Positions 1 through 64,000 of a DNA stretch of 64,000 nt are shown one piece after another. Position numbers and translations under genes: made by a program. This DNA comes from Macrostomum lignano. Lineage: Eukaryota. Under the pieces are notes generated by a model. The model was not told the DNA's origin. It was given only the letters and a program-made list of their open reading frames with translations, and searched no databases. Within the stretch, counting starts at the first letter, position 1. The number at the start of each line of letters is the position of its first letter. Where the stretch lies: contig NIVC01000135.1 in the NCBI GenBank assembly GCA_002269645.1, forward strand, positions 293,334-357,333. The letters run 5' to 3'.

Positions 1-1192
1 GCCACAACAGCTGGCCTATCTGTGTAGTGTATTCTTTTAGCTGAAGGGGTGTAACCGGGCCAGTTGGCATCAATTTTTAGTGATTACACCATAACTTTCT
101 CCTATCTCTGCAGTGTATTTTCTCTCCAGTGGGTGGCGCTCGCATTCTAAGTGGCTGCGTGTGTACAATCGGACCCTGGCTCAGTCGCGGACTATATATA
201 CAATTGCACAATGATATGGCTACTGATAAGTTTTCCTGTCTCTCAATGGGCAGCCCTGTGTATTTGTTGGACATTGAAATTCAATGCATCAATTTGCAAG
301 CAGGCAGTGAACGTACACTTGATACTTCAATTCTATAAATCAGACAGTTTCAAACGCTAACTGCTCTTCGAGTTCTAAACTTTAAGAGAAGAGACTTATA
401 CTGCTGAATAGATCTTGCAACACTGAGTTGGAGGATATAAATTGTTTGCTTTAAATAGAAAGACTAAAAGCACAGCATCAAAAAAACTATTTCCAGACTT
501 TTAGCTTTCTGCAAAGATTGTACTCATTTTGGGGTTCTATGGGCGTTCGACCGACCCCCCAACAGTTGGGGGTTCAATTTCTAACTGCTACTGCGTATTG
601 AAAAGGGGTCGGTCGCTGTGTACTGGAGGGTTGATTTAGATTGCGCAATATTTTTGTTAACTTTAACTGAGACTGATACTGACTGACTGAGAAATCGGTT
701 GCGCAATCAATTGATTCAATTGGTTAAAAAATCAAATCAATTTTTTATTTGAACACGCAGCTGTGTTTAGGTCTAACCCTAACCCTAACCCTAACCCTAA
801 CCCCTAACCACTGAATCCTGAGAGTTGATTCTTTTTGACGGAGAAAATTTTGATTGAGTCCATTTTTATAGAGAGAATTTCTGTTTTGCGGAGATGATTT
901 TGATGGATGTCAGTTTCACGCAGAGGATTTCCATGGAGTCCAGTTTCACGGAAAGGATTTCTGTTTCGCGGAGAGGATTTCGAAAGGTGTCCAGTTTCAC
1001 GGAGAAGATTTCTGTTTCGCGGAGAGGATTTCTGTTTCGCGGAGAGGTGTTTGATCGAGTTCTCTTTTACGGAGAGGATTTCAATTCAGTTTCGCGGAGA
1101 GGATGATAGGATTCAGCTGATACATTTCAGAGAATGGAGTTCCGGTGATGGGAATTCTTTCCCTTTCTCCTCCATCGGAGGAGTTGGCCTCG
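1..1192 (+). repeat. Partial (3' part) non-autonomous Helitron-like tandem unit
   Basis: Same blocks as the units at 25823-64000: conserved core, (CCCTAA)n at 773-809, TTTCACGGAGAGGA minisatellite ~880-1100, terminal hairpin CTCCTCC-ATC-GGAGGAG followed by TTGGCCTCG ending at 1192. Confidence 0.7.
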
Positions 1193-2732
1193 TCTAATAT
1201 ATCTAAAGTAGCAACCCCCCCTCCACCGGCCCTGTCTGTCTGTGGGTATGTAACAGGTTATCTCCCAAAAGGCTCAACCGATTATCTCCGTTTCTTCGCC
1301 AAAAGATGTCAAATGTGCCCGGGACGGTACATGTAATTTTATTAAGCTCTAGCTCAATGCTAAGGGGATTAAATATTCGAAAAACTGTTTTAAATGGCCT
1401 TTTTAGTGTATTTTTTTATCAGCCTGCGCGCAGCGAGAAACTTCACAGCCAATTTTAATGATTGCGCCAGAGCCAACTGATAAGAAAATTCACTTTGCCC
1501 CACTGCCCAGATAATTACTCTATTTAACTTGCGTAACCAATTAAGGGGGGGTATAATAAAAATTCTGGATGCTTCCAATATACTAAAAATCAAAACTATG
1601 TACCTATAGGAACCTTTGCTTAACTTGACTCTACATAGTCGGAATTTCGTGGGGTTTTCTGCATTCGATGCGTATCGATGGTGCGCTGGTACACAAAATT
1701 TTGCTAAGAAATTGCTTCATTTTTTCGGGCTTAAATATTCGAAAAACTCGATTTTCTCCCTGTTTTTTTAAAGTTCAAACAGTTCTTTCCGATTGAGAAG
1801 CAGTCTGACTGCCGATGGAATTGTATTGCATCATAACTCAGTGCCAACTATAGCATTGGTTCTCCACACTCGCGTGGAGAGCTACAAGCGTTGAAAGGTT
1901 GCGCAACACATTTTAATTGAGGGGCGGGTGTCGCTATTCAATTACCATGGGCTGGCTTGGTTGTTAATTTCAATGCATCAACTTGCAGGCCTCTCACTGT
2001 AGCTAGCGCTGAATGTACACCTTATGAATTTGAATGCTTTATAGCAGGAATGTTCAATCGTTGTTTGTGCTTCGAGTTTTTTACTTTCAGAAGAGAGCCT
2101 TGTTTGCTAGAAAGAGCTTGAAACGCTGAGTTCGGGAATATAATTTTTTGCTTAGATTCGAGAAATTAAAAGCACATCATTAAAAAGAAGATTCCTATGA
2201 ACTTTACTTCTAAATATACTAAATTATATACTCATTGTACGCTCTCCAATATCGCAAACCCCTACTTTATCGCAACTCCACAATTCAAGCCAGCGCCATT
2301 GAATTTAGATTTAGATTGCGTAACCATATTGGTGACTTTATTTGAAACTGATACATTCAAGCCAGCGCCATTGAATTTAGATTTAGATTGCGTAACCATA
2401 CTGGTGACTTTATTTGAAACTGATAGACTGGCTGAGAAATTATGTCATAACTGCTTCGCGTGATTTACTCTGTGCGTGGAGTTTTGAAAGTTTTGAATTA
2501 TATAAGTGCGACGATTTATGTTATCAAAACGATGAGAGCTAGCCTAGAGGTAAACAGACTGACCTGCTAATGCAGCGACGTGGGTTCGAATTTTTAATTT
2601 GTAAAAGCTTTTTTATTAAAAAAATTAATTTTAAACTTTTTAGCTAAAGAAAACTAAAAAAACGTCAGGTAAATCAGATAGAAGAGAAGCTACGAGTATT
2701 CATGTAGTCCATATTCAAAAATTTTTATTAAA

Positions 2733-3557
2733 CTGAGATGCCAAGGCTGAGAGGGAATTGCTGAAATATCAAGACGTGAGGGGAATTGCTGAGATGTCAA
2801 GACTTACTGGGGGAATTACTGAGATATAAGGGCTTACTGAGATAATTACTGAGATGCCAAGGCTTAAGAGTGAATTGCTGAGATGTCAAGGCTTGGAGGG
2901 AATTTCTGAGGTGTCAAGGCTTGGTGGGAATTGCTGAGATGTTAAGTCTTGGGGGGGAATTCTATGGATTGGGGAATCTTTGAACGAGAGATGCTTCTAA
3001 TGGATATCTCGAGGAGATGAGGGGATTCTTTGGCCAAGAATTCTATTAATGGGCGGATTATTTGGATGGGAGATTCTTTGGATTCCTTGAATGGGGGATT
3101 CTGTTGATTGGGATTATTTGGACGTGAATTTTTTGAACGGGTTTTTTAGATGAAGGTATTCTTTGGCCAGTTATTCTTTTGATGGGAGAATCAATGGATA
3201 ATGTGGATGGAGATTCTGTGGATGGGGATTATTTGGACGTGGATTATTTGCATGGGGATTCTTTGGAGGGAGATTCTTTAGTTAGGAATGGATGGGGGAT
3301 TCTTTGGATATGGATGGGTGGAGGATTCTTTCGATGGGAATTCTGTGAATGAGAGATTCTTTAAATAAAGATTCTTTTGAATGGGATTCTTTGCATGTGA
3401 GATGTTATGAATGGGCAATGCATTGGATGGGAAATTCTTCAGATAGGAGAAGTCCTTGAATGGGAAATTCTTTGGATCCGGGATTCTATTGATAGGGGTT
3501 CTTTGGATGGGGGATTTTTCTATATGGATGGAGGTCGGGGATTTTTTGGATAGGGAT
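2733..3557. repeat. Compound minisatellite: ~20 bp GCTGAGATGTCAAGGCTT units followed by degenerate GGGGATTCTTTGGAT units
   Basis: Both motifs are visibly iterated; the same satellite resumes at 13264-14464 and 25233-25750 on the far sides of the two insertions. Confidence 0.75.
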
Positions 3558-4229
3558 ACTACTAAGGGCCGGCAGATCCGCCCTTTTTGGAGGTGGGGTG
3601 GGTGTCAACCCTCCTCGCCTCTCATTGGCGGGCGCGCGCGCCGCAGGCGCGTGGCGCCAAGCGCCAATTAGGCGCCCATGCCGCAGGCGCACCCTCCCGA
3701 TATGTGCACCCTCCCGAGCCGCAGGCGCACCTACCGACATGTACCGACATGCCCACCCTCCCGATATGTACCCCGATATGTATGCCCACCCTCCCGATAT
3801 GTATGCCGCAGGCGCACCCTCCCTCCAGAGCAGCAGGCGCCCATGCCGCAGGCGCCCCATGCTGCAAGCACCCCGAGTGTACACTCTCCCAAGCCGCAGG
3901 CACCCGAGTGTACACTCTCCCATGCCGCAGGAACCCCGAGTGTACACTCTCCCACTCTCCCCAGTACACTCTCCCGATATGTATGCATACACAGATATCT
4001 AGTCAGCGATATTAGGCTAGTGAAAACTACTTATAGTAGATGAAATTGCGTATATTTACATAAAAAGTAGATAAAACATATTGGTAGGTGTGAATAATGA
4101 CACATAATGCATATTAAAATGTACATATTGGAGCATATGAGCAGCAAAATGCACACAATGTAGGCGCATATTTGACAGAAATAGACAAAGCAGGTACTGT
4201 AGGCGCTACATAGGTGGAAATACACACAG
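3558..4229 (+). repeat. Left terminal inverted repeat of the Polinton-like element
   Basis: Reverse complement of 12598-13263 (e.g. GGGTGTCAACCCTCCTCGCCTCTCATTGGC vs GCCAATGAGAGGCGAGGAGGGTTGACACCC). Imperfect, with internal GC-rich subrepeats (CCCGATATGTA, GAGTGTACACTCTCCC). Confidence 0.88.
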
Positions 4230-4520
4230 TATAATGCAGGTGCGTACACACTGTAGGTGCAAATTGAGTATAATACACTAAAATTATAATACATAGCATA
4301 TAATGTAGGCGCATTTTAAACAATACATTTTTGCATAATAACCCGCAGGTACAAATTTCAGTGCATAGGCTAAAATACACACTCTGCAAATTGAGTATAA
4401 TGCAGGAAAATTGTGACATATACAACATATGTATGCAAATTAAGCATATAATGTAGGTGTAAAGTAAAATACAAGCCACCGGCCCCTAGTAAACAGACAC
4501 GCCCCCAGAGCCAGGGCCGG

Positions 4521-5120
4521 GGGATCCCAAGTACAGTGCGGTCAGAGAGGAGTAACATAGAGAAATTCCTCCCCAAGCCCTAAATAAGGTTTTTTCAAGG
4601 GGATCCCAAGTACAGTGCATGCAGAGACTGCACACAAGCAGAGAACATTGACTATTTTCCTCTTGAAGTTTCATGCAAGGGACCCCTAGTACAGTGCATG
4701 CAGAGAGCTATTTTCCTCCCCAATGGGGGTTATCAAGGACCCCTCACCAAGTACGGTGCGGGCAGAGTAACCGCATACAAATAGGGGTTTTAGCGGATCC
4801 CAAGTACAGTGCGCTCCCGGGTGTCAAATGATGCCCCAATGTACAGTGGAGGTAGAGTAACAGACCGCATACAAAGAGAATTCCAGTCAAACTTTACAGC
4901 AGCTCCCACCCCAAATGAGGGTTTTAGTGGATCCCCAGGGGGTAGCTCTCCAAGTTGAGGGATCCCCCAGTGTGTTGCGAGGCCCAAGTACAGTGCAGGC
5001 AGAGAGTAATAGAGACCGCCCCATGTACTGTGCGCTCCCGGGTGTCAAATGATGAAGGACCCCTAACTACAGTGCGGGCGTAAAACCATTTTCATCCCCA
5101 CGAGTCAAGGGATCCCAAGT
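4521..5120 (+). repeat. Cluster of ~10 irregularly spaced direct repeats (GGGATCCCAAGTACAGTGC core)
   Basis: Copies at ~4521, 4600, 4678, 4746, 4795, 4837, 4983, 5020, 5058 and 5108, separated by variable sequence, between the left TIR and the polB stop codon. Confidence 0.7.
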
Positions 5121-5170
5121 GGGCACATAGGGGAATCCCAGGCGTAAAAAGACAGATCCTTATCTTTCAC

Positions 5171-8100
5171 TCACTCCCGAAAGCCATACGGGCGGCTAGC
5201 GGCCCCATACACCCTCTTAGTCATTACGCGCTGGAAAGTCTTGTCCATCTCCAGGGTCCGGATTGTACAGCTAGCCTTATCGCGCCTGAACTGGGCCTGG
5301 GGCAGGCGTACAGTCCCGCCGTGACGCAGAATTTCCTGCAGCTCGTCCTCGCGCTCGGAAATCTCGGGGGTGACTCTGATGCCCTTGCACTTGAGTACCG
5401 AGTACAGCGACCTGTCGGGCTTCTCCACCACGTACCGGTAGAGCTTGGGGCCTCCCGTGGTGAACTGTACCATGCGGCAGCCAGCAGGTACCTCGTCAGT
5501 CCACTGCCCCAAACTCGAACCGCCCGGAGGCTCGTACTCGCCCGGGGAGCAGCGGTATACGACCCTGGGAGGAGGAGAAGGATAAAAAGTGTTAAGGGGA
5601 GAAAGAGAGACAGAGACAGTGAAAAAATTACTTACGAATCGGTATCGGCGTAAATGACGCGGGTTCCTAGACCCTCCAGAGCCTCGTAGAGTCGCAGCCG
5701 GGCGTGGGAGGTGGTGAAAACGCCAATAGGTACATTAGCGTACTTGAACGCCCGCTCGCCAGCGCCGCCAAATCGGGGCTTGTACTCGAGCATCATGAAG
5801 CTCTCCCCAATTGGCTCGCACGACTTGACCTTGATCGAGGGGTCTGTCAGGCGCTGCAGCCACGCCTCGTAGCTGTCCACAATCTCTGTGGAGGTCAGGT
5901 CGTCGCGCTGGCAGAATTTGCCCCAGAGCCTGCAGGGGAAAAATAAATTTTATGTAAGTAGAAAAACACGGTCCCCACTGCAAGTAGAAAAAACTTACGA
6001 GTTTAGAAAAATCTTGGCCACAAAGCGCAGGCCGGGATTTTCATCCACCTTTTCCAGCCGGACGCCTTCGCGCTCGAAAAAGCTGGCCATGTAGGCAGCC
6101 TTGGCGTCCTCAGCCATCCCCGGCGAACCGCTAGACTCTGCTTTGAGCTTCAAAAAAGTGTTTACATAATCTGCAAACAGGCCCGTGCGAGTCTCGGTCC
6201 AATAGGCCAGGGCATGAACTGACTGCAGCTTGTAACCCAACTGCAGGGCTTTGTGGAGCTCTGGGGTCGACCACGTGCCGCGGAGCATTCTCTCAGCGTC
6301 GGTGTGTGTACACTCGCTGCTGCACTGGGTCTCCATGCAGACGCGGCAGAGGCCGAAAACCAGCTTCTTGCTAATCTTGGCTGGCAGTAGCGGAATGTGG
6401 AGATTGGTTGGCGGCAGAATTGACACCTCGGCGATGCCAAAATACCGGGCCAGCTGCTGCTCATCCAGTAGATGAGGCTCGGGGTGGTGAACCGGGTGCC
6501 CGACAGGGTACTTGTCAAACTTGTTGACAGTCGGGTAGAGCGACACCTAGGGGATAAGAGGATAAGATAAACTCAAACCCATGTCAACTGTGTGTGTGTA
6601 CAAGTGTACAAACTTACCACATCCCGATAGCGCAGCTCTACAGTCTCGGTGGCCTCGGCGTGCGGGACAAAAGCCTCGGTACGGCCGCCAAACAGGGCAT
6701 CCTCCAGGCGAATAGGCTGCTGGACTGGCGCTCCCTCGTCCTGATAGTCGTGCTCCCACAGAACACGCACATTGTATGCAGTGGAGAGCAGCCGGGTGAA
6801 GCGCTCAGTCTCCTCATAAATCGCCCGCATTGGCTGGTTCTTGAGCGGGTGCAGCACGTCGCCGTTGGGGAAGCACTTGGGACAGCCATGGAAGAAGCAG
6901 CCATGAAACTGCAGCACTGTCCTGGTCTCTGGGCCGAAGCCGTCGACCTTACGGCCCATGGCGAAAGCCTCGCCGCCCGAGTCCGCTGTCCGCAACCGGC
7001 CGCCAAACTCGGTTGCATTTAAATGTGCCAGCCAGCACCGCGCCTTGTGCGACTGTACATCCGATCGGCGGGAAATCACCCCAAGAGTGTTGGGCTCCAT
7101 AAACTTGGTGGTGAATACCGACATGGCCAAGCCCGCAATGGTGTTGGATTGAACAAATGCGTCCAGTCCGCAAATGTCCTTAATCAGGCGGGCATATTTC
7201 AGGCAGCCTTCCCGCAAAATTAGCGTGTCCTGCAGGCAATAGTCCAGATACTCCTTATTAAAATTAAACACTTTGCCCTCCTGCTTGGCCAGCCAGTCGG
7301 CGATGGAGTCATGCTGCTTGTTTTTCTTTCCTCCGTACATATCAATTGAGCAGTAGGGACCGACGTACCCCCAGTTTTCCGGCTGGTTAAACACGTGCGG
7401 GAAATCTCCTTTGGTCAGTTGGGTGCCCAAACCAAGCGCCTTTGGGAATTGCGCCAGACCAATAGGGATGAAATTGAGGCTGTCCTTGAAGGTGATCTTG
7501 TCGCACTTCATGTACATTAGGCGGCTGTTCTGGAAGATCACCTGCGGCTTCTTCTTGGCCAGTCCGTTGAGTAGGGCGCCGAGCAGGAGGAATGCGTCAT
7601 ACGCAGAGCCATTGTGCGCAATAGCAATTGCCCCCTGCTTGAACACACTAGTCAGCCAGCAGTAAAAGGCATCGATAGAGTGTGGCCCGACAGATACAAA
7701 CTCTCGCATCCCACAGGCGCAGTCATTGTGCGAGACACAGCTCGTGAAATCGAGTGCCAAATCGCGTCCCGCAATGCAATTGGCTGAGCTGTGTAGTCCC
7801 CCGCACGCGCTGCAGCGGGGCCTGGGGAAGAGTTTGGGACACGCCTCGCAGGAGGTGGCAGCCGTAACCAAGTGTACCCGGTGCTGCTTGCCAGAGTCCA
7901 CGTACGTCTCGAAATCATAGTAAACATACGGGGCGCTAGACTCTTTGGCTTTGGGCGGGGTGACAAAGCACTCGTGGGTGGCAGTTTCGTCGTACTGCTT
8001 GCAGACTGGACACTTGGCGTAACCGCACTGATGCTCAGGGGGCTGGCCTACTTTTAGTTCTTCTAGATAGCCACACGTGCCGCAAACGTGGACCGAATCA

Positions 8101-10139
8101 CAGCGAGATCTGCCCGCCTTATTCTTGCGCTTGTGATTTTCTAGGCACTGAGCATTATAGCAATTTAGCCCGCAATCATGGCATCTTACATATGCGCGGT
8201 TTGCCTTACAGTTGGAGCCCGGAGTCTTGCATGTACTGCAGGCATCAGCGCACTTGTGCTTCTCATAATTGCAATCATAGGCCATCTCGCACTTGGGGCA
8301 GTAGTGATCGGAGCCGAAAAACGCAGGCAGCTTGGTAACCACATTAAAGTGCTGCTCGACCAGGTGCAGGTGCAGAATCTCGGTGCCAGGCAGGTTGAAG
8401 ATGCACCTGTTGGCCTCCTCTGCGCGGTACACGCGTACACCAAAATCGTGCCCGGGACGCAGCCGGTTCAGGGCTCGGATCGCTTCGGGCAGTGCATCCA
8501 CCCCGAAAGGACCGGCCTGCGAGACGGTTTGAAGAGTCTGTGTAGGGGGTAAAATATTTCTTTTAGTATTCCCTGATACTGTGTAAAATTCTTTTAGTAT
8601 TCCATGATACTGCGTAAAAATTCTTATCAGAAAATATATCTTTTAGTATTCCACGATACTGTGTAAAAATTATTATCAGAAAATTTTAGTATTCCTTATC
8701 GTAAAAATTCTTATCGGAAAAATACTAGAAACTTACCGAGTAGAGACCCGCTTCGATTTGTAGCTCAGTCGCAAGCTTAGTCTGGGCGGGCGAATTGGCC
8801 TTGATTGTACGCCACACCTGCATGGTGATGGACTTGGCCACGAATTGCAGGTAGGCGCAGGCCACGACCAGAGCGCGCAGCAGGCATCTCTTGTCCGAGT
8901 TGGTGATGCGGACATAGTGCTTTGAAAAAGCGTGCCTCTCTTCTAGATGCTTGTTCTCGAGAGCACATCCACCTCGAGGCACCCAGGCCTTTAGCAGACG
9001 GACAGAAAAGTTGCCTGACAATACAGTGGCATCCGACTGCACAATCTTGTCAATGTGCTTAAACAACAATTCAGCCGTCATGCGGGCTGCACGCACCGGG
9101 GGAGTATGGGCCGCTTTGAGCATATTGTCGCTCTCGAATTTCGCGGCCATAAAGTCATCACCAGCCAAATCTTGCTTGAAAACTTCGAGCATGTCGGCAA
9201 ACACCTCCCGCAAATCTTCGGTGTTGGTAATACGCACCACATACTCGACACCCTTTGCCCTAAACTTGGGCAGGTCACGCTGATTATCCAGCCGGGCCGT
9301 AAAACCTGCATGGGTGGAATGGGGGAGTGTGAGTCAGCCCGGTTCTGTGTGGGAAATGGGGGGTGGGATAACTCACCCGGTCCGGTAACAGATTCCGGCT
9401 GTGTTGGCGGGACAAACGCGTCTGAAAAAACACAAGGAGATAAAAAACCAGAAGAATCTGTCATTTTCCTGGCCCCAGCGTGTTTCCCCGCCCTAGCCCA
9501 GCAATTTCTTAACAGAGTTTACTCTGCTGTCCCCGCAGCAACTCTCTGCAATTTCTTATCTGCACCCCCGCTGCAGCCTGTCGCAGCAGTCTTTGTTTAC
9601 TCACCCCTGCAACTCTCTGTCGCAGCAATTTGCACCTAGCTGCAGCCTGTCTGGGTAGCGCCCTATCTGCAGCCCCAGTCTGTCCCAGCAACTCTCTGCC
9701 CCCACCTGGCTGAACTTGTCTAGCCTGCCCCAACGATTCTGCAGCAATTTCTTATCTGACGCAGCACCCTAGCAACTGTCTGTTTTTGCAGCAATTTCTT
9801 ATCAGCACACCCCTCCTTGTCTAGACAACACCCCCCTAGCAGCAATTTCTTATCAGCACACACCCGGCTGAAACTTGTCTAGCCCTCCCCTGCAACTCTC
9901 TGTTACAGACCCTGCCGCAGCACCCCACCCTAGCAACTCCAGTCTAGACCCCTGCAGCTGTCGCAGCAGTCTTTGTTGTTTACTCTGCGGTCCCACAGAC
10001 CCTGCAGCTGCTGCTGCTGCTCAGCCCCTACCCCCACCCTAGCAACTACAGTCTAGACAGAAATTAATTAAAACTTACCATAAAGACGTTGCCTCTTGTC
10101 AGCCAGGAAAGCAGTTGCGGTGGCGCTGCGTTTAGCCAT
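5171..10139 (-). CDS. polB: Protein-primed family B DNA polymerase (Polinton type), 6 exons, ~1261 aa
   Basis: Minus-strand exons 10139-10079, 9305-8737, 8537-6618, 6546-5999, 5929-5636 and 5564-5171, joined by GTAAGT...AG introns, give one open frame (3786 nt). Motifs: ExoI YYDFET, ExoII AHNGSAYD, ExoIII YCLQD, motif A DV|VSLYP, motif B KIFLNS|LWGKF, motif C YADTDS|, GPKLY, KCKGI. It also has an N-terminal OTU-like Cys (SDKRCLLRAL) and His (EQHFNVV), a Cys-rich region, and a VSR-like insert (KVDGF...QFHGCFFHGCPKC). Confidence 0.92.
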
Positions 10140-10210
10140 TTTGCAAACAGAGAGTGTGAGAGAGCGAGCGGAGAGAAGGATTATCTCTCTACCCTGGCTC
10201 TGGGGGTCTG

Positions 10211-10333
10211 TATATATACTAAAAAATCTGCTCAGCTCGCCTGTTATTGGATAAATCGCCAAAAACCAACCAAAATCATCAAAAATCACCCCCAAAATCA
10301 CCACCCACCCCACCTCCATCCGGGGTATATAAG
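10211..10333. promoter_or_regulatory. Divergent Pol II promoter region between polB and the PC4-like ORF
   Basis: TATATATA at 10211-10218 with a minus-strand CCAAT at ~10247-10251 upstream of the polB ATG (10139); TATATAAG at 10326-10333 upstream of the ATG at 10385. Confidence 0.5.
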
Positions 10334-10384
10334 GCGCTGCACGGCTGTCAGAGAGCTCTCTGCTGCTGCCGCTGCTGCTAAATC

Positions 10385-10918
10385 ATGTCTTCTATCTCTC
10401 TATACGAAAACTTTGTGGCGCGGAAGCCCACATTTGAAACTGAACACAACTTGATTGAAATTCGGCGTCTCTACACCAACGAGGCTGGAGTGTGGAAGGA
10501 CGGCTTCCCTGCAATCTACTTGAGCGAGCCAGAGTGGAAGAAGCTCGAAGCTGCGCGCCCTGACCTGGAGGCTGCTGCCCGCCTTCACGTGAACAAGCGG
10601 GTCCTGTTGGGCAATTTCAAGGCAGTTGAAGCTTCGCGAGGGAGGATCCGTTTGCTGCGCAATTGGCTCAATCGGGACCCAAAGTTTAATTGGCGCTACA
10701 CGATCGAATTCACGCCTGAACTGTGGCGCAGGCTGTTTGCCGCCCGTTTGGACAAGCTCTTCAAGCCGGCACCTGAGGCACCCCCTCCAGCCAAGCGAGT
10801 CAAGACAGACACGCCTCCGGTAGCCGGGACTGAGGTGGATGTTCTTCAGCTCATGGGTCTCAAACCCTACCAATCTCCGCCCTGGGAAAATCTGTTTAAC
10901 GAGGGTTGGGACTGCTAG
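10385..10918 (+). CDS. Tandem PC4-like ssDNA-binding protein, 177 aa
   Basis: LIEIRRLY...GFPAIYLSEPEWKKL resembles the PC4 core (LIDIREYY...KGISLTPEQWxxL), with a second degenerate copy IRLLRNW...YTIEFTPELWRRL and a C-terminal NLS-like PPAKRVK. Assigned by eye only. Confidence 0.6.
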   Translation: MSSISLYENFVARKPTFETEHNLIEIRRLYTNEAGVWKDGFPAIYLSEPEWKKLEAARPDLEAAARLHVNKRVLLGNFKAVEASRGRIRLLRNWLNRDPKFNWRYTIEFTPELWRRLFAARLDKLFKPAPEAPPPAKRVKTDTPPVAGTEVDVLQLMGLKPYQSPPWENLFNEGWDC

Positions 10919-11034
10919 TTTCCTATTGGTTCGCACCGCCTCACTCGATCCGTCTATATAATTAGTGTTTCCCCCCTCTCCAGAGAGTCAAACCCTATCT
11001 CAGCTCTAATACTTTACTCTCTGTTGATTCTAGC

Positions 11035-12049
11035 ATGTCCCGCCGAGCTCTATCCAACCTCTGGGATAATAATCGCCCGACTGAAGAGTTAACCAGCCTC
11101 GACGGGGATATCCCTGAACACATAGTTCCCCTAGGCACTGAAAACAACGGAAGTGATAATTGGGAGGCTGATCAATATCTAGCTTGGGCTATGTCCTATG
11201 ATAGCGACACCGAGTCTGAAGTTTTTGACCTCCCGCTGCTGGCTATCGGCGGGGTTGTGAACGGTGCCCCTGCTGCTACTGCCTCCGATTTGACTACCGC
11301 CTCAGCCGCCCTCTTTGACGTCTCTGTTGAGGAGCTGACCACAACCGGCCCTGCCTCTGCTGCGCCCGTCTCTGCTGCTGCCGCCTCTACTACGCCCGTC
11401 TCTGCTGCTGCTTCAACTACCTCCCACCGGGCCTCAATATCATCAGCCGCTACGCTCCTTCTCTTCGACGACGAGGACGAGGATATGTCTGAGGAGATCG
11501 CCGTGGTTCGTGAGCGCTTTCCTCGCATTGTGGCCTCATTTTTCCGCGGGGACATTGACTGGCTGAGGTCTCGGCATCCTGGCGGGCTGCCCTCCCAAGC
11601 TACCTTTGTCAGAGCCTTTAATCGGGTTCTTGATACTTTGGTTGCGAGGGGTGCCGGCCTACGGGAGGTGTTGGAGGCTGAGACTCTGCACCAGGACTGG
11701 TTGATGGGGCGCAATTCGTATGCCCCCGACTCTGAGGCGTACCTGGCCGGTCCGGGAGCGCGGCCAACTGCGTGGGATGAGCCCGTCGCATGGCCCTCCA
11801 ACTGGGAGGAGCACCTTTCGTTGGTGCGCTATACAGCGTCTCTACGTCTGTGGCGGCTGGAGGACGATTTAGATTTGGTAAGATATTACATTATATACAC
11901 AACTCATCTAATCATATACCTTGCATATATTCTATCTACATTGACTGTTATAATTTCCACATTGCCAGTCATCCGACTACTGCTTCGAGAGCGTGGAGGA
12001 AGAGGCCGCGTACGAGACAGCCCTGAGGGAGCGTATGGAGATTGACTGA
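11035..12049 (+). CDS. Unknown acidic protein, probably 2 exons (11035-11877, 11969-12049; ~307 aa)
   Basis: Long ATG-initiated ORF preceded by TATATAA (10955-10961). An AT-rich segment 11878-11968 bounded by GTAAGA...CCAG splices in frame to give SSDYCFESVEEEAAYETALRERMEID-stop. The unspliced ORF ends at 12045. Confidence 0.6.
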
Positions 12050-12597
12050 TAAGGGTATTTCTCTTTGTACGCGGTTTGGGGAACCCAACACTGTACACTG
12101 GGTAGGTTAGAATGGGCGCTAGCTGGGGGCCTCTATGTGTGTATACACGGGGGTTAAAAGACCAATTCTGATAGCTCGCTCCTAGGGAGGAAATTGGCAG
12201 AGGGGCCGGCCCAAAAACTGAAATGGGCTGGCCCCGGGCTCGAGTCCACCCACCTAAAATATGGAGGGTCATTACAACCTAATGACTCGAAATACTTTCA
12301 ACGCAATTGTACCTATAAGAGGGTTAGGGCGGCGGTGGTGGCGAAAACGGGCGGCTAAAACCTCCCTTTTGGGATTTCCCCGAACCGCTTTTGTTTAATA
12401 TTTATGCACCTGCGGGTTAGACAATATTTACTATTTAGTCGGTGTGACATTATTTACGCGTCTGTTGCACCTGGGCGTTTGCCTATAATCTGATTATACA
12501 TGCGTGCCTGTATTATACAACTACACCTTATGCATGCCTTGTAAACCTGCTTTATACATTAATCCGATATGTATCGAAAGTACACTTTGTAAACCTG

Positions 12598-13263
12598 CTG
12601 TGTGTATTTCCACCTATGTAGCGCCTACAGTACCTGCTTTGTCTATTTCTGCCCATACACCTACATTGTGTGTTTTTGCTGCTCATATGCTCCAATATGT
12701 ACATTTTAATATGCAATATGCGTCATTATTCACCTACCAATATGTTTTATCTACATTTTTATGTAAATATACTCAATTTCACCTACTATAAGTAGTTTTC
12801 ACTAGCCTAATATCGTTGACTGCATATCGTACATATCGGGAGATTGGTAGAGTGTACACTCGGGGTGCCTGCGGCATGGGAGAGTGTACACTCGGGTGCC
12901 TGCAGCTTGGGAGAGTGTACACTCGGGGTGCTTGCAGCATGGGGCGCCTGCGGCATGGACGCCTGCTGCTCTGGAGGGAGGGTATACATATCGGGAGGGT
13001 GGGCATACATATCGGGGTACATGTCGGGAGGGTGGGCATGTCGGTAGGTGCGCCTGCGGCTGGGGAGGGTCGCCGGTGGCTCGGGAGGGTCGCCTGCGGC
13101 TGGACGGCGCTTGGCGCCACGCGCCTGCGGCGCGCGCGCGCCGAGCGCCGATATCGATACGGGTATCGATCACCTAGTGATCGGGGCGCCAGCCAATGAG
13201 AGGCGAGGAGGGTTGACACCCACCCCACCTCCAAAATCAACACATCTGCCAGTCCTTAGTAGT
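12598..13263 (-). repeat. Right terminal inverted repeat of the Polinton-like element
   Basis: Reverse complement of 3558-4229; ends CCTTAGTAGT followed by the TSD AGGGAT. Confidence 0.88.
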
Positions 13264-14464
13264 AGGGATGGATAGGGGGATTCTTTGGATCGGGGATTCT
13301 ATCGATGGGGGTTCTTTGGATAGGGATTCTCTGCATGTAAGATTCTATGGATGGGCAATTCTTCAGATAGGAGAATTCCTTGAATGGGGAATTCTTGGGA
13401 TCGGTGATTCTATCGATGGGAGGTTTTTTCGATGGCGGCTTCTTTGCATGTGAGATTCTTTGTATCGTGGATTTTATGGGTGGTGTATTCTTTGGATGGG
13501 GATTCTTTGTATGGGAGATTCAGTTGGGTGAAATTTTATTGCGTAGGAAAACTGTGGCTGGAGTTTGGACGGAAAGCCCCAACGGGAGTGTGAATTGGCT
13601 AGCTAAGGAAATTGCTTCACTAATCTTGCTGGGGGTACTTTCTATCAGGGGATGCTTGCTATCGGAAGGACGCTTGCTCTTGGGGGATGCTTGCTCGGAA
13701 GAGAATTTTAAGATGTCAAGATTTACAAGGGGAATTATTGAGATACATGTATAAAATCTTACCTTGGGGAATTAATGACATGTGAAGGCTTAAGAGGGAC
13801 TTGCTGAGATGTCAAGGCTTGTGGGGGAATCGCTGAGATGTCAAGGCTTGTGGAGGGAATTGCTGAGGTGTGAAGGCTTAAAAAGGAATTGCTGAGGTCT
13901 TAAGTCTCGGGGAGGGGAATCGCTAAGATGCCAAGGCTTTGGACGGGGAGAAATTGCTGAGATGCCAACACTTACTGGAGGAATTACTGAGATATCAAGG
14001 CTTACTGGGAGAATTACTGAGATATCAAGGCTTGGGGAGGGGAATTACTGAGATGTCAAGGCTTTGGACGGGGAGAAATTGGTATCATGTCAAGGCTTGC
14101 GCCGGAATTGCTTAGATGTCAATGCTTAGGGAAAATTTCTGAGGTGTCGAGGCTTGGGGAAATTGCTGAGATGTTAAGTCTTGGGGGAATTCTATGGATT
14201 GATGATTCTTTGGATGAGGGATGCTTCTAATGGATAAATTTTTGGGCAATTTCTTCGGTGGGGCATTGTTTCGATGGAGGGTTTTTTGAATGGGGGGTTC
14301 TTTAGATAAATGATTCTTTAGATGGGGGGTTATTTGAACGGGGGTTCTTTAGATGAGGGGATTCTGGATTCTTTGGCCAATTATTCTTTTGATGGGGGAT
14401 TATTTAAGGATGTGAATTCTTAGAGGGGGGATTTTTCAGAGAAGGAATTTTTTGGATATGGATG
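13264..14464. repeat. Continuation of the GGATTC / GCTGAGATGTCAAGGCTT compound satellite
   Basis: Same motifs as 2733-3557; lies between the Polinton-like element and the Gypsy element. Confidence 0.75.
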
Positions 14465-15364
14465 TGTTGTAACCCGGGTTGGCTTGGGTGCCCAGTCCCG
14501 AGTACAATATATATTATATGTGATATAACAGGCGTTGTGACGCTCTGTCTGTACTTTTATGAATACGACGAGCAGGCGTGGCGACGCTCTGCGATAATAA
14601 TTCGATCCCTCTGGTGTTGTGACACTCAGAGTTCACGCTGCGGCTCGAGGTGTGGTGACACTCTCGAGTGCTTCTATTCTCTATACCGTAGGGCGTACGC
14701 AATATATATGGTAAACGGTACCGTACTACAGAAGCTATATGGTCTCCCGGCGTTATGACGCTCTGGCAAGAATTCGGCCTAGCAAGCTTCCCGGAAAGAA
14801 AGGACTCAAACAGCAGGCGGCTTACCAGTGGCCAGATGACTGTTCACCGTTTATTATTCGCAGGTCTCAAGCGCAGTTTCCGACTTCTTCTTAATTCTCC
14901 AAGACTCTTCTCAATTAGGCTATTGTGTTTCTTTTATCCAAGTAGCTAATGTTGCTGTTTCTTTTATCAAAGTAGCTAATGTTGCTGTTTCTTTTATCAG
15001 GTCTCGCGCTTGCACTCTCGGAGCACACCAAAACACAAAAAGCACGCAGGTGGTGGGCAAGAGCCAGAGTCGCACCATAAATAGCACCCAAACCCTGGGG
15101 CAGACGGCCCCACCGGCTAAGCTCACCAAAACAAACCACGCCGGCCCAGCCAATCAAAACCCCGCCTAAGGGGGGAGGGGCTGCACCCGCGCCAAAGCTG
15201 GCCCGGCCGCAGCCAACCAGCCCTGAGCACGGGGCAGGGGCACGGCTGGGGAGGGGCACGCGCAAAGCCCGGCCGGCGGCCAAACCCTGCTACGCCCGCC
15301 AACCCCCCCAACCAGCCCCAAAGTGCAACGCGCCCTGCCAACTGACAAGGGCGCATGCACTACA
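14465..15364 (-). repeat. 3' LTR (900 bp)
   Basis: TGTTGTAACC...GCACTACA; I could find only about 3 substitutions versus 24333-25232. Confidence 0.95.
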
Positions 15365-15376
15365 CCCTCCCCTCCT
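15365..15376 (-). promoter_or_regulatory. Polypurine tract
   Basis: Plus-strand CCCTCCCCTCCT equals minus-strand AGGAGGGGAGGG, immediately adjoining the 3' LTR. Confidence 0.85.
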
Positions 15377-15594
15377 ACAAAAAAAAACAGGGCGGAGCTC
15401 GAACCACGGCGACTGGGATTCCAAATTTTTCAAATAACAAAGCAAAAAAATCAAAAACAACAAAAAAATTGGAAACAAACTAATGCAAAAGGGGAAAAAG
15501 AAAAATGGTTGCCGCAAAAGAAATATAAAAAAAATACTGGTTTTCTGCACGCAAGTTCGTCAGAGCAACCACGGGGCACGGAATAGGCTTTACA

Positions 15595-16842
15595 TCAAAG
15601 CTGGCGCCACAGAAAACCATCGCAGGTGGCCGGCAGGACGCGCAGATGGCCGGCAGGAAGTGCAGACGGCCGGCAGGGCACGCAGGTGGCCGGGCGGGAC
15701 GCGCAGGTGGCCGGCAGGACGCGCAAGTGGCCGGCAGGACGCGCAAGTGGCCGGCAGGAAGTGCAGATGGCCGGCAGGGCACGCCGGTGGCCGGGCGGGA
15801 CGCGCAGGTGGCCGGCAGGACGCGCAAGTGGCCGGCAGGACACGCAGGTGGCCGGCAGGGCACGCAGGTGGCCGGCAAGACGCGAAGGCGGCCGGGCGAG
15901 GCGCGCAGATGGCCGGCAGGACGCGCAAGTGGCCGCCGCAGAAGCCGGCAGGAAGCGCACTGGCGCCGCACAGCTGCTGAGCCATTCCCCCAGGAAGCTT
16001 GACCCCACTAGCATGCAAATAAACCCATACAGTACGAGCGTAACAACATACGTACAATTAAGCAGAAAATACGGTATGAATCGGAACTGGGCACCCCAGC
16101 GAACCCGAAGTCCAGGGAGACCGACGCAGCTTTTCAGGACCTCGAGCAGCCTGCCGGGCCGGCGCAAACCGAACAGCGGGATGAGCTCGTGACAGAGCTG
16201 TCGGACGAAACAATCAAAACTCTGCCTAGACCAGTAACGGCGGCCTGCTCTCTGACGCTTTACCGGAGCGATATCTCTGCGGATGAAGAACAACGCCTGC
16301 AGCAGGACCATTGACAGTGCGCTCCTCGGTTCTCGCTGCGAGTCTCGAAACAGCCGTCTCATAGCCGTGAGCACTGACACGATTCCGTCCGACTGTCCAG
16401 CCAAAATATGCTTCATCAAACGATGGCGGAGCTGACGCGCAGCTGCCGATAACGACAGCTTTTCATCATCCCATATTGCTCCCGACGCGCGATGTGAGAC
16501 AACCTCCTTGCTTTCCGGTACATCGATCTCCATAGCTTCTGACTCACTACTTCCGGAGGAGCCATCCGATGCCAGCAACTCGTCTTCTTCTTCTGTGTCG
16601 ATGCTACACTCATCCGACTCCTCGCTCTCATCGTCGTCCGAGATTAGAATGTAGCCATCCGCTTCGTAATCGTTCCTCTGTCCCTGTCTCCCCTGCCTGA
16701 GACCAGCTTCCTTGCGCTGAGCTTCTTCAACTTCTCGCCTTTGCTGTACTCCCTCTTCGATGTCCGCCGGCATTCTTACACCAGTAGGAGGTATGAACGT
16801 CATTGCGAAGGTTACAGCCTCGTCATACTGTAGTGTGAGCAT
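15595..16842 (-). CDS. Unknown accessory ORF in the Gypsy 3' region (up to 415 aa; the first ~265 aa look like real protein)
   Basis: ATG-initiated, same strand as gag-pol. It has a coiled/charged N-terminus, an acidic tract after YILISDDD and a helical basic domain. The C-terminal ~130 aa derive from a GC-rich GTGGCCGGCAGGACGCGCA repeat (15620-15945). Confidence 0.5.
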   Translation of the reverse strand: MLTLQYDEAVTFAMTFIPPTGVRMPADIEEGVQQRREVEEAQRKEAGLRQGRQGQRNDYEADGYILISDDDESEESDECSIDTEEEDELLASDGSSGSSESEAMEIDVPESKEVVSHRASGAIWDDEKLSLSAAARQLRHRLMKHILAGQSDGIVSVLTAMRRLFRDSQREPRSALSMVLLQALFFIRRDIAPVKRQRAGRRYWSRQSFDCFVRQLCHELIPLFGLRRPGRLLEVLKSCVGLPGLRVRWGAQFRFIPYFLLNCTYVVTLVLYGFICMLVGSSFLGEWLSSCAAPVRFLPASAAATCASCRPSARLARPPSRLAGHLRALPATCVSCRPLARPAGHLRVPPGHRRALPAICTSCRPLARPAGHLRVLPATCASRPATCVPCRPSALPAGHLRVLPATCDGFLWRQL

Positions 16843-18005
16843 CTTTGCGTGTAAATTGTCTGCATTAGTTTCTATATTGTTATTGAATTGTTATTTTGCT
16901 TTAGTTTAGTCATGCGTTTTTGGTGTACTTTTTCTTGTTAGTTAGAATCAATTTTGCGTAAACAGGTTAGAAATCAGACGCCATCTGTGACTCAGCGGAG
17001 GGTTGAGTTTTGTCTGCAAACCCCAGCTTTGCGCGGTCAGCCAATCAGAACCGGCCTGGACCCTGGCACGCGGCAAGTTTCAGTTCTACCCGGCGCCGCG
17101 GGCACAGTTCAATTCGGCTTAAGCAAGCGGCCGGCCAGACGACCACCACCCGGCTTGAGGGGGGTTTTGAGGGGTTGACTCTGGCTATATATGAAAGTGT
17201 GTTTTGGCAATCGGATCTCGCTTCTCTCTCCTTTCCCCGGTTTTGTCTTGTCCAGTTCCCGGCCGGTGGCCCGACTTTTCCTCCCCTTGTTGGTTCGCGC
17301 TTTGAGGCGTTTTGATTCATCACCCCCGGTCCATATCTTTGTTCCCGCCCAACCGCAGTAGTCTTGTGGCGTAACGTCTACGGCAAATTCCTGTCTGAAG
17401 TCGTCGCTATCAAGCGCGGTTAGACAGAGACTGTCGGATCTGATCAAGTACGCGGCCTCGACCCCGAGGGCCCCAGTGTTACACTGAAGGGCAGTGCCGA
17501 TAGAACTTAGTCGGTACTCCGTTGAACGGTCGGTTCGGCAGGGCTCTCGTTTGAGAGTAGGTTCTGGTTTAGGCCAGGGGTTAGGAGTCTTCTCCGTGGT
17601 CCTGTGTTCGGTGCCTTCTTCTTTTTCAGCTGAGATCCGCTTGCCAGTTGCGTAATTAATTTATTAGTTATTAATCGTTATTATCATCTGTGTCAATTTA
17701 TCTGCGCCGCGAATTGCATCTTGTAATTGAATCTTGTTGAATCTTGTAACTCAGCTAATCAAATTAAACCGTCAATCAAGTTAGTTATTCTGAAATAGGA
17801 TTATCACTCTCTAAATCTTTCGGTTTGTGTTTCCTCGTGTTCTTTATTTTCTTGTACTGTACCTGCGGCTATTGGAGAAGACTGGTAGAACTCGCCGACC
17901 GGCGATAGGCGATTAGGATTAATAGTTTTAAAATCTCCGAACGCTCCAAGTAGGTTTGTCTAGGGCCTAATTAATTGCTCACCGTGCATGCTATTATCTA
18001 ATTGC

Positions 18006-18236
18006 CTATTTATCACAATACGGGATTGATTTATCGCCCAACTGGTCGTACATCGCTCGGCGATATGGACACGATAGAATTCTACCAGCAGTCTCAATTT
18101 CTTGGAAACGGCGTCCTGCGAGTTCCTTGTCCGGGTGCTTGTCCGGGTGCCAGAAGAGCGCTAGCTGTCGATAGACTCGCCTGATCTCGGCACGTTCGGC
18201 TATGTGTCCGACTTGGAGGACAGCGTACAAATCCAT
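18006..18236 (-). CDS. Stand-alone J-domain (DnaJ/Hsp40-like) protein, 76 aa
   Basis: MDLYAVLQV...EIRRVYRQLALFWHPDKHPDKELAGRRFQEIETAGRILSCPYRRAMYD matches the J-domain consensus along its length, with an intact HPD motif. The ATG is directly preceded by the acceptor-like TTGCTTTGCAG. Confidence 0.85.
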   Translation of the reverse strand: MDLYAVLQVGHIAERAEIRRVYRQLALFWHPDKHPDKELAGRRFQEIETAGRILSCPYRRAMYDQLGDKSIPYCDK

Positions 18237-18650
18237 CTGCAAAGCAACGTACTCAAACCTGCGACACACTGTCCCTGACTCCAGATTTTACTCCTGCTCC
18301 CCTCTTGCCAGAGCGTCATCTCCTCGGACCGTGGCCCTGCATCGTAAAGTCCCAGCGCAAATTCGAGTTTTCACCGGATGCCAGTCCGAATACCCTCCAC
18401 CGATGCATAGATTTTGTAGGCAAAATTTGATTCTCGTCAAAACTTCGATGAAGATGCGATTAAAATGACTTAATGACGCATTAACGAATTTCTTGAATGA
18501 CGCATTGGCGAACTGCTCGTACTCATGATGAATGATGCATTGATGAAGTACTCGTATTTATGATGAATGACGCATTCGCGAAATATTTTTCTGGCTTTTA
18601 ACGATAATCGCATATGAAACTGATGAGACTTCACGATGACGAGTAACCCA

Positions 18651-20135
18651 TTAGAATGTCACTGGCTGGCCGTAGCGATCCGGCGGCCGTCGCAACCTTC
18701 CGGACCTTCGAGGCTCAGGTGCAGCTTCCACCGGGTTATGAGTAGGCTGCGGGTCGTCAACCAACTCCATCTGCTCTTCCAGCACCTCGGCGACTTCCTC
18801 GGCGTCCTGTGGCGGCATCAGTTGAGGCCGAGTCCAAGTCTCGCATTCCGCATCTGTCTCCGAGTCCGTCTCGTCGACCACCTCCGGCGGTGCCGCGGTC
18901 CTAACTGGTGTTTCCAGGGCGGCCGGTCGAGCGAACTTCCGGAGGTTGTTGAAGTGGACGAACTTCGACTTTTTACGATTTGACGGGTTTTCCACTTTGA
19001 AGAGCACCTCGGATCTTCTTTCGAGCACCTTCACTGGGCCGAGCCAGCTTACGTGAAACTTTGCGGCTTCGTCTGGTTTCAGGGCGGGGCTGTAGACGAA
19101 GACATGGTCACCCTCCTGAATATCGGATCCTCGGGTTCTTTTATCGTACTGGTCCTTCTGTCGCCGCTGATAAGTATTCAACTGCTGTCGAGCAGCGCGA
19201 TGAGCTGTCTGCAATTTGTCTTCTAGCTCCTTGACGAAATTTACATGCGAATCGACAGGCTGTGGCGGCTGGTCAGTCAAGTCTATCGGTAGGCGCATCT
19301 CCGTGCCATAGACCATGTAGTGGGGAGTATAACCCGTTGCTCGATGCACGCTTGATCGGTACGCCATTAACGCAGAGCTGACGAATTCTTCCCAGTCGTT
19401 TCGTCCTGAGTCCTCTAGGCAGCACTTGAGGATGGATTTTAAACTTTTATTGAAGTTTTCTACTTGTCCATTTCCGCTCGGATGATAAGCTGTTGTTCTG
19501 GACTTGCGGATCTCGAGTATCCTGCACATTTCGCGCATCACTTGCGATTCGAAGTTCCTTCCTTGGTCACTGTGCAAAGTACTCGGACATCCATGCTGGC
19601 TAATCCATCGATTGAAAAGCGCCCTTGCCACCGTCCTTGCCTTCTGGTTGCGAAGCGGGTACGCGTCAGGCCACTTCGTAAACGAATCTTGGACTGTCAG
19701 GAGATAAATGTTTCCAGCCTTACTCCGCGGTAGCGGCCCGACAATGTCCATCATGACGCAATCGAATGGTGCTGCGAATGTCAACGGTTGCAGGGGTGCT
19801 CGGTTTCGCTTGCCCGGCTTTGACTTGCAGCAGGTGGCACAACCGCGAATATATTCTTCAATGGCACGAGACAATCCTGGACGCCAGTAGCGCTGAAGCA
19901 CTTTAAATTTTGTCTTCGCAAAGCCCATGTGGCCACCTCCCACTCCCTCGTGTAGGGTTTTCAAGATACGATCCAATGCCTTTCGTGGCAGCACCATTTG
20001 ATACTCATCGCGCCTGTCTTTGTTTCTCACAAGGAGCACTTTCTCTTGCAGCACCAGGTCGTCTTTTCGAGTCCAGACGGCTCTAGCCAGTGGACTCCAA
20101 GCTGTCTCGCTTTTATCTGGACTGGGTTTGAGCCA
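18651..20135 (-). CDS. pol: Integrase part of Gypsy pol (separated from RT/RH by an apparent 1 nt frameshift near 20135)
   Basis: HHCC zinc finger (HEGVGGGH...CATC), catalytic MDIVGP, HSDQGRNFES and NGQVENFN, C-terminal RRSGRLRRPPDRY. The frame is open upstream to ~20135 (KPSPDKSETAWSPLARAVWTRKDDLV). Confidence 0.9.
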   Translation of the reverse strand, partial: WLKPSPDKSETAWSPLARAVWTRKDDLVLQEKVLLVRNKDRRDEYQMVLPRKALDRILKTLHEGVGGGHMGFAKTKFKVLQRYWRPGLSRAIEEYIRGCATCCKSKPGKRNRAPLQPLTFAAPFDCVMMDIVGPLPRSKAGNIYLLTVQDSFTKWPDAYPLRNQKARTVARALFNRWISQHGCPSTLHSDQGRNFESQVMREMCRILEIRKSRTTAYHPSGNGQVENFNKSLKSILKCCLEDSGRNDWEEFVSSALMAYRSSVHRATGYTPHYMVYGTEMRLPIDLTDQPPQPVDSHVNFVKELEDKLQTAHRAARQQLNTYQRRQKDQYDKRTRGSDIQEGDHVFVYSPALKPDEAAKFHVSWLGPVKVLERRSEVLFKVENPSNRKKSKFVHFNNLRKFARPAALETPVRTAAPPEVVDETDSETDAECETWTRPQLMPPQDAEEVAEVLEEQMELVDDPQPTHNPVEAAPEPRRSGRLRRPPDRYGQPVTF

Positions 20136-23100
20136 AGCGCTTCCTTTACTGTTCTCAAATCGTCGTCTTGATCCTGCTCGCTTGCCAGATTGCCGGCTGA
20201 GAATCGTTCAAATTCGACTGCATTTAGTCCTTCTGGATGCTGCGCACATGCCGGGCATGTCTCCGCTCCGAAATGTCTCCGTACTGGCTTCCTCGACATT
20301 GCGTCCGCGTTGCCATGCGATCGACCTGGTCTGTGAACGATGCGGTACTGAAATGGAGCCAACTTCTCCAACCAGCGAGCAACCTGTCCCTCGGCGTCAC
20401 TGAAGTTTTTTAACCATTGCAGGCTGCTGTGGTCCGTTCGCAGACAGAACGCTTTTCCCAGCAGATAGTATCTGAACTTCATGATGAAAGTCACAACCGC
20501 TAGTAGTTCTAAACGAGTCGTACAATAGTTGCGTTCGGCTTGATTTAGTGTCTTGGACCCATAGGCGATCACTCGTTCTGCTCCATCTGGCTGGACTTGA
20601 GAAAGTACCGCTCCTATGCCCATCTTCGAACTGCCATCAGTATCGAGGATAAACTCTCCGGCATCCGGGGAGAAATCCGGATGAGCCATAACCTCTGAAC
20701 TTGTCATTCGTTCCTTCAATGTTTCGAACGCCAGCTGCTGTTCCGTTTTCCATTCAAACTTTGCGTCTTTTGTTGTCAACCGAGTTAGAGGCGCTGCTAT
20801 TGCGGCGAAATCTTTAATAAACTTTCTGTAATAGCCACACAGGCCCAAGAATGAATGCGGCTCCGTCGAGGATCGCGGTGTTGGCCAGTTCTTCACTTCT
20901 TGAACTTTCTCCTCATCGGTACTGATGCCAGCAGCCGACAGCGTGTGACCGAGAAATTTTACTTGCTTTTGCAAAAAGTGACACTTCTGGGGCTTCAGGC
21001 ACAAATTTGCTTGCCGCAACTTGCTGAATATTTCCTCCAGTCTTCTCAGGTGTTCATCCACGTCGGTTGACCAAACCAGTAGATCGTCGATGTAGACGAG
21101 ACAGGTTTTCCACATCTGCTTGTCCAAAACGGCTGCCATCAACCTGGTGAATGTTGCTGGGCTGTTCACTAAGCCGAACGGCATAACCTTCCATCGAAAT
21201 TGTCCGCGATGCGGCACTGCAAACGCCGTCTTGTCCTGATCCTGAGGTCTCACCCCTACTTGCCAAAACCCGCTGTGAAGGTCCATTGTCGAGAAGATCT
21301 TGGCACCGTGTACTGCCTCCAGCGCATCATCGACCCTCGGCATCGGCACTGCATCCTTGACGGTGACCTCATTCAACTTCCGATAATCGACGCACATCCT
21401 CATTTCCCCTGATTTCTTCTTTACGCACACCAAAGGAAAGCACCATGGTGACTGTGCTTCTTCGATCTGCCCCTTTTCCAGCAACTCGTTGACTTGACGA
21501 TCTACTTCTGGCTGTAAGTGGGGAGGCAGACGACGCGGTGGGATCTTGATTGGGCGCGCATTCTCGGTGTTAATTTCATGCTCCACCACGGTAGTTAACT
21601 TGCTTGCAGTCTGCTTGGTCGTGAACACATCGCCGTAACTCCGGACAAGGATTCTAAATTCTTCGTCTTCTTTCGTCGACAGTCCACAGTCGCCGTACGA
21701 GTTTGGTAGCAAGTCTGCTTCCGAAGGGCTGTTGCTGCCTTGGAACTTCGGCTCTTCCTGTGGATCGTCTCCTGACTCTACGGCTAAGAGCTTGATGGTG
21801 TTCAACGGTTCGGTGGATTCTAGGGGGCAGAACCACCCGAGCGTACAACCTTGGCGAATTCTGACTGGCTCCTCCGTGATATTGATGAGTCGAGTCGGCA
21901 GACGGCTGCCGCTATTTGGGATCACTAAGGCCTTAGCAAGCCAGCGGCCAGCTGCCAAATCGTTCGCCCCGAGATTCTCAGTTAGACCGACACACCCTCT
22001 GTTCCGTCGTCCTTTGCTCTCCAGCCTTGCTGACAGAACTGCTTGATGACCTGGCGGTATTGTGCTGGACCTTGTCGCCAAAATTCTGCAAACGATCGGG
22101 CGCTCAGCTTGCCATCGGAACGGGATTGCAGTGTCCTGCACTGAAAAGACAGCTGTCTTGTAGTCGATGACGCAACTGTTGTCCCTGCAGAAGTCGGATC
22201 CCAATACCAGTTGGTACTTCACTCCGCTGACTACCAAGGCTGGAGTATCTATTACTTTATCAGCGATTGACAGTCGCAACAGGACTGTTCTCTCGATTTC
22301 GATCGGGCTGCCGTTTGCTAAGCTAACATAGCCTTCAGCACCGGCCAAATCTCTGACGCTCTGTTTCGGCATACTTTGGTAAGCTTCCCGTGAGATAATG
22401 GTGCAGGAAGCTCCCGAGTCCACTAGCGCGTTCACCCTCCGCCCTGCGATTGAGGCCGTAACATATATCGACGCAGGATTGATTTGAATTGACTGAGGTG
22501 CGTTGACGGTGATTGGGCGCTGCGACTGTGCAAAACCGGCTAGTTGATGGTGAGGTGCAGTACCGGACGCTGGAGGCTGATGAGACGCAGTACCGGACAC
22601 TGGAGGCTGATGAGACGCAGTACCGGACACTGGAGGCTGATGAGACGCAGTACCGGACACTGGAGGCTGATGAGACACAGTACCGGACACTGGATGCTGA
22701 TGAGGCGCAGTACCGGACACTGGATGCTGATGAGACGCAGTACCGGACACTGGATGCTGATGAGACGCAGTACCGGACACTGGATGCTGATGAGATACTG
22801 TACCGGACACTGGAGGCTGATGAGACGCAGTACCGGACACTGGATGCTGATGAGACGCAGTACCGGACACTGGATGCTGATGAGATACTGTACCGGACAC
22901 TGGATGCTGATGAGATACTGTACCGGACACTGGAGGCTGATGAGACGCAGTACCGGACACTGGATGCTGATGAGACGCAGTACCGGACACTGGAGGCTGA
23001 TGAGACGCAGTACCGGACACTGGATGCTGATGAGGCGCAGTACCGGACACTGGATTCTGATGAGGCGCAGTACCGGACACTGGAGGCTGATGAGATGCGG

Positions 23101-23206
23101 TACCGGGCGTTTGATGATGATGAGATGAGATGACGGCTTGTTCGGAGGCTGACGAATTGCAGGGGCTCACTTGCCTCCAGCTGGTGGGCCCCTCTTGCCT
23201 TTTCCC
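20136..23206 (-). CDS. pol: Gypsy pol: repeat linker, aspartic protease, reverse transcriptase, RNase H
   Basis: LVDSGAS (PR), VDYRKLN / MPFGL / YIDDLL (RT), TDGS / ELLAV / TDHSSL (RH). It lies in the -1 frame relative to gag, with candidate slippery heptamer GGGAAAA at minus-strand 23206-23200. Confidence 0.93.
22553..23110. repeat. 30 bp tandem repeat (~18 copies) inside the pol frame
   Basis: Unit GCAGTACCGGACACTGGA(G/T)GCTGATGAGAC; encodes (S/P)HQ(P/H)PVSGT(A/V) decapeptides between the gag stop and the protease. Confidence 0.95.
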
Positions 23207-24099
23207 GGCTTTGGGCACTGGAATGAGAGATGGCCTATCTCCCCGCAGTTGTAGCACTTGACACCGCTACGCTGCTTCGAGCTGGACGGAGCCGCCTGCT
23301 TGGATTGTTGCTTGTCTTGAAGGCCGGGTTCGGGCGGCTCCTGCTGGCCCTGCTGCATCTGCTCCATCCGTCGGATCTTTTCTTCCATTTCCTTTACTTT
23401 TTGACGCAGTTGGCGTAGCTCCTCGTCTTTGCCGGTGTCACCTGTCGACGTTTCGGTGGCAAAGGCATTCAGCCCAGCCCTGGGTCTGGCTTTGGACTGG
23501 GTCGAAGACGCCTTCTGGGCTGCTTCAAGTTGTCTTACTGTTCGAATGGCATCGGTGAGGTTGGCCGGCTGCTGCAGGTACAGTCTTTCTCGGACAGTGT
23601 CGGTTACTCGAACGCCTTTTAGAAATCTGTCTTTCGCCAGCTCTGTCCTGGTGTCGGCATCCGCGGTGGGGAAGGCATTGCGCACCAACTCCAGCAGCTC
23701 GTCCCCGTAGGTCTCCACAGACTCCTTGTCTAGCTGATCTCGATTCGATAATTCAAAACGGTAGTCCTGGGCTGTTCTGTTCATGGTGAACCGCGCCAGC
23801 AGTGCATCCGTGAATTCCCCGTACTCGATGTCGTCTGCCAAGTCCAGCTTATCAACGGCAGCGTAGGCTGTTGTGAGGACAAGTAGGCCGATCAGGTGCG
23901 GCCGCCTGGCTTCTTCTTCTATACCGACAGCCTCGCAGTACTCGTTGAAACTCTGCAGCCATAGGCTGAAATTCATCGTTGGTATGTACTTGGGCGGCTT
24001 CGAGAGTCGTGGCGCTGCTCGGTCGGCGTTGGCTCTGAGGCGCGCAGCCAGCGCATCGATCAGTTGGTCCATAGCTTGATCACCCATGGCCGAAGTCAC
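23167..24099 (-). CDS. gag: Gypsy Gag, 310 aa
   Basis: ATG 213 nt downstream of the PBS, capsid-like helical region, coiled coil, CCHC knuckle CYNCGEIGHLSFQC. Confidence 0.92.
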   Translation of the reverse strand: MTSAMGDQAMDQLIDALAARLRANADRAAPRLSKPPKYIPTMNFSLWLQSFNEYCEAVGIEEEARRPHLIGLLVLTTAYAAVDKLDLADDIEYGEFTDALLARFTMNRTAQDYRFELSNRDQLDKESVETYGDELLELVRNAFPTADADTRTELAKDRFLKGVRVTDTVRERLYLQQPANLTDAIRTVRQLEAAQKASSTQSKARPRAGLNAFATETSTGDTGKDEELRQLRQKVKEMEEKIRRMEQMQQGQQEPPEPGLQDKQQSKQAAPSSSKQRSGVKCYNCGEIGHLSFQCPKPGKGKRGPPAGGK

Positions 24100-24311
24100 T
24101 GAATACCGTTGCTACTCTTTACTCTGAGGTGGTGATAGCTATCGATCTCTGATAACCAATCAGTTGTCTGTCACCGTGATCAATGTCTTTTGCGGTAGGG
24201 CAATAGCCGCAAGCGATAAGCAACAGTCGTTTTAATAAGAAAAAACGCTCACAATATGACAGCAATTTTCATAGAAAGCAACTGAGCCGACTTTCAATCT
24301 TTGGGGACAGG

Positions 24312-24329
24312 GTCCCTGTTCGGGCGCCA
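24312..24329 (-). promoter_or_regulatory. Primer binding site, tRNA-Lys type
   Basis: Minus strand reads TGGCGCCCGAACAGGGAC, 3 nt after the 5' LTR. This 18-mer is the known complement of the tRNA-Lys(UUU) 3' end. Confidence 0.92.
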
Positions 24330-24332
24330 ATT

Positions 24333-25232
24333 TGTTGTAACCCGGGTCGGCTTGGGTGCCCAGTCCCGAGTACAATATATATTATATGTGATATAACAGG
24401 CGTTGTGACGCTCTGTCTGTACTTTTATGAATACGACGAGCAGGCGTGGCGACGCTCTGCGATAATAATTCGATCCCTCTGGTGTTGTGACACTCAGAGT
24501 TCACGCTGCGGCTCGAGGTGTGGTGACACTCTCGAGTGCTTCTATTCTCTATACCGTAGGGCGTACGCAATATATATGGTAAACGGTACCGTACTACAGA
24601 AGCTATATGGTCTCCCGGCGTTATGACGCTCTGGCAAGAATTCGGCCTAGCAAGCTTCCCGGAAAGAAAGGACTCAAACAGCAGGCGGCTTACCAGTGGC
24701 CAGATGACTGTTCACCGTTTATTATTCGCAGGTCTCAAGCGCAGTTTCCGACTTCTTCTTAATTCTCCAAGACTCTTCTCAATTAGGCTATTGTGTTTCT
24801 TTTATCCAAGTAGCTAATGTTGCTGTTTCTTTTATCAAAGTAGCTAATGTTGCTGTTTCTTTTATCAGGTCTCGCGCTTGCACTCTCGGAGCACACCAAA
24901 ACACAAAAAGCACGCAGGTGGTGGGCAAGAGCCAGAGTCGCACCATAAATAGCACCCAAACCCTGGGGCAGACGGCCCCACCGGCTAAGCTCACCAAAAC
25001 AAACCACGCCGGCCCAGCCAATCAAAACCCCGCCTAAGGGGGGAGGGGCTGCACCCGCGCCAAAGCTGGCCCGGCCGAAGCCAACCAGCCCTGAGCACGG
25101 GGCAGGGGCACGGCTGGGGAGGGGCACGTGCAAAGCCCGGCCGGCGGCCAAACCCTGCTACGCCCGCCAACCCCCCCAACCAGCCCCAAAGTGCAACGCG
25201 CCCTGCCAACTGACAAGGGCGCATGCACTACA
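24333..25232 (-). repeat. 5' LTR (900 bp)
   Basis: Near-identical to 14465-15364; adjoins the PBS; flanked by the TSD GATG. Confidence 0.95.
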
Positions 25233-25822
25233 GATGGTTAGGGGGATTATTTAGATAGGAATGGATGGGGAAATTCTTTGGATAAAGATGAATAGGAGGA
25301 TTCTTGGGATAGGGATGGATGGGGGATTCTTTAGATAGGGATGGATGGGCGATTCTTTGGATAGGGATGGGTGGGGGGATTCTTTGGATAGAGGGTTTCT
25401 GTGGATGGGGGATTTCTTGAATAAGGGATTCATTGGACGGGGAATTCTTCAGATGGGAGGATTCCTTGAATGGGAAATTCTTCGGATCGGGGATTCTATC
25501 AATGGGATGGGATGGGGATGGGACGGGAAGGATTGGTATTCTTTGCATGTGAGATTCTATGGATGGGCGATTCATTAAATAGGGAATTCTACAGATAGAG
25601 GATTCCTTGAATGGGGAATTCTTCGGATTCGGGGATTCTGTCGATGGGGGTTCTTTGTATGGGGATTCTTTGGATGAGGGTTTTTTGCATGTGAGATTAT
25701 TTGCATCAGAGAGATTCTTTGGATGGGGGGTTCAGTTGGGTGAATTTCTTTTGCGTGGGAAAACTTTGGTAGGAGTTCTGACGGAAAGCCCCAACGGGGG
25801 TTGGAATTGGCTAGTAAACAAA

Positions 25823-28800
25823 TCTCTCTTAATACTAAAAGTGGTGCGTTGTTTGTCTGTGTGATACATATAAACAAATCTCTCTCTCTATCTATCTATC
25901 TATCTATCTGTCTCTCTCTATCTATCTATCTATCTATTCTATCTATCTTAATACTAAAACTGGTGCGTTGTTTGTCTGTGTGTGTGTGTGTTTGTTGGAT
26001 AACTCCTCCTAGAATACTTGCAAGTCAGCGTTGAAACTTATATGGGAAAACTGCAAATTTTCCGAGGATGGCTTTAGGCTATTTTAATCTTTCATTTTCA
26101 ATTTTTAAGATCCCTAAAAAAGCAGAAAATGGCGGTCTTGACCTTTGATAATCTTAATTGTCCCCTCTTTCTGCTTGGAGCTGAAAATTTGCATCAATTT
26201 TAGTGATTGCGCCATAAAATTTTTCTATCTTGGCAGTGTATTTTCTCTCAAGTGGGGGATGGTCGCGTTCTCAGTGGCTGCGTGTGTACACTTGAACCCT
26301 GGCTCACTGACTGACTTTATAGACAATTGCGCAACTATTTGTGTTCTGTTTTTTAACAGGAAGCCCTGTGTATTTTTTGCACAGTGAAATTCAGTGCATT
26401 TTAATGCATAAACTTGCGAGCATCTTTAGCAGGCAGTGAACGTACACTCGATATTTCAATGCTTAAAATCAGAAAGTTTCAAACACTAACTGTTGCTCGA
26501 GTTTTGAACTTAGAGAGGAGAGACTTATATTGCTGGAAAGATCTTGCTGCAATGAGTTCGGGGATATAAGTTTTTTGCTTTAAATATGAAAATTAAATTC
26601 ACAGCATTCAAGAAAAGATTTTCATACTTTTAGCTTTCTGCAAAGATTGTGCTCATTTTGGAGTTCAATGGGGGTTCGACCGACCCCCCAATAGTTGGTG
26701 GGGGGGAGTTCAATTTCTAGCTGCACTGCGTATTGGAAGGGGGGTCGGTTGCTGTGTATTTGAGGGTTGATTTAGATTGCGCAATCTTTTTGTTAACTTT
26801 AACTGAGGCTGATACTGACTGCCTGAGAAATAAGTTGCGCAATTTAATTGGTTCAATGTTTTTACGGCGCCTTTCAACACGCAGCTGTCAACCCTAACCC
26901 TAACCCTAACCAATGAATTCTGAGAGCTGGGCTATTTGACGTAGAAATTTCGATTTAGTCCAGTTTCACGGAGAGGATTTCTATTTCGCGGAGAATATTT
27001 CGATGGTGTTCAGTTTCACGGAGAGGATTTCGATAGTGTTCAGTTTCACGGAGACGATTTCTGTTGCGCGGAGAGGTGTTGGAAAATGGGATTCCGCTTA
27101 TGGAGTTCAGGGAATGGAATTCCGCTGATTGGAGTTCTTCCCCTTTCTTCTCCGAAGGAGGAGTTGGCCTCGTATATACTAAAGTTGACGCGTTGTTTGT
27201 CTGTCTGTATGTCTGTCTGTCATTTCGACAACTCCTCCTTGAATAGTGCCAACTCAGCGTTGAAACTTATATGGGAAGATTGGAAATTATCCGAGGTCGG
27301 CTATAGGCTATTTTAATTCTGAAATTTTTATTTCTAAGATCCTCAAAAAAGCAGAAAACTTGAATCTTGACCTTTGATAATCTTAATTGTCCCCTCTTTC
27401 TGCTTGGAGCTGAAAAATGCATGAATTTTTAGTGATTGCGCCACAACCTTTCCCTATCTCTGTAGTGTATTTTCTTTCCAGTGGGGGGTGGGAGCGTTCT
27501 CAGTGGCTGCGTGTGTACACTTGGACCCTGGCTCACTGGCTGACTTTATAGATAATTGCGCAATGATATGGCTACTGATAAGTTTTCCTGCCTTTCAATG
27601 GGCAGTCCTGTGTATTTGTTGGACATTGAAATTCAATGCATCATCTTGCAAGCAGGCAGTGAACGTACACTCGATACTTCAATGCTATAAATCAGACAGT
27701 TTCAAACGCTAACTGTTCCTCGAGTTTTAAACTTTGAGAGGAGAATCTTACATTGCTGGCAAGATCTTGCAACGCTGAGTTCGGGGATATAAGTTGTTTG
27801 CTTTAAATATGAAAAGAAAAAGCACAGCATTTGAAAAACGATTTCCATACTTTTAACTTTCTGCAAAGATTGTACTTTAATCTGCAAAGATTGTTGGGGG
27901 GAGGGTTCAACTTCTCACTGCTGCTGTGTATTAGAGGGTTGATTTAGATTGCGCAATGTTTTTGTTAACTTTACCTGAGGCTGATACTGACTGACTGTGA
28001 AATCGGTTGTGCAATGAATTGATTCAATTAGTTCAATATTTTTATCTGTGCCTTTTAACACGAAGCTGTGCGTAGTTCTAACCCTAACCCTAACCCTAAC
28101 CCTAACCCTAACCCTAACCCTAATGAATCTGGCGAGTTGAGTTGTTTGACGGAAAAAAATCGATTAAGTCAAGTTTAGCGGAGACGATTTCAATGTTTAA
28201 ATTCTGACGGAGAAGATTTCTGTTTCGTGGAGAGGATTTCGATGGTGTTCAGTTTCACGAAAGGATTTCCATAGTGTTCAGTTTCACGGAGAGGATTTCG
28301 ATCATGTTCAGCTTCACGGAGAGGCTTTCTGTTTCGCGGAGATAATTTATGATTGATTTCTGTTTTATGGAAACAATTTTGATGGATTTAAGTTTCAAGG
28401 AGAGGATTTCGAAGGAGTCCAGTTTCACTGAGAGGATTTCGATGGTTTTTAGTTGCACAGACAGGATTTTTGCTTCGCGGAGAGGATCTTGATGGATTTG
28501 GCATCTTCAATCAGTCAGAGAAGAGAGTGTAAAGAGAAGACTGAAAAGAGAAGAGAGAAGAGATGATAGAAAACAGAGTATAATTGAGTGGAGAGATTAG
28601 ACATGACAGATTGGAGATGATAGGAGAGAGAATAGATGAGGGATAAGAGCGTACAGAGGCAATAGAAGAGAGGGGAGAGTAGAGGAGAAAGAAAGAGTGA
28701 GATGAGGAGATGAGGGATGAGAGAGCAGGGGAGAGAGGAGACAGGAGAGAGTACAGACGAAAGACTAGGGAGAAGATATAAATAAGGTAGTAAAGATGAG

Positions 28801-31800
28801 AGGAGAGAGAGGAGAGAGAAGCGAAAGGAGAAGAGAGTGAGGAGAGAGGAGAGAGATGAAAGGAGCAAGGAAAGGAGAAAAGAGAGAATGGAGAGAATAG
28901 AAAAGAGAGAAGAGAAGAGACAGGGGATAGTGAAAAGGAGGAAGAAAGATGGGAGACAAGAAAGTAGTGTCAGAGCGTATATGAAATATGAGAAATGAGA
29001 GCAGAGAGAAGAGAAAAGAGAAGAGAGAGAGAGAGGGTTAAGAGAGACGATAGATAAGTGAGTAGAGATGACATATGAGAGAGGAGAGAAGAGGGAGAGA
29101 TAAGAGTGAAGAGAGGAGACAGAAGACAGGAGAAGGTACAGACGAAAGACGAGGGAGAAGAGATAAATAAGGGAGCAGGGGTAGAGATGAGATGAGAGAG
29201 AGGAGAGAGGAGATATGAGAGACTTGAGAGTCTTTGAGCTAGGGTCTTTGAAAGATTTTGTAAAGAATTTGGAGACGATTTGGAAGATAGGGTTAAAGAC
29301 ATGGAATTTCAGTTGATGGATATTTCAGGGAATAGAATTCCGGTGATGGGAGTTCTTCCCCTTTCTCCTCCGAAGGAGGAGTTCCACTCGTATATACTTA
29401 AGTTGACGCGTTGTTTGTCTGTCTGTCTGTCATTTCGACAACTCCTCCTTGAATAGTGGCAACTCAGCGTTGAAACTTATATGGGAAGATTGGAAATTAT
29501 CCGAGGTCGGCTATAGGCTATTTTAATTCTGAAATTTTAATTTCTAAGATCCTCAAAAAAGCAGAAAACGGCGGTCTTGACCTTTGATAATCTTAATTGT
29601 CCCCTCTTTCTGCTCGGAGCTGAAAATTTGCATGAATTTTAAGTGATTGCGCCATAAAATTTTGCTACCTTGGCAGTGTATTTTCTCTCCAGTGGGGGGA
29701 TGGGGCGTTCTAAATGGCTGCATGTGTACAATCGGACCCTGGCTCACCGGCTGACTTTATAGACAATTGCGCAAAGATTTGTGTTCTAATTTTCAATAGG
29801 CAGCCCTGTGATTTTGTTGAACGTTGAAATTCAATGCATAAACTTGGACCCTGGCTCACTGGCTGACTTTATAGATAATTGCGCAATGATATGGCTACTG
29901 ATAAGTTTTCCTGCCTTTCAATGGGCAGTCCTGTGTATTTGTTGGACATTGAAATTCAATGCATCAACTTTCAAGCAGGCAGTGAACGTACACTCGATAC
30001 TTCAATGCTATAAATCAGACAGTTTCAAACGCTAACTGTTCCTCGAGTTTTAAACTTTGAGAGGAGAAACTTATATTGCTGGCAAGATCTTGCAACGCTG
30101 AGTTCGGGGATATAAGTTGTTTGCTTTAAATATGAAAAGAAAAAGCACAGCTTTAACTTTCTGCAAAGATTGTACTTTAATCTGCAAAGATTGTTGGGGG
30201 GAGGGTTCAACTTCTCACTGCTGCTGTGTATTGGAGGGTCGATTTAGATTGCGCAATGTTTTTGTTAACTTTACCTGAGGCTGATACTGACTGACTGTGA
30301 AATCGGTTGCGCAATGAATTGATTCAATTAGTTCAATATTTTTATCTGTGCCTTTTAACACGAAGCTGTGCGTAGTTCTAACCCTAACCCTAACCCTAAC
30401 CCTAACCCTAATGAATCTGGCGAGTTGAGTTGTTTGACGGAAAAAAGTCGATTAAGTCAAGTTTAGCGGAGACGATTTCAATGTTTAAATTCTGACGGAG
30501 AAGATTTCAATGTTTAAATTCTGACGGAGAAGATTTCTGTTTCGTGGAGAGGATTTCGATGATGTTCAGTTTCACGAAAGGATTTCCATGGTGTTCAGTT
30601 TCACGGAGAGGATTTCGATCATGTTCAGCTTCACGGAGAGGCTTTCTGTTTCGCGGAGATAATTTATGATTGATTTCTGTTTTATGGAAACAATTTTGAT
30701 GGATTCAGGTTTCACGGAGAGGATTTCTGCTTCGCGGAGAGGATCTTGATAGATTTGGCATCTTCAATCAGTCATAAAAGAGAGTAAAGAGAAGATCAAA
30801 AAGAGAAGAGACATGAGATGGTATAAAACAGAGTAGAAATGAGTGGATAGATTAGACATGACCGATGGAAGAGAAGAGGGGAGTAAGGCGGAAACGAAGA
30901 GGGAGAGAGAAGAGAAGAGGAGAGAGGAGATGAGAGGGGAGATATGAGATAGCAGAGGGAGACAAGAGAGATAATAGGAAAGAGAATAGATGACGGATAA
31001 GAGCGTACAGAGGAAAAAGAAGAGAGGGGAGAGTAGAGGAGAAAGAAAGAGTGAGATGAGGGAAGAGATATGAGAGAGGAGATATGAGAGACGTGAGAGT
31101 CTTTGAGCTATGGTCTTTGAAAGGTTTTGTAAAGAATTTGGAGAGATGATAGGAGAGAGAATAGAGATGAGGGATAAGAGCGTACAGGGGAAATAGAAGA
31201 GAGGGGAGAGTAGAGGAAAAAGAAAGAGTGAGATGAAGGATGAGAGATGAGGGAGGAGAGGGGAGAGAGAAGAGAGGAGAAAAGAGGGGAGAAATGAGAC
31301 AGGAGAGAGTAGAGACGAAAGACCAGGGAGAAGATATAAATAAGGGAGTAGGGGTAGAGATGAGATGAGAGAGAGGAGAGAGAAGAGAGTCACGATAATA
31401 GCGAAGAGAGGAGAGAGGAGATATGAGAGACGTGAGAGTCTTTGAGCTATGGTCTTTCAAAGGTTTTGTAAAGAATTTGGAGACGATTTGGAAGATGGGA
31501 TTCAAGTCATGGAGTTTCAGCTGATGGATTTGAGGGAATGGAATTCCGGTGATGGGAGTTCTTCCCCTTTCTCCTCCGAAGGAGGAGTTCCACTCGCTTA
31601 ATACTAAAAGTGGTGCGATGTTTGTTTGTGTGTTGCAATTTTTCTCCTAAACTACTGGCAAGTCAGCGTTGAAACTTATATGGGAAAACTGCAAATTTTC
31701 CGGATTGGGTTTATAGCTATTTTAATATTTCATTTTTACATTTTAAGATCCCTAAAAAAGCAGAAAACTGTTTTTTTAACCCTCAATAACCTTCTTTGGC

Positions 31801-34800
31801 CACTCTGCCTGGGGCTGCAGCCAGTTTGTAAAAATAGCCACCCCAACCTCCGCCCGCGGGCCGCCGTGTATTGAGGGGTGGTGGGTGCGCGTGTTCCGCG
31901 TTCAATGCAAATAACCCCCCCCCCGCGTGTTGGGGGTTCAATTAAATTTAACGATTCCCCCGGAATGGGAGGGGGTTGGGCTTGGGCTGAGTGTACATAG
32001 CAGTTGTACAGTGTAAGGAGATAGCTAGGACTGTGTCGAGATTTAATTGGTTTTATTATCGGCGGCATTCAATAGGCAGCCATGTGTATTTGCTGGGCAG
32101 TAAAATTTAATGAATAAACTTGCGAGCCTCTTTAGCAGGCTGTGAACGTACACTCGATACTTTAATGCTTTAAATCAGGAAATTTCAAGCGCTAACTGTT
32201 CCTCGAGTTTTAAACTTTCAGAGGAGAGACTTATATTACTGGAAAGATCTTGCAATACTGAGTTCGGGGATATAAGTTGTTTGCTTTAAATGTGAAAACA
32301 AAAAGCACAGCATTTAAAAAACGATTTCCATACTTTTAACTTTCGGCAGTGTACTCATTTTGGAGTTCAATGGGGGTTCGACCAACCCCCAACAGTTGGT
32401 GGGAGGGGGGGTTCAACTTTTAATTGCCACTGCGTATTGGAAGGGGGTCAGTCGCTGTGTATTGGAGGGTTGATTTAGTTTGCGCAATCTTTTTGTTAAC
32501 TTTTACCGAGACTGATACTGACTGACTGTGAAATCGGTTGCGCATTCAATTAATTCAATTGGTTCAACACGCTGCTGCGTTGTAGCTCTAACCCTAACCC
32601 TAACCCTAACCACTAAATCCTGAGAGTTTATTCTTTTTTACTGAGAAAATTTCGATTGAGTCCAGTTTAATGGAAAGAATTTCTGTTTCGCGAAGACGAT
32701 TTTGATGGATGTCAGTTTCACGGAGAGGATTTCCATGGAGTCCAGTTTCACGGAGAGGATTTCTGTTTCTCGGAGGGGATTTTGATGAATGTCAGTTTCA
32801 CGGAGAGGATTTCCATGGAGTCCAGTTTCACGGAGAGGATTTCTGTTTCTCGGAGGGGATTTTGATGAATGTCAGTTTCACGGAGAGGATTTCCATGGAG
32901 TCCAGTTTCACGGAGAGGATTTCTATTTCTCGGAGGGGATTTTGATGAATGTCAGTTTCACGGAGAGGTGTTTGATGGAGTTCTCTTTTACGGAGAAGAT
33001 TTCGATGATGTTCAGTTTCGTGGAGAGGAGTTGGATGATGGGATTCAAGGAATGGCATTTCAGGGAATGGAGTTCCGGTGATGGGAATTCTTCCCCTTTC
33101 TCCTCCAGAGGAGGAGTTGGCCTCGTATATACTAAAGTTGACGCGTTGTTTGTCTGTCTGTCTGTGTGTCTGTCTGTCATTTCGACAACTCCTCCTTGAA
33201 TAGTGCCAACTCAGCGTTGAAACTTATATGGGAAGATTGGAAATTATCCGAGGTCGGCTATAGGCTATTTTAATTCTGAAATTTTTATTTCTAAGATCCT
33301 CAAAAAAGCAGAAAACGGCGGTCTTGACCTTTGATAATCTTAATTGTCCCCTCTTTCTGCTTGGAGCTGAAAATTTGCATGAATTTCAAGTGATTGCGCC
33401 ACAACTTTTCCCTATCTCTGCAGTGTATTTTCTCTCCAGTGGGGGGATGGGGCGTTCTAAATGGCTGCCTGTGTACAATCGGACCCTGGTTCACTGGCTG
33501 ACTGTATAGACAATTGCGCAAAGATTTGTGTTCTAATTTTCAATAGGCAGCCCTGTGATTTTGTTGAACCTTGAAATTCAATGCATAAACTTGCGGGCCT
33601 CTTTAGCAGGCAGTGAACGTACAATCGATATTTCAATGCTTTATATCAGAAAGTTTCAAACGCAAACTGTTGCTCAAGTTTTTAACTTTGAGAGAAAAAA
33701 ATTTATATTGCTGGAAAGAACTTGCAAAGCTGATTTCATGGATATAAATTGTTTGCTTCAAATATGAAAACTAAAAGCTCTGCATTGCAAAAACTATTTC
33801 CATACTTTTAACTTTCTGCAAAAATTGTACTCAGTTTTGCGAGACGTAATAGATAAAGTTTGGGGGAGGGTTCAACTTCTTACTGCTGCTGTGTATTGGA
33901 GGGTTGATTTAGATTGCGCAATGTTTTTGTTAACTTTAACTGAGACTGATACTGACTGACTGTGAAATCGGTTGCGCCATCAAATTGTTTTATTATCTGT
34001 GCCTTTCAATAGGCTGCCCTCTGTAATAGCCAGCCTGTGTAATGAATGAATAAATTTGCGAGCCTCTTTGGCAGGCAGTGAACGTACACGCGATATTTCA
34101 ATGCCTTAAAACGGGAACTTTCAAACGCTAACTGCTCTTCGAGTTCTAAACTTTAAGAGAAGATACTTATCCTGCTGAAAAGATCTTGCAACGCTGAGTT
34201 CGAGGATATAAGTTGTTTGCTATAAATATAAAGACTAAAAGAGCAGCATCAAAAAAACTATTTCCATACTTTTAGCTTTCTGCAAAGATTGTACTCATTT
34301 TTTGGTTCAATGCCCCCAACAGTTCGGCGTTCAATTTCTAACTGCTACTGCGTATTGAAAAGAGGTCGGTCTCTGTGTACTGGAGGGTTGATTTAGATTG
34401 CGCAATCTTTTTGTTAACTTTAACTGAGACTGATACTGACTGACTGAGAAATCGGTTGCGCAATCAATTGATTCAATTGGTTCAATTTTTATTTGAACAC
34501 GCAGCTGTGTGTAGCTTTAACCCTAACCCTAACCCTAACAATAACCCTAACCAATGAATCCTGATATTTATTTTTTTGACGGAGAAAATTTCGATTGAGT
34601 CCAGTTTAAAAGAGAGAATTTCGATGGTTTTCAGTTTCACGGAAAGGATTTCGAAGGAGTCCAGTTTCACGGAGAGGATTTCGATGGTTTTCAGTTGCAC
34701 GGACAGGATTTCTGCTTCGCGGAGAGGATCTTGATGGATTTGGCATCTTCAATCAGTCAGAGAAAAGAGTAAAGAGAAGAATGAAAGCAGAAGAGAGATG

Positions 34801-37800
34801 AGATGATAGAAAACAGAGTAGAAATAAGTGGAGATATTAGACATGACAGATTGGAGAGAAGAGGGGATTTAGGCGGGAACGAAGAGGGAGAGAGAAGAAA
34901 AGAGGAGAGAGGAGAGAAAATAGATTAGGGATAAGAGCGTACAGAGAAAATAGAAGAGAGGGGAGAGTAGAGGAGAAAGAAAGAGTGAGATGAGGGGATG
35001 AGGGATGAGAGAGGAGGGGAGACAGGAGAGACAAGAAAGGAGAAAAGAGGGGAGAAAGGAGAAAGGAGAGAGTAGAGACGAAGGACCAGTTAGAAGATAT
35101 AAATACGGTAGTAGAGATGAGAGGAGAGATAGGAGAGAGAAGCGAGAGAAGAAGCGAGAGGAGAAGAGAAAGAGGAGAGAGGAGAGAGATGAAATAGATA
35201 AGAGAGTTAAGAGAGGAAAGTAGTGAGGAGAGGAGAGATGAGAGAAGAGAGGGGAGAAGATAAAAGGAGCAAGAGGAGGAGAAAAGAGAGAATGGAGAGG
35301 ATAGAAAAGAGAGAAGAGAAGAGACAGGGAAAAGTGGAAAGGAGGAAAGAAAGATTGGAGACAAGTAAGTGGAGTGTGAGAGCGTATATGAGATATGAGA
35401 AATGAGAGCAGAGAGGAAAGAAAAGAGAAGAGAGAGAGGGTTAAGAGAGACGATAGATAAGTGAATAGGGATGACATATAAAAGAGGAGAGAAGAGGGAG
35501 AGATAAGAGAGAAGAGAGAAGACAGGAGACAGAAGTGAAGAGGAGAGATATGAGAGAAGAGAGGAGACAAGAGACAGGAGAGGGTACAGACGAAAGACGA
35601 GGGAGAAAACATAAATAAGGGAGTACGGGTAGAGATGAGATGAGAGAGAGGAGAGAGAAGAGAGTCACGATAATAGCACAGAGTGGAGAGAGTAGATATG
35701 AGAGACGTGAGAGTCTTTGAGCTATGGTCTTTGAAAGGTTTTCTAAAGAATTTGGAGACGATTTGGAAGATAGGGTTCAAGACATGGAATTTCAGTTGAT
35801 GGATATTTCAGGGAATGGAATTCCGGTGATGGGAGTTCTTCCCCTTTCTCCTCCGAAGGAGGAGTTCCACTCGTTTTTTAATACTAAAGTTGGTGCGTTG
35901 TTTGTTTGTTTGTTTGTCTGTTTGTTTGTAGGATATCTCCTCCTAGACTACGTGCAACTCAGCGTTGAAACTTATATGGGAATACTGCAAATTTTCCGGA
36001 ATCGGCTTTAGGCTGTTTTAATCTTTCATTTTTTAATTTTAAGATCCCTAAAAAAGCAGAAATCTGATTTCCTAACCTTCTCTGGACACTTTTTCTGCTC
36101 GGAGCTGAAAATTTGCATAAATTTTGAGTGATTACGCCACAACTTTTTCCTATGTCGCCAGTGCATTTTCTCTCCTGTGGGGGAATGGGCGCGTTCTCAT
36201 TGGCGGCGTGTGTACAATTGGACCCTGGCTCACTGGCTGACTTTATAGACAATTGCGCAACTATTTGTGTTCTGTTTTTTAACAGGAAGCCCTGTGTATT
36301 TTTTGCACAGTTAAATTCAGTGCATTTTAATGCATAAACTCGCGAGCATCTTTAGCAGGCAGTGAAGGTACACTCGATATTTCAATGCTTAAAATCAGAA
36401 AGTTTCAAACACTAACTGTTGCTCGAGTTTTGAACTTAGAGAGGAGAGACTTATATTGCTGGAAAGATCTTGCTGCGATGAGTTCGGGGATATAAGTTTT
36501 TTGCTTTAAATATGAAAATTAAATTCACAGCATTCAAGAAAAGATTTTCATACTTTAAGCTTTCTGCAAAGATTGTGCTCATTTTGGAGTTCAATGGGGG
36601 TTCGACCGACCCCCCAATAGTTGGTGGGGGGGAGTTCAATTTCTAGCTGCACTGCGTATTGGAAGGGGGGTCGGTTGCTGTGTATTTGAGGGTTGATTTA
36701 GATTGCGCAATCTTTTTGTTAACTTTAACTGAGGCTGATACTGACTGCCTGAGAAATAAGTTGCGCAATTTAATTGGTTCAATGTTTTTACGGCGCCTTT
36801 CAACACGCAGCTGTGTGTAGCTCTAACCCTAACCCTAACCAATGAATTCTGAGAGCTGGGCTGTTTGACGTAGAAATTTCGATTTAGTCCAGTTTCACGG
36901 AGAGGATTTCTATTTCGCGGAGAATATTTCGATGGTGTTCAGTTTCACGGAGAGGATTTCGATAGTGTTCAGTTTCACGGAGACGATTTCTGTTGCGCGG
37001 AGAGGTGTTGGAAAATGGGATTCCGCTGATGGAGTTCAGGGAATGGAATTCCGCTGATTGGAGTTCTTCCCCTTTCTTCTCCGAAGGAGGAGTTGGCCTC
37101 GTCCTAATACTAAAGTTGGTGCGATGATTGTTTGTTTGTTTGTCTGTTTGTTTGTGTGTTGCATAACTCCTCCTAGAATACTTGCAAGTCAGCGTTGAAA
37201 CTTATATGGGTAAACTGCAAATTTTCCGGGGACTGCAGTGGGCTATTTCAATTTTTTATTTTCACATTTTAAGATCCCTAAAAAAGCAGAAAACTGCAAT
37301 CTTGACCTTTGATAATCTTATTTGTCCCCTCTTTCTGCTCGGAGCTGATAAAATGCATCAATTTTGATTGCTTGCGCCATAACTTTCTCCTATCTCGCCA
37401 GTGCATTTCTCTCCAGTTGGGGGATGGGGCGTTCTAAGTGGCTGCGTGTGTACAATTGGACCCTAGCTCACTGGCGCACTGTATAGATGATTGCGCAATG
37501 ATTTGGCTACTGTTAAGTTGTTCTGCCTTTCAATATGAAGCCTGTGTATTGTAGGACAGTTAAATTCATTGCATAACTTGCGAGTCGCTTTAACAGGCGG
37601 TGAGCGTACACTCGATATTTCAATGCTTTAAATCGGAAAGTTGTAAACGCTAACTGCTCCTCGAGTTCTAAACTTTAAGAGAAAAAACTTATATTGCCGG
37701 AAAGAGCTTGCAACACTGAGTTTGGAGGTATAAGTTGTTTGCTTTAAATATGAAAACAAAAAGGACAGCATTCAAAAACTATTTCCGAACTTTTAACTTT

Positions 37801-40800
37801 CTGCAAAGATTACACTTAGTTTCGCGAGACGTAATAGATAAAGTTATGGGAAGGGTTCAACTTCTTACTGCCACTGTGTATTGGAGGGTTGATTTAGATT
37901 GCGCAATCATTTTGTTAACTTTACCTGAGCCTGATACTGACTAAATGAGAAATCGGTTGCGCAATAAATTGATTCAATTAAATCAATATTCTTATCGGCG
38001 CCTTCAACCCGCAGCTCTGTGCAGCTCTAACCCTAACCCTAGACCACTGATGGCACTGAACCCTGAGAGTTGAGTTCTTTTTGACGGAGAAAATTTCGAT
38101 TGAGTCCAGTTTTACGGAGAGGATTTCGATGGTTTTCAGTTTCACGGAGAGGATTTCTGTTTCGCGGAGAGGAGTTTGATGGATTTGAAGATGTTTTGAT
38201 GATGGGATTCGGGTCATGGGATTCAGCTAAGGGGTTTCAGGGAATGGAATTCCGGTGATGGGAGTTCTTCCCCTTTCTCCTCCATCGGAGGAGTTGGCCT
38301 CGTCTTAATACTAAAAGTGGTGCGATGTTTGTTTGTGTGTTGCAATTTTTCTCCTAGACTACTGGCAAGTCAGCGTTGAAACTTATATGGGAAAACTGCA
38401 AATTTTCCGGATTGGGTTTATAGCTATTTTAATATTTCATTTTTACATTTTAAGATCCCTAAAAAAGCAGAAAACTGTTTTTTTAACCCTCAATAACCTT
38501 CTTTGGCCACTCTGACTGGGGCTGCAGCCAGTTTGTAAAAATAGCCACCCCAACCTCCGCCCGCGGGCCGCTGTGTATTGAGGGGTGGTGGGTGCGCGTG
38601 TTACGCGTTCAATGCAAATAACCCCCCCGCGTGTTGGGGGTTCAATTAAATTTAACGATTCCCCCGGAATGGGAGGGGGTTGGGCTTGGGCTGAGTGTAC
38701 ATAGCAGTTGTACAGTGTAAGGAGATAGCTAGGACTGTGTCGAGATTTAATTGGTTTTATTATCGGCGGCATTCAATAGGCAGCCATGTGTATTTGCTGG
38801 GCAGTAAAATTTAATGAATAAACTTGCGAGCCTCTTTAGCAGGCTGTGAACGTACACTCGATACTTTAATGCTTTAAATCAGGAAATTTCAAGCGCTAAC
38901 TGTTCCTCGAGTTTTAAACTTTCAGAGGAGAGACTTATATTACTGGAAAGATCTTGCAATACTGAGTTCGGGGATATAAGTTGTTTGCTTTAAATGTGAA
39001 AACAAAAAGCACAGCATTTAAAAAAACGATTTCCATACTTTTAACTTTCGGCAGTGTACTCATTTTGGAGTTCAATGGGGGTTCGACCAACCCCCCAACA
39101 GTTGGTGGGAGGGGGGGGGTTCAACTTTTAATTGCCACTGCGTATTGGAAGGGGGTCAGTCGCTGTGTATTGGAGGGTTGATTTAGTTTGCGCAATCTTT
39201 TTGTTAACTTTTTACCGAGACTGATACTGACTGACTGTGAAATCGGTTGCGCATTTAATTAATTCAATTGGTTCAACACGCTGCTGCGTTGTAGCTCTAA
39301 CCCTAACCCTAACCCTAACCCTAACCACTAAATCCTGAGAGTTGATTCTTTTTTACGGAGAAAATTTCGATTCAGTCCAGTTTAATGGAGAGAATTTCTG
39401 TTTCTCGGAGGGGATTTTGATGAATGTCAGTTTCACGGAGAGTATTTCCATGGAGTCCAGTTTCACGGAGAGGATTTCTGTTTCTCGGAGGGGATTTTGA
39501 TGAATGTCAGTTTCACGGAGAGGATTTCCATGGAGTCCAGTTTCACGGAGAGGATTTCTATTTCTCGGAGGGGATTTTGATGAATGTCAGTTTCACGGAG
39601 AGGTGTTTGATGGAGTTCTCTTTTACGGAGAAGATTTCGATGATGTTCAGTTTCGCGGAGAGGAGTTGGATGATGGGATTCAGGGAATGGCATTTCAGGG
39701 AATGGAGTACCGGTGATGGGAATTCTTCCCCTTTCTCCTCCATCGGAGGAGTTGGCCTCGTCTTATATCTAAAGCTGAGTGGGTCGATCGACCGGCCGGG
39801 TTTAACGCGTATCTCCTCCTAGACGGCTGGCAACTCAAATGCGGGACTTACATATATCAATTCAAAATTTTCCTACGCAACAAATAGGCTATTTTAATGT
39901 TGAAAAATTAAAAGTCAAGTCCGTTAAAAAAGCAAAAAACTGTTTTCTTAACCTTCTTTGGCCACTTTGCCTCTCCAGTGGCATTATTGTAAAAACAACC
40001 ACCCCAACCTCCCCCGCAGGTCGCTGTGTATTGGAGGGGTGGTTGATGCGTGTTCTGGGTTCAATGCTAATAAAACCCCCGCGTGTTGGGGGGTTCAGTT
40101 AAATTTAATGCTTCCCTCCAGAACGGAGGGTTGGTTTGGGCTGAGTGTACATAGCAATGTACATTGTAAACAGATAGATAGGACTGTGTCGAGATTCAAT
40201 TGGTTTTACTATCGGCGCCTTTCAAAAGGCAGCCTGTCTGTGGGCCTTTTCATATTACCAATTCCAGAACCAGAATCGGTTCGGAATTCCAAGAAAAACA
40301 GCAGTATAACTATTAAACTCTGTTAATATTTGACTGCCTTAACAACCTAACTTAGCACAATTTTTCACTTTCTTCTTGGCGATTGTCATTCAATAATAAA
40401 AACTTTATAGCACGTATCTCCCTCTAGTTATGGAGACAAAAAGTTATACTTCACAAATTGGTTCTGGTTCTGGAACCAGAGCAAGCAATATGAAAAGGCC
40501 CTGTATATTAGCTGGGCAGTGAAATTCAATGAATAAACAGCAGGCAGGTGAATGTACACTCGATACTTAATGCTTTGAACCGGGAAGTTCAGACGTTAAC
40601 TGTTCCTTTTTTTTAACTTTGAGAGGAGAGACTTATATTGCTGGAAGGATCTTGCAACGCTGAATTCGGGGATTTAAGTTATTTGCTTTACATATGAAAA
40701 CAAAAAGCACAGCATTGAAAAAACGATTCCATACTTTTAAAATTTCTGCCAAGATTGTAGTTGGGGGGGGGGGGTTGAGTACACAAATTCAGGCCAGCTA

Positions 40801-42690
40801 TCATTTGAGTAAATTCAGTAATGGAGGAGGCTGGTAACAAATTTCAATTGGTTTGATTATCGGCGCTTTCAGTCCGTCAGATAAGAGAGTAAAGAGAAGA
40901 GAGATTTCAAGGAGAAGAGAGGATAGAAAGATGATAGAAAGACAGTAGATATGAGAGATAAGAGATTAAAGACGACAGAGCCAGAGGGGAGAGAAGAGGG
41001 GAGTGAGGCGGGAATGATGAAGAGGGAGAGCGAAGAGAAGAGAAAGTAGAGGGAAGAAAGGAGGGGAGAGAGGAAAATGAGAGAGCAAAGGAGGGAGGAA
41101 AGATGGGAGGAGAGAGGAGGGATAAGATAGTACAGAGGAGAGAGAAGAGAGAGGAGAGATGAGACAGGAGACGGTAGAGAGAAGAGGGGAAAGATGAGAG
41201 ATGAAGAGGGAGAGGGTAAGAGAGAAAATAGGAGTATGAGAATTGAGAGCAGAGAGGAGATACGAGAGAGAAAAAAGAGGAGAGAGAGAGGACAGGGTAG
41301 AGGAGAGGCGATAGATAAGCGAGTAGAGATGAGAGATGAGAGAGAAGAGGAGAGATAGAGAGAAATGAGAGAAGACAGGAGAGAAGAGATAGAGAGAAGA
41401 GGGAGAGAGAGAAGCGAGAAGAGAAGGGAGAGAAGAGAGAGATGAAAAAACAAATGAGAGAGCAAAGGGAAAAGATGAGAGAATAGAGATGAGAAAATAG
41501 AGATGAGAGCGTAGAGAGGAGAGATGAGAGATGGGAGGTGATTGATAAGAAAGTAAGAGTAGAGATGAGAGAGGAGATGGAGAGCAGGAAGCAGAAAGAA
41601 GAGATTAGATAAAGGAGCAAAGAGGAGAGAGGCGACAGGAGAGAGTCTCAGTCTGGACGATGGCAGTCAATTTTTGTAAACAGGGAAAACATGCTATGAT
41701 ATTTCAGAGGTTTTATGGAGGATTTGGAAGATTTGGAAGATTTTTTGACGTATACCCAGACAAGTAAAAATCATATTTTTATAGACTTCAGTTTCATAGT
41801 CTTGATTGACTGAAATTTGATAGAGATAGTATTTTTTTAAATCGATGGATTGTAGCTTGAAGGAGATGATACAAGCTAGATTGCAGTTTAACGGAGAGGA
41901 TTTTGATGATAGCTGTTTCATGGAGAGGATGAAATGGTTAAATTGAAAGGGAATAGAGAAAAGAGAAAAGGCTAGAGTAGATAAAAGATTAGATGAAAGA
42001 GAACATGAAAAGAGAGAATTAAAAGGGACAGATTAGAGAAAAGAAAAAAAGAGAATAAAGGCGAGAGAAGAGATGAGGGAATTGAGAGGAGAGAGGAGAG
42101 GGGTAAGAGAGGAGAAAGAGGAGACAGGAGGGAGTAGAGCCGAAAGACGAGAGAGAAGAGATAAATGAGTAGAGATGAGGGGAGAGAGAGGAGAGAGAAG
42201 CGAGATTATAAGGGAGAGAGGAGAGGGGAGAAAGTAGAGAGATGAGTGAGCAGACAGGAGATGAAGGAGAGGAGAGAGAAGAGAGCAGAGATAAAAGAGG
42301 AGAGAGGAAAAAGTAGAGGAGAAAGTAGTGAGGAGAAAGAAGAGAGTAAATATGAGAGCGCAGAGAGGAGAGATAAGAGAGTAGAGATGAGAGATGAGAA
42401 ATGATAGATAAGCGAGGAGATGAGAGCAGAGAGGAGATAGGAGAGATTAGAGATGAGAGAGCAAAGAGGAGAGAGGAGACAGGCGAGAGTCAGTCTGGAT
42501 GATGGCAGGCAGTCAGTTTTTGCAAACAGGTAAAACAACATGGTTTTTGGGAGCTTAATAGAGAATTTGGAGAGGATTTGGACGATGGGATTCGTGTCAT
42601 TGGATTCAGCTGATGGATTTCAGAAAATGAAATTCTGGCGATGGGAGTTCTTCCCCTTACTCCGCCAACGGAGGAGTTGGCCTCGTCTCG
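25823..42690 (+). repeat. Head-to-tail array of ~9 non-autonomous Helitron-like units (1.2-2.9 kb)
   Basis: Junctions at ~27173, 29391, 31597, 33126, 35874, 37102, 38303, 39761 and 42691. Each joins a hairpin CTCCTCC-N3-GGAGGAG + TT(GGC/CCA)CTCG to a start T(C)..ATACTAAA(A)GT(T/G)G followed by a (CTGT)n/(TTGT)n microsatellite. Termini are shared with the RepHel-coding element. Confidence 0.72.
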
Positions 42691-44069
42691 TCTTAATACT
42701 AAAAGTGGTGCGTTGTTTGTCTGTATGTATGTCAGTTCGATAACTCCTCCTAGAATACTTGCAACTCAGCGTTGAAACTTATATGGGAAAACTGCAAATT
42801 TTCCGAGGATGGCTTTAGGCTATTTTAATCTTTCATTTTTTTAATTTTAAGATCCCTAAAAAAGCAGAAAGCAGCAATTCTGACCTTTGATAATCTTATT
42901 TGTCCCCTCTTTCTGCTCGAAGCTGAAAAAATGTATCAATTTTGAGTGATTGCGCCACAACTTTCTCCTATCTCGGCAGTGCATTTTCTCTCCAGTGGGG
43001 GGATGGTCGCGTTCTCAGTGGCTGCGTGTGTACAATCGGACCCTGGCTGAAAAAATAAATTTCACTTAACTGCACATCGGCCAAATTGAACTGTGCGTAT
43101 TTTGTGGGTTGGTGGGTGGGTAGGAAGCGCAATTATATGGCTACTGGGTCGAAATTCAATTGGTTTTATATTCAGAAAGACAAGCCTTTCAACTGACTGC
43201 CCCTGTGTATTTGTTGCACAGTGAAATTCAATGCATATAACTGATACTGACTAACTGAGAAATGGATTGCGCCATCAATTTGCCTTTCAAAAGGCTGCCC
43301 CTGTGTAATAGCTGGGCAGTGAAATTCAATAAAAACTTGCGAGCCTCTTTAGCAGGCAGTGAATGTACACTCGATATTTCAATGCTTTAAATTACACAGT
43401 TTCAAACGCTAACTGCTCACAGCGACTTGCTCAACTGCTCAACTGCTCTTCGAGTTTTAAACTTTAAGAGGAGAGATTTATATTGCTGGAAAGAACTTGC
43501 AACGCTGAGTTCAGGGATATAAGTTGTTTGCTTTAAATATGAAAACTAAAAGCACAGCATTCAAAAAACAATTTCCATACTTTTAACTTTCTTCAGAGTG
43601 CACTCATTATGGGGGTTCAATGGGGGTTTGATCGACCCCCCAACAGTGTGGGGGAGGGCGGTTCAACTTTTAATTGCCACTGCGTATTGGAAGGGGGTCA
43701 GTCGCTGTGTATTGGATGGTTGATTTAGATTGCGCGATCATTTTAATTGATACTCTTACTGACTGACTAAGAAATCGATTGCGCTATTCAATATTGGGGG
43801 AGGCAGGGTTGGGGGCTTAAGTTATTTTTTATTGACAAAAGATAATGTACATTGGGCTTCTACTTACACTGGGCCCTTACTTAACGTTGTGATTTTTCAA
43901 TTCAGTTTCATTTATTTCGATATCATAATAGAATTCTCACCAATCGTCCGATCTTCCTATTTCTATACTTTTGCTTATTTCTGCCCTTTGCTTCTTGCTT
44001 TTTGCCTGTGTGCTATTCGCCATTTGCTTATATTTATTTATTTTTATATTATAACTTAAACTTATTATA

Positions 44070-47000
44070 ATGCCAAAACGTGGTCGTGGAAGCCTTTCCC
44101 GCTCTACACGCGCTGCATCGAATGCCAAGAGGCGCAGGGCGTCCGAGACACCTGATGAGCGGGCAGCGCGCGTTGAGCGGGAGCGGCAGCATAAGGCCGA
44201 GAGCCGCGAGGGTGAGGGCGATGTGGAGCGCCAGCATCGCCTTGAGTCAAACCGACTGCGTGCAGCCGGATGCCGCGAGGTTGAAGACGAAGTTGAGCGC
44301 CAGCATCGCCTTGAGTCAAATCGACTGCGTGCAGCCGAAAGCCGTGATGATGAAGACGAGGCGGAGCGCCAGCGTCGACTCGACCACGACCGGCTGCGTT
44401 CTGCCGAAGGTCGGCAAGCCGAAGACGAGGCCGTCCATCAGCATCGTCTGGAGGCGCAGCGGCAGCGCCAGAGCAAGAATCGTGCGGTTGAGTCCGCGGT
44501 AGACCACGACCGCCGACTACATGCACAGGCAGAGAGGCGCCGAGACAGGTAGGGGTTGTTATATATTTTATTCTGCTATCCTTATGCTCAGCTGCTCATT
44601 CTTTAGGATTATTATACTAACTGCATGTACGTCTGCTCTTTATTTCATTGCCACAGACTGTTGGAGCTGGCACACCAGCCACATGTGCTCGGTCGCATGG
44701 ACCGCCAATGCCTTCACTGCAGCGCGCTACGCTGGAAGGACGAGCCAGCTAGCATTTGCTGCCATGCAGGAAAGGTGAGTTAAAATTTTCAACATTAGTT
44801 TATTTAAATTGCTGCCTCATTGATGCTTTTTTATACCGATCATTACTTTATAAAATCAATATTGTACAAAGCCTCTGACCATCAATAGATTCAAAGACAA
44901 TTGCGTGATTTGCTGCAGCCCGTTTCAACATAAAGCTACTTGAGTCTTTTTTCATTTCCCTGACAGACCGTCCTGGAGCAGCGCCGAGACCCGCCTGATG
45001 TTCTGAAGCGACTGCTGACTGGCGAGCATCCGTTCAGCCCGCAGTTCCTGAAGGACATCAGGAAGTACAACGGCGCGCTCCACATGACCTCGCTTGGTTC
45101 CAGGCAGCGTGAGCAGCCCGGGTGGAACCCGAGCTTCATCCTCCATGGTCAGATGCACCATCGCATTGGCAGCCTGTTGCCAGACCCGGGGGATGCGGCC
45201 AGGTTCTGCCAGGTCTTCTTTGTGGACCAAGAGCTGCAGAACAGACTGCAATGGACGGCTGGTCTCAACGACACTTTGCTGCGGGAGCTGCAAGCTGTTC
45301 TGCATGACTGCAACAGCTACGTGCGCAGCCTCAAGTCCGCAGTCGACTTGCTGCGCAGCGACCCGCAATTGCAGAGCGCCAGGGTCGTCATCAACCCCGA
45401 TGCCCGCCCATCTGGGGAGCATGTCCGACGCTTCAACTTGCCCGAGTGCAGTGAGGTCGGCATCCTGACGGACCTTGGCGATGCTGATGGCGTAGTTCAG
45501 GCGCAATGGCGGAGCGTGGTTTTGCGTCTGAGAGGTGGTGGTAAGTACTTTAAGCGCCTTAAAAGACTTAAAATTTGGGTTGCATTGCAAAGTCAGATAA
45601 TAGACACATTCTCGGCTATTCAAGTGTACATTTTTCTTGCATTTGAACTGCATTCACAGGCCTCCAGGAGATCTCTGAGACCCATCGCTCCTACGATCCG
45701 TTGGAGTACGTGCTGCTGCTTCCGTACGGCGAGGACGGCTGGCACATTGGGCTCAAGAAGGATCGAGGCATCACCATGATGAAGTACTACGCCTACTTGA
45801 TCCAGGTGCGACCAGGCCAGTTCAACAGCCTGCTGTACGGTCGCCGGCTCTTCCAGCAGTACCTGGTGGACCAGGCTGCCAAGATCGAGTCGGAGCGACT
45901 TACGTACATCCGGCAGCACCAAACGGATCTGGTGTCTGAAAGTCTTCGGGGTCTCCGAGACGCGCTGCACGAGGACGACGGCAGGCCGGAGGAAGTCGGG
46001 AAGCGTGTCATTCTTACTTCCAGCTACGTGGGAGGTCCACGGTACCGTCTGGAGCGTCAGCAGGATGCCATGGCGTATGTTCACGCCTTTGGCCGCCCAG
46101 ACCTGTTTCTGACGATGACATGCAACCCGAAGTGGCCGGAAATTCTGGCCGAGCTGCTTCCGGGCCAGACTGCCGTCGATCGGCCGGACATCACCGCCCG
46201 GGTGTTCGAGCTGAAGAAGAAGGCCTTCTTAAACAGGCTGAAGAGTCTGTTTGGAGATACTCTGGCTCGAGTCTGCTCGCTGGAGTACCAGAAGCGAGGC
46301 AAGTGTACTTTTTAGCTTTAAACTGTAGCATTAACTGTTGGCTCCATAACTTCGTAAATTTCAATAAAATTATTGATTATCAATTATCAATAAATTTTAT
46401 CCACAACCAGGTCTTCCCCACGTGCACGCGCTGCTGTGGCTGGCGAACAAGCTGAAGCCGGATCAGTACGACGCCGTCATCAGCGCGGAGATCCCGGACC
46501 CTGTCGCCGACGCCGACCTGCATCAGCTGGTGGCGGAGAACATGCTGCACGGTCCCTGTGGACAGCAGCTCAATTCTGCCGCGGCGTGCATGGAGAAAGG
46601 CAGGTGCAGCAAGCGCTACCCGAGGGAGTTCCTGGCCGCCACGAAGGTCGAGGAGGATGGCTACCCGCATTACTGCCGCAGATCCGTCGAGATGGGCGGC
46701 TTCACGGTGACGAAGCTCGCAAAGCTGCGCGGCGGTCAGAGGGTGATGTTCACCTTTGACAACCGCTGGGTGGTGCCGTACTGCCCAGCGCTGCTGCGCG
46801 AGTTTCGCTGTCACCTGAATGTCGAGATCTGCGCGACAGTTCGGGCCATCAAGTACGTGGTGAAGTACATCACCAAGGGTAGCGACATGGCAGCATACCA
46901 GATCCGCAAGGAGTCGGCGGCTGCTGCGAATGCCAGCGCTGATTCGGCCACTGAAGGACCACTGGCGATCGCCGGTCCGTCCACGTCGACTGGGACTGCT

Positions 47001-49742
47001 GCTGCTGCTGCTGCGACTTCCGCAAAGCGACACAAGATCGATGAGATCGACGAATACCTACTGGGCAGGTTCATCGGTCCAATGGAGGCAGTTAACACCA
47101 TCCTGGGCTTCGAGGTGCACAGCCGATACCCCCCTGTGATCAGGCTCGTGGTTCATCTTAAGGACGAGCAGCGAGTTTTTTTCACAGACGAGACGGCTCA
47201 GGCTATTGCTGCTACGCCCAAGGCCACAACTTTGACCGCCTTCTTCGATGTGAGTTTTGCAGACAGAGTGCAATTTGTTCAATTTTTGCTCCTTCCTGTT
47301 CCTAAACGCCCAGTTTCCTGTTCCTACCCGCCCAGCTTTGTCGCCATGACGAAATCGCCCGAGGTCTGCTGTACCAGGAGGTGCCCCGGCACTTCACCTG
47401 GGACCCCAGGGCGCACCAGTGGCATCGCGCAGGTCGCGGTCGAGTCGCTGCTGATCAGCCAGCCGATGTTCTGACGACCAGCAACATCGGCCGCATCTAC
47501 ACAGTCAGTCCTCGGATGGGCGACTGTTTCTACCTGCGCCTGCTGCTGGTGAATGTGCGCGGCCCGACTTCGTTCGAGGCTCTGCGCACTGTTGATGGAG
47601 TCCTGTTGCCGACCTTCAAGGCCGCCTGCCAGGCTCGCGGACTGCTGGAGGATGACAGGCACTGGCAGCTGTGTCTGTCCGAAGCTGCCCAGACGCGGAT
47701 GCCTGCTGCTCTGCGCCGACTTTTTGCCGCAATTTTGGCGCACGGCGATCCCAGCGACCCCGCGAAGCTCTGGGAGGAGTTTTCCCGCGAGATGGCTGGC
47801 GACCTGCTGCACCAGGGCTTGAGCGCCGAGGCTGCTATGGCCGAAGTTCTGCGGTCGCTGCAGAAGCGGCTGGAGCGGATGGGCGGATCCGAGCTGTCTG
47901 CCTACGGCCTTCCCAACCACTGGCAGAAGCGGATCAAGTAAATGAACTCACTGCTATGCACGTAGTGCAGTATGTACTCACTGCATATGCACGTAGTGCT
48001 ATGCAGTTTTTAACCTTTAATAGCTTACTGATTACAGCTTCTTCTCAATATCCAGACTCGGCTTCTTTCTGATTGCCTGCCGACGCTGCAAGAAGCTGCT
48101 GAGCTGCAGTCTGAAGTGGATGCGCTGGTCGCTACCCTGACTGACGAGCAGCGAGCTGTCTTCGAGGCCGTGCAGTCCAATCTGACGGCCGGCGGCGGCG
48201 GGCTGCATTTCATTGACGCTCCTGGCGGCACAGGCAAGACGTTCCTGCTCACGCTTCTGCTGAAGTCGGTTCGAGCAAGGCGTCAAATTGCTGTTGCCGT
48301 CGCGTCATCGGGCATCGCGGCGACTATTCTTCCCGGAGGTCGAACCGCCCACTCGATGTGAGTTTTGTGTCTGCATAAATCATTTTATAAACTGTTAGTT
48401 TTTAAGCACAGAAAGTCATGCCTAATTTATCATCACAATAGACCATCCTCGCGATACCTGCCTGCAGGTTCAAGATCCCCGTCTGCGCTGTACGGCAGGA
48501 CAGCGCCTTCTGCTCCATCGGCAGGCGGAGCAAACTGGCGGAGATTCTGCGGAACGCCCGCCTCATCGTGTGGGACGAGGCTCCGATGACGCACCGCAAA
48601 GACCTCGAGATCGTCGAGCGTTCTCTGCGTGATTTGCTGCACGGTGGGCAGCCGTTCGGGGGAGCGCTGCTGGTGCTGGCTGGCGACTTTCGCCAGTTGC
48701 TTGCTGTTGTGCCCGGAGGGACGCAGGCCAACACGATCGAAGCCTGCCTGAATCGGTCGGTGCTGTGGCGGCACTTCCGGCAGCACCAGCTCACAAGGAA
48801 TCTGCGGCTGGAGGGCGGCTCGGCTCTCCAAAGCTACGCAGATTTTCTTATGCAGGTGAGAATCTATGGAGTTTCTATGCTCTAATTAAGCATGAAAATT
48901 GTAGAAAAAAATTGTAAAATTTCTACTCAATAAAAATTAAAATTTCTACTCATTCCACTTTTCACTGTCAGGTTGGCAACGGGGAGCTGCCAGAGGACGT
49001 TGAGGGCATGGTCTCCTTGCCTAGCGAGATCCTTCTGCCCGAGGACACAACCACTGAGCAGCTCATCCGGCACGTTTACCCGTCCTTTGAGCCGAGTGCG
49101 CAGCGTGACCAGATGTTCGCGGAGCGGAGCATCCTGGCGCCACTCAACAGGACGGTGGACGAGGCCAACGCCGCCTGCTTAGCGCTCTTTCCCGGTGAGA
49201 GCCGAGTCTACCTGTCGGTCGACTCGATTCCGAATGACGACACGGCAGCCACCAATTTTCCGCCGGAGCTGCTGAACCGGCTGGACCCCAGCGGTATGTC
49301 GCATCACCGACTGGAGCTGAAGGTCGGCATGCCGGTCGTCATGATGAGGAATCTGGACCCACCGCTGCTGTGCAATGGGACTCGGCTGCTGCTGCGCGAA
49401 CTGCGTGACAACGTCCTGCTCGCGGAGGTCGCCACTGGCATCTACCGTGGGCGGCAGGTGTTCATCCCGCGGATTCCGCAGGAGCCGAGTCCGACCGAGA
49501 TCCCGTTCGTTTTCCGCCGTCTGCAGTTCCCGATCCGGCCGTGCTTCGCCATGACCATCCACAAGAGCCAGGGCCAGTCGCTGGGCACCTACGCTGTCGA
49601 CCTGACGACAGCTTGCTTTCAGCATGGCCAGCTCTACGTGGCTCTGAGTCGTGCGCGGAGTGCCGATGGCGTTAAAGTTCGGGCTCCAGGCGGACGTACG
49701 AGAAACATCGTGTTGCGTCAGCTTATCGGCAAGCAGAACTAA
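44070..49742 (+). CDS. Helitron RepHel transposase (HUH Rep + Pif1-like SF1B helicase), 9 exons, ~1575 aa, one apparent frameshift at ~47913
   Basis: Exons 44070-44548, 44657-44774, 44967-45540, 45660-46298, 46411-47249, 47336-47937, 48038(or 48056)-48357, 48468-48855, 48972-49742. Motifs: Zn finger CLHC...CC, Rep PDLFLTMTCNPKWPEI, EYQKRG|LPHVH, YVVKYITKG; helicase FIDAPGGTGKT, IVWDEAPM, LAGDFRQL, QFPIRPCFAMTIHKSQGQSL, HGQLYVALSR. Confidence 0.92.
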
Positions 49743-49814
49743 CTATTATCTGAACTGAACTGAATCATAGGCAGGATGAAAGAATATATAGGTTTGAGTG
49801 ACATATTAGAAGAG

Positions 49815-50075
49815 TGAGTGGCAAATTATGAGAGTGAGTGACAAATTATGAGAGTGAGTGACAAATTATGAGAGTGAGTGGCAAATTATGAGAGTGAGTG
49901 ACGAATTATGAGAGTGAGTGACAAATTATGAGAGTGAGTGACAAATTATGAGAGTGAGTGGCAAATTATGAGAGTGAGTGACAAATTATGAGAGTGAGTG
50001 GCAAATTATGAGAGTGAGTGACAAATTATGAGAGTGAGTGGCAAATTATGAGAGTGAGTGACGAATTATGAGAGA
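49815..50075 (+). repeat. 20 bp minisatellite (~13 copies) downstream of RepHel
   Basis: Unit GAGAGTGAGTG(A/G)CAAATTAT, iterated and decaying to ~50380. Confidence 0.92.
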
Positions 50076-51720
50076 ATTGAAAAATTTTGAGAGTGAGTAA
50101 GTGACAAATTATGAGACCGAGTAACAAATTATTAGTGAGTGAGTGAATGAAAAATGTTAAGAGAGAGTGACAAATTATGATAGCGAGTTGGTGAAAAATT
50201 ATGCGAAGGAGTCATTAATCATGAGTGGGAGTGAAAAATTATGAGTGACAAATTTCAGTGCGATAATACTTAAGAGGGTGCAAATTCAGGCTGTCAAATT
50301 GAGTGTGACGAATTATGAGTCGATAAAATATGAGTCATAAATTATGAGAGTGCCAAATTGAGAGTGTCGCAAATTATAAGTGATAAATTTTTAACAAAAA
50401 CGATTAGGTGGTGGCAAAATTGTTTCTTGACAGAGTTGCTAAATGAATTTCATACACGGGGGGAGCTTTTAAGAATGCTCAGGCTCCTATCAATTTAGAT
50501 TCAATTGCCATACTTATTTTTTCTGAATCTTTTTAATGTACAAAGTGGCCGTTCGTAATTATTTTTGTTAAGCTCTATATTTTATTACATTTGTTAGTAT
50601 TTATTTATTTATTTAATATTGTCAGTTCAGTTATCCGGTTTCTTCCACTGCTTTCCACTTTCTCTTCACCTTTACTTGCACCCCTATTATAATACAAATG
50701 CATTTGCTTATTAAAAAATATATGCCATACTGTACTCGGGGTGCGCAGGATTCTGAATACAAACAAGGCTGTCAATCATAGGCTATTAGTAACAAGCAAT
50801 AAGTAATAGAAAGGCATAAAATTCACATGAATTTAAACTTAACAAGTACTTAGCCAAAGAGACTATCCCATTTATTCGATCGTTTCCTGCGTACCCCCCA
50901 ATGATGTCTTTGAATTAGTTATTTATATTCAACAGCGGCGAAGGAACTCGAGTACGAGTATTCAGCTAGCTGTGAAAGGAACGCAGCAACATCAGTACTT
51001 GAAGAAGTCAAGAAGTTATAACTCAGTGCAGCTATACAAAGTAGTTTTGGTACTTCTTCCACCATTTTCACTAAGATGTACAGTGCCTGCGTGACTGCTA
51101 TAGCTGACGGGCAGCCAATCAGTTTTGCACATTTAAACTGCCTTATAGTGCAGCGGCAGAGAATGAGTAGCCAACCAGCTGTTATAGAATGAATTCATTT
51201 AATTAATGATTTGCGCAACATCTATCACAGACTTTAGATTATCACAACTTTAGACTGACGACGAACTCTAAGCTCTAAACAGAGAATGCCATAGCAGATC
51301 ATTTTAAGCTGCAATCGCACCCTAACGCTGAATCATATTTCTTTAGTCGGCAGTGAGCACTTGAATTTAACACTATTGAGACTGCCAAACCCAGAACCGT
51401 CAACCCCAGACATTGTACTCTAGACTTAAAGCTCGCTTAAAAGTTTAGCCAATCAAAAACATTTTCAGTAAGCTTACCATTAATGTGAAATCTGTAACTT
51501 TTGAGCGACCAAAATCGACTGTGTTGCGCAACATTTAAAGTCAAATTGAAAGGTTTCAGTTCAAATGAATCTAATTAAATTGTGAGACTCTCTACACCAG
51601 CTTATATACAATTTATTCACTCACCAATGCAGGTGCTAAGTCTTTTGAGAACTGGAATAAATCCATCTGGCAGACACCTCACCAAACCAAATAACACCAG
51701 TTCTCACCCCAAACCGCGCC

Positions 51721-51760
51721 TATAAATACAAGATCGCAAACTCAGCCCCAATTATCAGTT
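51721..51760 (+). promoter_or_regulatory. TATA box and Inr-like element of the cargo ORF
   Basis: TATAAAT at 51721-51727 and TCAGT at 51755-51759, upstream of the ATG at 51805. Confidence 0.5.
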
Positions 51761-51804
51761 ATCAATCGACAGTCAACTGTACGAGTATTGCATATAAGTC
51801 AAAA

Positions 51805-52254
51805 ATGTCCAAGTCAACACAGTCCGACAACAACCTGGAGAAATTCGAAAGACTGCAGAAAGCCATGGAGCAGCACTTCAGTTTGTTCGTGAGAAAAACA
51901 TCTGAAATGCTTCAGGAGGAGCACAAATCGGCACAACATGAAGCAAAGCTCAAGTCCTCCCTCGAAGAAGTTGTAATGGAGCAACGACAGCAGCTGGAGC
52001 ACTACAAGAAGCGACTGGCAGACACCGAAGCCGAACTGGAGAGCAAGAAGAAGGAGTGCGACCGCTTGGCTGCCTTCCTGCAAGACGAGGACGCTGCTTT
52101 GCTCGCCTGCGTCGAAGACACCGCTTCGGGCCAGCCACCTGCGAAGCGACTCTGCAGTCGGGACGACGGCTCTGCTCAGCACCCGGACGGACCGGCTGTA
52201 GAGCCGCAGCCCGGAGCGGACTCGGCGAAGGCGAGCGAAACAGACAAAGTATAA
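51805..52254 (+). CDS. Unknown coiled-coil protein, 149 aa (Helitron cargo)
   Basis: GC-rich ATG-initiated ORF in AT-rich flanks, heptad-rich (LEEVVMEQRQQLEHYKKRLADTEAELESKKKECDRL), NLS-like PPAKRL, with an upstream TATA. Confidence 0.62.
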   Translation: MSKSTQSDNNLEKFERLQKAMEQHFSLFVRKTSEMLQEEHKSAQHEAKLKSSLEEVVMEQRQQLEHYKKRLADTEAELESKKKECDRLAAFLQDEDAALLACVEDTASGQPPAKRLCSRDDGSAQHPDGPAVEPQPGADSAKASETDKV

Positions 52255-52479
52255 CAGACTAACTATTCTATTTACTAAATATCTGTAATTAACTTATATT
52301 TTCTGCTGGAATTCTGACTGCTTATAGATACCCATCAGCTAGAAAAAACAAGTAATCATCTACATCTTAGACACTTAAAATTTTAAAACTTGCAAAATAT
52401 AATTTAACAAATTAAAAATAAAAATGTCTTCTCTTGCAGTCGGGTAACCAAGCAGTCACATTCCTTCTCCTTGCACTCC

Positions 52480-52836
52480 CAGTTCGTATTCGTGTTTGCC
52501 AGTAGCTTCAAGTACTTTCAGCTGCTTTCTTTGCTCTGTTACAATTTCTTTCGAGATGGACTTGATCTTTGCTTCCTGTTGTGCCCTTTTATACTCGGCA
52601 ACAGTCGAAAGTTCCACAAGTACAAATCCGGTGTAGTTAGACAACTTCTCATTTAAAATGCACAGTAAAATGTGAATACAAATATCTTTGCTTGGCGGGT
52701 GGATCTTTTGACTTTTGTTGGGTATAATTGCTTCTCCTGATCATTCAGATGTTATTCTTGCGCTCAAACTGTAAGTGCCCTCTGTGGCTTTCTGCAGCTT
52801 TTCGATTTCTTCAAGTTGTTTTTGGACTGTGTTGAC
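52480..52836 (-). pseudogene. Degenerate inverted paralog of the coiled-coil ORF
   Basis: Minus strand GTCAACACAGTCCAAAAACAACTTGAAGAAATCGAAAAGCTGCAGAAAGCC aligns with the plus ORF GTCAACACAGTCCGACAACAACCTGGAGAAATTCGAAAGACTGCAGAAAGCC. EYKRAQQEAKIKSISKEIVTEQRKQL aligns with EHKSAQHEAKLKSSLEEVVMEQRQQL. Indels and stops are present. Confidence 0.7.
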
Positions 52837-53482
52837 TAATAAAATATACTGTAAATATGTCTTTGCTTATTTTTATGCCTTTAATTGCATTGCAATATTT
52901 GCCTCGCTTATGTCCATGAAAGTGCAGTTTTTTCATGCAATTAAAAAAACATTAAGTTACTACATGTGCCAAACTTAAGCTTCAAAGCTAGGATTCTATA
53001 GGGGATGGAGTTCTAACTGAGCACAGATTGTACTCATTTTTGGGATAGGTCAAATATAAAGTTAAGGTGTTCAATTTCTAACTGCCAATGTGCATTGGAG
53101 GGTTGATTTACATTGCGTAACTTTATTTAAAGTTAAGTGAGACTGATACTGACTGACTGAGATAACGATTGCGCCATCTATTGTTCAATTTGTTTTATCA
53201 TCAGTGCCTTTCAAAAGGCAGCCATGTGTATTAACCGGGGGGGGGGGGTTGCTGAGTATCGGCGGGGAGTGTGCATTGGAGGGTTAATTTAGATTGAGTA
53301 ATCATTTGTTCACATAATTGAAACTGTTGCCGACTGCCTAAGAAATTGATTATGTCAACCGCTTCGTGAGACTTTTACTGAAACTGAGTTGGGTCATGGG
53401 ATTCAGCTGATGGAGTTCAGGGATTTGAATTCCGGTGATGGGAGTTCTTCCCCTTTCTCCTCCAGCGGAGGAGTTGGCCTCG

Positions 53483-56400
53483 TATATACTAAAGTTGACG
53501 CGTTGTTTGTCTGTATGTCTGTGTGTCTGTCATTTCGACAACTCCTCCTTGAATAGTGCCAACTCAGCGTTGAAACTTATATGGGAAGATTGGAAATTAT
53601 CCGAGGTCGGCTATAGGCTATTTTAATTCTGAAATTTTAATTTCTAAGATCCTCAAAAAAGCAGAAAACTCGAATCTTGACCTTTGATAATCTTAATTGT
53701 CCCCTCTTTCTGCTTGGAGCTGAAAAATGCATGAATTTTTAGTGATTGCGCCACAACTTTTCCCTATCTCTGTAGTGTATTTTCTTTCCAGTGGGGGGTG
53801 GGAGCGTTCTCAGTGGCTGCGTGTGTACACTTGGACCCTGGCTCACTGGCTGACTTTATAGATAATTGCGCAATGATATGGCTACTGATAAGTTTTCCTG
53901 CCTTTCAATGGGCAGTCCTGTGTATTTGTTGGACATTGAAATTCAATGCATCAACTTGCAAGCAGGCAGTGAACGTACACTCGATACTTCAATGCTATAA
54001 ATCAGACAGTTTCAAACGCCAACTGTTCCTCGAGTTTTAAACTTTGAGAGGAGAAACTTATATTGCTGGAAAGATCTTGCAACGCTGAGTTCGGGGATAT
54101 AAGTTGTTTGCTTTAAATATGAAAAGAAAAAGCACAGCATTTGAAAAACTATTTCCATACTTTTAACTTTCTGCAAAGATTGTACTTTAATCTGCAAAGA
54201 TTGTTGGGCGGAGGGTTCAACTTCTCACTGCTGCTGTGTATTGGAGGGTTGATTTAGATTGCGCAATGTTTTTGTTAACTTTAACTGAGACTGATACTGA
54301 CTGACTGTGAAATCGGTTGCGCAATGAATTGATTCAATTAGTTCAATATTTTTATCAGTGCCTTTTAACACGAAGCTGTGCGTTCTGACCCTAACCCTAA
54401 CCCTAACCCTAACCAATGAATCCGGAGAGTTGAGTTGTTTGACGTCAAAAAATTCGATTCAGTCCAGTTTAGCGGATACGATTTCAATGTTTTAATTTTG
54501 ACGGAGAGGATTTCTGTTTCGTGTAGAGGATTTCGATGGTGTTCAGTTTCACGGAGAGGATTTCGATGATGTTCAGCTTCACGGAGAGGATTTCTGTTTT
54601 GCGGAGATAATTAATGATTGATTTGTGTTGTATGGAGACGATTTTGATGGATTTAAGTTTCAAGGAGAGGATTTCGATGGTTTTCAGTTGCACGGACAGG
54701 ATTTCTGCTTCGCGGAGAGGATCTTGATGGATTTAGCATCTTCAATCAGTCAGAGAAGAGAGTAAAGAGAAGAATGAAAAGAGAAGAGAGATGAGATGAT
54801 AGAAAACAGAGTAGAAATGAGTGGAGAGATTAGACATGCCAGATGGGAGAGAAGAGGGGAGTAAGGCGGGAACGAAGGAGAGAGAAGAGAAAAGAAGAGA
54901 GGAGATGAGAGGGGAGATATGAGATAGCAAAGAGGAGACAGGAGATAAGAGGAGAGAGAAGAGAGGAGGGATAAGAGCGTACAGAGGAAATAGAAGAGGA
55001 GAGAGTAGAGGAGAAAGAAAAAGAGTACAGATGAGAGATGAGAGAGGAGAGGAGAGAGGAGAAAGTAAAGACGAAAGACGAGGGAGAAGAGATAGATAAA
55101 GGGAGTAGAGATGAGAAGAGAGAGAGGAGAGAGAAGAGAGAGGAGAAGGGAGAGAGAAGAAAGATCAGAAAAAATGTGAGAGTTATGAGAAATAAGCAGT
55201 AAGGAGAAAGAAGAGGGTAAAGATAAGGGTGCAGAGAGGAGAGATGAGATTGCGATGAGAAAAGAGAGTGAGAAAATAGGAGAGAAGAGATTAGAGATGA
55301 GAGAAGGTAAAAATGAGAGGAGAAAAGAGAGAATAGAAAGGATAGAAAAGAGAGAAGAGAGAAGATAAGAGATGGTAGAAAGAAAGGAAGAAAGATTGGA
55401 GATAAGAAAGGAAAGGGCGAGAGCATATAGGAGATATGAAAAATAGGAGCAGAGAGGAGAGAGAAAAAGAAGAGATAGAGGTTAGAGGAGAAAGATAAGA
55501 GAGTAAAGACATGAGAGAGTAAATGAGAGATGAGAGAGGAGAGAAGAAGGGAGAGATAAGAAAGAAGAGAGGAGACAAGAGACAGAAGTGAAGAGGAGAG
55601 ATACATGTATGAGAGGAGAGACAAGAGACAGGAGAGGGTACAGACGAAAGACGAGGGAGAAGAGGTAAATAAGGGAGTAGAGATGAGATGAGAGAGAGGA
55701 GAGAGAAGCGAGAGGAGAAGAGAGAGGAGAGAGGAGAGAGGAGAGAAATGGAAGATCAGAGATGAGAGAGTTAAGAGAGGAAAGTAGTGAGGAGAGGAGA
55801 GATGAGAGATGCGATGAGAAGAGATGCGTGAGAACATAAGAGAGAAGAGATTAGAGATTAGAGAAGAGAGGGGAGAAGATGAAAGGAAAAAGGAGAGGAG
55901 AAAAGAGAGAAGAGACAGGGGATAGTGGAAAGGAGGAAAGAAAGATAGGAGACAAGAAAGTAGAGCGTGAGAGCGTATATGAGATATGAGAAATGAGAGC
56001 AGAGAGGAGAGAGAGGGTAAAGAGAGATGATAGATAAGTGAGTAGAGATGACATATGAGAGAGGAGAGAAGAGGGAGAGATAAGAGTGAAGAGAGGAGAC
56101 AGAAGACAGAAGTGAAGAGGAGAGATATGAGAGAAGAGAGGAGACAAGAGACAGGAGAGGGTACAGACGAAAGACGAGGGAGAAGAGATACATAAGGGAG
56201 TAGAGATGAGAGGAGAGAGAGGAGAGACTAGATATAAGATAGCAAAGAAGAGAGAGCAGAGATGAGAGACTAGAGATGGAAAGCAGATTAGAGAGAAGAG
56301 ATAAGAGACTACACTGTAGAGATGAGAGGGCAAAGAGGAGAGCAAAAGGGCTTTACAGAGGATTTGGAGATGATTTGGAAGATGGGATTCAAGTCATGGA

Positions 56401-59400
56401 GTTTCAGCTGATGGATTTCAGGGAATGGAATTCCGGTGATGGGAGTTCTTCCCCTTTCTCCTCCGGAGGAGGAGTTCCACTCGTATCTATATATACTAAA
56501 GTTGACGCGTTGTTTGTCTGTCTGTATGTCTGTCTGTATGTCTGTCTGTATGTCTGTCTGTCATTTCGACAACTCCTCCTTGAATAGTGCCAACTCAGCG
56601 TTGAAACTTATATGGGAAGATTGGAAATTATCCGAGGTCGGCTATAGGCTATTTTAATTCTGAAATTTTAATTTCTAAGATCCTCAAAAAAGCAGAAAAC
56701 GGCGGTCTTGACCTTTGATAATCTTAATTGTCCCCTCTTTCTGCTTGGAGCTGAAAATTTGCATGAATTTCAAGTGATTGCGCCACAACTTTTCCCTATC
56801 TCTGCAGTGTATTTTCTCTCCAGTGGGGGGATGGGGCGTTCTAAATGGCTGCATGTGTACAATCGGACCCTGGCTCACTGGCTGACTGTATAGACAATTG
56901 CGCAAAGATTTGTGTTCTAATTTTCAATAGGCAGCCCTGTGATTTTGTTGAACCTTGAAATTCAATGCATAAACTTGCGGGCCTCTTTAGCAGGCAGTAA
57001 ACGTACAATCGATATTTCAATGCTTTAAATCAGAAAGTTTCAAACGCAAACTGTTGCTCGAGTTTTTAACTTTGAGAGAAAAAATTTATATTGCTGGAAA
57101 GAACTTGCAAAGCTGATTTCAGGGATATAAATTGTTTGCTTTAAATATGAAAACTAAAAGCTCTGCATTGCAAAAACTATTTCCATACTTTAAACTTTCT
57201 GCAAAGATTGTACTCATTTTAGGATTTCAATGGCGTTCGACCGACCCCCCAACAGTTAGGAGGTCGGTCGGTGTGTATTTGAGGGTTGATTTAGATTGCG
57301 CAATCTGTTTGTTAACTTTAACTGAGACTGATACTGACTAACACAGAAATATATTGCACAATCAATTGATTCAATTGGTTCATTTTTTATTATCGGCCCT
57401 GTGTATTAGTTTGGCAGTGAAATTCAATGAATAAACTTGCGAGCATCTCTAGCAAGAAGTCGGGAAATCGGTAAATTTCAAACGCTAACTGTTCCTCGAG
57501 TTTTAAACTTTCAGAGGAGAAACTTATATTGCTGGAAAGATCTTGCAACGCTGAGTTCGGGGATATAAGTTGTTTGCTTTAAATATAAAAAGAAAAAGCA
57601 CAGCATTGAAAAAACTATTTCCATGCTTTTAACTTTCTGCAAAAATTGTGCTCAGTTTTGCGAGACGTAATAGATAAAGTTGGGGGAGGGTTCAACTCCC
57701 TGCTGCTGTGTATTGGAGGGTTGATTTAGATTGCGCAATGTTTGTGTTAACTTTAACTGAGACTGATACTGACTGACTGACTGTGAAATCGGTTGCGCAA
57801 TGAATTGATTCAATTAGTTCAATATTTTTATCAGTGCCTTTTAACACGAAGCTGTGCGTAGTTTTAACCCTAACCTTAACCCTAACCAATGAATCCGGAG
57901 AGTTGAGTTGTTTGACGGCAAAAAATTCGATTGAGTCCAGTTTAATGGAGACGATTTCAATGCTTTAATTTTGATGGAGAGGATTTCTGTTGCGTGGAGA
58001 GGATTTCGATGGTGTTCAGTTTCACGGAGAGGATTTCTGTTTCGCGGAGATAATTAATGATTGATTTCTGTTTTCTAGAGACGATTTTGATGGATTTAAG
58101 TTTCAAGGAGAGAATTTCGAAGGAGTCCAGTTTCACTGAGAGGATTTCGAAGGAGTCCAGTTTCACGGAGAGAATTTCGATGGTTTTCAGTTGCACGGAC
58201 AGGATTTCTGCTTCGCGGAGAAGATCTTGATAGATTTGGCATCTTCAATCAGTCAGAGAAGAGAGTAAAGAGAAGAATGAAAAGAGAAGAGAGATGAGAT
58301 GATAGAAAACAGATTAGAAATGAGACGAGAGATTAGACATGACAGATGGGAGAGAAGAGGGGAGTAAGGCGGGAACGAAGGAGAGAGAAGAGAAGAGGAG
58401 AGAGGAGATGAGAGGGGAGATATGAGATAGAGGGAGACAAGAGAGATGATAGGAGAGAGAATAGATGAGGGATAAGAGCGTACAGAGGAAATAGAAGAGA
58501 GGGGAAGTAGAGGAGAAAGAAAGAATGAGATGAGGGATGAGAGATGAGACAGGAGGGGAGAGAGGAGAGAGAAAAGAGGAGAAAAGAGGGGAGAAAGGAG
58601 ACAGGAGTGAGTAGAGACGAAAGACCAGGGAGAAGATATAAATAAGGTAGTAGAGATGAGAGGAGATAGAGGAGATCGAGAAGCGAGAGGAGAAGAGAGA
58701 GGCGAGAGAGGAGAGAGATGAAGGATCAGAGATGAGAGAGTTAAGAGAGGAAAGTAGTGAGGAGAGGAGAGATGAGAGATGCGTTGAGAAAGGAGATGAG
58801 AGGTGCGATGAGAAAAGAGATGAGTGAGAACATAAGAGAGAAGAGATTAGAGCTTAGAGAGGGGAGAAGATGAAAGGAGAAAGGAGAGAAGAGAAGAGAG
58901 AATGGAGAGGATAGAAAAGAGAGAAGAGAAGAGACAGGGGATAGTGGAAAGGAGTAAAGAAAGATGGGAGATAAGAAAGTAGAGAGTGAGAGCAATGAGA
59001 TATGAGAAAAAAGAGCAGAGAGGAGAGAAAAGAGAAGAGAGAGAGAGAGAGGGTTAAGGAGAGACGATAGATAAGTGAGTAGATATGAGATATGAGAGAG
59101 GAGAGAAGAGAAGACAGGAGACAGAAGTGAAGAGGAGAGATATGAGAGAAGAGAGGAGACAAGAGAATGAAGAGGGTACAGACGAAAGACGAGGGAGAAG
59201 AGATAAATAAGGGAGTAGGGGTAGAGATGAGATGAGAGAGAGGAGAGAGAAGAGAGTCACGATAATAGCGAAGAGAGGAGAGAGGAGATATGAGAGACGT
59301 GAGAGTCTTTAAGCTATGGGCTTTGAAAGGTTTTATAAAGAATTTGGAGACGATTTGGAAGATAGAGTTCTAGACATGGAATTTCAGTTGATGGATATTT

Positions 59401-59497
59401 CAGGGAATGGAATTCCGGTGATGGGAGTTCTTCCCTTTCTCCTCCGAAGGAGGAGTTCCACTCGTATATACTAAAGTTGACGCGTTGTTTGTCTGTC

Positions 59498-59528
<31 letters not shown>

Positions 59529-62500
59529 CATTTCGACAACTCCTCCTTGAATAGTGCCAACTCAGCGTTGAAACTTATATGGGAAGATTGGAAATTATCC
59601 GAGGTCGGCTATAGGCTATTTTAATTCTGAAATTTTAATTTCTAAGATCCTCAAAAAGCAGAAAACTTGAATCTTGACCTTTGATAATCTTAATTGTCCC
59701 CTCTTTCTGCTTGGAGCTGAAAAAATGCACGAATTTTTAGTGATTGCGCCACAACTTTTCCCTATCTCTGTAGTGTATTTTCTTTCCAGTGGGGGTTGGG
59801 AGCGTTCTCAGTGGCTGCGTGTGTACACTTGGACCCTGGCTCACTGGCTGACTGTATAGATAATTGCGCAATGATATGGCTACTGATAAGTTTTCCTGCC
59901 TTTCAATGGGCAGCCCTGTGTATTTGTTGGACATTGAAATTCAATGCATCAACTTGCAAGCAGGCAGTCAACGTACACTCGATACTTCAATGCAATAAAT
60001 CAGACAGTTTTAAACGCTAACTGTTCCTCGAGTTTTAAACTTTGATAGGAGAAACTGATATTGCTGGAAAGATCTTGCAACGCTGAGTTCGGGGATATAA
60101 GTTGTTTGCTTTAAATATGAAAAGAAAAAGCACAGCATTTAAAAAACTATTTCCATACTTTTAACTTGCTGCAAAGATTGTACTCAGTTTTGCGAGACGT
60201 AATAGATAAAGCTGGGGGGAGGGTTCAACTTCTCACTGCTGCTGTGTATTGGAGGGTTGATTTAGATTGCGCAATGCTTTTGTTAACTTTAACTGAGACT
60301 GATACTGACTGACTGTGAAATCGGTTGCGCAATGAATTGATTCAATTAGTTCAATCAGTTGTCTTTTAACACGATGCTGTGCGTAGTTCTAACCCTAACC
60401 CTAACCCTAACCAATGAATCCGGAGAGTTAAGTTGTTTGACGGAAAAAATTCGATTAAGTCCAGTTTAGCGGAGACGATTTCAATGTTTTAATTTTGACG
60501 GAGAGGATTTCTGTTTCGTGGAGAGGATTTCGATGGTGTTCAGTTTCACGGAGAGGATTTCGATGGTTTTCAGTTGTACGGACAGGATTTTTCTGCTTCG
60601 CGGAGAGGATCTTGATGGATTTGGCATCTTCAATTAGTCAGAGAAGAGAGTAAAGAGAAGAATGAAAAGAGAAGAGAGATGAGATGATAGAAAACAGAGT
60701 AGAAATGAGTGGAGAGATTAGACATGACAGATGGGAGAGAAGAGGGGAGTAAGGCGGGAACGAAGGAGAGAGAAGAGAAGAGGAGAGAGGAGATGAAGGA
60801 AGAGGATATGAGAGAGAAGATATGAGATAGAAGAGAGGAGACAGGACAGAGAAGAAAAGAGGGATAAGAGCGCACAGAGGCAATAGAAGAGAGGAAAGAG
60901 AGGAGAGAGGTGAGAGTTGAGAGGAGAGAGATGAAAGATCAGAGATCAGAGATTTGAGAGAAGAAAGTAGTGAGGAGAAAGAAGAGGGTAAAGATGAGAG
61001 TGCAGAGAGGAGAGAAACGAGAGGAGACAGGTGGTAGAAAGGAGTGTAAAAACAGGAGATAAGAAAGGAGAGAGTGAGAGTGAGAGCATATAGGAAAGTG
61101 TAAAAGGGGAGCAGAGTAGAGAGAATAGATAAGTGAGTAGAGAAGAGATATGAGAGAGGAGAGACGAGGGAGAGAGGAGACAGGAGAGAGTAAATTTGAA
61201 AGACCTGGGAGAAGAGATAAATAAGATAGTACAGATGAGAGGAGAGAGATGAGAGATGCAAATAGAAAAGAGATAAGTGAGAAAAGAGAGAGAGAGAGAT
61301 TTGAGAAGAGAGGGGAAAAGATGAGGAGGAGAAAGGAAAGGAGAAGAAAAAATGGAGAGGAGAAGAAAAGAAAGGTGACAAGAGACGTAGTAAGGAGGGC
61401 AGAAAGATGGAAGATAAGAAAGGAGAGGGTGATATGAAAGATATGAGATATGAGAAATGAGAGCAGAGACATGAGAGTCCGAGTCTGGACAATGCCAGTG
61501 AGTTTTTTGCAAATAGGGAAAAACAAGATATCAAGTCATGGAATTTCAGCTGATGGAGTTCTTCCCCTTCAGAATTCCAGTGATGGGAGTTCTCCCCTTT
61601 CTCCTCCAGAGGAGGAGTTCCACTCGTATATACTAAAGTTGACGCGTTGTTTGTCTGTCTGTGTGTCATTTCGACAACTCCTCCTTGAATAGTGCCAACT
61701 CAGCGTTGAAACTTATATAGGAAGATTGGAAATTATCCGAGGTCGGCTATAGGCTATTTTAATTCTGAAATTTTAATTTCTAAGATCCTCAAAAAAGCAG
61801 AAAACGGCGGTCTTGACCTTTAATAATCTTAATTGTCCCCTCTTTCTGCTTGGAGCTGAAAAATGCATGAATTTTTAGTGATTGCGCCACAACTTTTCCC
61901 TATCTCTGTAGTGTATTTTCTTTCCAGTGGGGGGTGGGAGCGTTCTCAGTGGCTGCGTGTGTACACTTGGACCCTGGCTCACTGGCTGACTTTATAGATA
62001 ATTGCGCAATGATATGGCTACTGATAAGTTTTCCTGCCTTTCAAATGGCAGTCCTGTGTATTTGTTGGACATTGAAATTCAATGCATCAACTTCAAGCAG
62101 GCAGTGAACGTACAACTCGATACTTCAATGCTATAAATCAGACAGTTTCAAACGCTAACTGTTCCTCGAGTTTTAAACTTTTGAGAGGAGAAACTTATAT
62201 TGCTGGCAAGATCTTGCAACGCTGAGTTCGGGGATATAAGTTGTTTGCTTTAAATATGAAAAGAAAAAGCACAGCTTTAACTTTCTGCAAAGATTGTACT
62301 TTAATCTGCAAAGATTGTTGGGGGGAGGGTTCAACTTCTCACTGCTGCTGTGTATTGGAGGGTCGATTTAGATTGCGCAATGTTTTGTTAACTTTACCTG
62401 AGGCTGATACTGACTGACTGTGAAATCGGTTGCGCAATGAATTGATACAATTAGTTCAATATTTTTATCTGTGCCTTTTAACACGAAGCTGTGCGTAGTT

Positions 62501-64000
62501 CTAACCCTAACCCTAACCCTAACCCTAACCCTAATGAATCTGGCGAGTTGAGTTGTTTGACGGAAAAAATTCGATTAAGTCAAGTTTAGCGGAGACGATT
62601 TCAATGTTTAAATTCTGACGGAGAAGATTTCTGTTTCGTGGAGAGGATTTCGATGATGTTCAGTTTCACGAAAGGATTTCCATGGTGTTCAGTTTCACGG
62701 AGAGGATTTCGATCATGTTCAGCTTCACGGAAGAGGCTTTCTGTTTCGCGGAGATAATTTATGATTGATTTCTGTTTTATGGAAACAATTTTGATGGATT
62801 TAAGTTTCAAGGAGAGGATTTCGAAGGAGTCCAGTTTCACTGAGAGGATTTCGATGGTTTTTAGTTGCACAGACAGGATTTTTGCTTCGCGGAGAGGATC
62901 TTGATGGATTTGGCATCTTCAATCAGTCAGAGAAGAGAGTAAAGAGAAGACTGAAAAGAGAAGAGAGAAGAGATGATAGAAAACAGAGTATAATTGAGTG
63001 GAGAGATTAGACATGACAGATTGGAGATGATAGGAGAGAGAATAGATGAGGGATAAGAGCGTACAGAGGCAATAGAAGAGAGGGGAGAGTAGAGGAGAAA
63101 GAAAGAGTGAGATGAGGAGATGAGGGATGAGAGAGGAGGGGAGAGAGGAGACAGGAGAGAGTACAGACGAAAGACTAGGGAGAAGATATAAATAAGGTAG
63201 TAAAGATGAGAGGAGAGAGAGAGAGAGAAGCGAAAGGAGAAAGAGTGAGGAGAGAGGAGAGAGATGAAAGGAGCAAGGAAAGGAGAAAAGAGAGAATGGA
63301 GAGAATAGAAAAGAGAGAAAGAAGAGACAGGGGATAGTGAAAGGAGGAAGAAAGATGGGAGACAAGAAAGTAGTGTCAGAGCGTATATGAAATATGAGAA
63401 ATGAGAGCAGAGAAAGAGAAAAGAGAAGAGAGAGAGAGGGTTAAGAGAGACGATAGATAAGTGAGTAGAGATGACATATGAGAGAGGAGAGAAGAGGAGA
63501 GATAAGAGAAGAGAGGAGACAGAAGACAGGAGAAGGTACAGACGAAAGACGAGGGAGAAGAGATAAATAAGGGAGCAGGGGTAGAGATGAGATGAGAGAG
63601 AGAAGAGAGATATGAGAGACTTGAGAGTCTTTGAGCTATGGTCTTTGAAAGATTTTGTAAAGAATTTGGAGACGATTTGGAAGATAGGGTTAAAGACATG
63701 GAATTTCAGTTGATGGATATTCAGGGAATAGAATTCCGGTGATGGGAGTTCTTCCCCTTTCTCCTCCGAAGGAGGAGTTCCACTCGTATATACTAAAGTT
63801 GACGCGTTGTTTGTCTGTTGTCTGTCATTTCGACAACTCCTCCTTGAATAGTGGCAACTCAGCGTTGAAACTTATATGGAAGATTGGAAAATTATCCGAG
63901 GTCGCTATAGGCTATTTTAATTCTGAAATTTTAATTTCTAAGATCCTCAAAAAAGCAGAAAACGGCGGTCTTGACCTTTGATAATCTTAATTGTCCCCTC
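53483..64000 (+). repeat. Second head-to-tail array of non-autonomous Helitron-like units (2.2-3.0 kb), running off the window
   Basis: Junctions at 53483, 56484, 59465, 61627 and 63787 with the same hairpin+CTCG / TATATACTAAAGTTGACGCG structure; (CCCTAA)n tracts and GA-rich blocks in each complete unit. Confidence 0.75.

Follow-up and report, generated by a model that had tools for sequence, protein, structure and literature searches.

Introduction

The closest described relatives of the element reported here are the Polintons or Mavericks (adintoviruses) with a Vsr-type pPolB2, in which, as here, the protein-primed family B polymerase (pPolB) contains a Vsr-like insertion (PMC10748475, PMC8097293, PMC8502044). 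As described for these elements, long terminal inverted repeats (TIRs) and a 6-bp target-site duplication (TSD) are found here, and the integrase, capsid, ATPase and protease are present in a partner element. However, Polintons are described as intron-free, and so are the intact vertebrate Mavericks (PMC8097293), while the polymerase gene studied here has six introns. Canonical Polinton genes also reside in one element and not in two separately inserted ones. Further, our end motif is (ACT)2//(AGT)2, whereas Polintons commonly have the opposite order, (AGT)2//(ACT)2, as do the canonical ones of this genome.

Insertions in conserved genes are described in several other systems. The chlorovirus DNA polymerase contains a single spliceosomal intron, likewise a short nuclear-type intron conserved in a viral family B polymerase gene; that case, as described, concerns one intron in an RNA-primed polymerase of a giant virus (PMC7019647). 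Inteins of family B polymerases occupy three fixed active-site positions, one of them pol-c at YGD/TDS, where the slash marks the insertion point (PMC549080). There, as here, three insertions fall in three active-site motifs, but our inserts are spliced from RNA, non-coding, endonuclease-free and offset by a few bases. In PRP8, which is a host gene, a spliceosomal intron sits at an intein codon, and intein and intron are reported to be mutually exclusive (PMC3749507). According to PMC2814812, conserved sites are preferred by inteins and group I introns but not by spliceosomal introns.

Mobile nucleases form a second relevant background. In the collaborative homing described for phages, F-CphI, a free-standing homing endonuclease, is blocked by the psbA intron of S-PM2, i.e., an intron occupies the nuclease target, which is the principle proposed here; that intron is of group I and cleavage was shown, whereas cleavage in our case is a prediction (PMC6083498). 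Mirusviruses are reported to carry spliceosomal homing introns with nucleases; these are GT-AG introns in core viral genes with links to VSR-like nucleases, but the nuclease lies inside the intron and morphogenesis genes are favoured (PMC12768974). Polinton-like viruses are described with homing nucleases fused to replication genes and with group I introns (PMC12220804), and dinoflagellate Polinton-like elements with introner-derived introns (10.1101/2025.03.18.643946).

Segments with matching ends are described for bidnaviruses and Vesanto virus, which like our elements have a pPolB and several segments sharing termini; they are parvovirus-like or single-stranded DNA viruses and are not described as integrating (PMC8502044, PMC8363768). 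In contrast, both parts here integrate with 6-bp TSDs, the capsid is of the Polinton type, and the pair is known from integrated copies alone. Autonomous replication modules have been proposed, and module swapping reported, in Polinton-type viruses (10.64898/2026.10.13.758929). In the literature searched, with supplementary element tables and Repbase outside the search, no paper was found on spliceosomal introns that centre on the catalytic motifs of a Polinton polymerase, or on a Polinton in two segments.

A polymerase element with six introns

The analysed stretch of 64,000 nucleotides from Macrostomum lignano (contig NIVC01000135.1, positions 293,334 to 357,333), hereafter the window, contains an element of 9,706 bp on the reverse strand (3558..13263) with the ends ACTACTA...TAGTAGT. 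It is delimited by its TIRs, its ends and a 6-bp TSD, AGGGAT, on the forward strand at 3552..3557 and 13264..13269. The TIRs (left 3558..4229, right 12598..13263) are about 670 bp long and imperfect, and the outermost ~30 nt of the left one are common to the capsid/integrase partner.

The gene set consists of polB, a PC4-like ORF and one orphan gene. The PC4-like ORF of 177 aa (10385..10918, forward strand) matches PF02229 with an E-value of 0.02, under the curated cut-off, and has a weak match (31%) to the corresponding PC4-like ORF in C393, a canonical Polinton; its product probably binds single-stranded DNA. The orphan gene (11035..12045, forward strand) has one spliced intron of 91 nt (11878-11968, joint in 3/4 runs) and no Pfam match above the cut-off. 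Integrase, capsid, ATPase and protease gave no match within 3558-13263, and the integrase was also not found in three other full copies of the polymerase element. Thus, the element has the protein-primed family B polymerase, the TIRs and the 6-bp TSD of a Polinton, and on its own it has neither the integrase, nor the capsid, ATPase and protease, nor intron-free core genes.

The polymerase gene (PF03175, reverse strand) has seven exons and six introns, and its spliced frame comprises 1,276 codons. The closest database entries are themselves labelled Macrostomum lignano. Exon 1 (10079..10139, 61 nt, with the presumed start ATG) is followed by intron 1 (9422..10078, 657 nt, phase 1, joint in 2/4 runs), exon 2 (9377..9421, 45 nt), intron 2 (9306..9376, 71 nt, phase 1, joint in 4/4 runs), exon 3 (8737..9305, 569 nt) and intron 3 (8538..8736, 199 nt, phase 0, spliced). 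The first-pass annotation had described three introns, and these upstream ones (10078-9422, 9376-9306 and 8736-8538) are spliced in addition. Exon 4 (6618..8537; PF03175, E 1.5e-17) covers the exonuclease region, the Vsr-like domain and the start of motif A. It has 640 codons (1,920 nt) and contains no splice joint, i.e., it is intron-free, as had been claimed. Then follow exon 5 (5999..6546, 548 nt, motif A to motif B; PF03175, E 2.9e-13), exon 6 (5636..5929, 294 nt, motif B to motif C) and exon 7 (5171..5564, through the stop), separated by the three introns in the catalytic motifs.

The motif introns are spliced

Intron A (intron 4, 6617-6547, 71 nt, phase 0) lies between the two valines of DVVSLYP in motif A. 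Intron B (intron 5, 5998-5930, 69 nt) and intron C (intron 6, 5635-5565, 71 nt) are both in phase 2 and split a serine codon as TC/G, in KIFLNSLWG of motif B and YADTDS of motif C, respectively. The boundaries given for all three in the first-pass annotation are exact. All three read GTAAGT...YAG, and their GC content is 0.36-0.41 compared with about 0.56 in the exons. GT-AG ends with a donor consensus and a pyrimidine tract mark them as U2 spliceosomal introns, and they are skipped in RNA-type contigs and present in DNA, the run types being guessed. Each of the three junctions is followed by G, and the joints can slide by 1-3 nt.

The splicing evidence comes from assembled contigs of runs whose type (RNA or DNA) is guessed. 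In the first contig set, joints of introns A and B are seen in 4/4 runs from four studies, and intron C is skipped in at least two of the four, among the contig pieces listed. In the second set, run X8 has the A and B joints, while these are found in 0/3 of the intron-bearing, DNA-like runs X15, X17 and X19, and a contig of X15 reads straight through intron C. The joined form is thus a spliced one and not an intronless DNA copy. The spliced contigs differ by 1-2% from the window, i.e., they represent the family and not provably the window copy. Spliced forms prevail among the long contigs of three studies, and unspliced contigs are present in runs X1 and X8.

Retention of intron B or C gives TCG TAA, an immediate stop, as predicted, and in the window copy retention of intron A leads to a stop 14 codons in. 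The proposed dependence of an active polymerase on host splicing is supported.

The introns are conserved in two old subfamilies

At least 127 matches to exon 5 are found in the genome, including at least 45 full-length matches at 94-100% identity and at least 26 nearly full-length ones at 67-71%. All of the 30 best copies have introns A, B and C, with GT and AG intact in 89 of the 90 introns, although the lengths vary freely (A 65-121, B 67-83 and C 67-75 nt). In exon 5 of these copies pS is 0.083 and pN 0.007.

A sister subfamily, B, differs from the window subfamily, A, by a dS of 2.3 and a dN of 0.30 in exon 4. In the 12 copies of subfamily B examined, introns A, B and C occupy exactly the same positions in the same phases; one donor is damaged, and there is a single large insertion. 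Introns 2 and 3 are also shared at the same positions (6/6 copies shown). The motif introns are thus conserved across two old subfamilies under purifying selection. Open frames of 867 aa had suggested that intron A was missing from subfamily B, which is wrong: the intron is present and in frame. It is 81 or 87 nt long in 8 of the 12 copies and keeps the frame open in several of them (867-873 aa), so that its retention there would give no stop. The introns are mutually unrelated (z at most 2.1 over 21 pairs).

A decayed relative in the same genome, L041 (35-45% identity), lacks motif introns, and so do four families of canonical Polintons there, whose polymerases have long open frames.

Intron positions and conservation

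From a conservation profile of 71 full-length homologues, it is evident that the introns are not randomly positioned. Depending on which of three smoothing windows is used, the motif introns rank among the top 0.2-6.6% of codons by conservation, while the three upstream introns rank in the bottom 3-13%. A permutation test over all six introns with a best-three statistic, as suggested in the first-pass annotation, gives p = 0.0005-0.0016, and a Fisher test over all six gives p = 0.005-0.012.

The introns also lie near the intein sites of the three motifs, as had been noted, but at offsets of a few bases. Intron A is located 3 nt before what we take to be the pol-a site and intron B 2 nt after the presumed pol-b site. 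Intron C is located 8 nt downstream of the pol-c point (PMC549080).

Early-ending frames in distant polymerases

We examined the 150 best cluster representatives of related polymerases after removal of 10 Macrostomum-like rows, i.e., 140 rows. In 54 of them the ORF ends early. Motifs A, B and C together make up 22 positions, and 11 of the early ends lie there against an expectation of 2.0 (p 4e-6). When two sister pairs are merged and two doubtful rows dropped, 7 of 52 remain (p 0.003). Another four early ends lie within the FxGCxxHG motif of the Vsr-like domain. The tails look like read-through of a splice donor (C-K-stop, V-S, R-Y, C-M-stop, W-stop), and their offsets differ, although a W-stop end can also be produced by a 2-nt slip in a run of G. 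In motif A the ends occur after the first or second base of the third codon or in the serine. Those in motif B precede the second leucine, fall within the serine (AG/GT and TC/GT forms) or lie in or after the tryptophan.

In a FastTree phylogeny of the region upstream of motif A (144/150 rows, six with fewer than 200 aligned columns dropped), early-ending forms appear at eight separate places besides the window clade; many nodes are weak, so the tree shows scatter and not the order of events. One 90% cluster contains a full-length form together with three that end in motif A. Since the offsets differ by a few bases between lineages, the motif introns appear to have been gained repeatedly and independently, as judged from protein ends.

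Three metagenomic ORFs with 60-71% identity (P0041, P0042 and P0242) start and stop exactly at the borders of exons 5 and 6, which makes it likely that the same three introns exist in close relatives outside this genome. In P0160, the nearest outside sequence in the tree, all three motifs are uninterrupted. A motif intron was found in 0/59 fetched relative loci, with motif A readable and contiguous in 42 of them, motif B in 41 and motif C in 40; the motif introns are thus a minority state that recurs. Four scans did not find the genomic DNA of early-ending homologues. Loci obtained by alignment scans came from metagenomes (54), viruses (5) and a bacterial collection (1), and no motif intron was found in them. 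Scans of viral sequences with exon 5 and three single proteins gave no intron-bearing relative. Of 12 loci from donor-pattern scans, 11 had no polymerase match and the other was a phage-like polymerase without introns.

Nuclease-like domains and group I introns

A Vsr-like domain is known in related pPolBs (PMC10748475). In the window polymerase it is located in exon 4 (6717..7061, reverse strand), and its predicted structure has a pLDDT of 88.7. The top Foldseek rows are Vsr (1vsr/1cw0), followed by I-Bth0305I (3r3p), with E-values of 0.004-0.05. Z-scores are 8.9 to Vsr and 6.9 to I-Bth0305I, but the best, 9.4, is to a non-nuclease mitoribosomal chain. The D, G, C and H columns of the Vsr/EDxHD pattern are kept, but a Q replaces the usual E, which is also the case in 27 of 144 rows; D and H are kept in 140 and 137 of the 144 polymerase rows. 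With these modest scores, the domain is predicted to fold like Vsr and I-Bth0305I and may be a nuclease.

In the same genome, two co-resident Polintons without introns have an Endonuclease VII domain in their pPolB, and group I introns (Rfam RF00028; 2 matches in 14 loci) are present in two co-resident canonical Polintons. The Rfam search gave no match in a family copy of our element, L084, or in the partner loci.

A probable two-part Polinton

A search with the end pattern of the window element gave 71 matches. Of 15 uncharacterised sites with matching ends, ten have homologues of integrase, capsid and ATPase and no polymerase, and five are non-coding. The coding partner is an element of ~10 kb with an integrase (PF00665, rve), a capsid, an ATPase and a protease; the partner capsid has no sequence match in PDB. 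Partner and window element share only the outermost ~30 nt. In subfamily A, the same four 20-nt end variants are found on both polymerase and capsid elements, and subfamily B has its own shared end, ACTACGTA, with seven polymerase and five partner elements having both ends and matching TSDs. One of the six partner loci of subfamily B yielded no ends, and the polymerase screen of these partners was a tblastn search limited to the exons of the window.

Both subfamilies have complementary segments whose termini match, as in segmented viruses, and none of 40 partner capsid matches lies within 45 kb of an exon-5 match. In our view the window element is probably one half, with the polymerase, of a Polinton whose two parts insert separately. 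It would function in the manner of a Polinton, and jointly the two elements have what defines one, except for the introns and the end motif. The simplest reading is that the two-part layout is older than the split between subfamilies A and B, and we infer that the two elements depend on each other. Such a two-part Polinton, with its replication and capsid/integrase modules on separate elements of matched termini, would offer a concrete route for module swapping of the kind reported in 10.64898/2026.10.13.758929 and for a step towards the segmented pPolB viruses.

In the partner, the integrase, capsid, ATPase and protease ORFs aligned with their canonical homologues contain at most 31 gap columns. 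They thus have no intron-sized breaks where aligned, and residence in the nucleus has therefore not by itself led to a build-up of introns. An apparent sharing of ends with a canonical Polinton on contig C106 was rejected, because the latter lies inside a non-coding derivative.

Why the introns sit in the catalytic motifs

The cause of the intron placement is unproven. We suggest that the introns could have been gained and fixed in the motifs as a shield against sequence-specific nucleases, an explanation to which we give a little less than an even chance. Homing-type nucleases would recognise the DNA encoding invariant residues, and such a target could not mutate away. If a break was repaired with a short spliceable insert, the protein would be restored and the nuclease site destroyed, so that introns would be selected at the motifs only. 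Such introns would have arisen separately in several lineages, which would explain offsets that differ by a few bases, and once gained, only precise loss would be viable. The host spliceosome would mature the polymerase mRNA from integrated copies. Through the ends that they have in common, the two segments as well as the non-coding derivatives would be copied by this polymerase, and the partner would supply integrase and capsid.

The non-random positions, the excess of motif ends, the mutually unrelated introns and the unbroken partner ORFs speak for such a shield, as do the nuclease-like domains in the window polymerase and in co-resident Polintons and the group I introns. Against it, nuclease cutting of the motifs is a prediction, and the Vsr-like match is modest, with Foldseek E-values above 0.001. 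This domain is present in nearly all such polymerases, most of them without motif introns. Moreover, the three introns at variable sites would have to be explained in a different way, one gene would require three separate nuclease specificities, and the recurrence is seen from protein ends only. The wider picture, in which Polintons battle each other with homing-type nucleases aimed at active-site codons of the polymerase, with shield introns gained recurrently across animal Polintons and a long-standing two-segment Polinton, is more speculative, and we propose it as a tentative possibility.

The motif introns could instead be survivors of random gain, if introns at variable sites are lost by imprecise deletion and those in the motifs only by rare exact loss. 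Persistence would then be explained without a nuclease, and all 30 copies have kept the three introns. PMC2814812 treats the argument as settled for inteins and group I introns, although it reports no such bias for spliceosomal introns. Retention where precise loss is hardest, one of two origins first put forward, is possible but leaves the differing offsets between lineages unexplained. Nor does it account for the three introns kept where conservation is lowest; two of these were checked and are common to subfamily B. Since most relatives are intron-free, many gains and losses would be needed, and we regard this explanation as unlikely. The other origin first put forward, that homing elements were converted or replaced, would make the introns remnants of a spliceosomal homing intron, or of an intein or group I intron replaced in place, shrunk to ~70 nt. 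Conserved sites are indeed the targets of homing elements, separate invasions would fit the differing offsets, other Polintons of the genome have group I introns, and nuclease-bearing spliceosomal homing introns (shintrons) exist, some with VSR-like nucleases (PMC12768974). However, the motif introns contain no nested endonuclease ORF, being 65-121 nt long in the 30 copies and 69-93 nt in others, and a single insertion of 2.2 kb has no Pfam match. Conversion of inteins is not supported, as the inserts are non-coding and no insertion of at least 40 aa is found in motifs A, B and C of 150 aligned pPolB rows; L084 has no Rfam match that would point to a group I intron. We place this origin next, as quite unlikely.

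Sequence bias or chance would require that the motif codons supply proto-splice or cryptic splice sequences. All three sites have G/G, the codons of W-G-K can form a donor, and several of the putative foreign introns lie in or beside the tryptophan codon of motif B. Yet such short sequences abound in the intronless exon of 640 codons, and TC/G is rare in intronless relatives (3/41 at motif B and 2/40 at motif C), which makes this improbable. A regulatory switch, by analogy with the P-element intron, is even harder to reconcile with the data and we consider it very improbable. Retention in some tissues might silence the polymerase, as retained intron B or C ends the frame immediately and runs X1 and X8 have unspliced contigs, but these may be pre-mRNA or DNA, intron A preserves the frame in many copies of subfamily B, and a stop-bearing intron anywhere would suffice, so the position is not explained. 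Finally, introns could have been transferred from host family B polymerase genes by recombination at the motifs, which are the sole similar stretches. In 6/6 loci of Pol delta, alpha and zeta (two per gene), motifs A, B and C are uninterrupted, which largely refutes present-day copies of these genes as donors and makes transfer barely credible.

Repeated gain of introns within a few bases of catalytic codons would provide a rare handle on how new introns originate and why they become fixed. Descriptions of Polinton genes and searches for them assume that introns are absent, and surveys based on ORFs will score living elements with polB introns as broken.

An introner origin of introns A and B is not supported either: of 44 candidates, the 40 that were scored all adjoin exon 5 of copies of the element.

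Partner and non-coding elements

The integrase/capsid partner elements of the polymerase segment are found on their own in the Macrostomum lignano genome, on contigs C150, C807, C1711, C2210 and C5237 (loci L183-L192) as well as on C384, C296, C175, C522 and C49 (loci L205-L214). They are 8-14 kb long and carry a Fic-domain gene, an integrase, capsid homologues, a protease and an ATPase, while the polymerase is absent. Among the 40 genomic partner matches scored, out of 62, 28 are at at least 95% and 12 at about 80%. When the genome was searched with exon 5, the pPolB exon between motifs A and B, none of the 40 partner capsid matches checked had an exon-5 match within 45 kb. Target site duplications agree in 4/5 copies of subfamily A, that of the window, and in 5/5 of the sister subfamily B, counting copies with both ends located.

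Palindromic elements without coding capacity (L071, L072 and L075-L078, on contigs C176, C2536, C303, C93, C56 and C3682) are 8-9 kb long, and the palindrome covers almost the whole length. They have the same ends as the two-part system, with 6-bp TSDs, and are likely parasites of this two-part Polinton system.

The left and right ends of a single copy (in the window, 3558-3590 and 13230-13263) often differ in their 20-nt variants, and identical variants recur in all three kinds of element (polymerase, partner and non-coding). At L184, a partner element, one end includes some 45 nt of TIR sequence from the polymerase segment. This suggests that ends are exchanged during replication.

Insertions within pPolB

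In one subfamily-B copy, the motif-C intron contains a 2.2-kb insertion (L038:6930-9160), neither of whose ORFs has a Pfam match. A decayed metagenomic pPolB carries a ~620-bp insertion exactly at motif C (L159:2290-2915), with a 5-bp direct repeat; this insertion is no GT-AG intron. Four distant pPolB ORFs (P0096, P0168, P0198 and P0216) terminate within the Vsr-like FxGCxxHG motif and have donor-like tails; this motif may be a fourth intron hot spot.

Other elements

Two canonical Polintons of the same genome contain group I introns (RF00028, 66 bits; L059:5346-5649 and L068:5050-5353). Intronless pPolBs of co-resident Polintons harbour an Endonuclease VII domain (L052:3958-7155, L061:1785-6062), and the element of this type on C2285 additionally encodes dUTPase and deoxynucleoside kinase.

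The window also holds a Ty3/Gypsy-type retrotransposon (18651-24111, minus strand) with gag, protease, RT, RNase H and integrase, a fragmented Helitron (44952-49742, plus strand) and a short TTAGGG-type run (770-810). Between 28000 and 64000, long stretches are strongly skewed towards G and A; these are probably tandem repeats.

Follow-up and report, generated by a model that had tools for sequence, protein, structure and literature searches.

The window, the whole 64,000-nucleotide stretch of Macrostomum lignano DNA that was analysed, contains on its minus strand a 10.8-kb Ty3/Gypsy LTR retrotransposon carrying a third reading frame (ORF3) that begins with a J-domain. In the order of the element its features are:

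25233-25236 and 14461-14464, 4-bp target duplication flanking the element
24333..25232, minus strand, 5' LTR of 900 bp with TG...CA ends, containing AATAAA and a donor-like CTG|GTAAGC at 24693
24312..24329, minus strand, primer-binding site
23167..24087, minus strand, gag (Retrotrans_gag, zf-CCHC)
22545..23126, minus strand, tandem array of a 30-nt unit separating gag from protease; unbroken sister copies read through it in the pol frame
20027..22372, minus strand, RT and RNase H part of pol, split across frames in the window copy
18651..19997, minus strand, integrase (H2C2, rve, p58_C) with its stop at 18651
18237..18250, minus strand, acceptor-like sequence whose CAG end directly precedes the ORF3 ATG, a candidate cis- or SL trans-splice site
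18018..18236, minus strand, 5' part of ORF3, its first 73 codons, with J-domain, HPD and an element-specific CPY.R..YD signature
16829..18017, minus strand, solo LTR of an unrelated Gypsy family, 1,189 bp with TG...CA ends and a 4-bp duplication, giving an early stop at 18006
16099..16828, minus strand, 3' part of ORF3 with helical extension, acidic disordered linker and C-domain, here severed from the J-domain
16627..16653, minus strand, SIM-like motif YILISDDDE in the acidic linker
16099..16476, minus strand, C-domain, a predicted five-helix bundle with a basic loop
15365..15376, minus strand, polypurine tract
14465..15364, minus strand, 3' LTR

The assignment to Ty3/Gypsy follows from the paired TG...CA LTRs, target duplication, primer-binding site and polypurine tract, together with the gene order of gag followed by protease-RT-RNase H-integrase, and no Pfam Chromo match was found in the window integrase, at the C-terminus of which a chromodomain would mark a chromovirus. 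The two LTRs show 4 mismatches over a 903-nt alignment (99.6% identical), indicative of a young element. We take the primer-binding site to be of the tRNA-Lys type, which with the 4-bp duplication presumably hints at an Osvaldo-like clade. The main clades reported for M. lignano in the accessible text of PMC12801592 are Gmr1/Osvaldo, Mag and CsRN1. In each of five sister copies fetched in full, pol is a single frame of between 1598 and 1682 codons, which marks the family as young, with members that look intact, inside a clade that is old and still spreading; another copy (L089:5553-7787) is broken just past integrase by the RT frame of a non-LTR retrotransposon. Elsewhere in the window a ~9.7-kb unit (3557-13264) with 600-700-bp inverted repeats (80-85% alike) holds fragments of a protein-primed DNA polymerase B (PF03175) and two ORFs with no Pfam match, and is either Polinton-like or a smaller element of the pPolB kind. 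At ~44960-49740 lie Helitron-like ORFs that encode a Pif1 helicase domain, and GA-rich repeat units of 1.2-3.7 kb, strongly skewed between the strands, form an array over ~25900-64000.

The 76-aa frame at 18006-18236 lies on the minus strand, and its residues 2-64 match Pfam DnaJ in full (E 1.8e-18), which bears out the J-domain with HPD recognised in the initial annotation, which had also rightly placed it between the integrase stop (18651) and the polypurine tract (15365-15376) within both LTRs and noted the acceptor-like ttgctttgcag that abuts its start. The same annotation had regarded this 76-aa frame as intact; its last three residues and stop however derive from the 1,189-bp insertion, and the gene is ~300 aa long. 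The insert (16829-18017) is missing from all 24 sister copies, whose alignments skip from window position 18018 to 16828, so the 1,189 extra bases are unique to the window copy. It represents an LTR from a different Gypsy family: 40 candidates out of 425 were scored, and every one matched. Several such LTRs are paired ~9.3-9.4 kb apart, and the RT of that family is 42% identical to the present one. The donor family has a cold-shock domain (L106:2529-2870; Pfam CSD 2.2e-6, above the cut-off) at the start of its pol frame ahead of protease, and no J-domain there.

In the sister copies the J-domain frame continues into sequence equivalent to window 16828-16099. Among 25 family copies ORF3 is 315 aa long in 13, 344 aa in four, 496-566 aa in three and shorter in five, the window among them, so that 20/25 reach at least 315 aa. 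The stop at codon 316 is missing from three of the 24 sisters (L005, L017 and L024) and from the window (15595-16842), where the frame runs on into 3' UTR repeats. The 76-aa version in the window is an ORF3 copy shortened by the insertion of another element. A genome search for the J ORF gave 142 J-like matches among 150 scored candidates, many of them in multi-copy groups and the best 25 belonging to the window family (family A), which argues that the J ORF is not a chance frame. The M. lignano assembly is described as redundant in the accessible text of PMC12801592, so copy counts overstate the number of insertions.

Seven deep lineages (A to G), with RT identities of 52-68%, have ORF3 after integrase, so that the presence across the family which the initial annotation wished to see checked holds in 25/25 copies examined and extends to six further deep lineages. 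Twenty more distant J loci were fetched, of which six lie after integrase in Gypsy elements, one is of the element type with no pol nearby and 13 are host-like; the fetched stretches of B2, B3 and the L037 copy of D2 contain no pol, the context of D2 being taken from L112 and L113. Lineage D is represented by 25 full-length C-domain matches at a minimum of 98% among 56 matches. Between D and D2 (L039 vs L112) the ORF3 tails are nearly identical and the 5' parts ~59% alike in protein.

The J part is missing from three lineages, H, I and K, which nest among the carriers in both the RT and the integrase trees; this reads as loss. In the integrase tree the clade stands apart from two outgroups (88/96); in the RT tree, where long branches meet, the carriers do not stay together when set against three distant outgroups (p-AU 0.013). 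ORF3 is dispensable, its J part being absent from H, I and K and the HPD being lost in G. The frame of lineage G is open for 558 codons. Comparison of family A with A2 (L088 vs L051) gives 92% nucleotide identity over pol and 69% over ORF3, so the ORF3 cassette moves between families; the contrast of tails and 5' parts in D and D2 is another case of cassette exchange. Beyond the C-domain E2, E3 and G have a TatD-like domain, which stands alone in H (L080:6020-7693, L082:2413-3066, L114:1558-2640, L074:3524-4066); scanning of the A, B, C, D and F proteins did not reveal it.

The comparison with host DNAJ genes, also proposed in the initial annotation, places the element J-domains apart: in a tree of 73 columns with long branches, in which they were set against 14 host and 25 other J-domains (39 in all), a 99/98 branch separates the 14 element J-domains from all the others, and they have no close host relative. 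G, E2 and the host L049 were left out of this tree, the stretch used having no HPD. All 14 element J-domains retain the HPD, and in most of them C-P-Y/F takes the place of the D-P of host J-domains. When 1.84 billion proteins were searched with a profile, full-length ORF3 relatives came only from M. lignano records and five Logan/JGI proteins, and other homologue searches returned four generic J proteins and otherwise only M. lignano records and one Logan record; a metagenome scan with P0015 confirmed 0/146 candidates. The D protein and a host DNAJB each have an exact match among M. lignano records, that of the D protein bearing no annotation beyond 'J domain-containing protein'.

Full-length ORF3 consists of a J-domain, a helical extension, an acidic linker and a helical C-domain. 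In a model from a six-sequence alignment the J-domain occupies residues 1-66 (pLDDT about 90) and the linker (129-197) is acidic and disordered, the SIM-like region having a pLDDT below 50. Residues 1-80 superpose on solved J-domains (Z 10.1, rmsd 4.2, 76 aligned) and the model agrees with the Ydj1 J-domain (Z 9.4, rmsd 1.4, 66 aligned), giving the four-helix fold of about 70 aa with HPD between helices II and III that is expected of a class C J-domain. The C-domain modelled alone from 12 sequences forms a five-helix bundle (pLDDT 86, pTM 0.80). It has no family at the Pfam cut-off and no meaningful match in a PDB sequence search; Foldseek against BFVD and PDB gave nothing at E 0.001, and the best Z of the domain in VIA, 7.7, is helical-bundle background. 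An Atlas feature score of 0.77 for DnaJ-X (Caj1/Djp1-type, with a C-terminal X-domain, PF14308) is a weak lead only; Pfam DnaJ-X was found in 0/12 C-domains at E up to 1, and the D protein yielded nothing from Atlas. No stand-alone host-type copy of the C-domain was found in the places checked. An env gene is a candidate which we rejected: the C-domain is basic and no transmembrane-like stretch or anchor occurs in any of nine ORF3s (top 19-residue hydropathy 0.94-1.56), one of which has an N-glycosylation sequon.

The acidic linker most often carries a short motif that we take to be SIM-like from its resemblance to DAXX and PML, namely a hydrophobic core and then an acidic/serine tail in a disordered region. 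The pattern [VI]x[VI] followed by an acidic/serine run, which was chosen post hoc after the sequences had been viewed and in lineages that are related, occurs in 12/15 ORF3 proteins against 1.4 expected from block shuffles and in 3/142 generic J proteins, and a stricter pattern in 10/15 against 5.3 expected (P 0.01; controls 23/142). It recurs although the linkers themselves can hardly be aligned. In order to model the contact we paired host SUMO (L093) with a 35-residue motif peptide, which scored 0.48 against 0.02 for the best control, weak support by the grading of a tool whose calibration consists of pairs and does not extend to peptides, and for which solved SIM-SUMO complexes may be remembered. 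Contacts agree to at least 90% between runs and the partner pLDDT is 52. The mark of the tool was reached by 51/78 solved and 2/108 mismatched pairs, and scores up to 0.60 took in only 5/78 solved pairs but all four mismatches that passed. The linker of most ORF3s thus has a predicted SUMO-interacting motif. The SUMO gene itself is intronless and present at seven places on four contigs (L090-L096), several of them inverted pairs.

The three exceptions among the 15 proteins are that of lineage G, with its lost HPD, and two that have a chromodomain at the same place; D2, outside the 15-protein test, has one too. This chromodomain lies within ORF3 of lineage D between the J-domain and the C-domain (Pfam Chromo 1.4e-12); among solved structures it is closest to Swi6 (1.4e-10) and HP1-beta (1.1e-9). 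The third cage aromatic, at what we take to be its position, is present in D2 and absent from D and P0012.

In order to address selection we estimated dN/dS by Nei-Gojobori codon counting with bootstrap ranges. ORF3 is under purifying selection, with dN/dS of ~0.1-0.25 in deep pairs, in several of which dS is saturated. Between A and A2 the value is 0.16 (0.09-0.23) for the whole of ORF3 (300 codons), 0.10 (0.03-0.20) for the J-domain and 0.23 (0.12-0.39) for the C-domain; further values are 0.24 in B vs B', 0.16 in B vs B3 and 0.09 in E2 vs E. In D vs D2 the overall value is 0.23 and that of the chromodomain 0.19, and the TatD-like domain gives 0.16 in E2 vs E. Selection is invisible among near-identical family A copies (10 synonymous vs 16 non-synonymous variant codons) and the near-identical pairs C vs L065 and C vs L070 give 1.9 and 0.67, a lack of signal that is expected after insertion. 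The captured, selected co-chaperone put forward in the initial annotation thus finds support in the spread of ORF3, in dN/dS well below 1 and in the HPD of 14/14 element J-domains in the tree; the frame is found in 25/25 copies and not in this one only, and it is not evolving neutrally.

As to expression, YAG stands directly before the ATG in five of the nine lineages and sub-lineages with an ATG start (A, A2, B, B3 and D) against a background of 81/2,196 ATGs, which argues for a used acceptor. An AG lies 1, 1, 4 and 16 nt upstream of the ATG in D2, F, G and C respectively, and E and E2 have no ATG at the ORF3 start position. The D LTR shares the donor-like hexamer seen at 24693, and a donor scan of the B, C, E2, F and H LTRs found none. 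About 30% of M. lignano genes are reported to be SL trans-spliced and 15% to lie in operons (PMC8629364, accessible text), and judging from the sequence the ORF3 acceptor may be either a cis site or an SL trans-splice site. None of the listed holders is recorded as RNA. Contigs of four runs from four studies, the kind of which is a guess, cover 30/30 bins of L068:2150-7400; they run through the acceptor unspliced, and neither a joint nor a loose end was seen at that point. This stretch excludes the LTR and the tandem arrays, so that an LTR donor could appear only as a loose end, and because contigs drop rare forms the unspliced crossing is evidence in neither direction. The contigs differ from the L068 assembly copy by small indels in pol, from which we infer that some pol breaks may be assembly errors. 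Spliced retrocopies were seen at 0/25 family-A loci. A J-only transcript listed in Table S2 of PMC12801592 (MligTCv3c-15711.0) is mildly heat-induced and is not assignable to family A.

Third ORFs between pol and the 3' LTR are known from the bdelloid Ty3/Gypsy elements Vesta and Juno, which encode a DEDDy exonuclease or GDSL esterase, show similar family-specific gains and losses and are typically expressed from spliced messages (PMC5408684, accessible text). The present elements differ from these in carrying a J-domain together with a SIM-like motif or chromodomain and a helical domain outside known families. Polyomavirus large and small T antigens share with ORF3 an N-terminal HPD J-domain followed by a disordered linker with short host-binding motifs, and recruit Hsc70 against the host repressor complex Rb-E2F (PMC11720896, accessible text); ORF3 would be comparable to them by analogy and not by membership. 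In contrast to T antigen, LxCxE occurs in only 1/15 ORF3s, no origin-binding or helicase Pfam domains are present, the J-domain resembles cellular DNAJB/C folds and the carrier is a retroelement. Chromoviruses also encode a chromodomain, of the Swi6/HP1 type seen in lineage D, but here it lies in ORF3 rather than at the integrase end and in only one of the seven lineages. VANC of the Arabidopsis VANDAL elements is another accessory element protein proposed, like ORF3, to lift silencing; it belongs to a DNA transposon and is not known to have a J-domain. Heat-induced LTR families have been described in the same host, linked to heat shock through HSEs in their LTRs (PMC12801592, accessible text), whereas a scan for a perfect three-unit heat-shock element found none in 9/9 LTRs of the present clade or in the solo LTR. 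The accessible text of PMC5408684 contains neither DnaJ nor chaperone, that of PMC6338049 no mention of DnaJ, and that of PMC13524379 no mention of Macrostomum or chaperones; in PMC12801592 the main text has no occurrence of DnaJ, J-domain, Hsp40, chaperone or ORF, and in its five supplements the only place with DnaJ is an expression table listing transcript annotations. We found no precedent for J-domain cargo in an LTR retrotransposon in the literature searched, which lies outside Repbase, GyDB, the earlier M. lignano LTR classification, subscription journals and bioRxiv supplements. Non-env ORF3s are thus already known (PMC5408684 and PMC6338049, accessible text), and J-domain cargo is new within that literature.

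ORF3 is very probably a functional, selected accessory protein, which raises the question as to what it does. J-domains act by bringing Hsp70 to a client that is gripped by another part of the protein. In ORF3 this grip would come from a SIM-like motif in most lineages and from an HP1-like chromodomain in one, both of which point to silent chromatin rich in SUMO and H3K9me, and it is this alternation together with the T antigen layout that leads us to favour, tentatively, a nuclear anti-silencing adaptor that would aim Hsp70 at SUMO- or H3K9me-marked silencing complexes. ORF3 would be made from its own cis- or SL-trans-spliced mRNA and its protein would enter the nucleus, where the SIM-like motif, or in one lineage the HP1-like chromodomain, would bind the silenced chromatin of the element through SUMO or H3K9me. 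The HPD J-domain would then trigger host Hsp70, which would strip the repressor complex from the element such that silencing is lifted. A link from piRNA targeting to heterochromatin through SUMO is reported in Drosophila in the accessible text of 10.1101/2021.07.27.453956. The targets suggested in the initial annotation, namely particle assembly, RT and Piwi loading, are not favoured, as the SIM-like motif, the Swi6/HP1-like chromodomain and the basic helical domain point to nuclear chromatin.

Among the alternatives, an integration factor is one that we consider rather unlikely. Here ORF3 would tether the pre-integration complex to heterochromatic or SUMO-rich chromatin, with Hsp70 uncoating the particle or dismantling the post-integration complex. 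Chromodomains in LTR elements have a role in target choice. They are known accessory domains of such elements (PMC6338049, accessible text); the chromodomain of ORF3 fits integration targeting and anti-silencing equally well, the SIM-like motif can be read in the same way, and the window copy sits amid repeats, adjoining the pPolB element and the GA-rich arrays. What speaks against this role is that ORF3 is a separate frame that is not fused to integrase.

The cytoplasmic assembly chaperone of the initial annotation, in which ORF3 would bring Hsp70 to Gag or RT for assembly or RT activation, we judge unlikely. It would account for the HPD of all 14 J-domains in the tree; DnaJ proteins are carried by many large DNA viruses and phages, and hepadnaviral RT needs chaperones. 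It leaves unexplained the selected HP1-like chromodomain in the linker of one lineage, sister lineages with near-identical RT do without the J part (H vs E), and ORF3 has been swapped without pol (A vs A2), which one would not expect of a protein that is paired with the Gag-Pol of the same element.

Diversion of chaperones, by which ORF3 would draw Hsp70 away from Piwi/Argonaute loading or HSF1 control and lift silencing indirectly, is distinctly unlikely. A decoy has no obvious need for a conserved C-domain and a chromatin-type module, and the heat induction of some M. lignano LTR families through HSEs (PMC12801592, accessible text), which would suit it together with the reported assistance of chaperones in small-RNA loading (PMC5985592, accessible text), is not matched here by a perfect three-unit HSE in the LTRs of the clade (0/9) or in the solo LTR. 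A protective or host-beneficial role, with ORF3 guarding the nucleic acid of the element or serving as antiviral or stress cargo and the TatD-like fusion (E, G) as part of that role, is improbable: the TatD-like domain of E2, E3, G and, alone, H is selected (dN/dS 0.16, E2 vs E) and nuclease ORF3s are described in rotifer LTR elements (PMC5408684, accessible text), but the domain is unseen in the scanned A, B, C, D and F proteins and no stand-alone host-type C-domain was found in the places checked. Passive transduction of a functionless host DNAJ exon, for which the broken window copy and the five truncated copies among 25 could be cited, is very improbable given that ORF3 is retained across lineages at 52-68% RT identity, with dN/dS of 0.1-0.25 and bootstrap ranges below 1 in deep pairs, and that the element J-domains have no close host relative.

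Returning to the anti-silencing adaptor, a broader version of it is a speculative possibility, namely that a clade of animal LTR elements encodes a chaperone-powered anti-silencing factor in which a J-domain and a swappable module act against piRNA/SUMO/H3K9me complexes, from a separate mRNA that is perhaps released by SL trans-splicing in the manner of an operon. To our knowledge few transposon-encoded counter-defence proteins are known in animals. ORF3 is an old, modular and selected gene with a biochemical handle, from the HPD to Hsp70, and with two alternative modules that point at heterochromatin, and it also yields a confidently modelled helical domain outside known families. Under the alternative mechanisms, too, J-domain cargo in an LTR element would be without precedent in the literature searched. 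The host permits transgenesis and natural sister lineages with no ORF3 are available for comparison, which makes it testable whether retrotransposons may oppose silencing through host chaperones, as DNA tumour viruses oppose Rb.
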